From assembly GCA_965214095.1 (NCBI GenBank), contig OZ243938.1, forward strand, positions 672,001 through 736,000: DNA of 64,000 nt. Reading direction: 5' to 3'. Under the pieces are notes generated by a model. That model made no database searches. It was given only the letters and a program-made list of their open reading frames with translations, and had not been told where the DNA came from. Positions 1 through 64,000 of this stretch are shown here, one piece after another (the stretch's first letter is position 1; each line of letters starts with the position of its first letter). A program made the position numbers and the translations under genes. The DNA comes from Candidatus Poribacteria bacterium (lineage in GTDB: Bacteria; Poribacteria; WGA-4E; WGA-3G).

Positions 1-1627
1 GCAGGAAAAGAGCCATATAGAGCGAGGCAGTATCTGACAATGAACGAAACGCAGTATTCAACTCCTCTAACTCAGAGTTAGGAGATAGAGACATCTGTTG
101 ACCGATGCGTGGACCACCGAAAGGACTACTGGGTTCTGTCCGACGTATCTCATCAAGATGTCCAATAGCAGTCAGTGTGTGTTTTCCTACGGTATATGGG
201 TCAAGACTCCGTTCACTTCGAGTCATCATTGCCTTTTCAAATCGTTCTCCACCTTCTCCGAGTCGAGACAATATCCCAAGTCTATGTAGCCGCGTTAAAC
301 TCTTTTCAACATTGCCGGGGGTATTGATGAGTTCTGCCATTCTCGGTCTAAAGCGATCCCAATCAAACGCATCAACATACGCAAAGATAAAGGTCGCAAG
401 TGACGGATCAATCTCAAAATCGTATTGCTGGAAATAGGTGAATAGTCTATAGAGTTCGTCTGTATCCAGTTCTCCGAAGTTATTATCAATGCAATACAAC
501 ACATCCGTTCTAACACCAAGCACATCCGAAACTGGTATGCCATTCGCAAGAAACTTACGTATCAATAATTCTGCTTTAAAGTGTAGATACTTTGCTTTGG
601 CGTAGTAATCTGACATGAAGTCATAACGACCTTCCTCCGATTCATCAGAATAACCGAGCGCACAAGCAATCTGTGATTGGAGTGTATCTTCCTGTTCCGG
701 ATGGAAAGAGAGTGCGTCATGTGGGGCATCTGCCAATACATGTAATAAATTCCGCACTTTGAACATAAAATCAAGAGCCGGTTTCAGCTGTTCGTCATCA
801 AATCTCTCATATAGTTCAAGGACTGATGTAAAATTCGGTAGACCGCACATCCATAACGCATACTGAAGTGTTCGCAACCCACCGCGTCCCGTTTTTATGT
901 CGGGTTGATTGAGATAAATCGTGTCTTCAGTGGTATTGAAAGAATCTGCTCTTGATTGAAGTAGGTCAAGGACAAGTGAAATGTCTGATTTATCGGATTG
1001 AACTGCTTTACGGAACTTTTCTGTCAATGTAGAATCGCCTGCAATAAATCGCATATCAATCAAAGCGGTCATATCCATAAAGTTCCATTTTGCTATGTCT
1101 GCCATCGGACGATAGATAAAACTAAATTCAAAACCGGGAATCACCGTATGCAAACTATCAAAAAAGTCGTAGAACCATCTGACAAGTTCCAGTGTGCCTT
1201 CGTCGTAGACATCCTCAAGGTCAACGGAAGATGTATAGACGACATCCACATCTGAAAAATAGCACAACTCATGCCTGCCGTAGCTTCCGACTCCATATAG
1301 TGCAACATCGGGAGTCCAATCTTCTGGCACTTCGTCCATAAAATCACTATAGTCAATACCCGGTATCTTCAGCAGTTCTTCTATCTGCTTGGAGTATTCT
1401 GTCTTGATTTGATAGGTAGCGACTTCATATACCTTTTGGATGATTGCGTCCCATATCTGCGTGTGGGTAGTACACGCAGAGAAACCACTCTCTCCAGCTA
1501 ATATATCTGATTTGAGTAGTTCACGCTCGGATTTGATGAATGCTCCCAACTGCTCTTGCAAGACTTGTTGAGAGATGTTAAGATTCGGAATATATTGTGT
1601 GAGTCGGTTTTCTATCTGTATTGACAT
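1..1627 (-). CDS. GlnD-like nucleotidyltransferase/HD-domain protein ([protein-PII] uridylyltransferase family), partial: runs off the window edge
   Basis: Not in the ORF track because it has no stop in the window. Manual minus-strand translation from the ATG at 1627 (MSIQIENRL...) gives the NTase motif GSYGRHELCYFSDVDV, the GlnD-type 'PDIKTGRGGLRTLQ' segment and the 'YTVGKHTL' start of an HD domain. Confidence 0.75.
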   Translation of the reverse strand, partial: MSIQIENRLTQYIPNLNISQQVLQEQLGAFIKSERELLKSDILAGESGFSACTTHTQIWDAIIQKVYEVATYQIKTEYSKQIEELLKIPGIDYSDFMDEVPEDWTPDVALYGVGSYGRHELCYFSDVDVVYTSSVDLEDVYDEGTLELVRWFYDFFDSLHTVIPGFEFSFIYRPMADIAKWNFMDMTALIDMRFIAGDSTLTEKFRKAVQSDKSDISLVLDLLQSRADSFNTTEDTIYLNQPDIKTGRGGLRTLQYALWMCGLPNFTSVLELYERFDDEQLKPALDFMFKVRNLLHVLADAPHDALSFHPEQEDTLQSQIACALGYSDESEEGRYDFMSDYYAKAKYLHFKAELLIRKFLANGIPVSDVLGVRTDVLYCIDNNFGELDTDELYRLFTYFQQYDFEIDPSLATFIFAYVDAFDWDRFRPRMAELINTPGNVEKSLTRLHRLGILSRLGEGGERFEKAMMTRSERSLDPYTVGKHTLTAIGHLDEIRRTEPSSPFGGPRIGQQMSLSPNSELEELNTAFRSLSDTASLYMALFL

Positions 1628-2119
1628 GGGTTTTAGGTTATTCTTGGTTGAGAATTAGTCCTTGATTTTTGGTGAGGTATTACTGTTGCTTTTTGTTCAT
1701 TATACACTGATGGTTTATTTTAAACAAGAGATTATGTGGAATTCAGGGGTATTTAGTTTTAAGGATTCATAATCATTGAGGTTAACTTTACATTTGTAAA
1801 ATAAAACCGAAGATATTACCACCACGCATTTGCATGGCTTCTGATTTGGACACGCGTGTCCAGCCGATTTCGTTAGCATATTTGGGTAGTGGTTCTTCAA
1901 CTGCGGACCGTTCAGACAAAATCGTTTCCAAATGTCAATTAGAGTGATATAGTGTTGATACTTTTAGGCAATTGGTAATTTTTTCTGTACACGAATCCTG
2001 TCTATGACTGGGTTTTCCCGATCAAAAAATTACCAATTTTACCAATTAGTAATTTAACGTAAATTGAGTAAATATTGGATATTTATAGTGAACATTGAAA
2101 ATAATAGGACAAAGTCTCT

Positions 2120-2184
2120 GTAAGAGCGATCTCCGAATCGCGAGTTAACTCAGTGATACTCGGGAATCGGAGTTCCCTCCTACA
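2120..2184. repeat. REP-like palindromic pair
   Basis: GTAAGAGCGATCTCCGAATCGCGA ... GGGAATCGGAGTTCCCTCCTACA: short hairpins with GTA(G)/CTAC feet, as in REP elements. Confidence 0.45.
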
Positions 2185-2252
2185 TCTCAAAATGTCCCAT
2201 TAATTCAAGAGTTTACTATAAATAACCCTATGTGGAATTTGGAAAATCGGTA

Positions 2253-2281
2253 TTGATAATTTGATTGGATTGTGGTATAAT
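2253..2281 (+). promoter_or_regulatory. sigma70-type promoter of the sspB-like gene, probably leaderless
   Basis: TTGATA (2253-2258), 17-nt spacer, TATAAT (2276-2281) preceded by TGn. The ATG at 2288 lies 7 nt after the -10 box and has no Shine-Dalgarno. Confidence 0.6.
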
Positions 2282-2287
2282 ACCTGT

Positions 2288-3219
2288 ATGGAAAATTTAC
2301 TTGCTGAAACTTCTTCAAGACCATATTTGGTCAACCCATCTTTTTCTGGACACCAAACCTTTCCGTTCCGATATACGTGGCTAAAAAAGGGTGTTGATGC
2401 TGTTACTAAAGAACCTACAGTTTTCTCATCAGAGAACGCATCAGTGATTTTAGGTGTTGGGAAAAATATGGTGAGTTCCATACGGCATTGGTGTAATGTC
2501 GCGGGACTAATATATAATGATAAATCAGAAAGGAGTCGTTGTGTTCCAACAGAATTAGGTAAAGCAATTTTTGAAGAAAATGGCTTTGATCCATATCTTG
2601 ACGATCCTGCTACACTATGGTTGATTCACTGGAAAATCTCAACAAATATGAACCAAGCAACGACTTGGTATTGGGCATTTAATATACAGAAGAACAACCA
2701 ATTCATACGTGAGACATTTAGACAACAGATGTCCGAATGGGTTTTACAAAATAAAAAATCTATGCGATCTGCTTCCAAAAACACACTTGATCGTGATGTA
2801 AATTGCTTTATCAGAACATACTGCCACTCACGACAAACTACTGCTGTCATGGAAGAGTCCTTTGATTGTCCACTTGTTGAACTCAATCTTATCTCCGAAC
2901 TACCTGATGGTGAAGGATATGAATTCCAACGTGGCGAAAAAGTAACATTGCCAATTGAGGTCTTCTCGGCAAAACTTGTTGCATTTTGGGTCAATCGTTT
3001 CTCTGAAAGGGATTCTCTCACATTTACAGAAATTTTGACTGCTCCTTTGAGTCCCAGACGTATTACAGATTAGATGAAAATACACCGCCCCAATATCTTG
3101 AAAAACTCGAAGAACTGACAGAAGGTGCAATGCGATACGATGAAACTACAGACTTAAAGCAAGTTTACAGACATAGAGATGTAGATCCGATGCATCTATT
3201 AAAGAGGTATTATGGCTAA
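2288..3219 (+). pseudogene. sspB: DUF4007 family protein (SspB-like) with a frameshift at about 3065
   Basis: DUF4007 motifs FSGHQTFPFRYTWLKKG, LGVGKNMVSSIRHW, DPYLDDPATLWLIHW, DCPLVELNLI. The frame stops at 3073, but the expected C-terminus (RLDENT..QYLEKLEELTEGAMRYDETTDLKQVYR...LLKRYYG*) continues in another frame from 3067 to 3219, overlapping the next ATG. Could be a true lesion or a sequencing error. Confidence 0.75.
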
Positions 3220-6200
3220 CGTTCCATTGTCTGATTTATTTCATGTAAAGGGTCGTTTTCGTAGATCTGTACATCTTGAACGCGACTTCTATAGAGAAAA
3301 TGCTATAGATGGTTATGTCCTTACTGCTACAGCACGCGAGATGTTATCACGTGTAATTTCAACGCTTGAGAATGGGTCGACCTCTAAAGCATGGTCACTT
3401 ACTGGTCCCTACGGGTCAGGCAAATCAGCCTTTGCACTATTTGCTGCCAAATTATTAGGAAATTCAAATTCACCTACAGCACAACAGGCTTTAGAACTAT
3501 TGGAACGTGGTGATACTTCACTATATGAGCGATTTAAAAACTCAAACGGTAATGGCAATCAGTCAGATTCTGGATTCTGTCCCGTTCTCATTTCGGGTGA
3601 ACGTGCACCACTCTCGCTTGCTTTATTACGCAGTTTGGATCGTGGACTTTTAAATTCCAACGGAACATATATATCTATTTCACTACAGCAGGAACTTAAA
3701 GAACTGTTGGAAGCGGCAAGTAAAGATTCCCTGCCGACTGCTTCCGATGTAACACATCTATATGAATCTGCAACCCAGCAAATTTGTGATTCTGGTGGAT
3801 CTGGTTTGTTACTCATAATCGATGAACTCGGTAAATTTCTTGAATTCGCGGCACAAAATCCATCACAAGGGGATATGTTTATCCTTCAGAGTCTCGCTGA
3901 ATTGGCAGACCGAAGTCAACAAACACCGTTGTTTCTAATGACTATCCTCCATCAAGCTTTTGAGGCTTATGCATTGCGAACAGAACAATCGCAACGAGAG
4001 GAATGGACAAAGGTTCAGGGAAGATTTGAAGACGTAGTTTTCACAGAACCCACTGAACAAGTGCTTCGCTTAGTTGGTGCAGCACTTGAAAAACCATCAG
4101 ATATAGTTTCTAAAGAAGATCTCAGTACTGCAACCGAATTAGGATTAATTCCACAACAACTAAATGAAAACGAATTTTCACATCTCTTACAAGAGTGTCT
4201 ACCTCTGCACCCTACAGTAGCATTACTCATTGGTCCTCTATTCAAAAGATTTGCGCAGAATGAACGTTCGCTCTTTGCTTTTCTCAATTCCAGTGAACCT
4301 TATGGATTACAAGATTTCCTAACCCAACAAGATTATGACGGTTCCATACTTCCGAAGTATACAATTGCAGACCTATACGATTATCTTGACGCAACACAAG
4401 GGAACGAACTCTTCACTTCAAGTAATGGAAAAAAGTGGGCAGAAATTGAATCGGCATTAATGCAAATACAAAACCCATCTGAACTGACAGTCAAATTGAT
4501 CAAAACGATAGGACTGCTCGGTATCGTCCGTGAATCCGTTCCAAATCTGAAAGCATCAGAAGAACTACTCCGATATGCATTATTCAATGGAGAAGAAGGA
4601 TTTGACAGTGAATATTCTAATACACTTACAACTTTAAAGAATCGTTCAATAGTTACCTATCGAAGACACAACGATGTTTATGTCTTATGGGAAGGAAGCA
4701 ACGTTGACATAGAGGAAAGACTCCGTGAAGCAGAAACACACGTTGACACAAGAGCAGCACTTGTTTCGGATTTATCACGCTACATGCCAACCCGTCCACT
4801 TGTCGCAAGACGACACCTATATCAGACTGGCACGCTACGATATTTCTCAATTCGCTACACTGATCTTGATAACTTTGATACTGACCTTAATGAACCACTC
4901 GGTGATGCAGATGGACTTATTCTATATGCTTTACCAGCAGATGACTTTGAGGTAAAGCAACTCATAGAAAAAACAACAGACGATGACATTGCAGAACGCA
5001 AAGAAGTTCTAATTGCTATTCCACATTCCATTGGTTTCCTTAACAATGCTGTAACACAACTTGCATATTTACACTGGGTTTCAGAAAACACACCCGAACT
5101 CAACGGTGATGCTGTAGCAAGACGTGAACTTGAAAAACGACTTGAAATAGTTGAACGTGAAGTGTCTGAAAGTTTGTCAGCAATATATGGCGTTGACAAC
5201 AAAGAAGCATGTGTTTGGTATCATCAAGGACAATCAACAGACATTGATTCTGAACGCGCAAGAAATGAATACCTTTCAAGAATTTGTGATAATGTATTTT
5301 CCGAAACACCGTTTATACGAAATGAACTAATCAACCGTCGCAAAATCTCTGGTGCTGTAACCTCTGCACGCAGAAAATTAATTCAAGCAATGCTTGAAAA
5401 TGGAGACAAAGAAAATCTCGGTATTTCTGGATACCCGCCTGAAATGAGTATCTACCGTTCTCTCTTATGGGATACGGGTATTCATCGTATGGAATCAGGT
5501 GTTTGGGGATTCCACCCACCAAAATCGCATGATCAAAACAGAATAGAACACACTTGGCATGCATTTGAGTCGTTTCTTAACAAATGTGAAGAGTCAAGAC
5601 AACCTGTAGAGAATCTGTATAACCATCTTAGCTTTCCACCACTTGGAGTCCGAAAGGGTCCACTTCCAATTCTGTTATGTGCAGTAATTCTCCACTACAG
5701 AACTGAAATCGCACTCTATGAAAATGGATCTTTTGTTGCTGATCTCTCAATGCCTCTCTTTGAACGATTGTTAAAAGCACCAGAGAACTTTGAACTGAAA
5801 CGTTTTCGGTTAACTGGTATACGTACAGAGTTGTTTTCACAATTCTTAGAATTGCTCAATCAACCTATATATTCAGAAGACGCTGATCTTTTGACAATCG
5901 TTGCACCACTGATGCGATTCATTGCACAACTCCCAAACTACACACAGAAAACACAAGAAATAAGTCCGGAAGCAAAAAATCTTCGAGAAGTAGTGAGCAA
6001 AGCAAGTGAGCCTGACGAACTACTTTTTAAGCAGCTGCCTGAAGCACTCGGATATTCAGTTTTTTCTGCGGAATCAACAGACACAAAGAAACTTACAGAT
6101 TTTTTCAACACACTACAAAATGCACTTTCCGAATTAGGTGGGGCGTATGACAGACTACTCAATTCACTTGAAAGGATGCTTGCAGATGCATTCATGTTAG

Positions 6201-6694
6201 AGGTCTCAAAAGACGATCTCCGAAATGAATTGACAGAAAGGGCGGAACCTCTATTAGAGATCACAGTAGAAGCACAACTCAAAGGATTCTTAATCAATCT
6301 ATGCAACGAGGGGCATGATTTTACAGGTTGGGTCGAGGCACTTGGAACATTCCTTACCAAAAAACCGCCTGCCTCATGGGTAGACACCGACACAGTACAA
6401 TTTGAGATAAACCTTTCGCAACTTGCAAGAAAATTCCGACATTTTGAAGCCGTGTCTTATGAAAAACTACAACACGATGAATCTGATACAGAAACAATAC
6501 GTATAGGAATCACAACACCTAACGAAAACGAACAGGAACGTGTTGTAAAACTAACTGATGAGCAACAAGCTAAACAAATAGAACACGCAATTATTGAAGT
6601 ATTTGAGAAATATGATTTGGATGAAAAATCTGAACTTCGTCTGGCAGTTTTGGCACGAATTACAAAAAACCTGATACGTGAATCTGATGAATAA
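3212..6694 (+). CDS. sspC: Large P-loop ATPase, SspC-like (phosphorothioation system)
   Basis: 1160 aa with Walker A GPYGSGKS, Walker B LLLIIDELGKFLE and conserved EWTKVQGRF and FAQNERSLFAFL. Lies between the DUF4007 and PAPS-reductase-like genes. Confidence 0.75.
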   Translation: MANVPLSDLFHVKGRFRRSVHLERDFYRENAIDGYVLTATAREMLSRVISTLENGSTSKAWSLTGPYGSGKSAFALFAAKLLGNSNSPTAQQALELLERGDTSLYERFKNSNGNGNQSDSGFCPVLISGERAPLSLALLRSLDRGLLNSNGTYISISLQQELKELLEAASKDSLPTASDVTHLYESATQQICDSGGSGLLLIIDELGKFLEFAAQNPSQGDMFILQSLAELADRSQQTPLFLMTILHQAFEAYALRTEQSQREEWTKVQGRFEDVVFTEPTEQVLRLVGAALEKPSDIVSKEDLSTATELGLIPQQLNENEFSHLLQECLPLHPTVALLIGPLFKRFAQNERSLFAFLNSSEPYGLQDFLTQQDYDGSILPKYTIADLYDYLDATQGNELFTSSNGKKWAEIESALMQIQNPSELTVKLIKTIGLLGIVRESVPNLKASEELLRYALFNGEEGFDSEYSNTLTTLKNRSIVTYRRHNDVYVLWEGSNVDIEERLREAETHVDTRAALVSDLSRYMPTRPLVARRHLYQTGTLRYFSIRYTDLDNFDTDLNEPLGDADGLILYALPADDFEVKQLIEKTTDDDIAERKEVLIAIPHSIGFLNNAVTQLAYLHWVSENTPELNGDAVARRELEKRLEIVEREVSESLSAIYGVDNKEACVWYHQGQSTDIDSERARNEYLSRICDNVFSETPFIRNELINRRKISGAVTSARRKLIQAMLENGDKENLGISGYPPEMSIYRSLLWDTGIHRMESGVWGFHPPKSHDQNRIEHTWHAFESFLNKCEESRQPVENLYNHLSFPPLGVRKGPLPILLCAVILHYRTEIALYENGSFVADLSMPLFERLLKAPENFELKRFRLTGIRTELFSQFLELLNQPIYSEDADLLTIVAPLMRFIAQLPNYTQKTQEISPEAKNLREVVSKASEPDELLFKQLPEALGYSVFSAESTDTKKLTDFFNTLQNALSELGGAYDRLLNSLERMLADAFMLEVSKDDLRNELTERAEPLLEITVEAQLKGFLINLCNEGHDFTGWVEALGTFLTKKPPASWVDTDTVQFEINLSQLARKFRHFEAVSYEKLQHDESDTETIRIGITTPNENEQERVVKLTDEQQAKQIEHAIIEVFEKYDLDEKSELRLAVLARITKNLIRESDE

Positions 6695-6728
6695 TTATAT
6701 TGATTTTTTCTGGCACTTATAATATAAT

Positions 6729-7001
6729 CTATAGTTAGGACAATTTCTCTTGGTTACATACTGATATTGCTAGCATTTGCAATATATTGTAAGTTTTGGA
6801 TAGGATAGGACTTTGATGAAAAAGTGTGAAAACATCAAAATGAGCAGCCCCAGCGGGGCGGAATGTGTATAGAAAAATGTCCCCGACCAATGCAAGCCCC
6901 AGCGGGGCGACAGGTGTATCATTGAAGAAATAGGTCCGATGACTGTGATGCTCCTTGTCCAGAGCAATGTTCACGTCCTCAAAAAATTGTCCAAACTATA
7001 G
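6729..7001. mobile_element. MITE family 1, complete copy (273 bp)
   Basis: 18-bp terminal inverted repeats CTATAGTT(A/T)GGACAATTT; 9-bp direct repeat TAATATAAT on both flanks (6720-6728, 7002-7010); two internal GCCCCAGCGGGGC hairpins; no transposase. Confidence 0.85.
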
Positions 7002-7251
7002 TAATATAATGCATTGTATGAATAAAGCAGTCCTACAGGACGATCTTTTACCCGAATATGATTTATGAAAGTTACGGGACCGAGGGACAGGTCCTGGACA
7101 CAAATCCTTGCTGGTAAACCTATTGTCCAATTAGAACCTGACGTTGCATGGGTTTTTCCAATGTTGTAGTTGTGAATGAAGCACTACTATTTCTGATTCA
7201 CATTACAAGAAAAACAACGTTGGAGATTAATCGGGGTTATTGGGGAGCAAC

Positions 7252-8070
7252 ATGTCACAGAAAATTAGACATCTACTCGGTCTATCGGGTGGAAAAGACA
7301 GTTCTGCACTTGCTGTCTACATGCGAGACAGAGTGCCAGAGATGGAATACTTCTTCACTGATACCGGTAAAGAACTGCCAGAGACTTACGATTTTTTAGA
7401 CCGACTTGAAGCATTCCTCGGCAAACCGATTGCGCGTCTCAACGTTGAACGTGATTTTGATCATTGGTTGACACTTCACGGTGGATTATTGCCATCCTCT
7501 CAAGTCCGTTGGTGCACTATCAAACTCAAAATCAAACCTTTTGAGGAATATGTCGGCGAAGATATGGTGTATCATTACATCGGTATTCGTGCTGACGAAG
7601 ATCGTGTCGGATACAAACCACCTAAGATAAGTTCCCTTCAAAACATTTTCCCCAAATATCCATTTAAAGATGACGGTATTACCAAAGAGGACGTTTTCCG
7701 AATCCTTGAGGAGAGCGGACTCGGTTTGCCTGACTATTACAAATGGCGCACGCGTTCTGGTTGCTACTTCTGCTTTTTCCAACGCAAATCCGAATGGGTG
7801 GGACTCTTAGAGGAACACCCCGATCTCTTTGAACTTGCCAAGGGTTATGAGAAATTCAATACAGATACAGGTGAACGGTTTACATGGAGTCAGGGTGAAA
7901 GTTTAGAGGAGTTAACAGACCCAGAACGGATAGCACAAATTAAAGAACGCACAGAACAGGCAAAGACATCCAAGAAAAAGGAAAAACCGAATCGTCGTTT
8001 GATAGAAATTCTTACCGATGTTCACGATGATGAGGATGACGAGGAACCTTGTTTGGTTTGTCATAAGTGA
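7252..8070 (+). CDS. sspD: PAPS reductase-family protein, SspD/DndC-like
   Basis: PP-loop LSGGKDS, RWCT, RSGCYFCFFQR cysteine cluster and an acidic tail ending in CLVCHK. GGGGAG RBS precedes the ATG at 7252. Confidence 0.8.
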   Translation: MSQKIRHLLGLSGGKDSSALAVYMRDRVPEMEYFFTDTGKELPETYDFLDRLEAFLGKPIARLNVERDFDHWLTLHGGLLPSSQVRWCTIKLKIKPFEEYVGEDMVYHYIGIRADEDRVGYKPPKISSLQNIFPKYPFKDDGITKEDVFRILEESGLGLPDYYKWRTRSGCYFCFFQRKSEWVGLLEEHPDLFELAKGYEKFNTDTGERFTWSQGESLEELTDPERIAQIKERTEQAKTSKKKEKPNRRLIEILTDVHDDEDDEEPCLVCHK

Positions 8071-8087
8071 AAATGTGGAGATTGGCA

Positions 8088-9029
8088 ATGGATAGAGAAC
8101 AAATTCTGCAAAAATTTGAAACCTTACGACAATGGGGCAGTAGAGGTGAACGAGCACCACACAAACCCTTGTTGGTTCTCTATGCCATTGGTAAATTGCT
8201 ACGCGGTGAAGATAGACTTATTCCTTATACTGATGACATTGAGGAAAATCTCAAGAAATTGCTGAGAGAATTTGGTCCGAGGAGAAATACTTATTATTCA
8301 CATTTCCCATTTTGGAGACTGCAAAATGATGGAGTCTGGGAAGTCACCAATGCAAATAATATACGGCAAACAGCAAGTGGTGATGCTTATGTTACAGATT
8401 TAAGAGAAAACAACGTATCAGGTGGCTTCAATGAGACAATCTCTGAACAACTACAAAACGATTCTGATCTTGCAGTTGAAATAATTCATAGCCTTTTAGA
8501 TGCTCATTTTCCAACTTCAATTCACGAAGACATCCTACAGTCAGTTGGTATTGAACTTCCCTTACAAGCATTTGATACGAGAACGCGCACATCTAATTTC
8601 CGAACTAGCATTCTTAGAGCTTATGAGTATAAATGTGCTGTCTGTGGGTTTGATGTAAAATTGGGTGATTCTCCTGTAGCATTGGAAGCTGCACATATCA
8701 AATGGCAAAGGGCAGACGGCCCTGACATTGAAGTAAATGGATTGGCTCTCTGCTCGCTGCATCATAAGTTATTTGACCGTGGTGCATTCACATTGTCAAG
8801 ACAACTACAAATCTTAGTCTCTGATGATGCACATGGGACAACGGGTTTTCAGGAGTGGCTGATGGATTTTCACGGCAACACGATCAATTTTCCACAGAGA
8901 CGTTCCTACTATCCAGAGGAAGAGTTTATCGGTTGGCACGTCAAAGAGGTGTTTCAAGGACATTATCGTGAATTGAAATCAGCAGGAATTGAAAATACTC
9001 AACATCATAAGAAAAATAACCCTGACTGA
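8088..9029 (+). CDS. Sulfur-binding-domain (SBD) + HNH endonuclease, phosphorothioated-DNA-binding restriction endonuclease family
   Basis: N-terminal RAPHKPLLVL...FPFWRLQNDGVWEV resembles the SBD H-x-P / (Y/F)PFW pocket of ScoMcrA-type readers. C-terminal HNH: CAVC...LEAAHIK...NGLALCSLHHKLFDRG. GGAGA RBS precedes the ATG at 8088. Confidence 0.8.
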   Translation: MDREQILQKFETLRQWGSRGERAPHKPLLVLYAIGKLLRGEDRLIPYTDDIEENLKKLLREFGPRRNTYYSHFPFWRLQNDGVWEVTNANNIRQTASGDAYVTDLRENNVSGGFNETISEQLQNDSDLAVEIIHSLLDAHFPTSIHEDILQSVGIELPLQAFDTRTRTSNFRTSILRAYEYKCAVCGFDVKLGDSPVALEAAHIKWQRADGPDIEVNGLALCSLHHKLFDRGAFTLSRQLQILVSDDAHGTTGFQEWLMDFHGNTINFPQRRSYYPEEEFIGWHVKEVFQGHYRELKSAGIENTQHHKKNNPD

Positions 9030-9039
9030 TTCCACAGGT

Positions 9040-11049
9040 ATGCACAAGAATATGAGAAACTATAAATCAAAATCAAACAAGTATGGATTAACTCTAAACT
9101 TTTTGGAGGTAGTTTTTGGGAAAAAAAGACTTTCTCTCCAAAAAGCAGAATACTCACATGATTTGTTTGTTGAATATAAGGAAAATCCGAATTTTTATAT
9201 CCACAGATATGATGATGGAATGTACGTCTGGGAACTTTGTCCAACAGACGAAGTATTGCCCAATTCTTTCAGCGAAGCAGAGGTAACAATAGAACACCAT
9301 GCTCCAATTTTCACCAAAATTATAGAACGTGCTATTGTTACTTTTTTTATTAATAATAATTATAAAGTTTCCAAACGTCGATATTCTTCAATATGGGAAG
9401 TCGAACTTAAAAAGGAAGATGAAGGAAGTTTTAATGCTTTGGTTGTACGACCAACTATAGTGTTTTCCTTAAGAAACTTGTACTCAAAATTGGAAAGTAG
9501 ACAAGTTGTTGCTCTCACTATTAGAAAACGAGGAAAACCAATTTTTACTGGAAGTGAAGAAGAAATTAAAACACAATTAACAGACACACGTGGATTGACA
9601 CGTAACCGTGATGAAAATTTCGTTGCATCACGGGACAATCTAAAAAGATACCTAGAAGCTACAGGGCAGATGCAAGACTATGAAAGTTTCCTTAGTGAAA
9701 TGGAAAAACCACAAAACGAATTTTCATATCTTAAACAATGTCCAGCATCCTTTAATAAAATTGCTCCAAATTTGCACCTTCCAAATGAATTGGAAGTCTC
9801 AAACTTTTTACTTGTTAATCTTCCAAGTGCTTCTTTTGAATCTACTGTGATTGACAAACCAAAATACTATTTTTACAACGAAGGGACAAAAAGAGGATAT
9901 TATAACCAGGTTGTCTCTGAATTGAGACCTTATTCATACGATCTCTTTAGAAATAGAAAGTTGAATATCCTTGTAGTCTCTCCTGATGAATATGAGGGCA
10001 GTGTTGACGAGTATATGGTAACATTGAAGAAAAAGTTGCGAGATTTATTTCATTTGAAAGATGTTAAATTCCACTTCACGATGGTGAGGTTACCAGAAAC
10101 TTATCTTAGTGCTTTAAATAAGATAGATGTAAAGGATTACGATATTGCAATTATTATTTTATCTCAACGAGACAAAGATATTGAAAGTTCGCTTTCTCCA
10201 TATTTTTTGACAAAAGCAAAGCTATTAAACCAGCGACTTCCAACTCAAGATCTAACGATAGAGGTTCTGAGAAAGAGTGATTATATTATAGACAATAATA
10301 TTGCTCTAAATGTCTATTCTAAACTTGGTGGAATAGCGTGGACGATAGAAAAGTCCGAGAAAAACATTTCAGAGCTAATTATAGGGATTGGGTCTACAGT
10401 TGATGATAGTGGGGAACGAATTATTGGTTTTGCCAATGTTTTTGACTATAATGGAGCGTACCTTGTTGGAGACTGTAGCCAATTAAGTACATTAAACGAA
10501 TATACGAAAAATCTTGAAAATTATTTGGTAGAGACTTTAACACAATCATTTGAAAAGAAAGGTTTTACAGAGAGAGATAGTGTTAGACTCATATTCCATC
10601 TGTTTAAAGAAGCAGGAAAAAAGCATGAATTGAAGTCCATTGAAAATGTTCTAAAGCGTTTTAAAGATTACAATATACAATTTAGTTTAGTGCACCTTAG
10701 TTATGGGCACAATTTTAGAATGTTCAAGAATTGGGGAAATGATCGTCCCGATCGTGGCACATTTGTACAACTGTCTTCGCGACAAGCATTGCTTCATTTG
10801 GGTGGTAGATCAGTTGTACCAATACAAATACGGTTAGATAGAAGGTCAGAATATAGAGATCTTTACGAAATCACAAGACAAGTTCTTTATTTCACTCACC
10901 TTTCATATCGCACTTTTATTCCACCAAGTCAACCAGTTACCGTTAAATATCCAAATTTAATGGCGAAAATGGTTAGTGAACTCAAGAAAGTTCCAGGATG
11001 GGATTATTCAATTCTGAATCATTTGAACGAAAAGCTCTGGTTCATTTAA
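9040..11049 (+). CDS. Prokaryotic Argonaute, long-B type (catalytically inactive PIWI)
   Basis: About 669 aa. MID pocket residues Y/K/Q/K (SPYFLTKAKLL...PTQ...VYSKLGG). PIWI with a substituted tetrad: LIIGIGST, RLIFHLFK, PVTVKYPNLMA. Ends in KLWFI. These are RsAgo-like signatures. Confidence 0.85.
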   Translation: MHKNMRNYKSKSNKYGLTLNFLEVVFGKKRLSLQKAEYSHDLFVEYKENPNFYIHRYDDGMYVWELCPTDEVLPNSFSEAEVTIEHHAPIFTKIIERAIVTFFINNNYKVSKRRYSSIWEVELKKEDEGSFNALVVRPTIVFSLRNLYSKLESRQVVALTIRKRGKPIFTGSEEEIKTQLTDTRGLTRNRDENFVASRDNLKRYLEATGQMQDYESFLSEMEKPQNEFSYLKQCPASFNKIAPNLHLPNELEVSNFLLVNLPSASFESTVIDKPKYYFYNEGTKRGYYNQVVSELRPYSYDLFRNRKLNILVVSPDEYEGSVDEYMVTLKKKLRDLFHLKDVKFHFTMVRLPETYLSALNKIDVKDYDIAIIILSQRDKDIESSLSPYFLTKAKLLNQRLPTQDLTIEVLRKSDYIIDNNIALNVYSKLGGIAWTIEKSEKNISELIIGIGSTVDDSGERIIGFANVFDYNGAYLVGDCSQLSTLNEYTKNLENYLVETLTQSFEKKGFTERDSVRLIFHLFKEAGKKHELKSIENVLKRFKDYNIQFSLVHLSYGHNFRMFKNWGNDRPDRGTFVQLSSRQALLHLGGRSVVPIQIRLDRRSEYRDLYEITRQVLYFTHLSYRTFIPPSQPVTVKYPNLMAKMVSELKKVPGWDYSILNHLNEKLWFI

Positions 11050-11967
11050 ATGTTAATAATTGAAGAATTTAAAAGATATAAACAGTATTATCTTGATCGG
11101 TCAAGTCCAAAGCAAGAGATATTTTACAAGTTTTTAAATAGAGAGACGTTGTTAGATTTTCTAACTAAAGAAGATCTGACAGATATTGAACAGATGTGTC
11201 TTTCCATTTTCTGCACTGATGTCCCTTCTAGAAAAAAATTGATAGAAAGGAAAAGGAAGGAAAAAGTAATTGGAGGAATGCACTACACAAGGAATTTAAT
11301 TGAACTCACAGCGATGGCGATTGATGATTTGAAACAAGAAGAGGATAATTTGAAAACATATTGCCAAGACAACCCTACAAGACATTTTTTTATACTCAAT
11401 CAATTGTTTCCTGATCTTACATTCTATCGAGCGGATCCACAAGGAAGTGTTGACCAAATTGCATTACATCTCTGCCAAAAAGACTTACCAAAAGAAGGAT
11501 GGAAAACTCTTTTGATCAATGCACTTTACGAAATATCAGATTTGAATGACTTCTATGTGGTTGAACAAGGATATCACCAAGCAATGGATGATCATCCCAT
11601 TATCCACCAAGTAAACGATATCCTTTATGTGAAAAATGACTGCGAGAGGTTTGTTAAAAAAACTGAACGTAATGTAAAACTCGCTATAGGGCTAGTGCTC
11701 TTTCTACTGCTGGTGGGTATATGTTTTTTAGTTCCAACAATTCGCGAAAAATGGAATGAAGTTGAACCAATTTTTGGCGTAACTGGGGTTTTCTTATTTC
11801 TAATCGTAGAATTAATTTTTATTTTTCGCGGAAAAATTCTAGACCGAACAAAATTCACTAAGATGCTTATAGAAAAGATCACCAACTTTGTATTTAAAAA
11901 GAAGGGATGTAATCGTCTACAGTTAAAAGAAAGTTTATGTCGCCTAGTAAATGTGGGTGAAAAATAA
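11050..11967 (+). CDS. Hypothetical protein with two C-terminal transmembrane helices; putative pAgo-associated membrane effector
   Basis: The ATG directly follows the pAgo stop (TAA-ATG, zero gap). About 205-aa soluble N-terminus, then hydrophobic LAIGLVLFLLLVGICFLV and IFGVTGVFLFLIVELIFIF and a basic tail. Confidence 0.65.
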   Translation: MLIIEEFKRYKQYYLDRSSPKQEIFYKFLNRETLLDFLTKEDLTDIEQMCLSIFCTDVPSRKKLIERKRKEKVIGGMHYTRNLIELTAMAIDDLKQEEDNLKTYCQDNPTRHFFILNQLFPDLTFYRADPQGSVDQIALHLCQKDLPKEGWKTLLINALYEISDLNDFYVVEQGYHQAMDDHPIIHQVNDILYVKNDCERFVKKTERNVKLAIGLVLFLLLVGICFLVPTIREKWNEVEPIFGVTGVFLFLIVELIFIFRGKILDRTKFTKMLIEKITNFVFKKKGCNRLQLKESLCRLVNVGEK

Positions 11968-12107
11968 AACTTCTATTGTAAGTGTTATTATTCACTACTA
12001 TTGTTGTGTAAGTATGATATAACAAATTCTCTGTTATCCTTCATTCATACCTTCAAATAAGAAATGTTTGTCACTTTCCTATCAACACCACCCACCAAAA
12101 ACTTCCC

Positions 12108-12137
12108 TTGACAAACCGCCAGTCCCTCAAGTATAAT
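12108..12137 (+). promoter_or_regulatory. Consensus sigma70 promoter, copy 1 of 4
   Basis: TTGACA-N18-TATAAT; homologous copies at 13597, 17514 and 20149. Confidence 0.7.
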
Positions 12138-12174
12138 CAATAAAACAACCGGAAACCGAGGCACAACACACAGC

Positions 12175-12266
12175 ATGGCACAATATGACGAAATCGTGAA
12201 GCATCTGATGCACCAGTACGCCAATGAGTTCGCCATGCTATCCTTTAGCACACCCGATGTCCAAGT
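12175..12266 (+). pseudogene. 5' fragment of an Rpn-family gene
   Basis: Encodes MAQYDEIVKHLMHQYANEFAMLSFSTPDVQV, nearly identical to the start of 13665; homology then ends. Confidence 0.8.
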
Positions 12267-12330
12267 TTTCAGGGTTTTTTGTTCAATATTATTCACAATC
12301 GTTAATCTTCTTGTGGGTATGTATTCCTAT

Positions 12331-12517
12331 TTGTCTGAAGCATGATTAGTAGATGGACAGGATAGATACTTGGTGTTTCTAAGTGCCACTGAAAAGAAAA
12401 AGGTAATCATTTAGACAGGCACTTCGGCGTGACAAACTCTAATCCCGGGGAATGCCAAAAGGCATTCATACCGTTGATTTGAAAATCTACTAATCCTGAA
12501 AATCCTGGTTCAGAGAA
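12331..12517. mobile_element. MITE-like element family 3 (copy without the nested insert)
   Basis: Imperfect inverted ends TTGTCTGAAGCATGATT ... AATCCTGGTTCAGAGAA; homologous to 14944-15269. Confidence 0.55.
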
Positions 12518-12532
12518 TAAAAAGAGGAAATC

Positions 12533-12778
12533 ATGCAAGAATCTCCATTTTACGAACTAATTATACAACGTGGTGTTCAACAAGGTGCACGTGAAAATTC
12601 CATCAAGAATATCCTATCTGTGCTCACTGAGCGTTTTCCACAGAGCGATGTGCAACCAGTGGCGGAAGCACTTGAATCTATTCAAGACATTGATCGTTTG
12701 ACAGAGCTTCATCGAACAGCAGTCCGGACATTTAACGTTGAAACGTTCCTGCAAGAAATTGACAAACAGGAAGTGTAA
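12533..12778 (+). CDS. Stand-alone Rpn C-terminal domain (RpnS-like small protein)
   Basis: 81 aa MQESPFYELIIQRG..., homologous to the C-termini of both full rpn genes; has its own RBS AAAGAGGAAATC-ATG. Confidence 0.7.
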   Translation: MQESPFYELIIQRGVQQGARENSIKNILSVLTERFPQSDVQPVAEALESIQDIDRLTELHRTAVRTFNVETFLQEIDKQEV

Positions 12779-12958
12779 TACCAAATCAACCTAAATCGTA
12801 GGGGCAGGGTTCCCCTGTCCATCCGTGTTCTCAGTATCAAGAATAATACAGAGCTCGTTAATTTGGTATAATACTTCCTCTGTCTGAACGATCTCCGAAC
12901 GGATGACAAACATAGACTAATCCGTCAACGCATCAATCCCACACACGGCAAATATCCA

Positions 12959-13466
12959 TCAGGACTCGTTGCTATAGCGGGTGTCTTCGCTAACGACTTC
13001 TTCTGTGGTTCCGTTCAAAAACTCTGATAGCAGTTGCGTTTTTTTACCGCCACAGTCGTTCAGATGGACAACAGTGACTTCCTCAGGGTCACTTGCTGCC
13101 TCTATATCTTCAAATATCAGCATCGTCATAGAATGGGTTTTGTATCTTGAGAAGCTGCTGGAATGCTTTGACCTCCTCTTTCATCTCAGCGATTTTGTGT
13201 ATCCTCTCAAGATACCTATACTACACATGTGTGCGAGCATTTTCCACACGGAGATATAGATCCAGTTTCTTTTTCTCATTGGTATTGAGATCACTTTTCT
13301 TAATCTTGCCATCTTCAAGCTGCTGCTTGTATTCCTCTCCGTCTCTCAACCAGTTCCGAAGAGTCTGGTAAGTGATCCCACAATAGGCTGCAATGCGATG
13401 CAGCGGGAGATTGGATACTTCCACAACAGTCACGATTCGTTCTGCGATAATCGGTGTTAATTTCAT
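12959..13466 (-). pseudogene. HTH protein resembling phage terminase small subunits, pseudogene copy 1
   Basis: MKLTPIIAERIV...IAAYCGITYQTLRNWLRDG HTH. In-frame TAG at 13221-13223, plus an extra base near 13112 relative to copy 2. Confidence 0.5.
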
Positions 13467-13596
13467 AATAATGATATTATAGCATGAAAAAAGCCACTAA
13501 CAGGTGGCAGCTCCGAATTCTGTTTACGCTGCTATATTTTAGAAACAGATTTTTGATTTCAGTAAGAATATTGGTTCCCCTCAGTTGAATCTTTCC

Positions 13597-13626
13597 TTGA
13601 CAAATCACCGCCCCATCAAGTATAAT
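13597..13626 (+). promoter_or_regulatory. Consensus sigma70 promoter, copy 2 (upstream of rpn)
   Basis: TTGACA-N18-TATAAT, 38 nt upstream of the rpn ATG. Confidence 0.7.
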
Positions 13627-13664
13627 CAATAAAACAACCAAAGAACCGAGGCATAACACACAGC

Positions 13665-14549
13665 ATGGCACAATATGACGAAATCGTGAAGCATCTGATG
13701 CACCAGTACGCCAATGAGTTTGCCATGCTATCCTTTGGCACACCCGATGTCCAAGTATTAGAGACACTTGACACCGAACATCAAAAGATTAAGGTGCATC
13801 GCAATGATATGACATTTAAAGTGCTATGGCACAATGAGACAGTCCTTCTACATATAGAGGTGCAAACGGAGGATAGTAGAGATAAACCGATGCCGTTCCG
13901 GATGCTCTCTTATGCGAGTGAACTTCTATTACGTCATGAACTTCCCGTATATTCGGTAGTGATATATTTGAGTCCAAATGCAGGGCAGACCGACCCAGGC
14001 GGTTATAGTTATGGAAATGATGTGTTCGGTTTGCAGCATAAATATCAGGTAATTCGGTTGGCGGATTTAGAAGGGGAAGCGTTTTTGGAAGCAGCATCGG
14101 TTGGACTGCTACCGTTTACGCCTTTAATGAAGCCACCAGAGGGTATCAACACAGAAGCCTGGTTGCAAAGATGTGTTGAGAAGACAGAAGCCGCACCCGT
14201 TGACACACAGACGCGTGGAACACTGTTGTTTGCCCTATCTCTATTAGGTGGTTTAGTCCATGACCCAAGTTTTTTTGAAAAACTTATAACGGAGGAAATC
14301 ATGCAAGAATCTCCTTATTATGAACTGCTTGCGCAGCGAATCTATGAACGAACTGCCCGTGAAACTTCTATCAATTATATTCTATCTGTGCTTACAAAAC
14401 GTTTTCCGTTGAGCGATGTACAACCTGTAGCGGAAGTACTGGAATCTATTCATGACCTTGATAGATTAACAGAGCTGCATCTCACTGCAATTGACATACC
14501 AAGTGTTGAGACATTCTTACAAACAATTGTTAGAACTTATAGCGAGTAA
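13665..14549 (+). CDS. Rpn family recombination-promoting nuclease / PD-(D/E)XK putative transposase
   Basis: YDEIVKHL, RNDMTF, LLHIEVQT, MPFRMLSY and VYSVVIYL motifs. Internal GGAGG RBS before M(14301)QESP. Confidence 0.85.
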   Translation: MAQYDEIVKHLMHQYANEFAMLSFGTPDVQVLETLDTEHQKIKVHRNDMTFKVLWHNETVLLHIEVQTEDSRDKPMPFRMLSYASELLLRHELPVYSVVIYLSPNAGQTDPGGYSYGNDVFGLQHKYQVIRLADLEGEAFLEAASVGLLPFTPLMKPPEGINTEAWLQRCVEKTEAAPVDTQTRGTLLFALSLLGGLVHDPSFFEKLITEEIMQESPYYELLAQRIYERTARETSINYILSVLTKRFPLSDVQPVAEVLESIHDLDRLTELHLTAIDIPSVETFLQTIVRTYSE

Positions 14550-14702
14550 GAGCTAAGAACTCAAATTAAATAGGTATCTGAAGTGGCAAGAATGGGACAT
14601 AAAGTCTATCCTTTTCTTTCCTTATTTTACCGAATCCTTATGTTTTACTCAATATGACTTCTTACATAAATCACCTTGGCAAGAATGAAATCACGCCCCC
14701 TA

Positions 14703-14760
14703 ATGCAACCCAAAATCACCGTCATCGGCAGTGCAAACGTTGACCGCGTCATCTGCACAG
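14703..14760 (+). pseudogene. 5' fragment of ribokinase (rbsK), copy 1
   Basis: Encodes MQPKITVIGSANVDRVICT versus intact RbsK MQQPKITVLGSANVDLVIRT. Confidence 0.8.
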
Positions 14761-14787
14761 TCTTTAGGAAAAGGTACAACACACAGC

Positions 14788-14879
14788 ATAGCACAATATG
14801 ACGAAATCGTGAAGCATTTGATGCACCAGTACGCCAATGAGTTCGCCATGCTATCCTTTGGCACGCAGGATGTCCAAGT
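14788..14879 (+). pseudogene. 5' fragment of an Rpn-family gene (ATG changed to ATA)
   Basis: Same sequence and same breakpoint as 12175-12266. Confidence 0.8.
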
Positions 14880-14943
14880 CTTCAGGGTTTTTTGTTCAAT
14901 ATTATTCACAATCGTTAATCTTCTTGTAGGTATGTCCTCCTAT

Positions 14944-15269
14944 TTGTCTGAACCAGGATTAGTAGATGGACAGGATAGATACTTGGTGTTTCTAAGAGCC
15001 ACTCAAAAGAAAAGGTAATCATTTAGACAGGCACTTCGGCGAGACAAACTCTAATTCCGGGGAATGCCTAATGAAGATTAATTTATTAAACGGGTAATTC
15101 TCATTTTCTCAAACCCGGTAGGAGCGGTTTCCTAACCGCTCCGGACTTCTCAAGGAAATTACCTGATTTATTTCTTAATCTTCATCAGGCGTTCATACCG
15201 TTGATTTCTTGATTTGAAAATCTACTAATCCTGAAAATCTACTAATCCTGAAAATCCTGGTTCAGACAA
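14944..15269. mobile_element. MITE-like element family 3 with a nested 125-bp element (15066-15190)
   Basis: Perfect 17-bp inverted ends TTGTCTGAACCAGGATT / AATCCTGGTTCAGACAA. The nested unit is bounded by GCCTAATGAAGATTAA / TTAATCTTCATCAGGC and contains the REP GTAGGAGCGGTTTCCTAACCGCTCC. Confidence 0.65.
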
Positions 15270-15320
15270 TAAAAAGAGGAAATGATGAGATCTACTCAGT
15301 TTGCGTCCGTCCTGATATTA

Positions 15321-16394
15321 TTACTTTGCCTCTTTTGACACAGTCTCCTCACCTTTCTGAACCACATTCTCATCAGAAAGCACATCCGAAGCAGGCGCAT
15401 TCAGTGCCGCAACCTTAGGCGGCGCAAACGACTGCATTTCAGATGAACCAATCGCATCAGACGACTCCACACCCAGCATTTCCAAAGTATTATGCTCCTT
15501 CAAAGAATCCAACTGATCCCGATAAACAGGATCACGCGTCAACGTAAACAAACCCGCTACCGTCTTAACAATCGCATTCGATAACGACACCAAATCCCTC
15601 GGATCCTTCGCAGAATCTCGCGCCTCAACCAACTTTTCATAATGATCCGACAACGCCTGAACCTGCTCCACTACCGTCGACATCGGTATACCCGTCAACG
15701 CCTGCTGAAAAAGTTCACGCTCATCATCCCAAACACACCGATATTTCTTCGGAAAACGAGGATTAGACGATTTCAAATATACTAACTGCGGATGAAGATA
15801 CCTACGAAGCCGATCCATACCGCAAACATCCTCAAACTTCCATGACGCAAACGGCGACAAATCATCATCCGAAAAAATCAAATCAGTAATCACCGCTGTC
15901 GTAGACAATCCACGTGCATGCCCCCGTACAGCTACCTCCCGCAACGAAGGCAAAAGACACTTACGATAATACGGATAAAGCAGATCGTCCATCCATTCCC
16001 GACACGCTTCTTTGTAATCAATGAAAATGCCGGTATAGTCACGAAACGGTTCCCGGTCATAATAATTTCTATAACCATCGTGAATTTTTCTATAGTTAAC
16101 TTCTCCTTTGATACCCACACCGATTTTGTCCTTATCTTCCACACACTTACGATACCCAATCAAACACATCATCCAAGACATATCTTTCATCGTCATATAA
16201 CCCAAACCAAAAAATTCCTCCTGCACCGACAAAGGCATCTCTGATGGAAGACTTTGCTCCAAAACACACGGATGATACAACGCAAATGCCTCCTCTAATT
16301 CCAGAAAACCAACCCCCATCGCTTCAAACATATTTTCAATAGATGCCGGTTCTTCTACATGTTTTGTCCAATAAGACTTCAACTTCTTATTCAT
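15321..16394 (-). CDS. Hypothetical protein
   Basis: 357-aa ORF with a GGAG RBS upstream on the minus strand; no recognisable motif. A deleted relic lies at about 19543-19600. Confidence 0.65.
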   Translation of the reverse strand: MNKKLKSYWTKHVEEPASIENMFEAMGVGFLELEEAFALYHPCVLEQSLPSEMPLSVQEEFFGLGYMTMKDMSWMMCLIGYRKCVEDKDKIGVGIKGEVNYRKIHDGYRNYYDREPFRDYTGIFIDYKEACREWMDDLLYPYYRKCLLPSLREVAVRGHARGLSTTAVITDLIFSDDDLSPFASWKFEDVCGMDRLRRYLHPQLVYLKSSNPRFPKKYRCVWDDERELFQQALTGIPMSTVVEQVQALSDHYEKLVEARDSAKDPRDLVSLSNAIVKTVAGLFTLTRDPVYRDQLDSLKEHNTLEMLGVESSDAIGSSEMQSFAPPKVAALNAPASDVLSDENVVQKGEETVSKEAK

Positions 16395-16403
16395 TTCTCA
16401 CTC

Positions 16404-16630
16404 CTATAAATCAAAATTTGATGATGTCAGAGACGTAGTCTCCTTACAAAGTTCAAGAATCCGTTCACGATTATTGACTTCCGCGCCACTTTCTAACTTC
16501 ACACTATGTTTTCGTACCACTCCTTTTTGACCACGCACTACACGCTTACACGCCAAATAATGCTTACGAGACCCACGAGTCCGCCTGCCGAACTCACGAA
16601 GCAAACATTCATAAGGTGTATCAACGGCAT
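16404..16630 (-). pseudogene. 3' remnant of the HTH gene at 19610-19990
   Basis: NAVDTPYECLLREFGRRTR...TSSNFD is near-identical to the C-terminus of 19610-19990; the 5' part is replaced by the 1.6-kb repeat. Confidence 0.7.
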
Positions 16631-16876
16631 TAAACAGCAGTCCGGACATTCAACGTTGAAACGTTCCTGCAAGAAATTGACAAACAGGAAGTGTAATACC
16701 AAATCAACCTAAATCGTAGGGGCAGGGTTCCCCTGTCCATCCGTGTTCTCAGTATCAAGAATAATACAGAGCTCGTTAATTTGGTATAATACTTCCTCTG
16801 TCTGAACGATCTCCGAACGGATGACAAACATAGACTAATCCGTCAACGCATCAATCCCACACACAGCAAATATCCA

Positions 16877-17383
16877 TCAGGACTCGTTGCTATAGCGGGT
16901 GTCTTCGCTAACGACTTCTTCTGTGGTTCCGTTCAAAAACTCTGATAGCAGTTGCGGTTTTTTACCGCCACAGTCGTTCAGATGGACAACAGTGACTACC
17001 TCAGGGTCACTTGCTGCCTCTATATCTTCAATATCAGCATCGTCATAGAATGGGTTTTGTATCTTGAGAAGCTGCTGAAATGCTTTGACCTCCTCTTTCA
17101 TCTCAGCGATTTTGTGTATCCTCTCAAGATACCTATACTACACATGTGTGCGAGCATTTTCCACACGGAGATATAGATCCAGTTTCTTTTTCTGTTTAGT
17201 ATTGAGATCACTTTTCTTTATCTTCCCATCTTCAAGCTGCTGCTTGTATTCTTCTCCGTCTCTCAACCAGTTCCGAAGAGTCTGGTAAGTGATCCCACAA
17301 TAGGCTGCAATGCGATGCAACGGGAGATTGGATACTTCCACAGCAGTCACGATTCGTTCTGCGATAGTTGGTGTTAATTTCAT
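16877..17383 (-). pseudogene. HTH protein resembling phage terminase small subunits, copy 2 (single in-frame amber)
   Basis: ORFs 17138-17383 and 16877-17101 are in the same frame and form one 168-codon frame interrupted only by the TAG at 17138-17140. Confidence 0.55.
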
Positions 17384-17513
17384 AATAATGATATTATAGC
17401 ATGAAAAAAGCCACTAACAGGTGGCAGCTCCGAATTCTGTTTACGCAACATTATTTTAGAAACAGATTTTTGATTTCAGTAAGAATATTGGTTTCTCTCA
17501 GTTGAATCTTTCC

Positions 17514-17543
17514 TTGACAAATCACCGCCCCATCAAGTATAAT
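17514..17543 (+). promoter_or_regulatory. Consensus sigma70 promoter, copy 3 (upstream of rpn)
   Basis: TTGACA-N18-TATAAT. Confidence 0.7.
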
Positions 17544-17581
17544 CAATAAAACAACCAAAGAACCGAGGCATAACACACTGC

Positions 17582-18454
17582 ATGGCACAATATGACGAAA
17601 TCGTGAAGCATCTGATGCACCAGTACGCCAATGAGTTTGCCATGCTATCCTTTGGCACACAAGATGTCCAAGTATTAGAGACACTTGACACCGAACACCA
17701 AAAGATTAAGGTGCATCGCAATGACATGACATTTAAAGTGCTATGGCACAATGAGACAGTCCTTCTACATATAGAGGTGCAAACACAGGATAGCAGAGAT
17801 AAACCGATGCCATTGCGGATGCTCTCTTATGCAAGTGAACTCCTGCTACGTCATGAACTTCCCGTGTATTCGGTGGTGATATATTTAAGTCCAAATGCGG
17901 GGCAGACCGACCCGGGTGGATACAGTTATGGAAATGATGTGTTCGGTTTGCAGCATAAATATCAGGTAATTCGGTTGGCGGATTTAGAAGGGGAGGCGTT
18001 TTTGGAAGCAGCATCGGTTGGACTGCTACCGTTTACGCCTTTAATGAAGCCACCAGAGGGTATCAACACAGAAGCATGGTTGCAAAGATGTGTTGAGAAG
18101 ACAGAAACCGCACCCGTTGACTTACAAACACGTGGAACGCTGTTGTTTGCCCTATCTCTATTAGGTGGCTTAGTCCATGACCCAAGTTTTTTTGAAAAAC
18201 TTATAACGGAGGAAATCATGCAAGAATCTCCATTTTACGAACTAATTATACAACGTGGTGTTGAACGAGGTGCACGTGAAACTTCCATCAATAATATTCT
18301 ATCTGTGCTCACTGAGCGTTTTCCACAGAGCGGTGTGCAACCAGTGGTGGAAGCACTTGAATCTATTCAAGACCTTGATCACTTGACAATATTGCTTCGT
18401 AAAGCAGTCAAGACTCCCAGTGTCAAAGAATTCTTACAAGCAATTGATTCATAA
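17582..18454 (+). CDS. Rpn family recombination-promoting nuclease / PD-(D/E)XK putative transposase
   Basis: Near-identical nuclease domain to 13665 with a divergent C-terminus; internal GGAGG RBS before M(18218)QESP. Confidence 0.85.
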   Translation: MAQYDEIVKHLMHQYANEFAMLSFGTQDVQVLETLDTEHQKIKVHRNDMTFKVLWHNETVLLHIEVQTQDSRDKPMPLRMLSYASELLLRHELPVYSVVIYLSPNAGQTDPGGYSYGNDVFGLQHKYQVIRLADLEGEAFLEAASVGLLPFTPLMKPPEGINTEAWLQRCVEKTETAPVDLQTRGTLLFALSLLGGLVHDPSFFEKLITEEIMQESPFYELIIQRGVERGARETSINNILSVLTERFPQSGVQPVVEALESIQDLDHLTILLRKAVKTPSVKEFLQAIDS

Positions 18455-18486
18455 AACACCTTAACAGAATTGAAATCACGCCCCTA

Positions 18487-18544
18487 ATGCAACCCAAAAT
18501 CACCGTCATCGGCAGTGCAAACGTTGACCGCGTCATCTGCACAG
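18487..18544 (+). pseudogene. 5' fragment of ribokinase (rbsK), copy 2
   Basis: Identical to 14703-14760. Confidence 0.8.
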
Positions 18545-18571
18545 TCTTTAGGAAAAGGCACAACACACAGC

Positions 18572-18662
18572 ATGGCACAATATGACGAAATCGTGAAGCA
18601 TCTGATGCACCAGTCCGCCAATGAGTTGCCATGCAATCCTTTGGCACACCCGATGTCCAAGT
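18572..18662 (+). pseudogene. 5' fragment of an Rpn-family gene (frameshifted)
   Basis: MAQYDEIVKHLMHQSANE...; same breakpoint GATGTCCAAGT|TTTCAGGG as the other fragments. Confidence 0.75.
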
Positions 18663-18760
18663 TTTCAGGGTTATTTATGGTGAAGTATGAAATTATATCT
18701 ACACTTTCTTTCTACGGTAGGCAAGGTTTCCTCACCTCGTCCAAGCAATGTGTTAAATCA

Positions 18761-18956
18761 CTATAGTTTGGACAATTTCTCTCGGTTGCATACTGATATT
18801 TCTAGCATTTTCAACATTTTGTGAGTTTTCAATAGGATAATAACTTGACGAAAAAGTGTTAGAATATCAAAATGAGCAGCCCCAGCGGGGCGAAATGTGT
18901 CCAGCACATCCTGAACAAACGATTTATAGCCCCAGCGGGGCGACAGGTGTATCATT
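18761..18956. mobile_element. MITE family 1, truncated copy
   Basis: Left TIR CTATAGTTTGGACAATTT and both GCCCCAGCGGGGC hairpins are present; the right TIR is absent. Confidence 0.8.
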
Positions 18957-19017
18957 CAAAGTTCACCATAATTAACCATAGTATGAATCCTATAAGGATA
19001 AAATCCGACCTTTACCT

Positions 19018-19404
19018 ATGAAAAAAGCACTTGTAATCTGTGTACAATTTATCGCTTCAGTTGTAATCGGGTTGATATGGCATTTCCTAATCGTACCATT
19101 CCTTTTTTATAACACCTTTGCATCTAGTGTTATGAAAGGTAGAATGCGAGGAGATCCAATTGAATTTTATGGCATGGCTCAAGAGATAGTTTTGTATGCA
19201 AAGAAAGGATTTGCCCCTACTTTAGCAGAAAAAATCTGTACGATTTTTGCTGCGGTGGGGATACACGGTGTTTGGATATTTCCATTATTAGGTATTTTGC
19301 TTGGAATCCGACATCTCCTTTCTCAAAAAAACTATTCTGAAGATAAACTGATCAAAAGCAAAAATCAGATGAATGCAAATGCTGAAAATACAACTTTGGG
19401 ATAA
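19018..19404 (+). CDS. Small two-TM membrane protein (paralog of 47660-48025)
   Basis: Hydrophobic N- and C-terminal segments; shares the PFLFYNT.A and D.IE.YG motifs with 47660. Confidence 0.7.
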   Translation: MKKALVICVQFIASVVIGLIWHFLIVPFLFYNTFASSVMKGRMRGDPIEFYGMAQEIVLYAKKGFAPTLAEKICTIFAAVGIHGVWIFPLLGILLGIRHLLSQKNYSEDKLIKSKNQMNANAENTTLG

Positions 19405-19609
19405 GATAATCCTGAAAATCTACTAATCCTGCAAATCCTGGTTCAAACAAATAGGAATGCAAACCAATAAAAAAATAACGTTTGTGAATGATATTGAATA
19501 AAAAACCGAAAACTATGGTGAAACATAAAAATAAATGAACATAATAACGACACCAAATCCTTCGGATCCTTCACAGATAAGACTTCAACTTCTTATTCAT
19601 TTCTCACTC

Positions 19610-19990
19610 CTAAAAATCAAAATTTGATGATGTCAGAGACGCAGTCTCCTTACAAAGTTCGAGAACCCGTTTACGATTATTGACATCCGCGCCACTTTCT
19701 AACTTCACACTACGCGTTCGTACCACTCCTTTTTTCCCACGCACTACACGCTTACACGGCAAATAATGCTTACGAGACGCACGAGTCCGCCTGCCGAACT
19801 CACGAAGCAAACATTCATAAGGTGTATCAACGGCATTCGGAACACGCCGGCGCGAAAGCTTACGAGACTCCCAATGCCAACGATAATACGAACTAACACT
19901 CACACCCGCTTCTTTACATGCCAAACTCACAGAAGTGCGCCTTAGCAACACAACCAGATCAGCAATAACCCTTGTGACAACCGCATTCAA
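19610..19990 (-). CDS. Small basic HTH-domain protein, possibly phage-derived
   Basis: TTG start at 19990 preceded by GGAGGG; HTH-like SVSLACKEAGVSVSSYYRW. Confidence 0.55.
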   Translation of the reverse strand: MNAVVTRVIADLVVLLRRTSVSLACKEAGVSVSSYYRWHWESRKLSRRRVPNAVDTPYECLLREFGRRTRASRKHYLPCKRVVRGKKGVVRTRSVKLESGADVNNRKRVLELCKETASLTSSNFDF

Positions 19991-20148
19991 CCCTCCTTTT
20001 TCGCGAAGGTTTTTATTATAATTTTTTTCCAAAAACACCAAATTATAATGCAATTAATGCAAAATGTTTTTAAGGATACCATATTTTCAACCCAAAACAC
20101 AACATAACAATATAACATCCTTAACACCATCCCACCAAAAAATCTCCC

Positions 20149-20178
20149 TTGACAAACCACCGACCCATCAAGTATAAT
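20149..20178 (+). promoter_or_regulatory. Consensus sigma70 promoter, copy 4 (rbsK operon)
   Basis: TTGACA-N18-TATAAT, 38 nt upstream of the rbsK ATG. Confidence 0.75.
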
Positions 20179-20216
20179 CAAGAAAATAACCTTTAGGAAA
20201 TGGATCAGAAACACCG

Positions 20217-21185
20217 ATGCAGCAGCCCAAAATCACCGTTCTCGGCAGTGCAAACGTTGACCTCGTCATCCGCACAGAACGCTTACCCAATAGAGGCGAA
20301 ACCCTCATCGGAGACGCTTTTGACATCTTCACAGGCGGCAAAGGATTCAACCAAGCAACTGCCGCAGCCAGATTAGGTGCAAAAGTCACCTTTATAGGTA
20401 GAATAGGGGATGACCCCTTTGCAGACATACTCCGATCCGCAATAGAATCTGAAAAAATTGACAGCCAATATGTCAAAACCGATCCAGATAGCGGTACAGG
20501 CACCGCAACGATAGTTGTTCAACCGGATGGTGAAAACAGTATCATCGTAGTACCACGCGCCAACATGCACATCACCCCAGCAGACATAAACGAAGCAGAA
20601 AATAACATTGCAAATGCAAATGTCTTGATGCTACAATTAGAGACACCGATTGACGCATCCATACGCGCAGCAGAAATCGCAAAAGCAAACGGGACAATCG
20701 TCATGTTGGATCCAGCACCTGCGCGTCAACTGCCGGCAAGTCTATTGTCAAACGTGGATATACTAAAACCGAACAGAACTGAGGCATCAGTACTATTAAG
20801 ACGTAAAGTAACAACACCAGAGACAGCAATTGCTGCAGCAAAAACATTACAAACAAAGATTGCCAACGATGGATTATCCGCAGTTGTGCTAACACTTGGA
20901 GAACAGGGATTAATCTTATGCACACCAACGCAAACCTTTCACGTTCCAGCAATAAAAACGGATGTAGTGGATACAACGGGGGCAGGAGATGCGTTCTGTG
21001 GTGCCCTCGCGACGATTCTCGCTAACGGAAATAGCTTAGAAAATTCCGTTACGTTTGCAGCGGCTGCAGGTGCAGCGGCGGTCTCAGTTCTTGGTGCAAC
21101 CCCATCAATGCCAACACATGAACTATTGAACCAGTTCTTTCAGAAAAACAGTCAGCAAGGAAATACACAGAAACAGAGGAGATAA
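20217..21185 (+). CDS. rbsK: Ribokinase (PfkB family)
   Basis: GSANVDL, GGKGFNQA, LQLETP, DTTGAGDAF motifs. Confidence 0.9.
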   Translation: MQQPKITVLGSANVDLVIRTERLPNRGETLIGDAFDIFTGGKGFNQATAAARLGAKVTFIGRIGDDPFADILRSAIESEKIDSQYVKTDPDSGTGTATIVVQPDGENSIIVVPRANMHITPADINEAENNIANANVLMLQLETPIDASIRAAEIAKANGTIVMLDPAPARQLPASLLSNVDILKPNRTEASVLLRRKVTTPETAIAAAKTLQTKIANDGLSAVVLTLGEQGLILCTPTQTFHVPAIKTDVVDTTGAGDAFCGALATILANGNSLENSVTFAAAAGAAAVSVLGATPSMPTHELLNQFFQKNSQQGNTQKQRR

Positions 21186-21188
21186 GAG

Positions 21189-24068
21189 ATGAAAAAATTA
21201 ACAGCACTCACACTTACACTCTCATTTTTCATATTAACCCTATCTATCCATGCACAAGAAAAATGGGAAATTGATATGCAAAAAGACTTCGCGAAAATCT
21301 TGAAAGCAAGCAAAGATGCAACAGTAAAACATCGTGAATACATTGTAAAATGGCGAAAGAATGGACACCTCACTGATGTAACCAATTTATATGAAGCACA
21401 AAAAGTAAATTACTCAGATAATGCTGCATTTATTTACGGTTTAGGGTACGCCTATGCACTCACGGATATCAAACAGAATCCTGACGCAGAAACCAAAGCA
21501 ATTGCCAACTATGAAGCATCCCTTCAACTTGACCCATCAATGTTCTGGGGACATTATAGTCTCGGAGCGATCTACCAGAAACAGAAAAAATATGATGACG
21601 CACTCACCAAATTCAAAACCAGTCTTACATTAAATCCAAATTACTATCCCGCGCACTACTATATCGGTGAGATACACCTCAAACAAGGTAATCATACAGA
21701 CGCATTCCAATCCTTTGAAATCGCACAATCGCTCAACCCAAAATGGGAATATCCTGTCTACGGCATAGGCTTGGTATATTTCGACCAAGGGAATCTGAAT
21801 CAGGCACGAGCAACATTTGAACGCGCAATACAGAACAACAGAAAATTCGCACCCGCTTACATCAAACTCGGACAGGTGCTCGCGAAGGAAGGCTTTTTTG
21901 AGGAAGCATTAAAAGAATACCAAAAATCTGCTGAAAATCAGCCCTATACTGCTGAAGATGTGTTTGATCTCGCAGTCATTTTTGCTGAAGGTGGAAACTC
22001 AGATGGTGCTATACAGTTGTATCGTCGCACAATTGAAATAGAACCTACGCATGCTAAAGCACATTACGCTGTTGCCGAAGTGTTATATGCTCAAGGGGAT
22101 ACAGGGACTGCTGTCACACATTATCGTCAGGCGATTGATAGCGATCCGGCACTCAAGAGTAACTTCTACGAACCTATTGAACCATATTTTATCGGTATTT
22201 TAGGGGCAAATCAGGCACGTGAATTGATGGCTAAAGCAGTAGCAGTATTACCAGATGACCCCCGTTCACACTTCTATATGGCGAAGTTGGAAGCAGATAC
22301 TGGCAACGCCGATAAAGCAATAGAACTCTACAAAAAGACGCTTGAAATTGTTGAGGCAGAACCCTCCTTTCTGGAAATGGAACTCCCGCACGGTCATTTT
22401 CACGATTCACATATTCATCTGGGTGATTTGTATCGTAAAAAAGGCGATTTGGATGTAGCAGCAACACATTATCGGCGCGCACTTGAACTCAATCCTGCTT
22501 ATGCAAACAAGTTTATTGAACAGGGAAAGACTGCGTTTCAGGCAGAAGACTATAGAGCTGCCATTGAACCACTTAACATACATGTCATCCTATTTCCGGA
22601 GGACATTGAAGCAACGTATCTATTAGGACAATCCTACGAAGCAAGTGAAGATACTGCAAACGCACTCATCTATTATGAAAAGACTTTACAGTTAGACTCA
22701 AATCGCGCTGATGTCCTATACAAGATGGCACATATTTACATTCAGACCGCATCCCATCAAAACGCATTGGATGCCTTAAAGAAAATCATCGCAATTGCTC
22801 CAACAGACGCACAAGCACATTATCTTTCCGCTCAATCCTATCTCGCTCTTGAACAACACGATGCAGCATTAACTTCATATTTGGAGACAATCCGATTGCA
22901 ACCAGAGAATGTTGATGCACAATATCAAGCAGGTAAGTTATATGAAAACAAAGGTGATATTGACAACGCACTCGTCTATTATGAAAAAACCATTGAATTA
23001 GATCCAGAAAACGCTGAACCGTTCTTCAAACTCGGTGGTATATATGAAACTCGCAAAGACGAAGACAACATGATTCGGGTTTATCAACCTGCGTTGATAC
23101 TTGAACCCAACCATCCCAAAATTCACCACACACTTGCTGCTATCTTTGACAAACGTAGCAAGAAGGTTGAAGAAGGTCAAGAGCAAAGTTATGAAGAAAA
23201 TATCAATCAAGCCATTCATCACTATAGATTAGCCAATGAACACGATCCAGAACAATGGGAGTGGCACTATCAATTCGCACGGCTATTGGATACTCACGCA
23301 GCGACACTTGAAGACTACCATCTTCATGGGGATATGGCTGTAACAGAGTATTCAAACACTATCAAACTAAATTCGGGGCATGCTGACTCCTATTTCTATC
23401 GCGCTATGATAACAAACAGATATAAACGCATAAAAGACAAATTGTATCTCAGTGAACAGATCATCAATGATTTTATGCAAGTTGTGACATTAGATCCGAA
23501 AAGAACTGAAGCATACTACCACATGGGTGTCCTCAAAGTCTGGATAGAAAAGTTTGATCAAGCAAATGAAGCATTCCAAAAAGTCCTTAAACTTGATCCA
23601 AAATATAAGGGTGTTCACACTCAACTTGGGAAACTTGCTGAACGTCAACAAAATTGGAAACAGGCAATCAAACTCTATGAAAAAGAGATTGAAATTGATG
23701 ATAAAGCTGTCACAGCATATCAACGTCTCGGTGATCTCTACTACAATTCCGAGTTGGAATTTAACAAGGCAAAGGCGATGTTAGAAATTGCTCTTAACTT
23801 AGACGATAAGCATGTGGATACACTTATTGCCTATGCCAACGTATTATATAGTATGGACAAACTCGGCGCTGCATCTGAACAGTTTGAACGTGTCCTACAG
23901 ATTGATAAACGAAATCTGACAGCAAACTTCAATCTCGCTCTGATGTATGAATATACTGACCGCATTGAACTTGCAAAAACTCAATGGAAACGATTCCTTG
24001 AATTAAATCCACCGGAACAGTGGAAAGTACAAGCAAACGACCATCTCAGCAAACTCGGTGGAAAATAA
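21189..24068 (+). CDS. Secreted tetratricopeptide-repeat protein
   Basis: Signal peptide MKKLTAL...SIHA and many TPR units (AHYYIGEIH, AYIKLGQVL, AYYHMGVL). Confidence 0.9.
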   Translation: MKKLTALTLTLSFFILTLSIHAQEKWEIDMQKDFAKILKASKDATVKHREYIVKWRKNGHLTDVTNLYEAQKVNYSDNAAFIYGLGYAYALTDIKQNPDAETKAIANYEASLQLDPSMFWGHYSLGAIYQKQKKYDDALTKFKTSLTLNPNYYPAHYYIGEIHLKQGNHTDAFQSFEIAQSLNPKWEYPVYGIGLVYFDQGNLNQARATFERAIQNNRKFAPAYIKLGQVLAKEGFFEEALKEYQKSAENQPYTAEDVFDLAVIFAEGGNSDGAIQLYRRTIEIEPTHAKAHYAVAEVLYAQGDTGTAVTHYRQAIDSDPALKSNFYEPIEPYFIGILGANQARELMAKAVAVLPDDPRSHFYMAKLEADTGNADKAIELYKKTLEIVEAEPSFLEMELPHGHFHDSHIHLGDLYRKKGDLDVAATHYRRALELNPAYANKFIEQGKTAFQAEDYRAAIEPLNIHVILFPEDIEATYLLGQSYEASEDTANALIYYEKTLQLDSNRADVLYKMAHIYIQTASHQNALDALKKIIAIAPTDAQAHYLSAQSYLALEQHDAALTSYLETIRLQPENVDAQYQAGKLYENKGDIDNALVYYEKTIELDPENAEPFFKLGGIYETRKDEDNMIRVYQPALILEPNHPKIHHTLAAIFDKRSKKVEEGQEQSYEENINQAIHHYRLANEHDPEQWEWHYQFARLLDTHAATLEDYHLHGDMAVTEYSNTIKLNSGHADSYFYRAMITNRYKRIKDKLYLSEQIINDFMQVVTLDPKRTEAYYHMGVLKVWIEKFDQANEAFQKVLKLDPKYKGVHTQLGKLAERQQNWKQAIKLYEKEIEIDDKAVTAYQRLGDLYYNSELEFNKAKAMLEIALNLDDKHVDTLIAYANVLYSMDKLGAASEQFERVLQIDKRNLTANFNLALMYEYTDRIELAKTQWKRFLELNPPEQWKVQANDHLSKLGGK

Positions 24069-24082
24069 TTAAATTAATTGTG

Positions 24083-24742
24083 ATGGATATTGAATCCTTT
24101 CAAGAAACATTAAACACTGAAGTTATTGGCAAAAGCCACATAGAATATCACCTACAAGTCTCATCAACAAACGATTTAGCAATCAGTCTAGGAAAAACCG
24201 AGGGGGCAATAGAAGGAACACTCATCATCACGGAGCATCAAACTGAAGGACGGGGAAGGTACGGCAGAAAATGGAGTGCACCGCACGGTAAATGTATTCT
24301 CGCTTCCGTAATCTTTAGACACCGACTGAAACAGGATCAAGTCCATTTGCCGAACCTTATCGGTGCACTTTCCATCGCTCAAGGTATTCATACAATCACT
24401 GGACTTGATGCGCAGATAAAGCATCCAAATGATGTGAGGATAGCTAAAAAGAAGGTTGCGGGTGTCCTCACTGAAATTGAATACGACAAACACCGTCAAC
24501 CCTTCTTCGTATTAGGTTTCGGTATCAATGTAAATATCACCGTAGAGGAATTTTTACCTGAACTTCTAAGCACTGCCACCTCACTACAACTTGCTGCTTC
24601 CGATACTGGAAACAGGGAGATTTGCCGAATTGCAGTGCTACAATCCGTTTTGCAAAAACTTGAAGAAAATTATCTTATCCTGAAATCAGGTGACATATCT
24701 GGCATAGAACAGAAAGTATCTGCCTGGGAAGAAAAGTCATGA
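24083..24742 (+). CDS. birA: Biotin--[acetyl-CoA-carboxylase] ligase (no N-terminal HTH)
   Basis: SSTND, QTEGRGRYGRKW, IKHPND, KKVAGVLTE, GFGINVN motifs. Confidence 0.9.
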   Translation: MDIESFQETLNTEVIGKSHIEYHLQVSSTNDLAISLGKTEGAIEGTLIITEHQTEGRGRYGRKWSAPHGKCILASVIFRHRLKQDQVHLPNLIGALSIAQGIHTITGLDAQIKHPNDVRIAKKKVAGVLTEIEYDKHRQPFFVLGFGINVNITVEEFLPELLSTATSLQLAASDTGNREICRIAVLQSVLQKLEENYLILKSGDISGIEQKVSAWEEKS

Positions 24743-25176
24743 AAATGCTTATCAGTGCCTGTCTACTCGGTGTCAACTGCAGATATGATGGTGGCAACAG
24801 TCGTGATGAAAACGCTATCAATCTCCATCAGAATGACGAACTGATACCTGTATGTCCCGAAGAAGCAGGCGGACTGCCGACTCCTCGACCCGCTGTTGAA
24901 ATCGTCGGTGGTGATGGAAACGACGTTTTGGATGGAAATGCAAGAGTGCTAACTGCAGATGGTGTGGATAAGACTGAAGAATTTCTAAAGGGGGCACAAT
25001 TTGCACTGGAACTGGCACAATCACAAGACGCAACTACTGTCTTGTTAAAATCCAAAAGTCCATCATGTGGTTGTGGAAAGATTTATGATGGGTCATTTTC
25101 AAGCACACTTATATCAGGAGATGGTGTTACAACAGCACTCCTTAAACGACACGGAATAGAGGTGATTTCAATATAG
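24739..25176 (+). CDS. DUF523 / 2-thiouracil desulfurase-family protein
   Basis: ISACLLGVNCRYDG, PVCPE..GGLPTPR, LKSKSPSCG motifs. Confidence 0.9.
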   Translation: MKMLISACLLGVNCRYDGGNSRDENAINLHQNDELIPVCPEEAGGLPTPRPAVEIVGGDGNDVLDGNARVLTADGVDKTEEFLKGAQFALELAQSQDATTVLLKSKSPSCGCGKIYDGSFSSTLISGDGVTTALLKRHGIEVISI

Positions 25177-25179
25177 TCG

Positions 25180-25953
25180 TCAACCAATTAATCTTCGAAC
25201 CTGTTCGCCAATATCCGGACTTCGCATCAATGATTCACCTACCAAAATAGCGTTAACACCGACCTCACGTAAAGATTCCACATCTTCTCTCGTATAAATT
25301 CCACTTTCACTTACAACAACTTTTTCGGATGGAATAGATTCACGTAGTTTGAAAGTTGTGGCTAAATCAGTATTAAAAGTTCGTAAATCACGATTGTTTA
25401 TCCCGATGATTTCTGCGCCAACATCTAATGCTATATCCAATTCTGCTTCGGTGTGTACCTCTACCAGAGAAACCATTGAAAGAGAGGATGCAATGTCAGC
25501 AAACTCACGCAGCTGATCACTACGCAAAGCAGCCACAATAAGAAGCACGGCATCTGCACCAGCAACGCGCGCTTGATAGATATGATACGGATCAATCGTG
25601 AAATCTTTCCGTAACAACGGCACATTAACTTCTTCACGGATTGCTGTTAGATAGTCAAGACTCCCATCAAAAAACCGAATATCTGTCAACACGGAAATCG
25701 CTGCTGCACGGTTCTCAGCATAAATTTTAGCAATACCTACAGGATCAAAATCTTCTCTAATAATGCCTTTACTTGGAGATTTTTTCTTTACTTCTGCTAT
25801 GAGATTGATGGTATCAGGTAGAGAAATCGCTTGCTTGAAATCCTTCGTTGGGGGTAGGTCTGCTAATGTTGACTTTAGAGTAGCCAACGGCACCTTTTCC
25901 TGATCTGTTTGAAGTTCTTTTTGTTTGTGTTCAATGATAGAGTCTAAGATCAT
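25180..25953 (-). CDS. trpC: Indole-3-glycerol phosphate synthase
   Basis: IAEVKKKSPSKG, LLRKDF, GINNRDL, VSESGI motifs. Confidence 0.95.
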   Translation of the reverse strand: MILDSIIEHKQKELQTDQEKVPLATLKSTLADLPPTKDFKQAISLPDTINLIAEVKKKSPSKGIIREDFDPVGIAKIYAENRAAAISVLTDIRFFDGSLDYLTAIREEVNVPLLRKDFTIDPYHIYQARVAGADAVLLIVAALRSDQLREFADIASSLSMVSLVEVHTEAELDIALDVGAEIIGINNRDLRTFNTDLATTFKLRESIPSEKVVVSESGIYTREDVESLREVGVNAILVGESLMRSPDIGEQVRRLIG

Positions 25954-25963
25954 AACATCCCTA

Positions 25964-26974
25964 TTACTGATTTGAGACAGATTTCAATCCTTCTAATTTC
26001 TCAAGTGCATTCCCAGAGTCAATAGATGTGGCAGCAAGTTCAAGTCCGTTTTCTATGCTGTCGGCTTTTCCACCAACAACAATCGCAGCGGCTGCGTTCA
26101 ATAAAACAATATCGCGCTTTGGTCCCTTTTCACCTTTGAGTATACTCGTTGTTATCTCTGCATTTTCTTCAGGGGTGCCGCCAAGTAACGATTCTGGTGA
26201 AGCTTTTGGAATACCATGTTTGGTCGGGTCAAAGGTGTATGTATTCACATCACCATTAGAAAGTTCGGAGATGCGGGTAGTAGTAGTAGTTGTGATTTCA
26301 TCTAATCCATCATTACCATGCACAACATAAGCCTTTTTCGTTCCAAGATTGTTCAGCACATTTGCATGCATCGGTGTAAGTTCTCTTGTATACACTCCCA
26401 ATACTTGCGCTTGTGCACCCGCAGGATTTGTCAGAGGTCCAAGTGCATTGAATATTGTGCGGATACCGATTTCACGGCGCGGACCAATTGCATGCTTCAT
26501 CGCGCCATGTAGCATCGGCGCAAACAGAAACCCGATTCCCACCTCATCAATACACTGACCAACCTGTTCTGGAGAAATCTCAATATTCACACCTAATGCC
26601 ATCAGCACATTAGCACTGCCACTTTGTCGAGTCACACCTCTATTGCCATGCTTTGCAACAGGGACTCCCGCTCCCGCTACGACAAACGCAGATGTGGTTG
26701 AAATGTTGAATGAATGTCCTCCTGTTCCCCCTGTGCTGCAAGTATCCACCAATAAAGGTTGTTTCGTAGGAACTTTAGTTGCCTTTGCACGCATCACACG
26801 CGCAGCACCAGTGATTTCTTCAATCGTTTCTCCTTTAAGCCTCAATGCAGTCAAGAAGCAAGCAATTTGTGCATCTGTCGTTTCTCCTGCCATAATCTCG
26901 TTCATTGTTTCAATCATTTCCGCTTCAGACAATGACTTCCCATCAATAACCTTCTGTATGGCTTCACGAATCAT
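25964..26974 (-). CDS. trpD: Anthranilate phosphoribosyltransferase
   Basis: DTCSTGG, FNISTTS, KHGNR, GPLTNPA, DGLDE motifs. Confidence 0.95.
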   Translation of the reverse strand: MIREAIQKVIDGKSLSEAEMIETMNEIMAGETTDAQIACFLTALRLKGETIEEITGAARVMRAKATKVPTKQPLLVDTCSTGGTGGHSFNISTTSAFVVAGAGVPVAKHGNRGVTRQSGSANVLMALGVNIEISPEQVGQCIDEVGIGFLFAPMLHGAMKHAIGPRREIGIRTIFNALGPLTNPAGAQAQVLGVYTRELTPMHANVLNNLGTKKAYVVHGNDGLDEITTTTTTRISELSNGDVNTYTFDPTKHGIPKASPESLLGGTPEENAEITTSILKGEKGPKRDIVLLNAAAAIVVGGKADSIENGLELAATSIDSGNALEKLEGLKSVSNQ

Positions 26975-27151
26975 ATAATCTTCCTCCTATTTTTATCACC
27001 AATATTGTTCCTATTTATTATACAGAATAATTATCCGTTTTTCAAGAACTGAAAGTGAATTGCTTTTTTCTTGACACACTTTATACGTGTTGCTAATATG
27101 CAAAAATCTAAATCATACACACTTTCCATCGTCCGTTCAGGAGAAATCAAT

Positions 27152-27940
27152 ATGAACGAAGAGCAGAAGTATCTATTTGATTTGACAGGTTATCTAATAG
27201 TCGAAAACGCGCTTTCTACCGATGAGGTTGCACAGTGTAACGCGGCGATTGACCACCACATTCAACATCTTAGGGAACGTGAAAACTCACTGGCTGGCGG
27301 CTCGGAAGCACTTGCTGGTACAGCACACCGCATGGACATGGGTGGGATGTTGGCGTGGGAAAAACCTTGGTGTGAACCATTTCGAGAACTCCTGATACAT
27401 CCCAACATAAAACCGCACTTACTGGAAATCTTAGGCAAACAATACAGACTTGACCACGGACCAGGTCTAATTGCAATGGAAAACGGCACTGAAGGTGGCA
27501 CACTTCATGGTGGAGGTATAGAACGACCTAATTTCTCAGAAGCATATTTCTTCAAATATGGACGTATCTATACCGGTCTAACCGTTGTAGAATACATGCT
27601 TGCTGATGAAGGTCTTGGGGATGGTGGGCTTGCGATAATACCCGGCAGTCATAAAGCCAACCTTCCATGTCCAAGTAATATGAAACAATACGAAAAACAT
27701 CAAAACTTGGTGCTTGAAGTGAATGCCAAAGCAGGTGATGCTGTCATTTTCACTGAAACTCTTACACACGGAACACTCCCATGGACAGCATCACACCAAC
27801 GACGTGCACTACTCTATAAATTTAGTCCAGGATTTCAGGCATATAGTGCTGGTGCACATCGTATTGAGTATCCAGATTACATTGAAGACATGACACCCGA
27901 ACAACGAGAAGTTATGGAAGCACCACACATAAGACATTAA
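27152..27940 (+). CDS. PhyH-family Fe(II)/2-oxoglutarate enzyme with HxG in place of HxD
   Basis: YLFDLTGYL, TLHGG, IPGSHK, AGDAVIF.E.LTHG and RR motifs. AGGAG RBS precedes 27152. Confidence 0.85.
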   Translation: MNEEQKYLFDLTGYLIVENALSTDEVAQCNAAIDHHIQHLRERENSLAGGSEALAGTAHRMDMGGMLAWEKPWCEPFRELLIHPNIKPHLLEILGKQYRLDHGPGLIAMENGTEGGTLHGGGIERPNFSEAYFFKYGRIYTGLTVVEYMLADEGLGDGGLAIIPGSHKANLPCPSNMKQYEKHQNLVLEVNAKAGDAVIFTETLTHGTLPWTASHQRRALLYKFSPGFQAYSAGAHRIEYPDYIEDMTPEQREVMEAPHIRH

Positions 27941-28899
27941 TGGTGAATGGTATGGAAAAACTAAGAATTGCCCTAATCGGATGTGGCGGACGTGGACGAG
28001 GACACTTGAATATACTATCTGGATTTGATGACGTTAACCTCGTTGCAGTCTGTGATCCCGTTGAAAATGCCAGAAACAGTACAGGCGATACATTCAAGAT
28101 CCCAAAACGTTATGAATCTATTGATACCTTACTTGACAATGAAGAACTGGATGCAGTTTTCGTAGCGACACCAGCACATCTCAATGGTGAAGCCGCGTTA
28201 CCCTGTTTTGAACGTGGTATTGACACTTTACTTGAAAAACCACCAGGAATGAGCGTAGAAGAGACCATCACTTTACGAGATACCGCTAAGCAGACAGGTG
28301 CGAAAGGGATGGTTGGTTGGAACCGCCGTTTTCACCCCATTATAGTTCAAGCTAAGCAAATGGTGATGGAACGCGGTCCCGTCACGCAAGTGGTCGGGGA
28401 ATTCCACAAGAGCATCACCCGATTAGCACAATCCGGTATATTTCCTGAAATACTGATGGATAATATGTTCCTTGAAACACCCATTCATGCTCTTGACACT
28501 ATACGCGCTATCGCTGAGTCGGACATCCAGGAAGTGCATAGTGTTGTGAAACGGACAATCTCCGATTATAAGGATGTTCACGCCGCGTTGATACTCTTTG
28601 AAAATGGATGTGTTGCACAACTCATCGCAAACTATACAACCGATGCACGACTTGAACGTTATGAGATACACGGTAGAAATATCTCCGCATATCTTGAAGG
28701 TGTAGGTCAAGGAACAGTCTATTGCAATGGCACACACCATAAACTCACAGATGCTGGGAGTGGCGGAACAGTTCAGCAAAACCGCTATTTTCTGGATTGT
28801 GTTCAAAACAACACGCCAATTTCATTGCCAGCAGCGAACTTAGATGAAGCAGTTAACACGATGCAACTTGCAGATCAAATATTAAAGTCTACGAGATAA
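27940..28899 (+). CDS. Gfo/Idh/MocA family oxidoreductase
   Basis: IGCGGRG, LLEKPP, GWNRRF motifs. Confidence 0.9.
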   Translation: MVNGMEKLRIALIGCGGRGRGHLNILSGFDDVNLVAVCDPVENARNSTGDTFKIPKRYESIDTLLDNEELDAVFVATPAHLNGEAALPCFERGIDTLLEKPPGMSVEETITLRDTAKQTGAKGMVGWNRRFHPIIVQAKQMVMERGPVTQVVGEFHKSITRLAQSGIFPEILMDNMFLETPIHALDTIRAIAESDIQEVHSVVKRTISDYKDVHAALILFENGCVAQLIANYTTDARLERYEIHGRNISAYLEGVGQGTVYCNGTHHKLTDAGSGGTVQQNRYFLDCVQNNTPISLPAANLDEAVNTMQLADQILKSTR

Positions 28900-28926
28900 T
28901 TTTTCACATTTTCTACAGGATACAAC

Positions 28927-29751
28927 ATGCCAACATTAGAACAACGACTTGAAGACTATAAGACCGACGGTTTCACTATCTTTGAAAAAGTTTTTGACGA
29001 TGAACAGATGGAACTCTGGAAAGAGAAACACCAAGAACTTTCGGCAGCACATAATGGTCAAACATGGTTTGCAAATACGCTTGAATTAGCACCAAAACTA
29101 ATGTGGTCTGCCGTTTCTCATCAAACTATCTTAGATTTTCTTGAAAAGGTGATGGGACCCTTTGTGCAGTTAGATAATCTAACACTTGCTGCATTTGCCT
29201 CAATTGAACCAGAAAAGGCAGAGGGGAGAGTTTCAGGATGGCATCGAGATAGATGGGCGCATGTTCCGTTCACCGATGCATATCATCGACCAAATGCTAT
29301 CAATGCAATATCATACCTACAAGACCTAACCGATGCGTTCGGTCCTCTCCGTGTGATTGTCGGTTCACATAGAAAACCTATTACTATTGAAGATGCAGAC
29401 CGTGGAATTCCACATCCAGATGAAACCATTATTCACATGAAAGCAGGGGACGTTGTTATTACTCATAACGGTCTCATACATTCAGGAACGCCGAATACTT
29501 CCGGTCAACTTCGCTACTTCTTTAGTATTTATTACAACTTGACATGGCTTAAACATACCGACCATCACACCGGACCCCATACACAAAAGATTCTTGCAGA
29601 TGCAAAAGCAGCAAATAATCATCAATATATGCGTCTTCTTGGTGTTGATGAGCAGCTACAACCCCGATGCAACTCAGGTTTCCTCCAGTCTGACGAAGAA
29701 CGATGGGAACAGTGGGCAGCCGCAGACAAAGCAGCGATTAAGGAGGAGTAG
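28927..29751 (+). CDS. Phytanoyl-CoA dioxygenase (PhyH) family protein
   Basis: WHRD, GSH, AGDVV, LIHSG motifs. Confidence 0.9.
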   Translation: MPTLEQRLEDYKTDGFTIFEKVFDDEQMELWKEKHQELSAAHNGQTWFANTLELAPKLMWSAVSHQTILDFLEKVMGPFVQLDNLTLAAFASIEPEKAEGRVSGWHRDRWAHVPFTDAYHRPNAINAISYLQDLTDAFGPLRVIVGSHRKPITIEDADRGIPHPDETIIHMKAGDVVITHNGLIHSGTPNTSGQLRYFFSIYYNLTWLKHTDHHTGPHTQKILADAKAANNHQYMRLLGVDEQLQPRCNSGFLQSDEERWEQWAAADKAAIKEE

Positions 29752-29754
29752 ACA

Positions 29755-30501
29755 ATGGCAGAAGGACCTGTAGTACCTCCACATTTGAACGTTGAACTTG
29801 ACCATCAACTGCAACAGGAAGTGAACTTTTTCCTAAAATGGGGTTATCTTATAGTAGATGATGCAGCAACCCCTGAACAGATTGAATCTCTACGTAATGC
29901 ACTCGATGAAAGTTATGAGAGACGCGAAAAAAGTCAATTCATCGGGGAATTGCTTGAAGAGGATGACAGGTTTGCATTTCTCCTTGACAACCAACCTGTG
30001 ATGAAACGGATGGAGGCAATATTGGGAACGTGTGTCCAACTCCACAGTGCCACTGCTCGTATCACTGAACCGGGAACTCCAGACCAAAATTGGCATCGTG
30101 ACGGACCTTGGCCGGTTGACCCTTATGGGACACCTTATGGAAGTCTACCTGCTCAAATAAACTGCGGATACTATCTTGATGAAGTCACTGATGAAGCCGG
30201 GCCGACAGTGGTGCAACCCGGTAGTCATAGGGCACCATTCCGTCCACCCCCAAGTCCTGTTCAGCTTCCAGACGAGAAACGTGTGTTAGTTTCACCAGGA
30301 CAGGCAGTGATGTTTGATGGATGGACGTGGCATCGTGGTGCTGCAAATACATCAGATAAACGGAGACGTGTCTGTTTGATGTGCTATCAGAACGCATGGA
30401 TGAAATCTCGCGAACCCTTTAACGGACCCCGCGTCACAAAACTACGAGAGGAAGGCACTCCCAAACAGAAGTTACTTCTCGGAGCAATCCCAAAATGGTA
30501 A
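29755..30501 (+). CDS. Phytanoyl-CoA dioxygenase (PhyH) family protein
   Basis: WHRD, PGSH, WHRGAAN, RR motifs. Confidence 0.9.
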   Translation: MAEGPVVPPHLNVELDHQLQQEVNFFLKWGYLIVDDAATPEQIESLRNALDESYERREKSQFIGELLEEDDRFAFLLDNQPVMKRMEAILGTCVQLHSATARITEPGTPDQNWHRDGPWPVDPYGTPYGSLPAQINCGYYLDEVTDEAGPTVVQPGSHRAPFRPPPSPVQLPDEKRVLVSPGQAVMFDGWTWHRGAANTSDKRRRVCLMCYQNAWMKSREPFNGPRVTKLREEGTPKQKLLLGAIPKW

Positions 30502-30550
30502 CATGAAAAAATTGGTGCAGTCTTTGTACCATTACCAACGGAGAATTTAT

Positions 30551-32005
30551 ATGAATATCGCTTACATTGTTATTGATACACTACGTTATGATTACATTGG
30601 CGCAAACGGTAATGATTGGATAGAAACCCCTAACTTCGACCGATTTGCTGAGAAATCTTGGGCATTTGATCGTGCGTTCTTAGCAAGTTTCCCGACTATT
30701 CCATATCGGACAGATGTTATTACGGGGCAATATGGGGCTCCCTTCCATCCTTGGAAACCACTTCGTCATGAACGACAAACACTCCCCAGAACACTTGCAC
30801 AACGTGGATACGCAACACAACTCATTCACGATACACCACACCTTGTCAATGGTGGACACAACTTCGATTGGCCCTTCCATGCATGGACATTTATCAGAGG
30901 TGCTGAAGTAGACCGTGATTGGATTATGGATACTGTTCCGTGGCCAGAGAATTGGAAGAAAGAACCACTCTTTGATTGTTTAGGTGATCAGGCATTTCAA
31001 TCAAATATGCTACGAAGTTATTCTCGTGCAAACCGGAATCGCAAATCTCTTGACGATTGGAACTGTGCTAAATTATTCAACACTGCCGCACAATTTCTCA
31101 AAGATAATGCTAAAAGAGAAAACTTCTTCCTTTGGGTTGATTGCTTCGATCCACATGAACCGTGGGATGCACCTCCAGAATTTATGCTAAAATACGATAA
31201 ACGAGATGGATATGATGGAAACATTGACCCACGCAGCCTCGGTGGAAGAAACAAAGATGTCCTTTCAGATGAAGCAACTGAACACATCAAACATCAATAC
31301 GCAGCAAAGGTAACGTGGATGGATCATTGCTTCGGGCAATTCGTGGACGCACTTGAATCCACCGGTCTTGATAAGAATACTGCTGTTATTCTCACAGGTG
31401 ATCATGGCACAAATGTCGCGGAACGCGGTTCGTTTGGTAAAGGACAACCTATTCGTGAACAGGTAGGACACGTTCCACTATTCGTCCGTTTACCTGAAGG
31501 AGATACCGGACGAAGTAATGTCATTGTGCAACCACAGGATTTCTTCCCAACTATTATTAATATGCTTGGACAAGATCTTCCAGAAGGTCTTGAAGGACAC
31601 GACTTTTTAACACCAGCACGAGACGGAAAATCTGGAGAAAGAAAGATCGCCTTATCAGGTGGAAGTGTTGAAAGATGGAGACAAGCAGGCAATAGAGAAA
31701 AAGCTGTCCTCTTTACAGCATTTGACCAAGAATGGAATATAGAGGTTGCGACAAAACCTGAAAACTCAAGATTGATAAAACTCGGTTCGTTGGATTATGT
31801 TGAAGATCAACATCAGGATGTCGTTGCGAAACTACATGCAACTGCTGTTGATGAGATTTCCCAACGGGGGATTGATCCTGCATTGATGGATTGGTTGCGT
31901 AGTGAAGGTAAGAATGAATTTCCTTCCGATGTTGTCTTTTGGGATGGTTACCCGGGTCCAGCAGGTTATTCACCATATTTCGGCAGGCTTTATCCTGGTG
32001 AATAA
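30551..32005 (+). CDS. Sulfatase-like hydrolase (alkaline phosphatase superfamily) with Thr at the nucleophile position
   Basis: IDTLRYD, TPNFD, TIPYRTDVITG, DPHEPW, GDHG, HVPL motifs. Confidence 0.85.
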   Translation: MNIAYIVIDTLRYDYIGANGNDWIETPNFDRFAEKSWAFDRAFLASFPTIPYRTDVITGQYGAPFHPWKPLRHERQTLPRTLAQRGYATQLIHDTPHLVNGGHNFDWPFHAWTFIRGAEVDRDWIMDTVPWPENWKKEPLFDCLGDQAFQSNMLRSYSRANRNRKSLDDWNCAKLFNTAAQFLKDNAKRENFFLWVDCFDPHEPWDAPPEFMLKYDKRDGYDGNIDPRSLGGRNKDVLSDEATEHIKHQYAAKVTWMDHCFGQFVDALESTGLDKNTAVILTGDHGTNVAERGSFGKGQPIREQVGHVPLFVRLPEGDTGRSNVIVQPQDFFPTIINMLGQDLPEGLEGHDFLTPARDGKSGERKIALSGGSVERWRQAGNREKAVLFTAFDQEWNIEVATKPENSRLIKLGSLDYVEDQHQDVVAKLHATAVDEISQRGIDPALMDWLRSEGKNEFPSDVVFWDGYPGPAGYSPYFGRLYPGE

Positions 32006-32073
32006 GATGTCTTTTCCAAGATTGTTTGCTTTTCAGTTGATTCAATTGTATACTGTGAATATACGAATTGATA

Positions 32074-32155
32074 TAGTAGATTTTGAAATTACTTGAACAC
32101 TCAGCATCGGCGAGGTTAGGAAACCTCGCCTACCGTGGGGCGAAAGTGTCAACTT
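32074..32155. repeat. 82-bp dispersed repeat with a REP hairpin (second copy 41305-41386)
   Basis: Contains GCGAGGTTAGGAAACCTCGCCTACC; flanks are conserved between the copies. Confidence 0.75.
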
Positions 32156-32164
32156 GAGAATACT

Positions 32165-33406
32165 ATGAGAATACTTGAAAACCTTATCACTGCATTTTCA
32201 GCACTCCGTGCAAGCAAACTTAGAACTATCCTAACTCTGTTAGGTATTACTATTGGCATTGCAGGTGTTATTGCTATGATGTCCTTAGGTGCGGGTGCTG
32301 AAAAACTGGTGATGTTGGAATTTGAAAAGATAGGCGGTCCAAGTATGTTTGGTGTCTACCGTCCAGGGAAAATTAGAGTTAACGGTAGATGGAGAGATAA
32401 CAACAGTCCACACTATCTCAATATGAATGACCTACGAGATGTTTTACATCAGTGTCCTTCCGTTCAAATTGCTACTGTTGAAGGGAGTTATTACATCAAC
32501 TTTGAAGTTGAGGGTAAACATCAACCTACCTATATGCGAGCAACTACCGTTGAATATCAAGGTGTCCGACAGTGGCATGCTGAAATAGGAAGATTCCTCG
32601 CAGATACGGATATGGATCTTTGGAATAAAGTTTGTGTGATCGGTTCTCAAGTCTGGAAAGAACAATTTAAGGGTATGGATCCGATTGGCAAGGAAATTTC
32701 TATTAACAATAAGAGATTTAGTGTTATCGGTATAATGGAGAGTCGTGGACCTGGGTTAGAAGCAGGAAAAAGTGATGATAACATGATCTTTATTCCCATA
32801 ACGACTGCACAGACACGGTTTTGGGGACACGACAACGTTGGACATATAATGGTTCGTGCGAAAAGTCCACTTGTGGTAGACCAAGCAGTGAAAGAGGTAC
32901 AGACAGTCCTTCGACGCAACCATGGTGGTGACGATACTTTCTTTAGAACATGGCAAGCACAGAAAGGAATTGAAAGTGCCAAAAAGACTATCTTTATTAT
33001 TGAGTTAGTGTTAGTCATTATCGCATCCGTAGCATTGATAGTCGGAGGAATCGGTATTCTCAACATTATGCTTGTGTCCGTAACAGAACGCATTCCTGAG
33101 ATCGGATTACGGAAAGCTGTCGGTGCGAAAAAGTATCATATACGGTTTCAATTTCTTACGGAATCAATCCTTTTGTGTCTCTTTGGAAGTATTCTCGGTA
33201 TCGGATTAGGGGCAATTGTTGGACAAGGTTTCTCTTTTGCAGTAGATACATTCATGGATGGAATGCTCAGATGGCCTTCTGTCATCACGATCAAATCAGT
33301 CCTAACATCTGTCGCCGCAGGCACTGCTGTAGGTCTCTTTTTCGGATACTATCCCGCCAGTCAAGCTGCAAAACTGAGTCCCATTGATGCAATAAGACAC
33401 ACCTAA
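32165..33406 (+). CDS. MacB/FtsX-family ABC transporter permease
   Basis: LRTILTLLGITIG, GGIGILNIMLVSVTERIPEIGLRKAVGA, FFGYYPA motifs. Confidence 0.9.
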   Translation: MRILENLITAFSALRASKLRTILTLLGITIGIAGVIAMMSLGAGAEKLVMLEFEKIGGPSMFGVYRPGKIRVNGRWRDNNSPHYLNMNDLRDVLHQCPSVQIATVEGSYYINFEVEGKHQPTYMRATTVEYQGVRQWHAEIGRFLADTDMDLWNKVCVIGSQVWKEQFKGMDPIGKEISINNKRFSVIGIMESRGPGLEAGKSDDNMIFIPITTAQTRFWGHDNVGHIMVRAKSPLVVDQAVKEVQTVLRRNHGGDDTFFRTWQAQKGIESAKKTIFIIELVLVIIASVALIVGGIGILNIMLVSVTERIPEIGLRKAVGAKKYHIRFQFLTESILLCLFGSILGIGLGAIVGQGFSFAVDTFMDGMLRWPSVITIKSVLTSVAAGTAVGLFFGYYPASQAAKLSPIDAIRHT

Positions 33407-33467
33407 ACATGATTTTCTTTCAAGGTGCTTACTTTCCATAATACACTATCATGAAGGGAATACTGTC

Positions 33468-34271
33468 GTGGGCAAACTTGGTATTATTGCAGGTGCGGGG
33501 GAACTTCCAACGCTTGTCGCACAGAATGCAGCCGTGCACGGTAGAAAACCGATAATCATACAGATCACCAAAGATGAAAACCAAAGATTTGACGAACAGC
33601 CTTGTGAAGTCTATCAATTTGGTGTTGGTCAGATTGAGAAAATCATACGTAAACTACTTGATCTAAATGTCATTGAACTTGTCATTATTGGTAAAATTGA
33701 GCCAAGTATCCTTTTACATCCACTAAAATTTGATGCAACTGCGCTCAAGATAATGGCACGAAATCGCAGCAAAAGACCCTCGACAATCGTTTCTGCTGTA
33801 CTTGAACATTTCCAATCCGCAGGACTTTCTATCCTCTCACAAGACCATTTCTTATCCGACCTACTACCTGAACCCGGTGTTCTCACAAAACGTGAACCGA
33901 ATAAAGCACAGTGGACAGATATAAATATCGGAATACAGACTGCACGACAAATAGCGAACATGAACATTGGACAAACTGTCGTCATTAAAAACGAAATTAT
34001 CATTGCAATAGAAGCTATAGAAGGCACTGACAATACTATTCTAAGGGGTGGAGAATTAGGAGGAAAAGGAGTCGTGGTTGCCAAAGCTGCATCCGAAAAC
34101 CACGATTTCCGTGCTGATGTGCCAACGGTGGGTATGAAAACACTACAAACTCTGCATGAGGCAAAAGCAAGTGTATTGGCTGTTGAAGCAAGACGCACAT
34201 TTGTTATGCACCCTGAAGTTATATGCAAACAAGCAGATAAGTGGAAAATCTCAATTGTTGCCGTAGAATGA
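33468..34271 (+). CDS. lpxI: UDP-2,3-diacylglucosamine diphosphatase LpxI (DUF1009)
   Basis: LGIIAGAGELP, IGQTVV, AIEAIEGTD, DFRADVPTVG motifs. Confidence 0.85.
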   Translation: MGKLGIIAGAGELPTLVAQNAAVHGRKPIIIQITKDENQRFDEQPCEVYQFGVGQIEKIIRKLLDLNVIELVIIGKIEPSILLHPLKFDATALKIMARNRSKRPSTIVSAVLEHFQSAGLSILSQDHFLSDLLPEPGVLTKREPNKAQWTDINIGIQTARQIANMNIGQTVVIKNEIIIAIEAIEGTDNTILRGGELGGKGVVVAKAASENHDFRADVPTVGMKTLQTLHEAKASVLAVEARRTFVMHPEVICKQADKWKISIVAVE

Positions 34272-34365
34272 GATGCAATCTTATGTTATTCGATATCCAC
34301 CCAAAAGAATAAATGTCCTTAATTATTTACTAATTAATGTGTTATAATATAGTTTGCTAAAGCAA

Positions 34366-34639
34366 CTATAGTTTGGACAATTTCTCTTGGTTGCATACTG
34401 ATATTTCTAGCATTTTCAATATTTTGTAAGTTTTCAATGGGATAATAACTTGACGAAAATGTGTTAGAATATCAAAATGAGCAGCCCCAGCGGGGCGAAA
34501 TGTGTATAGCACATCGTGAACAAACGATTTATAGCCCCAGCGGGGCGACAGGTGTATCATTGAAGAAATAGGTATGATGACTGTGATTCTCCTTGTCCAG
34601 ACTATTATTCAAGTCTATAAAAAACTGTCCAAACTATAG
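34366..34639. mobile_element. MITE family 1, complete copy (274 bp)
   Basis: TIRs CTATAGTTTGGACA / TGTCCAAACTATAG; 8-bp direct repeat TAAAGCAA on both flanks (34358-34365, 34640-34647). Confidence 0.85.
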
Positions 34640-34711
34640 TAAAGCAACATATTATTGAAAGTCAAAATATCGGTATAGAATTATTATCTTGAGAAAACTG
34701 AGGTGCATTTT

Positions 34712-36817
34712 ATGTCCTTTAAGAAGTTCTTAGCTGTATTTGTATTAGGTATCACCATTTCAATTGGATTTGTTTTTTTTCTAAAATTGAAGACCCGTGA
34801 CACACCGAAGTATTTGTCATCAAAAAGTGAAGCACTTCCGACTATAATGCCACGGAGTGTACAAATTCCTGATGAAATACGACAGAAGTTTGCAAAAGTT
34901 CCCGATAAGCCTGAACTTATCGCCGCGTTGGAACACGGTGGAAGAATTGAATCTGTCGCATTTTCACCCGTTGATTCATCACTGCTTGTGAGTAGAAGTA
35001 GTGACGATCAAGTTAAGGTATGGCGTTTAAATTATCCATCAGAACCGATAGCCGTGCTCAAAGGAAATTCAGCTTCATTTTCTCCAGATGGTAAACTACT
35101 CGCATTAAGTGATTTGAAAGATGGCACAAAACTGTGGAATATCAATACAAAGCAGAATGTCAAAACTTTCAATTCTATAGGGAGAGATTCCATTTTTTCA
35201 CCTGATGGAAAATGGTTAGCCATAGGCACAATTGGTGGTACTCAGTTGTGGGATATACGCACACCAACACAACCAATAAAAGGTCCAAAACTACGTTCTA
35301 AAGGACTTGCTGAACACTTGTCATTTTCTGCAGATGGCAAACTATTATCCGCTGCAGATAGGGTGAGCGGAGAAGTTGATATTTGGGAAGTTGTCGGTAA
35401 CAAGGGTGTCAGAAAAGCGAATTTTAATGTTAAATCTGATAAAGTAAAATGGGTTGAAAAGCTTGAGTTTTTGCCTGATGCAGAGAATCCTGTACTTGCA
35501 ATTGCTGAAAATGATAAAGACATACACCTACTTTCTCCAACAAATTGGCATGCTTATTCCAATATTGCCGCTGGATATGTCAACGACCTGGCTTTCTCAT
35601 CGGACGCAAAAATCCTTGTTAGTGGTGGACATAATGAGATTGAATTATGGAAGGTCAACAATGGAGAACGTGTTCTTTCTATAGAAGGATATTCACGATG
35701 GGTAAACTGTGTTGACATCTCACATGACAGGAACTATGTTGTTGGTGGGGCAAATGACGGAATATTGCGAGTCTGGGAAATTGATAGGGATATTTTTTCA
35801 CAGCAAAATGAGCAGCTATCTGATGTTGTAAAACTGATATATTTCTTACCAAGTGACAAAACACCCCGACCAAATATCACACAGGAATTAAATCACTTAA
35901 TCAGTGATGTTCAAAATTTCTTCGCTGATGAAATGGAACGCCACGGATTCGGTAGAAAAACGGTATCTGTTGAAAAAAACGGAGACAATTCAGCCAAGAT
36001 ATACCTAATTGAAGGAAGGACGACTGAAGATTATTATTTCATCAACACTGATAAAAAAGTTAGAAATGAAGTAGAGCAAGTTTTTTATTCCTCCAATAAT
36101 ATCAACTTAATCGTTGTAGAAATTAGTAATGTTTTAGGCAAAATAGAAGGTGGAATCTTAAGTGCAAACCCAAATCCTTCTACAGTTAACTACATTGACG
36201 ATATGACAGGGTTACGTGGTGGAGACTTAATCATGACTGCAGAAGACAAAGGATATTCAACAGTTTCAGTTGCAAGGCATTTAGGATACACATTTGGATT
36301 AGACAACGACCTGCAAGACCCATCCTACATTATGTCCTATGGAAAAAATAAAACCCAACTGTCAAAAAGTAGTGCTGAATGGTTGAGTAAATCTCGGTAT
36401 TTCAATTCCAACCAGACTTTTTATGATACGCCTGCCTCAATAGAAAAACTCTCACCACACCCAGGAAAATTGAGATTACAGATACAAGATTCTAATGGGA
36501 TTCATCAGGTGCGGTTGTTAGTTAAACTTACTACCCCATATCCGCCACCAGGATATCAGTGGAACATCAACCAACAAAGAAACAATTCAGATTGGGATAG
36601 AAAACATAAAGGGAAAATCCTCGTTTTACATGATTTCCTTACTATCAATGCTAAAGAACAGGCTACTGTTACATTTGATTATCCTGAATATGCACAGAAT
36701 CAGATTAAAATTCAGATTATTGATATACATGGGAATATGGCGTATCGGGTAATAAACCTTATTGACGAAAATGAAAGTACAATCACTTCGTTTGTAAAAA
36801 GACTGTTTCCCGGTTAG
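34712..36817 (+). CDS. Signal-anchored WD40-repeat protein with a C-terminal degenerate metallopeptidase-like domain
   Basis: N-terminal TM; SVAFSP/FSPDG...W(D/N/E) repeats; FFADEMERHGFGRKT; VARHLGYTFGL at the HExxH position. Confidence 0.8.
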   Translation: MSFKKFLAVFVLGITISIGFVFFLKLKTRDTPKYLSSKSEALPTIMPRSVQIPDEIRQKFAKVPDKPELIAALEHGGRIESVAFSPVDSSLLVSRSSDDQVKVWRLNYPSEPIAVLKGNSASFSPDGKLLALSDLKDGTKLWNINTKQNVKTFNSIGRDSIFSPDGKWLAIGTIGGTQLWDIRTPTQPIKGPKLRSKGLAEHLSFSADGKLLSAADRVSGEVDIWEVVGNKGVRKANFNVKSDKVKWVEKLEFLPDAENPVLAIAENDKDIHLLSPTNWHAYSNIAAGYVNDLAFSSDAKILVSGGHNEIELWKVNNGERVLSIEGYSRWVNCVDISHDRNYVVGGANDGILRVWEIDRDIFSQQNEQLSDVVKLIYFLPSDKTPRPNITQELNHLISDVQNFFADEMERHGFGRKTVSVEKNGDNSAKIYLIEGRTTEDYYFINTDKKVRNEVEQVFYSSNNINLIVVEISNVLGKIEGGILSANPNPSTVNYIDDMTGLRGGDLIMTAEDKGYSTVSVARHLGYTFGLDNDLQDPSYIMSYGKNKTQLSKSSAEWLSKSRYFNSNQTFYDTPASIEKLSPHPGKLRLQIQDSNGIHQVRLLVKLTTPYPPPGYQWNINQQRNNSDWDRKHKGKILVLHDFLTINAKEQATVTFDYPEYAQNQIKIQIIDIHGNMAYRVINLIDENESTITSFVKRLFPG

Positions 36818-36829
36818 ATCTTGAGAGAT

Positions 36830-38050
36830 ATGACTACTATCAAGAAATTACTCCTCATCTTTGCGATTCTCGTTACTGCAGGATTTCTTGGATATTCCAC
36901 CTGGCATCAGTGGAGGGACAACCAAACAACGACTTTAGAGCGGATGAGACCAATCGCTCCCGTTGCTACATTTTCACATGGTGGATCTATAAGACAGATT
37001 GCTTATGACCCAAAGAATTCAGAATTGATTGCAACTGCTGGTGCTGGCGATTTTGTAAAAGTTTGGAATAGAAACAAGCATGATTACCCACAGTTATCAT
37101 TAGAATTTCAAAAGGATAGTGATGGTTCTACTAACATACTTGGATTAGCATTCTCACCGACAGATAATTTGATTGCAACGAAAACCTATTGGACACTTGA
37201 AATTTGGGATAGTAGGTCTGGAAATCGAATCAATAAATTAGATATACCTTGCTCAGCGTTCATTCTTCATCCACAAGGAAAATATATCGTAATGAATACT
37301 CCTGGGTTTACACAATGGAACTTCAAGGATCCTAAGAACATAAAAGCTGAAATTATGCTACCTTCAAAGATGGATTGGGACTCTATAAATTTGGACGGAT
37401 TAGAACGAACACATGAGTATGAAGATAAGAATATTATTCGTCATGAAATACCTGTAAAATATTTCAATGCAGCAACAAATCAACATTTTATGTCAGTTGA
37501 CATTTCACCAGATGGAAAATTGATCGCTGCAAGTGGAGAAAAACATGATAGAACGACAGAAGAGTGGAAAAGTGTGTTAACTATTTGGAATTATCAAAAA
37601 GAGAAAATGTCGAAGATTCTTGTAAGAGAGGATGCGAAAATACCTGACCTTAAACCAAATGACAAGAGGACTCCATCATTATCTTTTCCAACATCTAACC
37701 GTATCCGATCAATCGAATTTTCACCTGATAATCATTTCTTCGGACTTGCAGCCGAAAATGGCTTTACTATCTGGTCTTTACCAGAATGGAAGATATATCA
37801 TGAAGTTATGGACAAACTCATAAATGATATCACATTTTCACCAGATGGTAATCTGTTTGCTGTTGCTGATGTTAAAGGCATTACACTTTGGGATATTGAA
37901 ACTCTAACACCAATTGCGTTGCTAAAAGATAAAGGTATTCTTGCTTTTGTCTCATTAATTGAGTTTTCACCAGATGGCAATACACTGGCAGGTGGTGGTT
38001 TTGACGGTGTGTTGCGGCTTTGGGATGTGAGTGAACTAAATGAAGACTAA
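36830..38050 (+). CDS. Signal-anchored WD40-repeat protein
   Basis: N-terminal TM; repeated FSPDG...LWD units; paralog of the next gene. Confidence 0.85.
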   Translation: MTTIKKLLLIFAILVTAGFLGYSTWHQWRDNQTTTLERMRPIAPVATFSHGGSIRQIAYDPKNSELIATAGAGDFVKVWNRNKHDYPQLSLEFQKDSDGSTNILGLAFSPTDNLIATKTYWTLEIWDSRSGNRINKLDIPCSAFILHPQGKYIVMNTPGFTQWNFKDPKNIKAEIMLPSKMDWDSINLDGLERTHEYEDKNIIRHEIPVKYFNAATNQHFMSVDISPDGKLIAASGEKHDRTTEEWKSVLTIWNYQKEKMSKILVREDAKIPDLKPNDKRTPSLSFPTSNRIRSIEFSPDNHFFGLAAENGFTIWSLPEWKIYHEVMDKLINDITFSPDGNLFAVADVKGITLWDIETLTPIALLKDKGILAFVSLIEFSPDGNTLAGGGFDGVLRLWDVSELNED

Positions 38051-39257
38051 AAGACTCTCAGTATGGTTCATATTTCTCGTAGTAATCGGTGTAATCTTAG
38101 GTTTTTCCACATGGCATCAGTGGAGTGATAACCAAACAACGACTTTAGAGCGGATGAGACCAATCGCTCCCGTTGCTACATTTTCACATGGTGGGTCTAT
38201 AAGATACATTGCTTATGACCCAAAGAATCCAGAATTGATTGCAACTGCTGGTGATGGCGATTTTGTAAAAATTTGGAATAGAAACAAGCATGATTCTCCA
38301 AAGTTATCATTAGAAGTTCAAAGGGACATTGCTAAGAATATCCACATGGTTGGTATAGCATTCTCACCTACCGATAATTGGATTGCAACCAGGACTTTCT
38401 GGACACTTGAGATTTGGGATAGTCTATCTGGAAATCGCATTAATAGCTTAGACACTACTTCATCGTATTTTACTATTCATCCAGAAGGGAAATACATTGT
38501 AATGCATACTGATGGTTTAACTCTATGGAACATCAGTGATCCTAATAAGATAAAGGCTGACATTATGTTACCTCCACAGATGGGTTGGGAATCGATTAAT
38601 CTGGATGGCTTAGAAAGAACACATAACTATGATGGAAGGGATGTTATCCGTCTTGATATACCAATGAAATATAAAAATGCGGGAATGAACCAAATTTTTC
38701 GGTCAATTGCTTTTTCACCAGATGGAAAATGGTTCGCTGGAGGTAGACCGCAACATAATAGCACGACTAAAAAATGGAGAAGTGTGTTAACAATTTGGGA
38801 TTTTGAAAAGCAAAAAATGTTTAAAGCTATTGAAAGAGAGGAACCGAGAAAACCTGACCTTAAACCAAATGACAAGAGGAATCCATCATTGTCTCTTCCA
38901 ACATCTAATCGTATCCAATCCATCAAATTTTCACCTGATAATCGCTTCTTAGGTCTTGCAGCAGACAATGGCTTTACTATCTGGTCTTTACCAGATTGGC
39001 AAATATACCATGAAGTTCTGGATCGACGAATAAGCGACATTGCCTTTTCACCCGATGGTAAGATGCTTGCAGTCTGCGATGTTAAAGGAATAGTTCTTTG
39101 GTCCGTTGATACACTCACACCTGTCGCGTTGCTTGGAACAGGTGGATTTCTTGGTAGTAGCGTAATAGAGTTTTCTCCAGATGGTCGCACACTTGCTGGT
39201 GGCGGCTACGGCGGTCTTCTTAAAATATGGGATATGAGTGAGTTTTATGAAAAATAA
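38040..39257 (+). CDS. Signal-anchored WD40-repeat protein
   Basis: Tandem paralog of 36830 with a near-identical segment WHQW.DNQTTTLERMRPIAPVATFSHGGSIR. Confidence 0.85.
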   Translation: MKTKRLSVWFIFLVVIGVILGFSTWHQWSDNQTTTLERMRPIAPVATFSHGGSIRYIAYDPKNPELIATAGDGDFVKIWNRNKHDSPKLSLEVQRDIAKNIHMVGIAFSPTDNWIATRTFWTLEIWDSLSGNRINSLDTTSSYFTIHPEGKYIVMHTDGLTLWNISDPNKIKADIMLPPQMGWESINLDGLERTHNYDGRDVIRLDIPMKYKNAGMNQIFRSIAFSPDGKWFAGGRPQHNSTTKKWRSVLTIWDFEKQKMFKAIEREEPRKPDLKPNDKRNPSLSLPTSNRIQSIKFSPDNRFLGLAADNGFTIWSLPDWQIYHEVLDRRISDIAFSPDGKMLAVCDVKGIVLWSVDTLTPVALLGTGGFLGSSVIEFSPDGRTLAGGGYGGLLKIWDMSEFYEK

Positions 39258-41307
39258 AAGACTCATTCTACTTTTTTTATTAATAGCGTTAGTGGTAGTT
39301 GGCGTGTTAGTGTATGTCATCACACGTCTCCAGCAGGAAGAACTGCTGCCACAGAAATTTGCACAGCTACCTGAAAAACCGAAACTCATTGATGAATTCC
39401 ATCAGAATACAAAAATCTATTCTGTAGCATTTTCTCCAGTAGACTCTTCTACTATTGCGTTTGTGGATGAATATGGAACAATTAAGTTGTGGCACAGAAA
39501 TATCACGAATAAACCCGCTCCTATTCTTGAAGATTTTCCAGAACGTTTTAATTATATTGGTTTTTCACCTACAGGAAAAATGCTTGCCGCTTGCAGTTAT
39601 AGAAAACTCATACTATGGGATGTTGCTTCAGGGACGAAACTCAATTCAATTGAAACACCAACTCAACAATTTGCTTTTACACCTGATGGACAACGACTCG
39701 CTACAGTTTACAATGAAATAAAACTATGGGATATTCGCAATCTAAAGAAAATTGTAGAAATCGCTACCCTACCCTATGATGAAACACATAAAGCATCAGG
39801 TTGGGCATCTGCAGTTGCCATTTCAAACGATGGCACATTGATTGCTGCAGGATATTCCAATGGAACTATAAACGTTTGGGACCTACAGACACGACAATTG
39901 GTAGAAACTTTAGAATCATCTCTACATCAAATGGATTATTTAAAGTTTTCACCTAACAACAAATTTATGGTTGCAGGTGGTAATGATATAGAGATGTATT
40001 CGCATTCTGTGAAAGAGTATATCATGTGGGAATTGCCAAGTTGGCAACGGAAGGGACAGGTACTGCGCGGGAATGTTGAGAATTTAGTATTTTCTCCTGA
40101 TGCCAGTCTATGTGCAAGTGCAACTGGAAGGTATATATACGGAAGGGGTGTAGAAATATGGTCGACTACAAATGGGACACCAATAGCAACAATTCCAACA
40201 GAAGCAAGAGATGTTTCGTTTTCACATGATGGAGAACTAATCGTAACCGGCGGCAACGATGGGATTGTTCGTGTGTGGAAACTCACACAGCCACATTTAG
40301 ACTCTACCAATAACCAGAACGATCTTGTGCGATTGATTTACAACTTGCCAAAAGGCATCGAACCTTCGTATAACATTACACAAAAAATTGATCAAACAAT
40401 TAGAGAAGTACAAAAGTTCTACGCTGATGAGATGGAACGACACGGATTTGATAGAAAGACATTTAGGTTTGAGACCGATGAAAATGGAAAAGCAAAGATA
40501 TATCGTTCGGAAGAATACTTAGCTGAATATCATGATTTGCAGTTGAACGATATCTGGCTTGTTTTTGCTGATGACATGAAAGATGCCACATCTTACTTAA
40601 TAGATCATATCCTAAAACAAAACACACCAGGACAAAATAGACATTTATCTAATTCCTTTGATTCAACATTTGAGTTCCCAACAAAACGTAATGTAATTGA
40701 AAAGGATAAAATTTGGATGGACGATATTGAGGGAATCGTTGGTGATGGTCGTTTTATCTCGATTTCAAAGAAGAAGTTAGATTGGAAGTTAACAGCTTAC
40801 TCACTGAAGCGGCTGTTTGGTTTGTTAGATACGGAAAATAGTTGGGATAAAATTGGACCGAACATGTCAAATAACGTCTTAAACAGCTTAAACAGATTGC
40901 TTCCGTGGAGTAAAGAGTGGATAAGATTGTCCAAATGTGAGGCAGAATTCTTGAATAAGAGTCGGTACTTTAACCCGAACCAACCCTTCTTTGACAATCA
41001 ACCAGATATTGAGATGTCAATTTTAAAAGCAGATACAGAATCTCAAATTTTACAATTTACTGCATCTGATGAAGATGGGATACACCAACTGCTATTATTT
41101 GTGCCTGATAATTTAGAAAACCAATACAGGATAGACAATTTTCAAGGATGTGAATCAATAAATGGAAAGAAGCGTGCAATCGTTGAATTTGAAGTATTTA
41201 ATTCAGGAATTAAACGTGGAGAAATTCGGATGATTGACATGCTTGGAAACATTGCATCGCGAAAATTTGATATAAAAGAACAAACATCTCAAGAAGAGGA
41301 GAAATAG
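39247..41307 (+). CDS. Signal-anchored WD40-repeat protein with a degenerate metallopeptidase-like domain
   Basis: WD40 repeats; FYADEMERHGFDRKTF; LSKCEAEFLNKSRYFN. Confidence 0.8.
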   Translation: MKNKRLILLFLLIALVVVGVLVYVITRLQQEELLPQKFAQLPEKPKLIDEFHQNTKIYSVAFSPVDSSTIAFVDEYGTIKLWHRNITNKPAPILEDFPERFNYIGFSPTGKMLAACSYRKLILWDVASGTKLNSIETPTQQFAFTPDGQRLATVYNEIKLWDIRNLKKIVEIATLPYDETHKASGWASAVAISNDGTLIAAGYSNGTINVWDLQTRQLVETLESSLHQMDYLKFSPNNKFMVAGGNDIEMYSHSVKEYIMWELPSWQRKGQVLRGNVENLVFSPDASLCASATGRYIYGRGVEIWSTTNGTPIATIPTEARDVSFSHDGELIVTGGNDGIVRVWKLTQPHLDSTNNQNDLVRLIYNLPKGIEPSYNITQKIDQTIREVQKFYADEMERHGFDRKTFRFETDENGKAKIYRSEEYLAEYHDLQLNDIWLVFADDMKDATSYLIDHILKQNTPGQNRHLSNSFDSTFEFPTKRNVIEKDKIWMDDIEGIVGDGRFISISKKKLDWKLTAYSLKRLFGLLDTENSWDKIGPNMSNNVLNSLNRLLPWSKEWIRLSKCEAEFLNKSRYFNPNQPFFDNQPDIEMSILKADTESQILQFTASDEDGIHQLLLFVPDNLENQYRIDNFQGCESINGKKRAIVEFEVFNSGIKRGEIRMIDMLGNIASRKFDIKEQTSQEEEK

Positions 41308-41386
41308 TAGATTTTGAACTTACTTGAACACTCTTCATCTGCGAGGTTAGGAAACCTCGCCTACCATGTGACGAAAGTGTCAACTT
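41305..41386. repeat. 82-bp dispersed repeat with a REP hairpin (copy of 32074-32155)
   Basis: Direct sequence comparison. Confidence 0.75.
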
Positions 41387-41394
41387 ATATTTAA

Positions 41395-41631
41395 CTATAG
41401 TTTGGACAATTTCTCTTGGTTACATACTGATATTGCTGGCATTTGCAATATATTGTGAGTTTTGGATAGGATAATACTTTGATGAAAAAGTGTGAAAACA
41501 TCAAAATGAGCAGCCCCAGCGGGGCGGAATGTGTATAGAAAACTGTACCCCGACCAATGCAAGCCCCAGCGGGGCGACAGGTGTGTATCATTCAAGAAAT
41601 AGGTATGATGACTGTGATGCTCCTTGTCCAG
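41395..41631. mobile_element. MITE family 1, right end truncated
   Basis: Left TIR and body match 6729-6961; the element is then interrupted by a different REP (GCGCGCTTACAAAGCGCGCCTAC). Confidence 0.8.
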
Positions 41632-41762
41632 CGCGCTTACAAAGCGCGCCTACAGCGGGTTAGGGTTTGTAAATTGATGCCTATGCCAGAATACGCGTGT
41701 GGTATTCTGCATTGGCTAGGAAACCGCGCCTGCCGGGTCTATGAGAGTAATAATTAGGAAAG

Positions 41763-41933
41763 ATGTTAAAAAAAATAGCGATATTCCCTGCAAGTTTTGA
41801 CCCTATCACACTTGGTCATGTTGACTTGATAGAGAGAGTTTGCAAACTCGACGTATTTGATGAATTCATCATTGTTATTGCAGTGAACCCAGCAAAAGAG
41901 GAAAGGCTACTATTGAAGAACGCATACAGATGA
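41763..41933 (+). pseudogene. coaD: 5' duplicate fragment of coaD
   Basis: Near-identical to 44134-44303, with a 1-nt deletion near 41907 and then truncation. Confidence 0.85.
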
Positions 41934-42010
41934 ATATTCACCAGATGGCAATACACTTGAAAGCGATGGTTTTGATGATGTGTTGCAAATTTGGAATGTA
42001 AGGGATTATT

Positions 42011-44110
42011 ATGAAGAACAAAAGACGAATTCTACTATTTGTACTTTTAGCGGCAGTGGGTGTTAGCGTTCGAGTGTATTTCATCACACGTCCACAGCAG
42101 GAAGAGATATATCCACAGAAATTCGCACAGTTGCCTGAAAAACCCACACTCATCACTGAATTTAATCATGGTACAACGTTTGTTTCCGATGAAGTTCAAC
42201 TTGAAGGTTTCACTTTGTTAGATGCAAGTATAATTTATTCAATAAAATTTTCACCTGTTGATGCTTCTCTCATAGCAAGTGTAAATAGTCAAGGAAATAT
42301 AAAGTTATGGAATTTAGACAACATCAAAAAACCAGTGAGAACCTTCACGCATCCTGGAATATTTCCATCTATCGGTTTTTCGCCTACAGGAGAGTTGTTG
42401 GCAAGTGAAGGAGGAGGGATTTTGGTGCTGTGGGATGTTGATTCAGGAACCAAAATTAACACGATTGAGCATTCAAGCAGAGAATTCGCTTTTTCTTCAG
42501 ATGGACTAAAACTTGCTACGGTCCACAATGACGTGAAGATCTGGGATATCCAGAATCCAAAGCAGATAACTGAAATTGCAATGCTACCATTTGAAGAAGT
42601 GCATAGAATCAGAAGTTGGGCTTGTGCAGTGAGCATTTCTGCAGATGGCAAAATGATTGCAGCAGGATATGCAAGTGGATTAGTAAATATCTGGAATCTT
42701 CAGACAAAACAACATGTAAAAACTTTAAGGACTCCTTATGCAGAGATGAGGTATTTGAAGTTCTCTCCTGACAATAAGTATTTGGTATGTGGCGGTCCCA
42801 TTCCAATGAGACACATATATTTGGGTAAGAATAAACACGATAGTTTAGGTGTTATAGGTCATGGTGCTCAAGGTTATATGATGTGGCGAATACCGAGTTG
42901 GGAGCGGCATGGTGAAGTGCAACGCGGGAACATTGATAAGTTGATATTTTCTCCTGATGGAAAGGTCTGTGCCAGCATGAAAGACAGGGCATATTCAAAT
43001 AGATCTGTTCAACTTTGGTCCATTGAAAGTGGGGCACCAATTACTGCATTACCATCACAGACAATTCCACGTGACATTGCGTTTTCACACGATAGCAACC
43101 TGATTGTAATAGGTGATTTTAATGGGGGAATTAAAGTCTGGGAACATAATGCCAAAAACTTAGAGTCTACTACGCCTTCTAAAGATATTGTCCGAATTGC
43201 TTATAGACTCAATAAAGACCAAGTACCGTCTCCAAACATTACCGAAAAGATAGATGAGACAATAAGAGAAGTACAGGACTTTTATGCAGATGAAATGGAA
43301 CGACACGGATTTGATAGAAAGACATTTAGGTTTGAAACTGATGAGAATGGTAAAGCGAAAGTATACCTTGCAAACTATCATCCAAACAATATGGATTCAT
43401 CTAATGACATCTGGCTCTCATTTAGAGTTAGACAATCAGCCGTTTTTCCAATTCCTATATTAGATTATTTTGATCATATTCATTCCTTTGAGTACACGAA
43501 TAAAGATAGTAAAAGACCTAGAGACGGTATCGCGTCAGGGGATATAGAAGGAATTGCCCTTGGTAGACATGTATCTATAGGTGCAAGCAAGCTTAATCGG
43601 AAATCTATCGCGTATTTACTTAGAGGGACATTTGGATTATTATATATTGATGACTCAAAAAAACCTAACTTTATCAAACGCCTTTACACTCGTGTTAACG
43701 ATGCAATGCCATGGGGTAAAAGATGGGCAAAACTATCTAAATGTGAAGCAGAAGTGTTAGATAAAAGTAGATTCTTCAACCAAAATCATCCATTTTTTGA
43801 TAAATATCCGACTATGGATTTGCATATAACCTCTCCTAAAACAAGTGGTCTACGATACTTTATTTTTGATGTTACTGATGAAGACGGTATACATCAAGTA
43901 CAACTATATGTGCCAAGAGATTCTAAAGATCGCAGTCGTGGAAATAAATTACATGAGTGTCAAACGCTAAACGGTAAAGATAAGGAAATAGTTGGCTTTG
44001 AAATTACTAATCCTGAGATAAAGAATGTAAGGCTTCGCTTGATTGATATGCTTGGAAACATTGCATCACGAGAATTCAGTATTATAGAAAAAACATCTCA
44101 AGAAGAGTAA
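42011..44110 (+). CDS. Signal-anchored WD40-repeat protein with a degenerate metallopeptidase-like domain
   Basis: Paralog of 39247 (MKNKR..., PQKFAQLPEKP, FYADEMERHGFDRKTF, IDMLGNIASR). Confidence 0.8.
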   Translation: MKNKRRILLFVLLAAVGVSVRVYFITRPQQEEIYPQKFAQLPEKPTLITEFNHGTTFVSDEVQLEGFTLLDASIIYSIKFSPVDASLIASVNSQGNIKLWNLDNIKKPVRTFTHPGIFPSIGFSPTGELLASEGGGILVLWDVDSGTKINTIEHSSREFAFSSDGLKLATVHNDVKIWDIQNPKQITEIAMLPFEEVHRIRSWACAVSISADGKMIAAGYASGLVNIWNLQTKQHVKTLRTPYAEMRYLKFSPDNKYLVCGGPIPMRHIYLGKNKHDSLGVIGHGAQGYMMWRIPSWERHGEVQRGNIDKLIFSPDGKVCASMKDRAYSNRSVQLWSIESGAPITALPSQTIPRDIAFSHDSNLIVIGDFNGGIKVWEHNAKNLESTTPSKDIVRIAYRLNKDQVPSPNITEKIDETIREVQDFYADEMERHGFDRKTFRFETDENGKAKVYLANYHPNNMDSSNDIWLSFRVRQSAVFPIPILDYFDHIHSFEYTNKDSKRPRDGIASGDIEGIALGRHVSIGASKLNRKSIAYLLRGTFGLLYIDDSKKPNFIKRLYTRVNDAMPWGKRWAKLSKCEAEVLDKSRFFNQNHPFFDKYPTMDLHITSPKTSGLRYFIFDVTDEDGIHQVQLYVPRDSKDRSRGNKLHECQTLNGKDKEIVGFEITNPEIKNVRLRLIDMLGNIASREFSIIEKTSQEE

Positions 44111-44133
44111 ATATAATCAAGAAAGGAGAACAG

Positions 44134-44646
44134 ATGTCTAAGAAAATCGCTATATTCCCTGCAAGTTTTGACCCTATCACACTTGGTCATGTTGACTTGA
44201 TAGAGAGAGTTTGCAAACTCGACGTATTTGATGAATTCATCATTGTTATTGCCGTGAACCCAGCAAAAGAGGAAAGGTTCACTATTGAAGAACGCATACA
44301 GATGCTTGAAGAAGTCATCAAACCATTCCCGAAAGCCACTATTGATGGGGATACCGGTTTGATTGTGCATTTCGCACAAGCACGTAATGCATGCACCATC
44401 ATCCGTGGGTTACGGGAAATCTCTGACTTTGAATGGGAATTCAAAATGGCTCGGATGAACCAACAGATTGCTCCAGAAATTGATACACTTTTTATGGTTG
44501 CTAATAGACAATATGCACACATCAGTTCTTCATTGGTGATGGAAGTCGTAGAAATGGGACAAGGAAAAGTAGGTGAGTCAAAGTTGTTAGAGATGGTACC
44601 CCCAGTAGTGGTTGAGTTTATCAAACAGAAATACCATCTTAATTGA
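44134..44646 (+). CDS. coaD: Pantetheine-phosphate adenylyltransferase
   Basis: [27 protein letters not shown] motifs; AAGGAG RBS. Confidence 0.92.
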   Translation: MSKKIAIFPASFDPITLGHVDLIERVCKLDVFDEFIIVIAVNPAKEERFTIEERIQMLEEVIKPFPKATIDGDTGLIVHFAQARNACTIIRGLREISDFEWEFKMARMNQQIAPEIDTLFMVANRQYAHISSSLVMEVVEMGQGKVGESKLLEMVPPVVVEFIKQKYHLN

Positions 44647-44689
44647 TATTCTGACACTGTTCTGCAATACCAACCGATTATCTCATTCC

Positions 44690-47038
44690 TTAGAACCGAT
44701 TATCCAAACTTATACTAACATTGAATCCAGGTGAGTTGACACCCGATCCGTGTTGACGATACCGTTTATCCAGTATATTATCAAAAGCCAATGTCAAATT
44801 TGTAGAATCATTAAGATTTATTCCACCGCGCACATTGAGTGTCCACCATCCTGGGGTTCCTTGATCTATCGCAGCACCATTCACATCAAATTCAACTTCA
44901 CCGGTATCACGGGTTGTGCCTTGTATACGCGGATCACGTATATCACTTCTATTTAGTCTTCTTTGTGCGGCAGCCCCTCGCACGAATACTGTTCCCCAAT
45001 ACTGAGTATCCGCTGGATCCCATTCAATACCGACTATTCCATTCAAAGGGGGTTCTCTCCGTGTTCGTGCTTCCCAAGGTTTCTCTGGGTCAGGTTCCAC
45101 ACCGTTAATCAAGAGAACTGCTCCACGCAATATTGCAGCGTTACCATACAATGAAAACACAGAATTCATAGGAACGAATGCAGCCAATTCCACGCCTTGA
45201 TACTGTGCTTCATCAACATTATCGAAGACGAGTACATCAATTCCTTCATATTCATCAATAAGATCTTGATGTAGTTGTGGGATTTCACCACCTTCATACG
45301 CCTCTGCAACAGGTTTTCTGACAACCAGACCGTTGATCCGACTATGGAATAGCGTCAATGAACCTCGAAAATGCTTGTGTTTTATCTTGAAACCACCCTC
45401 AGCAGTCCACGAAGTTTCTGCATCTAAGTCAGGACTGGGTGCAGTGATACCTTCGTTGGTAACCTCAACAGCAGTTGTGTCATTCAAAGATGGAGCACGA
45501 AACGCAGTTCCAAGGCTTCCCACCAAATTCACAAATTCAGTCAATCCAATCACAACACCTGCACTACCGGTCAAACTATTGTCAAATTTATTAAATTCTT
45601 CAAATTCATCAGAACGCACGGATAGGTCTGCATAGGTATTATATACTGTCGCACGACCACCTAAGGTAAATTCTACTCTCTCATGAATCTGTATTTCATC
45701 TTGAAGATAGATACTTGCATCCCAGAACTGAGAACCGTTAATAAAACGTCCTTTTTCTTCATCAACAGTTTCCTTTCCATTTTCTGTTGAAACAGTCCGA
45801 CTCTGTATCGTATCAAAGTAGAATTCACCACCACCGACTATCCGTTGTTTTGGTAAAACACTGCTGACGGCTTGTGCACTCAATCCTATTGTGTTCACAG
45901 TGTCGTATCTATGTCTACGTTTTTCTGCATCAAGTTTTACTTCATTTCGTCCCTCTTTCTGTCTATTGAAAGAAGCAGTAAAACGTATCTTATCAAGGCT
46001 ATCACCTTCAGGATTTGTTATGTAGTTTGCATAGAGAAGGTCACGGTTCTGTGGTTGAAAATAGAACTCCTCAAATTCACGAGGAGCAATTTTATCATAT
46101 CGAGGCGTTTGCGGTTGTCTCCACATCTGATATGCGACATTCAATGTGCTTGTATCATTTAGTTTATAACCGATTTTTGCATTCACATCGACTGCACTCC
46201 AACTCAAAGGACCTTCAGTGTCAATGAGCCAATTATCTGGGATTTCTTCTTTATTCAGTCTATTTATCGTCTTGTAGTTATAGAGATCCACATCATTAGG
46301 TTTTGCATCTACAATTTCATATTTCCGATTCTTATAGTGTAAGTCATATCCATTTCCGGGGTTGATGTCACCATATTCTCTGACACCGCCGCCAACGATG
46401 AAACCGAAATTTCCTTTGTTTCCTGTCAACTCCAATCGACCAAGACGTTCCTGAGTCGCCGTTGAGTAACGAGCGATGAGATGTGGACGGATATTCAGTT
46501 TGTGACTTATCAGATTGTTTTGTGATGGATTAATTGGCACATCTTTTGTGAAGTAACTTACAACACCTCCCATTGCGCCACTTCCATAGAGCATTGAGCT
46601 TGAACCACGTAAAACTTCGGCACTTCCTAACATTTCAGGTGCAATGGTTGCTGCATATTGATTCGGTCCAGACCGAAATGTTGAATTGTTCAATCGTACC
46701 CAGTCAACCTGTATCAAAGTTTGGTAGCCTGTTAGACTCCTAAGCATCGGTGAGCCTTGACCAACCGTTGTCTCTTGTGCAATGACCCCGACAACATCAC
46801 GAAGGATATTGGACGCATGCTCTGCGTTTGTTCGTGCGATTTGATCTGATCCCAATATACTGATGGCATTTGGTGTATAAAATGGATCTTTTTCGGCACG
46901 GGTAGCAGTCACCGTAACTGTATCTAACTCAACTGCATTAGAATAGACAGAAACGTTCAATCCACTAATGAGTCCTATAAATATTAAAGATAATTGTAGT
47001 ATTGCTTTTTTCATCATATTCTCCAGCGTGTCCAACAT
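44690..47038 (-). CDS. TonB-dependent receptor
   Basis: Signal peptide, TonB box DTVTVTATR, plug EVLRGSSSMLYGSGAMGGVV, C-terminal NILDKRY...F. Confidence 0.92.
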   Translation of the reverse strand: MLDTLENMMKKAILQLSLIFIGLISGLNVSVYSNAVELDTVTVTATRAEKDPFYTPNAISILGSDQIARTNAEHASNILRDVVGVIAQETTVGQGSPMLRSLTGYQTLIQVDWVRLNNSTFRSGPNQYAATIAPEMLGSAEVLRGSSSMLYGSGAMGGVVSYFTKDVPINPSQNNLISHKLNIRPHLIARYSTATQERLGRLELTGNKGNFGFIVGGGVREYGDINPGNGYDLHYKNRKYEIVDAKPNDVDLYNYKTINRLNKEEIPDNWLIDTEGPLSWSAVDVNAKIGYKLNDTSTLNVAYQMWRQPQTPRYDKIAPREFEEFYFQPQNRDLLYANYITNPEGDSLDKIRFTASFNRQKEGRNEVKLDAEKRRHRYDTVNTIGLSAQAVSSVLPKQRIVGGGEFYFDTIQSRTVSTENGKETVDEEKGRFINGSQFWDASIYLQDEIQIHERVEFTLGGRATVYNTYADLSVRSDEFEEFNKFDNSLTGSAGVVIGLTEFVNLVGSLGTAFRAPSLNDTTAVEVTNEGITAPSPDLDAETSWTAEGGFKIKHKHFRGSLTLFHSRINGLVVRKPVAEAYEGGEIPQLHQDLIDEYEGIDVLVFDNVDEAQYQGVELAAFVPMNSVFSLYGNAAILRGAVLLINGVEPDPEKPWEARTRREPPLNGIVGIEWDPADTQYWGTVFVRGAAAQRRLNRSDIRDPRIQGTTRDTGEVEFDVNGAAIDQGTPGWWTLNVRGGINLNDSTNLTLAFDNILDKRYRQHGSGVNSPGFNVSISLDNRF

Positions 47039-47083
47039 ATTTCTTATTGTAATATAGAGTCATTTGTAAACTGCATAATGTAT

Positions 47084-47100
47084 AGCAATTTATATGCCAA
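47084..47100 (-). promoter_or_regulatory. sigma54 (-24/-12) promoter of the TonB receptor
   Basis: Minus strand TTGGCATATAAATTGCT matches TGGCA-N6-TTGC(A/T) with correct GG-N10-GC spacing. Confidence 0.75.
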
Positions 47101-47128
47101 CTTTTTCACCTAAAAAATAATTGATTTC

Positions 47129-47209
47129 TGTTCAATTTGAAAACAGATGAATATAAATTGTTCATTTTCTGAACAGGTTCATTACTCAGCGATGTTCAAT
47201 TGTTGAGAT
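47129..47209. promoter_or_regulatory. Three palindromic operator/enhancer-like sites TGTTCA-N5-TGAACA
   Basis: TGTTCAATTTGAAAACA (47129), TGTTCATTTTCTGAACA (47159, perfect arms), TGTTCAATTGTTGAGAT (47193). Confidence 0.55.
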
Positions 47210-47659
47210 TCTGTTTTGCTGAATCTCGGATATGCTCGGATTCCTCGGATTGCGCGGAGAATGTCCGAGGCATATTGAATTGCACTCGGTGAATGTGCAT
47301 TAGTGATTTGTCTGCCTTTATTTTAAGAGTAATATGATCGTAGGGGCGAGGTCACCTCGTCCTCTTCCAAATCACATACCCGTAATTTTAGTATGGACAC
47401 TCCATTAGACAAACATATCTGATTATTTTATAGTTAGACAAAATTTCAAAGAATTAGAGAATGGAAAATTATTCCCAAAAATATGGTAACAAATACAGAA
47501 AAATGGACGTTAAAAATCTTAAGTGATAAAGAGCAATAAACTGTGAAACATGTCTTGAAAAAGTCAATATATAATAACTTAACATACATTCTATAGTCCA
47601 GTCCATAAAAGAACATCTAAATTTCATAATGCAGACATCCTTTTTATTAGGTGGTATTT

Positions 47660-48025
47660 ATGCAAAAAGCATTTCTTATTATTTGTGTCTACTTCATTGT
47701 GTTCGTGTTTTTGGGAATCTTGTGGTATTATCCTGTGATGCCGTTTCTTTTCTATAACACACTTGCGGATGCTGAAATGAAACATCAGATGGAAGACGAT
47801 TTGATTGAATACTATGGAATTGTCAACGAAACACACCAACTGGCGAGAAAAGGTGCAGTTCTTTCTTTTCAAGAAAAAGTTGTATTATTCATAACTCCCG
47901 GTGGTGAATACGGTTTTTTGCTGTTTCCTATAGTTGGTATTCTATGGGGATTGTGGCGTGGTCTTGCCTTCCATTTCCGTACGAGGAAAGAGATTCCTGT
48001 CACGCAAACACCACACACTGTCTAA
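47660..48025 (+). CDS. Small two-TM membrane protein (paralog of 19018-19404)
   Basis: PFLFYNTLA, DLIEYYG, two hydrophobic segments. Confidence 0.7.
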   Translation: MQKAFLIICVYFIVFVFLGILWYYPVMPFLFYNTLADAEMKHQMEDDLIEYYGIVNETHQLARKGAVLSFQEKVVLFITPGGEYGFLLFPIVGILWGLWRGLAFHFRTRKEIPVTQTPHTV

Positions 48026-48330
48026 ACATACAACACATTTACACGTACAGGTATCCAGTTGACGCGTTTTCATATCTGAGAACGCCACGGGTTTACAGAT
48101 TGGTACGACTGCAAATCTTTTTGTATTAAATCGGGTTAGAAACCCCTCCAACAAGAGTATTTAGTGGCAATTAAATCCCTTAAATTGCACGCCTTTTCTC
48201 TTGTGTTTCCGCATGAATCGTGGTATAATGACAGAACTAAAAATTATCGAATTATACGACAATACGCAAGAAATCGTAGTTCCTAACCAAGTTTTCCTTG
48301 AAATGATCTGTCTGTAATCTAATTCCACTC

Positions 48331-49122
48331 ATGCATACTTATGATACTCATACCACTATCCTGTCAAATGAGAGAGTTGCGGAAGATCATTACTTGTTAC
48401 GTTGTGAGTGTTCTGATATAGCACAACATGCACAACCAGGGCAATTCATACATGTCCTGATTTCAAACGGAACAGGACTTTTACTCCGTCGTCCATTTAC
48501 GATATATACGGTTGATGGTAGACATATAACAATGTTATATCAGATCATTGGGGAAGGGACACAGTGCCTTTCTGAGCTACCAAGTGGAGCATCCATACAG
48601 GTGTTGGGACCGCTTGGTAATACGTTTGACATTGCAGATAATCCTGCGATTTTAGTTGGTGGGGGTGCTGGTATAGCATCCCTCATGTTGCTTGCTGTTT
48701 CATTACGGACACAAGGCATAAAGACATTAGGATTAATAGGGGCGCAACACAGCGATAGATTGCTCAGTGTTGATGATTTGGAAGCAATTGGTGTGTCTGT
48801 ACATATTGCCACGGATGATGGGAGTGTTGGACATCACGGGTTCGTTACTGATATTCTAACTGATATCTTAGATAAGAATGGTTTGAAGAATCCGACAATC
48901 TATGCTTGCGGACCACACGGCATGCTCGCTGCGGTAAGCCAGATAACATCTAAATTCGGTGTGCGAACACAAGTTGCAATGGAAAATCGGATGGGATGTG
49001 CTATGGGTGTATGTCTTGGTTGTGTATGTCCTGTCCGTATTAGAGAGAACCGGGTAGAATATCAACGTGTTTGCACTGAAGGACCTGTCTTCAATGCCAC
49101 TGAAATCGCATGGGAAATATAA
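48331..49122 (+). CDS. pyrK: Dihydroorotate dehydrogenase electron transfer subunit
   Basis: PGQF, LLRRPF, GPLGNTF, GGGAG, ACGP, MGCAMGVCLGC...CTEGPVF. Confidence 0.88.
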   Translation: MHTYDTHTTILSNERVAEDHYLLRCECSDIAQHAQPGQFIHVLISNGTGLLLRRPFTIYTVDGRHITMLYQIIGEGTQCLSELPSGASIQVLGPLGNTFDIADNPAILVGGGAGIASLMLLAVSLRTQGIKTLGLIGAQHSDRLLSVDDLEAIGVSVHIATDDGSVGHHGFVTDILTDILDKNGLKNPTIYACGPHGMLAAVSQITSKFGVRTQVAMENRMGCAMGVCLGCVCPVRIRENRVEYQRVCTEGPVFNATEIAWEI

Positions 49123-49130
49123 CAAACAAA

Positions 49131-50210
49131 ATGAAACTAACATTCTATCAGAGAATCACAGAAATTAGCCTAAAAGGTGAGTTACTTTCGAATGCTTGTT
49201 GTGAAAAGATATTATCAGCATCGGAAGTGGAATTACTTCCTCTATTAGACGCTGCGTACCAAGTTCGCAAAAAATATTTTCAGAATACTGTGCAGCTGCA
49301 CATTCTCAATAATGCACAGAACGGTAATTGTCCAGAGGACTGTCACTATTGCGTGCAAGCAAAGACTGCAACAACAGATATTGATACTTATTCCTTAAAA
49401 CCGATGTCAGAGATTCTCGCTGAAGCGGAACAGGCTTATAAATCTGGAGCATACCGTTACTGTATTGTGATGAGCGGCAGAGGACCTAATTCAAAGAAAG
49501 TTAAACAACTGTCACAAATAATCCAAACAGTCAAAGACCGTTTCCCTATTGAAGTGTGTCTATCTGTCGGACTGATCGATGAACCGGCTGCCCAAACATT
49601 AAAAGAAGCAGGACTGGACAGATTGAATCACAATCTCAACACATCTGAATCCCACTATCCAAATATCTGTAACACGCATACATATCAAGATAGGATGGAT
49701 ACATTGCATGCTGCACAATCGGCAGGACTCGCATGCTGTTCAGGTGTAATTGTAGGTATGGGTGAGGATAACAGTGATCTGATTAGTGTTGCTAAAGAAC
49801 TCCAAAGATTAGAAGTTGCCTCAATTCCAGTCAACTTTTTTCTACCTATTGCTGGCACGCAGGTTCAGGATACCCAATCATTAACACCAGATTATTGCCT
49901 ACGAGTATTGTGTTTGTATCGATTCCTGAATCCAACAGCAGAGGTAAGGGTTGCTGCAGGACGGGAACATCATTTGCGTGGTATGGAGGTAATGTCGCTA
50001 TATCCTGCGAATTCAATGTTCATAGATGGGTACCTGAACGCAAAAGGGAAGGAAGCATCTCGGACACTTCAGATGATAAAGGATGCTGGATTTACAATTG
50101 AAACAAACGGGAATATATCTGAATTCCTTCAACATCCCCAGAATGAACAAGTAGATGTACCGCTAAAAGAACTTGAAGTGCTTCGCCCGCGTATTGAATA
50201 CAATGCATAA
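49131..50210 (+). CDS. bioB: Biotin synthase
   Basis: Radical SAM CPEDCHYC, NHNLNTS, SIPVNF, RVAAGRE, ANSMF motifs. Confidence 0.92.
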   Translation: MKLTFYQRITEISLKGELLSNACCEKILSASEVELLPLLDAAYQVRKKYFQNTVQLHILNNAQNGNCPEDCHYCVQAKTATTDIDTYSLKPMSEILAEAEQAYKSGAYRYCIVMSGRGPNSKKVKQLSQIIQTVKDRFPIEVCLSVGLIDEPAAQTLKEAGLDRLNHNLNTSESHYPNICNTHTYQDRMDTLHAAQSAGLACCSGVIVGMGEDNSDLISVAKELQRLEVASIPVNFFLPIAGTQVQDTQSLTPDYCLRVLCLYRFLNPTAEVRVAAGREHHLRGMEVMSLYPANSMFIDGYLNAKGKEASRTLQMIKDAGFTIETNGNISEFLQHPQNEQVDVPLKELEVLRPRIEYNA

Positions 50211-50291
50211 TGAATAGCAATAGCAGTTGTATCTTCTTTTTTAGGATCCATTTGACACACCATCTTTATTTTTCTCTTGTTCTCTATTCCT

Positions 50292-52259
50292 TCATGCCTC
50301 TTCAATAATGGAATCTTTGTCTGGCCATATTTGACAGAAATAATTAAATAAAATTTCTGTTCGCTCGTGAATTGCTGCTTCTATGTCAGAGTCGTTATTA
50401 TTCTTTATTTCCCGTAATTCTTGGTTTAATTTAAGAATTGATCCATCAAAAGACGTGACCTTTTCTTCAAGAAAGGTAAAGTTACCCAAAATATTAAATG
50501 CTGATGAGTTTGGATCAGATAGAATACGTTTTGGTTCATAAGACGAGAACTTCTCAAAATCTAACTCATTTTTATTGTCTCTGTCAATATGTTTTTCAAT
50601 TCGATAGAAGGTATAACTTAGCACAAATACGGCTCGATGTTGAATTGAAAGAAAATCTTGCTCGCGCACTTCATCCATGATTCCCTGCAAGTCTATTGTA
50701 TGTAAACGGTCCTTTATATTTCGTAAACCGAACAACTTTATCTCATCTTCATTTGGCCATTCTTTCCCAGCTCGAGATTCTCGCCAATCACTGAAATCTA
50801 GACAATCAACAAACTTTCGCATAGTGAACCTTGACTTTTTATTTGACGGTTCAACTAATTCAAGAAAGAAGACATCTACTTGATCATATACTTTTTTATC
50901 TTCAAAATCCAATCCTCCAGGGTAGAATAACAAACGACGCATTATACGTGACTCTAAACTCTTATAAACCAACTTCAATTCATTATCAGATATTCTTAAC
51001 TCATTTTTTAAGTGAAGGACAAAAGGAAGGACAAAGGGAAGAAAACTTTGAATTCTGAGATCTCTATAAAATTGCATGCGGATACCAATTTCTGAGTAAT
51101 CATCAATTTTATCATCGGAACTAGGATTAGCATTCTTATAGTCTTCACGATAACCATTCAATTCGCTGAATTCTTGATTAATGAATTCCACATCACTGAA
51201 TTCTTGTTCAACATTCTTGTTTTTTAATTTCCTCAAGTATTGATCCTGATATACCTCAAATTCTTTTTTATTTTTTTCACCTTTTCGATCAGGTTCAAAA
51301 CACTTAGGTCCCAATTTCGCAATGAGAAAGGTCTTTAAAAACTCTTCCAATCTTTCCATAGTCCAGTACTTACGGTTATTCTCAAAATGCCAATACTCCT
51401 CATAGAAAAGGGTCCTATAGGTTCTTTTTTCCTCTCCCTCTTCTTCCAGTCTTCCGGCGCGTAAGAAAAGGTTATTTCTGAGATAATCAAACTCTGAAAG
51501 TTTTCTCCCGGTCGCATTAATCGATTCAAAAATTTTCTCGGACTTCTCATTACCCTCAAGTTCTATCTTAACGACAGTAAATTTGTTTTGGATAGTAGCA
51601 AGCAGATCGTCTAATTTACGAAAATCAAAATCCTTTTCCATGTACCCCCTAATCCACTCATAGAAATAGTCATAGGCTTGAAAAACGTTTACCCTGAGAT
51701 CTTCGAGATTATCTGAAAGATTTTCGGGATTATCTGATAAATCAAACTTGATTTGACTTAACTTAGCGGGGACTAGACAATTTGTCTCTTCATCAAATGC
51801 GTCAGGGATAAGTTTACCATATTCTCCCTTGACAACTTTTTCAAATTCTTCTCCATCGTACTCTGTGAGAACTAATTTATATCTAGCCTCCTCGGAATAA
51901 CGACTTATGGTATCATCTCTGTTCACTATAAGTGCGTTTGCGCCTTGCATTTGAGCATCATGCCCGTTAGATTGAAATATATCTCTAATAACACAAAGAA
52001 TAATTTGAAAAGTTGTAAGGCGTTGCTGTCCATCAATCACTTCAAGACTGCTTACTGTGTCCGGGTCAGACATCGGTTCGATGACAATAATACCTGTGAA
52101 ATGTGTGTTGTCAGTATCCTTGATTTGTGCAAGGATATCTCTCCATAACGCTTCCCAATTCGGTACATCCCAAACATAACGCCGTTGGTAAATAGGAACC
52201 TTATATTGCACAGGGCTACTAAACATATCATTTAAATTAACACTTGCTTTTGAATTCAT
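50292..52259 (-). CDS. DUF262-domain protein (GmrSD/SspE-like) with a degenerate DUF1524-like tail
   Basis: VPIYQRRYVW, HFTGII, IDGQQRLTT, IFESINATG, LRNNLF. The tail has LGNFTFL but no EHIxP. Confidence 0.85.
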   Translation of the reverse strand: MNSKASVNLNDMFSSPVQYKVPIYQRRYVWDVPNWEALWRDILAQIKDTDNTHFTGIIVIEPMSDPDTVSSLEVIDGQQRLTTFQIILCVIRDIFQSNGHDAQMQGANALIVNRDDTISRYSEEARYKLVLTEYDGEEFEKVVKGEYGKLIPDAFDEETNCLVPAKLSQIKFDLSDNPENLSDNLEDLRVNVFQAYDYFYEWIRGYMEKDFDFRKLDDLLATIQNKFTVVKIELEGNEKSEKIFESINATGRKLSEFDYLRNNLFLRAGRLEEEGEEKRTYRTLFYEEYWHFENNRKYWTMERLEEFLKTFLIAKLGPKCFEPDRKGEKNKKEFEVYQDQYLRKLKNKNVEQEFSDVEFINQEFSELNGYREDYKNANPSSDDKIDDYSEIGIRMQFYRDLRIQSFLPFVLPFVLHLKNELRISDNELKLVYKSLESRIMRRLLFYPGGLDFEDKKVYDQVDVFFLELVEPSNKKSRFTMRKFVDCLDFSDWRESRAGKEWPNEDEIKLFGLRNIKDRLHTIDLQGIMDEVREQDFLSIQHRAVFVLSYTFYRIEKHIDRDNKNELDFEKFSSYEPKRILSDPNSSAFNILGNFTFLEEKVTSFDGSILKLNQELREIKNNNDSDIEAAIHERTEILFNYFCQIWPDKDSIIEEA

Positions 52260-52297
52260 TCCTAAATTCTCTTATTCACTTTTTCTTTATTCTTGAT

Positions 52298-54025
52298 CTA
52301 ATAAAGTTCAGGCCATACCTCATTAAAATCTTGTATAAGTTGTTCTTCAATTCCTTGACTTGATAAATAATTTGTAATATCTGTTATTAAACTCTCAAGA
52401 TCCTCCCAACTAAGGTTTCTCAGGTCCATCATTTGATCTTCTGAAATAATTTTATTCAGCACGTACTTAACAAACTCAGCGTTTCTATTCTTATATACAG
52501 ATATCTCCCAAAACGCATGCCGAACTGCGTTATTACTTATATCTATTTCCCGATTACTATGAAGGAGACATTCTATGAACGAGTTTTTGCAGAAGGGGGT
52601 ACCGACAGCCTTACTAAAGCAGGACTCTATAGTCTTAAAACAACTCTCTTTTATATCTGCATGGGTGTGTCCATCCCTTTCGAGAACAAGCAAACTCCTA
52701 ATTATATATGACTCCAATATTTTCGTAGCATCAGAAAGTTGCGCACTATTAGTATGTTCTACGAATAGTAAAAATGAATCTAAATAACGAAAACTAAGGT
52801 CATCACAAAAATTCTTGTAGTTTTCAAATACTTGCGAACTTTGTAACTCTCGAAAAGATTTTGCCCATAGATTTAATTGTTTGAATTCATGCTCGATTTT
52901 GTTTTTAGCAGATGAGTGTGTCTTATCTAAACCTTTACTGTATCTTCGATATAATTCAGATGATTTTATATTTTTTGGCTCAAAACAGTTGGGACCAAGC
53001 TTTGCTTTGAGAAACACACTGAAAAACTTATCAAGCGTTTCTGTAGTCCAGTAACTGCGATTTTCTTTTTTGTCAAAGTAGTGCCAATAGTTCGTATAGA
53101 AAATATCCGTATAAAGTTTCCGACTACCTTCGTCTAATCCCAAGTTGCTGGCACGTAGGAAAAGATTGTTTCTGAGGTAATCAAACTGCGAAAGCATTTG
53201 TCCCGTAGCATTGAGCGATTCAAATATCTCCTCCGACTTATCCCTTCGATCAAGTTGATCAAGATCTATTATAGCAAAAGTAAATTGATTCTTGATAGTG
53301 TCGAGCAGATCGTCTAATTTTTTGAAATCAAAATCCTTTTCCATATAACCTTTAATCCACTTATAGAAGTAGTTATAGGCTTTAAGGACGTTCTTACTAA
53401 GATCTTCTGGCTTGAGAGATACCTCAGATATGATTTCACTTAATTTATCGGAGTCTATGTGTCCGGATGTTTCATCAAATGCATTAGGGATACGTTCATC
53501 ATATTTTCCCTTAACTACTACCTCAAATTCATCTTTATCGTATTCTATAGGAACGAATTTATATCTAGCCTCCTCGGAATAGCGACTTATGGTATCATCT
53601 CTGTTCACTATAAGTGCGTTTGCACCTTGCATTTGAGCATCATGCCCGTTAGATTGAAATATATCTCTAATAACACAAAGAATAATTTGAAAAGTTGTAA
53701 GGCGTTGCTGTCCATCAATCACTTCAAAACTCTTTAAGTTTTTTTCATGAATAGGGCGTGTAACTATAATGCCTGTGAAATGTTTTCTAGCACCTTCTTT
53801 GTCAGGTGTTAAGTTTGGTATGATCTCGGGCTGTTCGCTTTCTTGGCAACTGAATTTTCCTTCCGAATCTTCTATCAGTTCTAATCCTAACTGAGCAAGG
53901 ATGTCTCTCCATAGTCTTTCCCAATTTACTTTATTCCAGATGTAACGCCTTTGAAAAAGAGGCACCTGATATTGCACAGGCGTATCAAAAAATCTATTTA
54001 AGTCAACGCCAGCTTCTATGTTCAT
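52298..54025 (-). CDS. DUF262-domain protein (GmrSD/SspE-like)
   Basis: VPLFQRRYIW, HFTGIIV, IDGQQRLTT, IFESLNATG motifs; tandem paralog of 50292. Confidence 0.85.
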   Translation of the reverse strand: MNIEAGVDLNRFFDTPVQYQVPLFQRRYIWNKVNWERLWRDILAQLGLELIEDSEGKFSCQESEQPEIIPNLTPDKEGARKHFTGIIVTRPIHEKNLKSFEVIDGQQRLTTFQIILCVIRDIFQSNGHDAQMQGANALIVNRDDTISRYSEEARYKFVPIEYDKDEFEVVVKGKYDERIPNAFDETSGHIDSDKLSEIISEVSLKPEDLSKNVLKAYNYFYKWIKGYMEKDFDFKKLDDLLDTIKNQFTFAIIDLDQLDRRDKSEEIFESLNATGQMLSQFDYLRNNLFLRASNLGLDEGSRKLYTDIFYTNYWHYFDKKENRSYWTTETLDKFFSVFLKAKLGPNCFEPKNIKSSELYRRYSKGLDKTHSSAKNKIEHEFKQLNLWAKSFRELQSSQVFENYKNFCDDLSFRYLDSFLLFVEHTNSAQLSDATKILESYIIRSLLVLERDGHTHADIKESCFKTIESCFSKAVGTPFCKNSFIECLLHSNREIDISNNAVRHAFWEISVYKNRNAEFVKYVLNKIISEDQMMDLRNLSWEDLESLITDITNYLSSQGIEEQLIQDFNEVWPELY

Positions 54026-54276
54026 CTCTGAAACTCCAATATAACGAATAAAATTGGACTATATGACATATTAAAGGAAATACATACAACTTTTTCACAT
54101 TGGGTTTATATTACCATTTTATTTGAGTATAACATATTTTGTATGTTTTTACAAATTAAAATTGATTAAACCCTGCACAAGTTATTTAAATTAAGCATTT
54201 AATCCATTTTTTTCGCTGAACAAAGTAAAACATGCAGATCTATCCACAAATTACGTGTTGCGAATGTGTTGCGAAT

Positions 54277-55566
54277 TCACCCAATCTGCTTCAACCCACC
54301 CATATACGGCTGCAACACTGCTGGCAAACGCACTGTCCCATCGGGATTCTGATAAGTCTCAAGCAGTGCTATAACGACCCTCGGCAACGCAGTACCAGAC
54401 GCATTGAGCGTATGAATAAACTCCGGTTTCGCACCGGCTTCAGGACGATACCGTATATTTGCGCGACGTGCTTGGAATGCCTCAAAGTTACTACAAGAAG
54501 ATACCTCTAAATATCTTTCCCTCGCTGGTGCCCAAACTTCAATATCATAGCATTTCGCTGCAGCAAATGACAGTTCCACAGTGCAATGTTGGACAACACG
54601 GTACACGAGACCGAGTGCCTGCAATACTGTCTCCGCATTTTCCAAGAGTGATTCATGTTCTGCATAAGAAGTTTCTGGTGTGGTGAACTTAACCATCTCC
54701 ACTTTGTCAAATTGATGGATACGTTGTAATCCGCGTGTATCCTTTCCATACGCCCCCGCTTCACGCCGGAAACATGGTGTATAAGCAGTATAGTAGATAG
54801 GCAACTCGTCAGCAGATAATATCTCACCCGCAAATAGGTTTGTAACAGGCACTTCAGCTGTCGGTATCAGAAATAGATCGCTATCTGGATTTTCTTCATC
54901 TCTGTCGCACCGATACATATCCGATTCAAACTTTGGGAGTTGACCTGTACCTGTCATTGTTGGACGATTAGCAAGAAACGGTGGTGATACCTCAGTGTAC
55001 CCATGTTCGGTCGTGTGCAAATCAAGCATGAACTGAATCAAAGCACGTTCCAACTTTGCTCCCAAACCTTTGAACAGCACAAAGTTGCTACCTGCTACCT
55101 TTGCTCCACGCTGAAAATCAACAATGTCCAATTGTTCAGCGATCTCCCAATGTGGTTTGAGTTCAAAATCACAACTCGGTTTTTCACCCCATGTCTTAAT
55201 CTCAGTATTATCATCTTCACTGGTGCCAAAAGGTGTACTTTCCTCTGGCATATTTGGGATTGTTAAGAGGATAGCATCAATCTTTGATTTTAACTCGTTT
55301 GCTTCAGCGGTTCGTTCTTTTATGTCCTGTGAGAGTTTCCGCATTTCAGCAATTGTTTCTGAGGCATCCTGCTTTTCCTTCTTCAATTGGGCAATTTGTT
55401 GGGATACCTGATTCTGGTGTGCTTGCAGCGTTTGTGTGTGCGTTAAATTCTCTCGCCACTGAGTATCCAGATCTATGAGTGCGTCTAAGTCTGCATCTGT
55501 TTGACGATCTGCTAACATTTTGCGAACTGCATCAGTATTTTCTCTGATAAATTTGAGGTCAACCAC
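54277..55566 (-). CDS. serS: Serine--tRNA ligase
   Basis: GTGQLPKF, LIPTAEVP, CFRREAG, HQFDKVE, EVSSCSN, HTLNASG motifs. Confidence 0.97.
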   Translation of the reverse strand: MVDLKFIRENTDAVRKMLADRQTDADLDALIDLDTQWRENLTHTQTLQAHQNQVSQQIAQLKKEKQDASETIAEMRKLSQDIKERTAEANELKSKIDAILLTIPNMPEESTPFGTSEDDNTEIKTWGEKPSCDFELKPHWEIAEQLDIVDFQRGAKVAGSNFVLFKGLGAKLERALIQFMLDLHTTEHGYTEVSPPFLANRPTMTGTGQLPKFESDMYRCDRDEENPDSDLFLIPTAEVPVTNLFAGEILSADELPIYYTAYTPCFRREAGAYGKDTRGLQRIHQFDKVEMVKFTTPETSYAEHESLLENAETVLQALGLVYRVVQHCTVELSFAAAKCYDIEVWAPARERYLEVSSCSNFEAFQARRANIRYRPEAGAKPEFIHTLNASGTALPRVVIALLETYQNPDGTVRLPAVLQPYMGGLKQIG

Positions 55567-55633
55567 GTCGGTTCTGCTCCTCTACTGTAGGGGATTGTAT
55601 AAAAACACATAAGTGTATGTGAGAAATGTAACG

Positions 55634-55669
55634 AAAAAACCACAGCATTGTTTGGTACAACCTGTGGCT
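55634..55669 (-). terminator. Putative intrinsic terminator downstream of the tRNA pair
   Basis: Minus strand AGCCACAG...CTGTGGTT stem followed by a T run. Confidence 0.45.
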
Positions 55670-55686
55670 ATTCTTTGTAATATGAA

Positions 55687-55762
55687 CGGGCCCGACGGGA
55701 CTTGAACCCGCGACCTCCTGCGTGACAGGCAGGCGCGCTAAACCAAACTGCGCCACGAGCCC
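55687..55762 (-). tRNA. tRNA-Asp (GTC)
   Basis: GGGCTCG acceptor stem, anticodon arm CCTGC-CTGTCAC-GCAGG, T arm GGTTCAAGTCC; no encoded CCA. Confidence 0.95.
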
Positions 55763-55781
55763 ATAAGATGCCTCTAACAAG

Positions 55782-55855
55782 TAGGCGGGACAGGACTTGA
55801 ACCTGTGACCTACAGCTTGTAAGGCTGTCGCTCTAGCCACCTGAGCTACCCGCCC
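55782..55855 (-). tRNA. tRNA-Val (TAC)
   Basis: GGGCGGG acceptor stem, anticodon arm ACAGC-CTTACAA-GCTGT, T arm GGTTCAAGTCC. Confidence 0.93.
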
Positions 55856-55896
55856 AAAATGAGATTGTAGCATCATCTCATCTCAAGACAATGTTA

Positions 55897-55925
55897 AGTA
55901 TAACACAAACGCTGCGGTTTGTCAA
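55897..55925 (-). promoter_or_regulatory. sigma70 promoter of the tRNA-Val/tRNA-Asp operon
   Basis: Minus strand TTGACA-N17-TATACT. Confidence 0.75.
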
Positions 55926-55963
55926 GAAAATATGATTTTTTTCGTAGATTTTTGGTGTGTGTT

Positions 55964-56461
55964 TCAGGCTATTACATCCATTATTTCTTGAGTAATTTCA
56001 TCAATCAACTTTTCGTCAACACATATAACCTTTGTAAAATACCCTTTGTTTGCCAACATCCTAAAATATTGGGATCTGTAAACATATTCCTCCCTTATTA
56101 TCTGTATGTATCCATTATCTATTCCGTTGTATCGTTCTAACAGTCTTTCATGCTGAGTTTTCTCAGACTGTATGTCCAGAAAAAAATGTTTGCCCTTTTC
56201 AAAGTATTGACTGTCAATGAGACCGCATTTCGAAAACCTGTCTGTACTACCCTCACTTAGGTGTCCGACAGGAAAAACTATGGAAGATGCATATTCTGAT
56301 ATGATAACAATACCTTTTTTATCTGGATCCTCTAAATATCTTTTAAATTCACGCTTACCGTCATAAACAACAGATTCGGATATAAGGGATTTTAGGTGAT
56401 ATGCTATAGTCGTCTTGCCTGCCCCCTGCACCCCGCTCAATGATATTATGTTAGATTCCAT
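55964..56461 (-). CDS. P-loop nucleotide-kinase-like protein (thymidylate kinase-like fold)
   Basis: IISLSGVQGAGKTT Walker A, FFLD...ERLLER; GGAGGA RBS. Confidence 0.6.
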   Translation of the reverse strand: MESNIISLSGVQGAGKTTIAYHLKSLISESVVYDGKREFKRYLEDPDKKGIVIISEYASSIVFPVGHLSEGSTDRFSKCGLIDSQYFEKGKHFFLDIQSEKTQHERLLERYNGIDNGYIQIIREEYVYRSQYFRMLANKGYFTKVICVDEKLIDEITQEIMDVIA

Positions 56462-56842
56462 CTGAATCCTCCTCCGATTTCAGCGTTTTAGTTTTTTTAA
56501 CGTGATGGACTTTCCGAACCTATTAGCAGAAAGTAGTACTGCTAACAATTCTCTGTGTGTCTCATCTTATACCATTTCTAATAAAGAACATACCAATAAA
56601 GAAATAGTTGGTTCGTAGTCGCGCAATTCATTGCGCCTCTTACATTTAAATGAAAATTGAAAATCATTTTTAGATATAGTATTAGACTACACCCAAAACG
56701 ACACCAACGGTACACCTCAAAGATTAGGAAGCAGTTTGACGTAACCCACACATGCATCGTGAATTGTTGTCACATATATTGTGACAAAGATGCAAAATAT
56801 GTGCAATAAGAATAAATTAGGTAGTGCATAAAGTTGCTGTCA

Positions 56843-57026
56843 CCATAGACATCAATTTAAGGAAAATTACGCATTATTCCCCGTGACGGTAGGTTCGGTT
56901 TCCTAACCGAACAGGACCTTCCGCGGAAACCTTTATGAACGGCTTATCACAAAACCGGTTCGGTTAGGAAACCGAACCTACCAGCCTAGGATTGTAGCGT
57001 AATTCCTCCTAAATTGACACCTATGG
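56843..57026. mobile_element. MITE family 2, copy 1
   Basis: Imperfect TIRs CCATAGACATCAATTTA / TAAATTGACACCTATGG enclosing an inverted REP pair GGTAGGTTCGGTTTCCTAACCGAAC. Confidence 0.75.
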
Positions 57027-57196
57027 TACGGTTCCTAAGAGAATCATGTAGAATACTAAACGCGTATTCTATATTGCACATGCTACCAATAGCATTCATA
57101 CCGTTGATTCGGAAATTTATATGAACAAATTCACCAATAATTTGCCTAACCATATAAATGTTCATTCATAAAAAACCAGAGGTAATGAGGAAGACA

Positions 57197-59347
57197 ATGA
57201 AAAATATCACTTCAATATTAACTACAACCCTTATATTTTACATAGTATTTACTATTAGCACTTTTGCACAGAATACGGTCTCAAAAGATGAAACTCGGTT
57301 TGACCTTGATGGTAACGGTCAACTGAGTACCACAGAAAGCGATCTCATGACAAGGATCTTGAGAATAGAACGGGAGAGCGGTGTCCAATTCAATCAACGC
57401 GAGATACGTGAAATACGCGATGGACAACGTAACGGATTTAACCAATCTCGCGGTGGAGGCAGATCTGGTAGATCACGAGGTTCCAGAACACCTACAGGTC
57501 CGCGTCTAAACCCAGAACAAGTTCAATTCAAAGATGGTACAGCGACGGTTGCCGATCGTGAAACTTTCAAAAAACTCTCATATCAAGGAACAGATGTACG
57601 TATTGATACGCAGCTAATTGGTATTGAGTATGTCAAATTTCAGGTTGAAAATACTAACACAAAAAAACCGCAACTTTATTTCATGAATACGAAGACACAT
57701 CGTTCTCACGGCAGTTTTATGCAAGCAGCTGGATTAAGCAGAGGACAAGGACAGATGCGTGGTGTGCTGAGTTTTCGTCCGCTTTCCACATCCCCAAACG
57801 GTGAACCCGGTGTCTATACCTTTGAATTCAACCCGAATGACGCTTTTCCTTTTACACAAATAAAGATGGTTCATGACCTACTTGTGTCAAAAATGCCTAT
57901 CTTGAAGAATAGATTAGGATATTGTCCATTATGGGGTGCAATTGGAATTTATAATCGGGAGAAATCGTTATACGATGCTGCTGAATTCCCTGTCTATTTT
58001 GAGGACGACATCTATGCTAACATCGGTTTCCTTCCATTAAATATAGCGGAATCCTACGGCATACTACGGATATTAGATACAAATGAACGTCCATCACCTC
58101 GAAACATTGTTATCTGCAAAGCGTTACCGAATGAAATGCCACGAGTTGCTGGTATTATCACAGGGGTTCGCCAAACCCCGCTTTCCCACGTCAACCTTCG
58201 TGCAATACAAGATAAAGTTCCAAATGCATTTATTGACAATGCCTGGGAAAAGGATCGGATTAAACCTCTTATAGGTAAATATGTCTACTACAAGGTCAAC
58301 CACGACGGTTTTGAAATTAGGGAGGCAACGCAAGCGGAGGTAGAAACTCATTTTGCCGGTATCCGTCCTGTGAATACGCAGAAACCTAAACGCAACTTGT
58401 CTATTAAACAGATATTGCCGCTTGATAATATTAGGTTCGGAGATTCATCAAGTTTCGGTGTGAAAACAGCAAATGTGGCAACATTACGGACAATTGATCT
58501 TCCCGATGGTACTGTGCCTGATGGTTTTGGTGTTCCCTTTTACTTTTATGACGAATTTATGAAACATAACGACTTCTATACGAAAGCTGAAACGTTGCTC
58601 AAAGATCTGGGTTCTCAGAATGCACAAGATACGAGAATTGATAAACTCAAGAAGTTCAGAACGCAAATTACAAAGGGGGAGATGCCTGTTTGGATGATGA
58701 CTGCACTGGAAGAAATACAAAAATCCTTTCCTGATGACACGCCTCTGAGATGTCGTTCAAGTACTAACAATGAGGATTTACCCGGATTTAGTGGGGCAGG
58801 ACTATACGATTCCTTCACACACAATCCAGATGAGGGACATCTATCAAAGTCTATTAAACAGGTGTATGCAAGTCTATGGAACTATAGGGCGTTTGAAGCG
58901 CGTGACTTCTATAGGATTGACCATTTCACAACGGCAATGGGTGTCCTTATCCATCCCAATTTCAAGGATGAAGTGGCTAACGGTGTCGCAGTTACAGATG
59001 ATGTCGTATACCAGACAGTAGGGAACTATTACCTCAATACACAAGTTGGTGAGGACCTTGTTACAAATCCTGAAGAACAATCAATTCCAGAGGAGATATT
59101 GTTAGACTGGCGTGATAGTAGTCTTTATAGAATTGTCTCAACATCTAATCGTAAAGCAGACAATGGGAGGATTTTGACAGACAGGTATCTGCGTGAAATA
59201 CGTAGTTATCTCGGCAAAATACACAATAAATTTGACCTGCTTTATACATCTAATTCACAAACGAGTGATTTTGCGATGGAGATTGAATTCAAAATTACCA
59301 AAAATGGGAAACTTTCAATAAAACAAGCGAGACCCTGGGTGCGGTAG
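57197..59347 (+). CDS. Secreted PEP/pyruvate-binding (PPDK N-terminal ATP-grasp) domain protein with an EF-hand
   Basis: Signal peptide ending in STFA; EF-hand DLDGNGQLSTTE; FGVKTAN, VPDGFGVPF, RCRSSTNNEDLPGFSGAGLYDS, EIEFK, KQARPW. Confidence 0.8.
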   Translation: MKNITSILTTTLIFYIVFTISTFAQNTVSKDETRFDLDGNGQLSTTESDLMTRILRIERESGVQFNQREIREIRDGQRNGFNQSRGGGRSGRSRGSRTPTGPRLNPEQVQFKDGTATVADRETFKKLSYQGTDVRIDTQLIGIEYVKFQVENTNTKKPQLYFMNTKTHRSHGSFMQAAGLSRGQGQMRGVLSFRPLSTSPNGEPGVYTFEFNPNDAFPFTQIKMVHDLLVSKMPILKNRLGYCPLWGAIGIYNREKSLYDAAEFPVYFEDDIYANIGFLPLNIAESYGILRILDTNERPSPRNIVICKALPNEMPRVAGIITGVRQTPLSHVNLRAIQDKVPNAFIDNAWEKDRIKPLIGKYVYYKVNHDGFEIREATQAEVETHFAGIRPVNTQKPKRNLSIKQILPLDNIRFGDSSSFGVKTANVATLRTIDLPDGTVPDGFGVPFYFYDEFMKHNDFYTKAETLLKDLGSQNAQDTRIDKLKKFRTQITKGEMPVWMMTALEEIQKSFPDDTPLRCRSSTNNEDLPGFSGAGLYDSFTHNPDEGHLSKSIKQVYASLWNYRAFEARDFYRIDHFTTAMGVLIHPNFKDEVANGVAVTDDVVYQTVGNYYLNTQVGEDLVTNPEEQSIPEEILLDWRDSSLYRIVSTSNRKADNGRILTDRYLREIRSYLGKIHNKFDLLYTSNSQTSDFAMEIEFKITKNGKLSIKQARPWVR

Positions 59348-59399
59348 TTTGACAGTAGAATCCTGCAGAATCCTAGGTTAGAGCATTTCTTAATAATAA

Positions 59400-59570
59400 C
59401 CATAGGCATCAATTTAGCGTCCTTTCAGGCCGGTAGGTTCGGTTTCCTAACCGAACCGGATCTTCCGCGAAAACCTTTATGAACGCTATTGGCACAAACC
59501 CGGTTCGGTTTCCTAACCGAACCTACCGCCCTGAGATTATAGCGTCCTTCCCCTAAATTGATGCCTATGG
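59400..59570. mobile_element. MITE family 2, copy 2
   Basis: Perfect 18-bp TIRs CCATAGGCATCAATTTAG / CTAAATTGATGCCTATGG; imperfect 18-bp direct repeats on the flanks (59382-59399 vs 59571-59588). Confidence 0.8.
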
Positions 59571-59717
59571 AGCATTTCTAAATAAAAACCAATCATTATC
59601 ATATTTCACCATAAGAACATACCGATTACAACTACAACACAAATTCTCTTGATAAATCTTTCTAATGTTGATAAACTAACAACATAAATGTGTTTAAATG
59701 ACATGGAGGACGTAAAG

Positions 59718-60995
59718 GTGAATAGATTCTACGCATTCTTATGTATTATTACCGTTAGCATATTCATGGTTGTTGGATTAGCTGCTATAGGTGAAGCAAC
59801 TACTGAAGAGGAACCACAGCCACCTCAAAAGGAAACCCACCCATCTGAAAAACGTGTTGCAGTTTTGCATTTTAAAGATAACAGTAATTTTGATGATCCA
59901 GTCGGTTGTGGTTGTGTACCAAACTTCGTCGGTGCTGTTTTTAGCACAAAAAAAATGTGGGATTTGGAAGCAGGTTTCGCAACTATGCTTGATCGAAAAC
60001 TCGCAGAAACATCTGTCTACCAACCGGTTTCACGAGATGAACTACTGGATGCTATGGCACAGATGACCTTATCAAGACGTAACCTAATGAAACTTGATAA
60101 AGACCAACGTGCAAAACTTGCTAAACTACTCAATGCGGATGTGCTTATTGTCGGAGAAATAAAAGATTTCGGACAAAGAAGAATGAAGGCAAATGCTTCA
60201 AGGTCTTTGACAGAAAGTGGAAGAGAAACACAATCAGTACCCATATCCACAAGTTATATGACCAGATTTGCAGCTATGGGACACAGAAATAGAGCTTTTG
60301 TAAAACTTAACATGAAATTTTACGAAGCCTCCGGAAATGAAATCGCTACTGTACCAATTAACGTATCTCTTACGGATAGTCTCGCTGGGACAAATATCGC
60401 TGGATTGAAGGCTTCTGTTACTGAATCCGGCTCCGAATTTCAATTTGGACAGACTAAGGAAAAACTTGGAAACCGCACTCGGCCAATCACTAAACCTACA
60501 CAACTAAATAAAATAAAATTCGCTTCTCCTGAGTACGATAGGACTCTTTCTGGTCTAGCAACAAATGAAGCACTTATTAAGACCGTCATTGAACTTAGAG
60601 ATAGCTTTGGCCCAAACTTCATAACGCCATGGGAAACACCTGAGAATAAAGAGGAGCAAAAGAAGCAAATTGACGAAGCAATGGCTAAACGTCCAGTCAA
60701 AATTACTTATGTTGACACCAATGACCCAGATCTGGTTTACATTTACATTAATGCGGGTTCTGCGAAAGGAATAGCGATCGATCAACAGTTTGCAGTATAT
60801 ACTGATGGCGCACCAATCCGAGACGTTGATACAGGTGAAATCCTTGATTATACAAAGAAGAAAATAGCAACTGTCGCTGTTACGGAAATCCTGAACGAGA
60901 AACTCTCTATCGTAAAAATAGTTGAAAAAACAGGGGATATCAAACGAGGGGATTTACTAAAATCACTTACTACAGATGATCCAAAGGAACAATAA
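59718..60995 (+). CDS. Exported CsgG/FlgT-like protein
   Basis: Signal/TM segment, KRVAVLHF, LNADVLIVGEIKDFG, C-terminal YINAG...DVDTGEIL. Confidence 0.65.
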   Translation: MNRFYAFLCIITVSIFMVVGLAAIGEATTEEEPQPPQKETHPSEKRVAVLHFKDNSNFDDPVGCGCVPNFVGAVFSTKKMWDLEAGFATMLDRKLAETSVYQPVSRDELLDAMAQMTLSRRNLMKLDKDQRAKLAKLLNADVLIVGEIKDFGQRRMKANASRSLTESGRETQSVPISTSYMTRFAAMGHRNRAFVKLNMKFYEASGNEIATVPINVSLTDSLAGTNIAGLKASVTESGSEFQFGQTKEKLGNRTRPITKPTQLNKIKFASPEYDRTLSGLATNEALIKTVIELRDSFGPNFITPWETPENKEEQKKQIDEAMAKRPVKITYVDTNDPDLVYIYINAGSAKGIAIDQQFAVYTDGAPIRDVDTGEILDYTKKKIATVAVTEILNEKLSIVKIVEKTGDIKRGDLLKSLTTDDPKEQ

Positions 60996-61011
60996 TTTTG
61001 GAGGGTTTAGT

Positions 61012-62130
61012 ATGAATTTTTCCCATTTTCAATCACTGTTCAGAAATAAGAATACATCAGAATATTTGGTGTATACCATAATCATGACAGTAATATGTTG
61101 TTCTATGATATTTTTCGGTTGTACAGACACATCAAACAAAGAGAAGTCAGATACACTACAAGATGGAAAAGTAGACTCGTCTGAAAAAAAAATAAAAATC
61201 GGGTTATCCATGGATTCTTTACGAGTCGAACGGTGGCAGAAAGACAGGGATATATTCATCCGTGAAGCAGAGAAATTAGGGGCGGAAGTCATTGTACAAT
61301 CTGCCGATGAAGATGCTGTAAAACAGAACGAACAAGCAGAAAATATGATTACACAAGGAGTTGATGTCCTGGTTGTGATTCCAAAGGACAGTGTAGCCTC
61401 ATCTCAAATTGTAAAAGCCGCACATGCAGAAGGAGTCAAGGTAATCGCCTACGATCGGCTGATACGGGAAAGCGAACCGGACCTTTATATCTCCTTTGAC
61501 AACGAACAAGTCGGTTATTTACAAGCAGAATATCTACTCCGACATAAACCTAAAGGAAATTACTTTTTACTCGGTGGGGATCCAGGGGACAACAACGCTC
61601 ACCTACTACGAAAAGGGCAACTTCGCGCACTACAATCTGCAATTGAATCAGAAGATATTAAGTTAGTCGCAGACGCAAAACATTGGGCTGTTGGATGGGA
61701 TCGCAACGATGCACTTAACAAAACAGAACAAGTCCTAACCCAAACAAACAATCAGATAGATGCTGTTGTAGCATCAAATGATGGCACTGCTGGTGGGGTA
61801 ATTCAAGCTCTTGAAGGACAAAATCTTGCAGGGAAAGTTCTCGTTTCTGGACAAGATGCTGACATTGAAGCGTGCCAAAGAATCGCTAAAGGCACACAAA
61901 CCATGACGGTATACAAACCCATTGATCTCATCGCAACAGAAGCTGCACACGCTGCGGTTGCTCTTGCAAAAGGAGAGAAAGTTAAAAAAGCAACACAGAA
62001 AATCAATAATGGGAAAGTTGATGTACCATCAATAATACTCACACCAATTCAAGTTGATAAGGATAACCTTGATAAGGTGATTATTGAAGGCGGATTCCAT
62101 ACACGCGAAAAAGTATATCAATCTAAATGA
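61012..62130 (+). CDS. xylF: D-xylose-type sugar ABC transporter substrate-binding lipoprotein (XylF/ChvE family)
   Basis: ERWQKDRD, IAYDRLI, YISFDN, DNNA, ASNDGTAGG, SGQDAD, QTMTVYKP motifs. Confidence 0.8.
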   Translation: MNFSHFQSLFRNKNTSEYLVYTIIMTVICCSMIFFGCTDTSNKEKSDTLQDGKVDSSEKKIKIGLSMDSLRVERWQKDRDIFIREAEKLGAEVIVQSADEDAVKQNEQAENMITQGVDVLVVIPKDSVASSQIVKAAHAEGVKVIAYDRLIRESEPDLYISFDNEQVGYLQAEYLLRHKPKGNYFLLGGDPGDNNAHLLRKGQLRALQSAIESEDIKLVADAKHWAVGWDRNDALNKTEQVLTQTNNQIDAVVASNDGTAGGVIQALEGQNLAGKVLVSGQDADIEACQRIAKGTQTMTVYKPIDLIATEAAHAAVALAKGEKVKKATQKINNGKVDVPSIILTPIQVDKDNLDKVIIEGGFHTREKVYQSK

Positions 62131-62152
62131 TATATGATTCGGTTTATGTGAG

Positions 62153-63349
62153 TTAACTCAGCAATACAAGGTTATCCCGATGTATAATTTCATCGTAATC
62201 GTGATAACCGAGTATCTTCTTTATGTCCTGAGTCTGTTTTCCGGCAAGTTTAGTAGTTTCTGTAGAATTATAATTGATCAATCCACGCGCAATTTCTACA
62301 CCATTTTCGGTGAAACAGGAGACAGTATCGCTAAAATTAAAATGTCCTTCAACACGTTTAATTCCTGCTGGTAATAAACTCTTGCCACCTTGAATAAGTG
62401 CATCACGTGCTCCATTATCTACAACGACATATCCTTTGGGAGGACGGGAATAGGCGATCCATCTTTTACGACCAGAGATACGTTCATTGGATCGGAAAAG
62501 CGTACCAAGCAGCTCCCCTTTTAAGAGACGCGTGACCACAAGCGGTTCACGTCCATAAGCAATAACCAACATCTCACCAGATGACGTAACGATTTCTGCA
62601 GCTCTCAATTTGGTTATCATGCCACCTGTCCCACTTGTTGTGCCTGCTTCCCCCGCAGATTGCCATATCTCATCTGTAATCACATCAACTGTATGTATGA
62701 GTTCAACATCTGGATTATGTCGTGGGTCTGCTGTAAATAATCCTTGTTGGTCAGAAAGAAGGATAAGCAAATCTGCCTGTGCAAGGTTTGTCACATAAGC
62801 AGATAACGTGTCGTTGTCACCAACTTTTATTTCATCTACGGCGACACTGTCATTTTCATTGATAATAGGAATCGCGCCGAGTTGAAGAAGTGCATGTAAT
62901 GCGTCATTCATGCGGGTATAACGCTTTCTGTCTGAAAAATCGTCTTGGGTGAGTAACAACTGGGCAGGACATTGACCATAAAAACGGAATCGTTCTTCAT
63001 AAGCAGACATCAACCGAATCTGTCCAACTGCGGCAGCTGCCTGCAATACAGGGAGGGTTTGTTGGTGGGAATTCACACCCAAATGCGGAAGGCCAGCAGC
63101 AATCGCTCCAGAGGTAACAAGTATTACCTCTATTCCATTTTTCTTGACAGTCGCTAAATCGTGAACTAATCCATCAAGTGCTGATTCGTTGATGCGATAA
63201 TCGTCTGAAATCGTACTACTACCGACCTTTACAACTATACGTCTAACTTCAGATAGCGATTCACGTCCATGTGTCAACTTGGCTTTGTCTATTTCTTTCA
63301 CCTTTTTAGGAACTTTGTTTTGTAGGAATATTTCTTCGGTTTTATCCAT
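62153..63349 (-). CDS. proB: Glutamate 5-kinase
   Basis: VVKVGSS, VTSGAIAAG, PIINEND, GDNDTLSA, GTGGMITK, C-terminal PUA domain. Confidence 0.95.
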   Translation of the reverse strand: MDKTEEIFLQNKVPKKVKEIDKAKLTHGRESLSEVRRIVVKVGSSTISDDYRINESALDGLVHDLATVKKNGIEVILVTSGAIAAGLPHLGVNSHQQTLPVLQAAAAVGQIRLMSAYEERFRFYGQCPAQLLLTQDDFSDRKRYTRMNDALHALLQLGAIPIINENDSVAVDEIKVGDNDTLSAYVTNLAQADLLILLSDQQGLFTADPRHNPDVELIHTVDVITDEIWQSAGEAGTTSGTGGMITKLRAAEIVTSSGEMLVIAYGREPLVVTRLLKGELLGTLFRSNERISGRKRWIAYSRPPKGYVVVDNGARDALIQGGKSLLPAGIKRVEGHFNFSDTVSCFTENGVEIARGLINYNSTETTKLAGKQTQDIKKILGYHDYDEIIHRDNLVLLS

Positions 63350-63360
63350 TTTCTGTCACT

Positions 63361-64000
63361 TCATCTGATTACTTTCGGACTATAAGTAAACTCAAAATCA
63401 TCAATCTGAATTGTATCACCTTCTTTGACGCCAGCACGAGTAAGGGCGTTTATTACTCCCATCTTTTTGAGTTTGCGGAATAGTAGCATCAATGCTTGTT
63501 CATTCTCAAAGTCTGTCATCACAACAGCACGTTTCGGTTCATCACCACTTACAACAAATCCAGTATCGATCTCTTGGATTTCAAACCGTGTACGTGGTTC
63601 AGGTGGTAGTTCCTGTTCCAAGATAATTGTTGATTCAGCTTGTTCACGCGCCTTTGCATCAAGGTATTGTAAGGAACGGTACGCCTGTTGCATGAGTGAA
63701 TTGACTCCTTCGCCTGTAATACTGGATATTGTGAAGACTTTTCGTTTACCAAAGTATTCCTGCACCCGTTGTATATTCTCCTTCGCTTCAGGCATATCAA
63801 TCTTATTGAGGGCAATGATTTGAGGAAGATCAGTCAACAATGGGTTGTAATGACCGAGTTCAAGATTAAGCTGCTCATAGTCTTTGATAGGGTCTCGACC
63901 ATCGGCAGCACTAAGATCAATCACATGTATCAACATCTTTGTACGTTCAATATGTCGCAAGAATTGGTGTCCCAAACCTGCCCCTTTATGCGCGCCATCT
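63361..64000 (-). CDS. obgE: GTPase ObgE/CgtA, C-terminal part (gene begins beyond the window)
   Basis: GLGHQFLRHIERT, ALNKID, ISSITGEG and the C-terminal LKKMGV..AL..AG.KEGDTIQI domain. Confidence 0.92.
   Translation of the reverse strand, partial: DGAHKGAGLGHQFLRHIERTKMLIHVIDLSAADGRDPIKDYEQLNLELGHYNPLLTDLPQIIALNKIDMPEAKENIQRVQEYFGKRKVFTISSITGEGVNSLMQQAYRSLQYLDAKAREQAESTIILEQELPPEPRTRFEIQEIDTGFVVSGDEPKRAVVMTDFENEQALMLLFRKLKKMGVINALTRAGVKEGDTIQIDDFEFTYSPKVIR

What the first reader, a model, noticed from the sequence alone, without database searches (positions are those of the whole stretch)
2288..11967. Candidate new composite defence system: Ssp phosphorothioation genes + SBD-HNH reader nuclease + inactive long-B Argonaute + membrane effector in one co-directional cluster
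Seen: six co-directional genes with tight junctions. The sspB tail overlaps the sspC ATG, 17 nt separate sspD from the HNH ATG, 10 nt separate HNH from pAgo, and pAgo abuts the TM gene. The only large gap (sspC-sspD) contains a MITE. Established: SspBCD-type proteins write single-strand phosphorothioates and usually pair with SspE or SspFGH; SBD-HNH enzymes read PT DNA; long-B pAgos are slicer-dead and act through associated nuclease, Sir2 or transmembrane effectors. Neither sspE nor sspA is in this cluster. Inference: the usual Ssp effector slot is filled by SBD-HNH plus pAgo-TM, so the PT mark might serve as the self/non-self signal for guide generation or gate pAgo-triggered abortive infection. 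I do not know of a described PT-Argonaute coupling. Simple defence-island clustering remains the main alternative.
Basis: partly seen in the sequence, partly recalled or inferred. Interest (0 to 1): 0.88.

Follow-up and report, generated by a model that had tools for sequence, protein, structure and literature searches.

The report
Defence island: decayed Ssp, PT-reader nuclease, Argonaute
The six genes are real, but they look like two separate known kinds of anti-phage system sitting side by side in a gene-swapping hot spot of a sponge-symbiont genome, not one new combined system.

Summary
Six co-directional genes are sspB (frameshifted), sspC, a MITE, sspD, an SBD-HNH phosphorothioate (PT)-reading nuclease, a slicer-dead long-B Argonaute and a two-helix membrane protein.

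I searched 176 genomes of the phylum, whose closest named records are Candidatus Poribacteria.
- sspD occurs in 124 genomes and the SBD-HNH in 78. Of 83 SBD-HNH genes, 65 lie within 10 kb of sspD on the same strand.
- This pAgo type is full-length in only 5 genomes.
- It follows the HNH in 4 of those 5, plus one decayed remnant. The fifth copy lies 80 kb from Ssp.
- None of 114 pAgo loci outside this clade has Ssp or HNH nearby.
- The slot 3' of the HNH holds at least 12 other cargo types in relatives.

The closest relative has a different cassette in that slot. pAgo-TM is 6-10 GC points lower than its neighbours.

The PT writer is probably dead here. Only 1 of 40 loci with the sspD→HNH order keeps full sspB and sspC.

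Residual oddity: a second, unrelated pAgo system occupies the same slot in one genome.

The parts
2253..2281 (+). Best sigma-70-like site of the region (TTGATA-17-TATAAT with TG), just upstream of sspB.
   Evidence: 11 of 12 matches. The scan as a whole is not above chance (25 found, 31.8 expected), so this is only a candidate.
2261..3073 (+). sspB (DUF4007 nickase), N-terminal 270 codons, ending at an in-frame TAG. The likely ATG is near 2289.
   Evidence: DUF4007 4e-76; SspB 1.8e-83 over profile 2-243 of 282; it is the only DUF4007 match in the genome.
3067..3219 (+). sspB C-terminal tail (50 codons) in another frame, cut off by a 1-nt deletion. Its TAA overlaps the sspC ATG.
   Evidence: In 9 intact homologues the N part and the tail are in one frame. 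G000 and G093 share the same break. One search shows no indel there in contigs of 4 runs.
3212..6694 (+). sspC (large ATPase of the PT writer), full length.
   Evidence: PADLOC SspC, E = 0; profile 2-1053 of 1054, no stops.
6723..7009 (.). MITE-like repeat in the sspC-sspD spacer.
   Evidence: 18-nt inverted repeats at 6729-6746 / 6984-7001; 45 matches in the genome, many 82-95% identical over about 280 nt.
7240..8070 (+). sspD (PAPS-reductase-like ATP pyrophosphatase of the writer). The likely ATG is at 7252.
   Evidence: PAPS_reduct 1.1e-11; SspD 1.5e-118.
8067..9029 (+). SBD-HNH, a PT-DNA-binding HNH endonuclease. In this genome the usual stop is lost and the ORF runs about 17 codons further.
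   Evidence: NF045808, 356.5 bits (cut-off 180). SBD of SprMcrA/ScoMcrA. CxxC...H...N...HH motif; stop lost relative to L003, L004, L005 and L052.
8975..12084 (.). Stretch with no DNA homology to the closest relative (G091), which carries a different 5.4-kb cassette here. This is the pAgo-TM cassette and its spacers.
   Evidence: homology to L052 ends at 8974 and resumes at 12084. GC is 0.33-0.34 here against 0.40-0.44 in ssp/HNH.
9052..11049 (+). Long-B type prokaryotic Argonaute (665 aa; alternative ATG at 9040).
   Evidence: PDLC02395 1.4e-220. EcAgo 2.6e-41, RsAgo 2e-28; model pLDDT 86, RsAgo TM-score 0.80. IDVG->IGIG and RDG->HLF.
11050..11967 (+). Membrane effector candidate (bAgaM-like): an all-alpha N-terminal domain plus two C-terminal transmembrane helices.
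   Evidence: hydrophobic segments at 206-234 and 237-265; homologues directly follow pAgo in 10 of 45 and 22 of 69 loci of other phyla; model pLDDT 74.5, no PDB match; no Pfam family.

Best explanation
This is a chromosomal defence island. It holds two modules of known kinds that stand side by side and most likely act independently.

Module 1 is a decaying Ssp phosphorothioation writer: sspB frameshifted, sspC and sspD intact, a MITE between them. It is followed by an intact two-domain SBD-HNH nuclease. I infer that little or no PT is written in this genome. The SBD-HNH would then act as a stand-alone PT-dependent (type IV) restriction enzyme. It would cut incoming DNA that carries PT marks made by the many PT-writing neighbours in the same community.

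Module 2 is a BPAM-type system. A catalytically dead long-B Argonaute binds small guides, senses invader nucleic acid and triggers the downstream two-helix membrane protein, killing or arresting the cell (abortive infection).

Module 2 sits in a variable cargo slot directly 3' of the HNH gene. In related genomes that slot carries other defence cassettes. The cassette's recurrence there in a few genomes is best explained in one of two ways. Either an old arrangement survived as one 'cargo allele', or it is exchanged among Poribacteria by recombination through the conserved sspD/HNH flank.

Shown: gene identities, gene states, distribution and slot variability. Inferred: loss of PT writing, type IV action of the HNH, the abortive-infection mechanism and the route of spread.
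For: Identities.

Independence of the modules:
- Among 176 genomes, sspD is in 124 and SBD-HNH (over cut-off) in 78, but this pAgo type is full-length in 5.
- 65 of 83 SBD-HNH genes are within 10 kb of sspD and co-oriented.
- 0 of 45 genome loci and 0 of 69 metagenome loci with pAgo relatives from other lineages have SspB/C/D or HNH. Of these, 35 and 47 have at least 3 kb of upstream sequence.
- In G047 pAgo-TM lies next to a type III methylase, about 80 kb from its Ssp-HNH.

Hot spot:
- In the same genus the flanks are syntenic: glnD-like gene | ssp-HNH | slot | repeated gene, pfkB, TPR.
- Homology to the closest relative breaks exactly around pAgo-TM.
- In 44 surveyed HNH loci the slot holds many cargo types: OLD/GajA-like ATPase-TOPRIM, TIR-STAND, TIR + Hypoth_Ymh, DUF6884/PIN/BrxD-like/TGT, DndB/DpdB-like, CBASS cyclase, DUF6602, Schlafen-like and others.

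No co-evolution:
- pAgo-linked HNH and SspD rows are scattered on their trees (5 changes for 5 rows; 4 for 4). Each is nearest a pAgo-less locus of its own genus.
- pAgo-TM is 6-10 GC points below ssp/HNH in all five loci.

Writer decay:
- The sspB frameshift affects the only copy in the genome.
- SspB is described as essential for PT formation (passages of PMC7188994).
- Only 1 of 40 sspD→HNH loci keeps full sspB + sspC. The figures are 62 of 75 without HNH and 19 of 21 with the HNH upstream of sspB.

BPAM precedent: long-B pAgo + TM protein causes cell death (passages of PMC10620215).
Against: - The order HNH-pAgo-TM, co-directional with spacers of about 80 nt or less, recurs in G000, G019 and G149. 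It also recurs in G095 with one gene inserted, and an HNH 3' remnant still sits in front of that pAgo. G175 has a decayed copy. These span three genera of two families, at only 63-69% pAgo identity.
- The pAgo tree groups by host genus. The linkage may therefore be old and retained, which chance clustering does not predict well in a slot with such turnover.
- A second, unrelated Argonaute system (Cas4-like nuclease + pAgo) occupies the same slot in G033. So 6 of 44 surveyed slots hold a pAgo, although Pfam Piwi finds only 17 matches in 16 of 176 genomes.
- No terminator-like site separates HNH from pAgo, so co-transcription is likely.
- The truncated SspB might still work. The frameshift is shared by two species, and its tail is still open and 88% conserved.
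- SBD-HNH coexists with intact writers in 19 of 21 HNH-sspBCD loci. It is therefore not always in conflict with PT writing.
Confidence: 0.7

Rival explanations
1. One reading: one composite system. SBD-HNH reading of PT (or of its absence) is functionally coupled to the Argonaute. For example, HNH cuts supply DNA ends or fragments for guide loading or target sensing, and the membrane protein executes abortive infection.
For: - The co-directional HNH-pAgo-TM order recurs in three genera.
- An HNH 3' remnant is still attached to the pAgo in G095.
- A second, unrelated pAgo system with a Cas4-like nuclease sits in the same slot in G033.
- No terminator-like site lies between HNH and pAgo.
- There is a published precedent for nucleases cooperating with pAgos: the Cas4-family ACE1, seen only in the listing and start of the abstract of PMC12094033.
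Against: - About 60 Ssp-HNH loci lack pAgo.
- pAgo-TM stands alone in G047 and in all 114 loci of other lineages.
- pAgo-linked HNH genes belong to three different HNH clades and show no specific co-evolution.
- The writer is damaged or absent in at least 3 of the 5 pAgo-linked loci: G000, G149 and G175.
- The same slot carries at least 12 other cargo types.
Confidence: 0.1
2. SBD-HNH is the true cognate effector of Ssp in this phylum, an SspE substitute. It senses self PT and attacks unmarked DNA. The window's locus would then be a working or recently working writer-effector pair, with pAgo-TM merely adjacent.
For: - 65 of 83 SBD-HNH genes are linked to sspD.
- 19 of 21 HNH-sspB-sspC-sspD loci have an intact writer.
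- 2,211 of 2,678 sspBCD clusters elsewhere lack sspE/sspFGH, and the authors expect other partners (passages of PMC8092258).
- Related readers sit in Dnd loci of 698 taxa (PMC10853773) and between brxP and brxC in BREX type 4 (PMC12914056).
Against: - The protein belongs to the family of PT-dependent restriction enzymes that restrict PT-writing clusters (PMC6224610 and PMC10602919).
- In the window's gene order the writer is incomplete in 39 of 40 loci, including this one.
- Here the only sspB is frameshifted.
Confidence: 0.15
3. Assembly artefact: the juxtaposition or the sspB frameshift comes from mis-assembly of a metagenome.
For: The genome is a metagenome-type assembly of 4 contigs. Repeats flank the cluster.
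Against: - Contigs of four DNA runs span 2179-6767 and 6937-12188 with no differences. However, these runs come from one study and may be the source sample.
- The same order is found in three other genomes.
- The same frameshift is found in G093.
Confidence: 0.02

Closest known systems
SspABCD-SspE and SspABCD-SspFGH PT defence systems
   Same: sspB, sspC and sspD homologues are in the usual order. A cysteine desulfurase is encoded elsewhere in the genome, as is often the case (PMC8092258 passages).
   Different: There is no sspE or sspFGH. sspB is frameshifted. An SBD-HNH stands in the effector position. PT writing is probably lost here.
PT-dependent type IV restriction enzymes with a sulfur-binding domain (ScoMcrA, SprMcrA, EcoWI-type; NCBIfam NF045808)
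   Same: SBD + HNH architecture with a family score well above cut-off. The SBD aligns to SprMcrA and ScoMcrA. H-K and F-P occupy the places that papers describe as sulfur contacts (my inspection against passages).
   Different: It has two domains only, with no SRA domain. It is encoded directly after sspD, whereas the characterised enzymes restrict PT writers.
PT writer loci with a built-in reader nuclease: Dnd + wHTH(SBD)-SAD-HNH neighbourhoods, and BREX type 4 brxP-mcrA-brxC
   Same: A PT-reading HNH sits immediately beside PT-writing genes (PMC10853773 passages; PMC12914056 passages).
   Different: In this gene order the writer is almost always incomplete. My searches found no paper describing the Ssp version. 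Supplementary tables were closed.
BPAM (long-B pAgo + bAgaM membrane effector), e.g. the Elizabethkingia anophelis system
   Same: An inactive long pAgo is followed at once by a protein with a C-terminal transmembrane region (PMC10620215 passages). Homologous pairs occur in Bacteroidota loci.
   Different: The pAgo is 31-45% identical to the Bacteroidota relatives I fetched. I could not compare directly with the tested protein. The effector has no Pfam, PADLOC or PDB match.
RsAgo and EcAgo (long-B Argonautes with solved structures)
   Same: They are the best sequence and fold matches: EcAgo 2.6e-41 and RsAgo TM-score 0.80 over the whole model.
   Different: Sequence identity to RsAgo is about 17-18%. 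This protein is shorter (665 aa). Its partner is a membrane protein, not a nuclease.

Membership tests
Ssp PT-modification module (SspBCD + desulfurase) | Full-length SspB (DUF4007 nickase) | tested here: not met
   Profile 2-243 of 282, then a frameshift. It is the only copy in the genome.
Ssp PT-modification module (SspBCD + desulfurase) | Full-length SspC ATPase and SspD | tested here: met
   SspC E = 0 over profile 2-1053 of 1054. SspD 1.5e-118 over profile 1-277.
Ssp PT-modification module (SspBCD + desulfurase) | Cysteine desulfurase (SspA or IscS-like) available | tested here: met
   10 Aminotran_5 matches in the genome, none inside the cluster.
Ssp PT-modification module (SspBCD + desulfurase) | PT present in the DNA | not testable with these tools
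   Needs LC-MS or iodine cleavage.
Ssp restriction partners SspE / SspFGH | DUF262+DUF1524 SspE, or sspFGH, next to sspBCD | tested here: not met
   No PADLOC SspE hit in the cluster. The DUF262 genes at 50292-54025 score best as Orf5/HEC-06 and match SspE only over about 100 N-terminal residues. I did not search for SspFGH models by name.
SBD-HNH PT-dependent restriction endonuclease (NF045808) | Family HMM above the curated cut-off over the whole profile | tested here: met
   356.5 bits against 180; profile 2-284 of 284.
SBD-HNH PT-dependent restriction endonuclease (NF045808) | Sulfur-pocket residues (His-Lys/Arg pair; aromatic-Pro pair) | tested here: inconclusive
   The query has PHKP and FPFW where SprMcrA aligns. 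I assigned the residues by eye against passages of PMC6224610 and PMC10602919.
SBD-HNH PT-dependent restriction endonuclease (NF045808) | Intact HNH motif | tested here: met
   HNH_2 3.7e-11. CxxC, AAH, N and HH are present.
SBD-HNH PT-dependent restriction endonuclease (NF045808) | Cleavage that depends on PT | not testable with these tools
   Needs the enzyme and PT-DNA.
Long-B prokaryotic Argonaute | Full-length Argonaute fold (N to PIWI) | tested here: met
   Model pLDDT 86.1, pTM 0.83. RsAgo E 1.6e-42, TM-score 0.80.
Long-B prokaryotic Argonaute | Catalytic tetrad lost | tested here: met
   Two Asp positions are replaced (IDVG->IGIG, RDG->HLF) against a pAgo that keeps both motifs. The Glu finger and fourth residue were not resolved.
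BPAM system | Effector gene directly downstream, with a C-terminal transmembrane region | tested here: met
   The stop and ATG abut at 11049/11050. Two hydrophobic helices.
BPAM system | Effector homologous to bAgaM (og_100) of the tested system | tested here: inconclusive
   Homologues follow pAgo in Bacteroidota and other loci. I had no sequence of the tested protein.
BPAM system | Invader-triggered cell death | not testable with these tools
   Needs expression assays.
Proposed composite PT-Argonaute system | Linkage of pAgo-TM with Ssp/SBD-HNH in unrelated lineages | tested here: not met
   Linked in 4 genomes plus 1 remnant, all in one phylum. 0 of 114 loci elsewhere.

The most novel reading that the evidence does not exclude
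In these sponge symbionts the PT-reading SBD-HNH and Argonaute immunity are functionally tied. Two unrelated Argonaute systems have been captured and kept directly behind the same SBD-HNH gene. One is the long-B pAgo + membrane effector, found in four genomes of three genera plus a remnant. The other is a Cas4-like nuclease + pAgo, found in a fifth genus-level lineage. The proposed reason is that HNH cutting of PT-marked invader DNA produces the ends or fragments from which the Argonaute draws guides or senses targets.
Probability: 0.1. Interest if true: 0.85.

Novelty: new member of a known kind. Interest (0 to 1): 0.4.

Why it matters
If my reading is right, the window adds little beyond new, divergent members of three known families. 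What may matter more came from the comparison across 176 genomes.

1. A two-domain SBD-HNH reader is the regular partner of Ssp genes in one whole phylum. This speaks to the open question of what accompanies the roughly 84% of sspBCD clusters that lack sspE/sspFGH (PMC8092258).
2. The order of reader and writer predicts the state of the writer. This hints at reader-writer conflict or at a route of writer decay, and it can be tested at the bench.

A proven PT-Argonaute link would be a new principle of cooperation between an epigenetic reader and guide-based immunity. The present evidence gives that about one chance in ten.

Tried and rejected
- **Expression:** no RNA holder was listed for window 7000-12200, so co-transcription could not be examined. 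The four runs I laid are contigs from one study. They show only that the sequence, including the frameshift site and the sspD-to-TM stretch, is reproduced. They may be the source sample.
- **Promoters and terminators:** the scan was not above chance (25 promoter-like sites against 31.8 expected; 5 terminator-like against 7.0). I use it only to note that no terminator-like site lies between HNH and pAgo.
- **Membrane protein:** the ESM Atlas gave no usable hit and Foldseek against the PDB gave 0 matches at E <= 0.001. Its N-terminal fold stays unassigned.
- **Two ancient HNH classes:** I tested whether HNH genes placed before sspB and after sspD form two old classes, which would explain the writer-decay pattern. 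They are interleaved on the tree (7 changes, at least 4 forced; 57 rows). I rejected that explanation.
- **Composite moving as a unit:** I tested whether pAgo-linked HNH/SspD genes form one clade. They do not.
- **Complex prediction:** I ran no complex-prediction job, because I do not claim that these proteins bind.
- **Close pAgo relatives:** The count of linked loci is therefore a lower bound.
- **Papers:** PMC9521924 and PMC8569181 held nothing on Ssp-reader linkage. Supplementary tables were closed. Dataset S1 of PMC10853773, Table S2 of PMC8092258 and the supplementary data of PMC12914056 may already list Ssp + SBD-HNH or pAgo neighbours.
- **Rows dropped:** for I left out 11 partial SspD matches of the 147. 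In one search I used only the 83 HNH rows over the curated cut-off; about 150 weaker paralogue rows were ignored. Four of the 40 sspD→HNH loci lie at contig ends, so their writer state is undeterminable. Fisher's p ignores relatedness.

Full report
**What is there**

The region 2261-11967 holds six co-directional ORFs. HMM searches name five of them.
- sspB: DUF4007; PADLOC SspB 1.8e-83.
- sspC: PADLOC SspC, E = 0.
- sspD: 1.5e-118.
- A 320-aa protein matching NCBIfam NF045808, 'phosphorothioated DNA-binding restriction endonuclease', at 356.5 bits (cut-off 180).
- An Argonaute: PADLOC PDLC02395 1.4e-220; Pfam Piwi.

The N-terminal half of the nuclease aligns to the sulfur-binding domains of SprMcrA and ScoMcrA. 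Its C-terminal half has an HNH motif with a CxxC pair.

The sixth ORF has no family. It has two strongly hydrophobic helices at residues 206-234 and 237-265, behind an all-alpha domain.

The sspC-sspD gap holds a MITE-like element with 18-nt inverted ends and 45 matches in the genome.

**The Argonaute pair**

The pAgo's best solved relatives are EcAgo (2.6e-41) and RsAgo (2e-28), both long-B. An AlphaFold model (pLDDT 86.1) superposes on RsAgo over its full length, TM-score 0.80.

I aligned it to a Poribacteria pAgo that keeps the canonical motifs. It has IGIG for IDVG and HLF for RDG, so two catalytic aspartates are gone.

Homologues of the membrane protein directly follow pAgo relatives in 10 of 45 genome loci and 22 of 69 metagenome loci of other lineages. 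A long-B pAgo with a transmembrane partner is the published BPAM type, shown to cause cell death that depends on the TM region (passages of PMC10620215). I could not compare with the tested protein itself.

**The writer is damaged**

sspB stops at an in-frame TAG, and its last 50 codons continue in another frame up to the sspC start. In nine homologues both parts are in one frame. The window and one other species (G093) share the same 1-nt deletion.

It is the only DUF4007 gene in the genome. Contigs of four DNA runs show no indel there. SspB is described as essential for PT formation (passages of PMC7188994). Whether the truncated protein still works cannot be told from sequence.

**Distribution across the phylum**

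The nearest pAgo relatives in named records are Candidatus Poribacteria. I searched 176 genomes of the window's phylum.

| Gene | Genomes with a match (of 176) |
|---|---|
| sspD | 124 |
| sspB | 107 |
| sspC | 112 |
| SBD-HNH, over cut-off | 78 (83 genes) |
| This pAgo type, full length | 5 |
| This pAgo type, remnants | 2 |

The 83 HNH genes lie relative to sspD as follows.

| Position relative to sspD | HNH genes |
|---|---|
| sspD within 300 nt upstream, same strand | 34 |
| sspD further upstream, within 10 kb | 10 |
| sspD 4.8-5.3 kb downstream (order HNH-sspB-sspC-sspD) | 21 |
| No sspD on the contig | 15 |
| Further than 10 kb | 3 |

**Where the pAgo-TM pair sits**

- It directly follows the HNH in G000, G019 and G149.
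- In G095 a TIR-STAND gene lies between them. A 75-nt remnant of an HNH 3' end still sits in front of that pAgo.
- In G175 the pAgo is cut by an IS, but the HNH and the TM gene remain.
- In G047 the pair lies beside a type III methylase, about 80 kb from that genome's Ssp-HNH. G046 has an unlinked pseudogene.
- Outside this clade, none of 45 + 69 loci has any Ssp or HNH homologue within the flanks held. Of these, 35 and 47 have at least 3 kb upstream.

**A cargo hot spot**

Within the window's genus the flanks are syntenic: a glnD-like gene, ssp-HNH, a variable stretch, then a repeated gene of unknown family, pfkB and a TPR gene.

The closest relative is G091 (HNH 92%, SspD 96% identical). It has lost sspB and sspC. 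DNA homology to the window ends at 8974 and resumes at 12084. In between, G091 has a 5.4-kb cassette with DUF6884, PIN-like, BrxD-like and TGT genes.

Across 44 surveyed HNH loci, the first co-directional genes after the HNH fall into about 40 sequence clusters. The annotated cargo is listed below.

| Cargo after the HNH | Genomes |
|---|---|
| OLD/AriA/GajA-like ATPase-TOPRIM | G093, G097 |
| TIR-STAND | G095, G076 |
| Hypoth_Ymh + TIR | G047, G106 |
| TIR | G099, G066 |
| DndB/DpdB-like | G023, G024, G105 |
| CBASS cyclase (2.9e-107) | G067 |
| DUF6602 | G089 |
| Schlafen-like | G031 |
| Several unknown families | various |

pAgo-TM is 6-10 GC points below ssp/HNH in each of the five loci.

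**Trees**

- On HNH (26 rows) and SspD (23 rows) trees the pAgo-linked rows are scattered, needing 5 changes for 5 rows and 4 for 4. Each is nearest a pAgo-less locus of its own genus. The Ssp-HNH part follows the hosts, and the pAgo-TM comes and goes.
- On the pAgo tree (43 rows, rooted on six other-phylum rows) the Poribacteria clade is monophyletic. The two genus-g1 copies share a starred clade, and the g8 and g15 copies share another.

This fits either old residence with many losses or transfer mostly among close kin. It does not fit a recent single spread.

**Points for coupling, told fully**

- The same tight order in three genera, at 63-69% pAgo identity, is more persistence than a fast-turning slot would lead one to expect.
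- G033 carries, after its HNH, an Argonaute-associated Cas4-like nuclease (PADLOC 9.7e-25) and a different pAgo (pAgo_II 1.4e-43; nearest solved VbAgo).
- Thus 6 of 44 surveyed slots hold a pAgo, while Pfam Piwi finds 17 matches in 16 of 176 genomes, most far from Ssp. The G033 gene was missed by that search, so the count is incomplete.

This is suggestive. However, it rests on perhaps two independent events, and I have no measured baseline. I put the coupling at about 0.1.

**A by-product: reader position and writer state**

I classed 136 full-length sspD loci by reader position and by whether full-length sspB and sspC lie within 12 kb.

| Reader position | Loci with full sspB + sspC |
|---|---|
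| No HNH nearby | 62 of 75 |
| HNH before sspB | 19 of 21 |
| HNH after sspD (the window's order) | 1 of 40 |

- Four of the 40 sspD→HNH loci lie at contig ends.
- The lesions differ between loci: 13 keep only sspC, 8 keep only sspB and 18 keep neither.
- They occur in six genera, so there were several separate events. Fisher's p of 2.8e-18 ignores relatedness.
- The two positions are not two old HNH classes.

I do not know the cause. Conflict between a PT-dependent nuclease and the resident writer is one reading.

**Comparison with the literature**

- Readers next to PT writers are known for Dnd: wHTH(SBD)+SAD+HNH directly downstream of the modification genes, in the Dnd locus of 698 taxa (passages of PMC10853773).
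- They are also known for BREX type 4: brxP-mcrA-brxC (passages of PMC12914056).
- For Ssp, 2,211 of 2,678 clusters lack sspE/sspFGH, and other partners are expected (passages of PMC8092258).
- My searches listed no paper describing Ssp + SBD-HNH.
- One search listed none on a PT-Argonaute link, and PMC10853773 does not contain the words Argonaute, PIWI or pAgo. Supplements were closed.

**Verdict**

The components are new members of known kinds, and the 'composite system' is most likely a juxtaposition in a hot spot. The residual chance of real coupling is small but not negligible. The phylum-wide reader-writer pattern deserves its own follow-up.

Noticed in passing
Phylum-wide; window 2261-9029 is one case: Reader position predicts writer state. 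Full sspB + sspC lie beside sspD in 62 of 75 loci without SBD-HNH and in 19 of 21 loci with the HNH upstream of sspB. They do so in only 1 of 40 loci where the HNH follows sspD. The lesions are heterogeneous and occur in six genera.
   Followed up: partly
L069 (G033) 6177-10401, minus strand: A second, unrelated Argonaute system sits in the same slot: sspD, SBD-HNH, an Argonaute-associated Cas4-like PD-(D/E)XK nuclease (296 aa), then a 736-aa pAgo that keeps the IDVG and RDG motifs.
   Followed up: partly
window 50292-54025, minus strand: Two tandem DUF262/GmrSD-type genes (655 and 575 aa). They score best as PADLOC Orf5 / HEC-06 / type IV methyl-directed restriction and resemble SspE only weakly at the N-terminus.
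   Followed up: partly
window 8976-9029, and alignment A2: In relatives the SBD-HNH ends with a stop right after '...YRELx'. In the window that stop is lost and the ORF runs about 17 codons into the spacer. This is why HNH and pAgo look only 10-22 nt apart here, against about 80 nt in L004 and L005.
   Followed up: yes
L003 (G095) 8711-8857: A remnant of about 75 nt of an HNH 3' end lies directly upstream of the pAgo. The intact HNH is 2.8 kb further up, with a TIR-STAND gene between them.
   Followed up: yes
L054 (G175) 5312-10760: The pAgo of the window's type is broken by an IS (rve integrase, 282 aa), while the SBD-HNH and the TM gene stay open. No ssp gene is detected by tblastn at 1e-5 anywhere in the 20 kb held.
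   Followed up: partly
window 13665-14549 and 17582-18454; also L057, L053: A repeated gene of about 290 aa with no Pfam or NCBIfam family flanks the slot on the right in the whole genus, in one to several copies. Short repeats at 12159-12242, 13649-13732 and 14771-14855 accompany it.
   Followed up: no
L004, L065-L067 (genus g8): Between an intact sspB and sspD these loci have no SspC. Instead they share three genes (377 aa on the other strand, 353 aa, 382-446 aa) with no PADLOC hit. L065 keeps a 57-residue SspC N-terminal remnant next to sspD.
   Followed up: partly
window 6723-7009 and 45 places in the genome: A MITE-like family of about 280 bp with the internal direct repeat AGCCCCAGCGGGGCG. 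Copies are 82-95% identical, and three further copies lie inside the window's range: G000:C1 690761, 706366 and 713383.
   Followed up: partly
G129:C63:26919-28079 and G153:C2:4405271-4406449: Weak matches to the pAgo profile's C-terminal half lie inside open frames of 1114-1123 aa. These may be fused or much longer Piwi proteins. They are not near Ssp.
   Followed up: no
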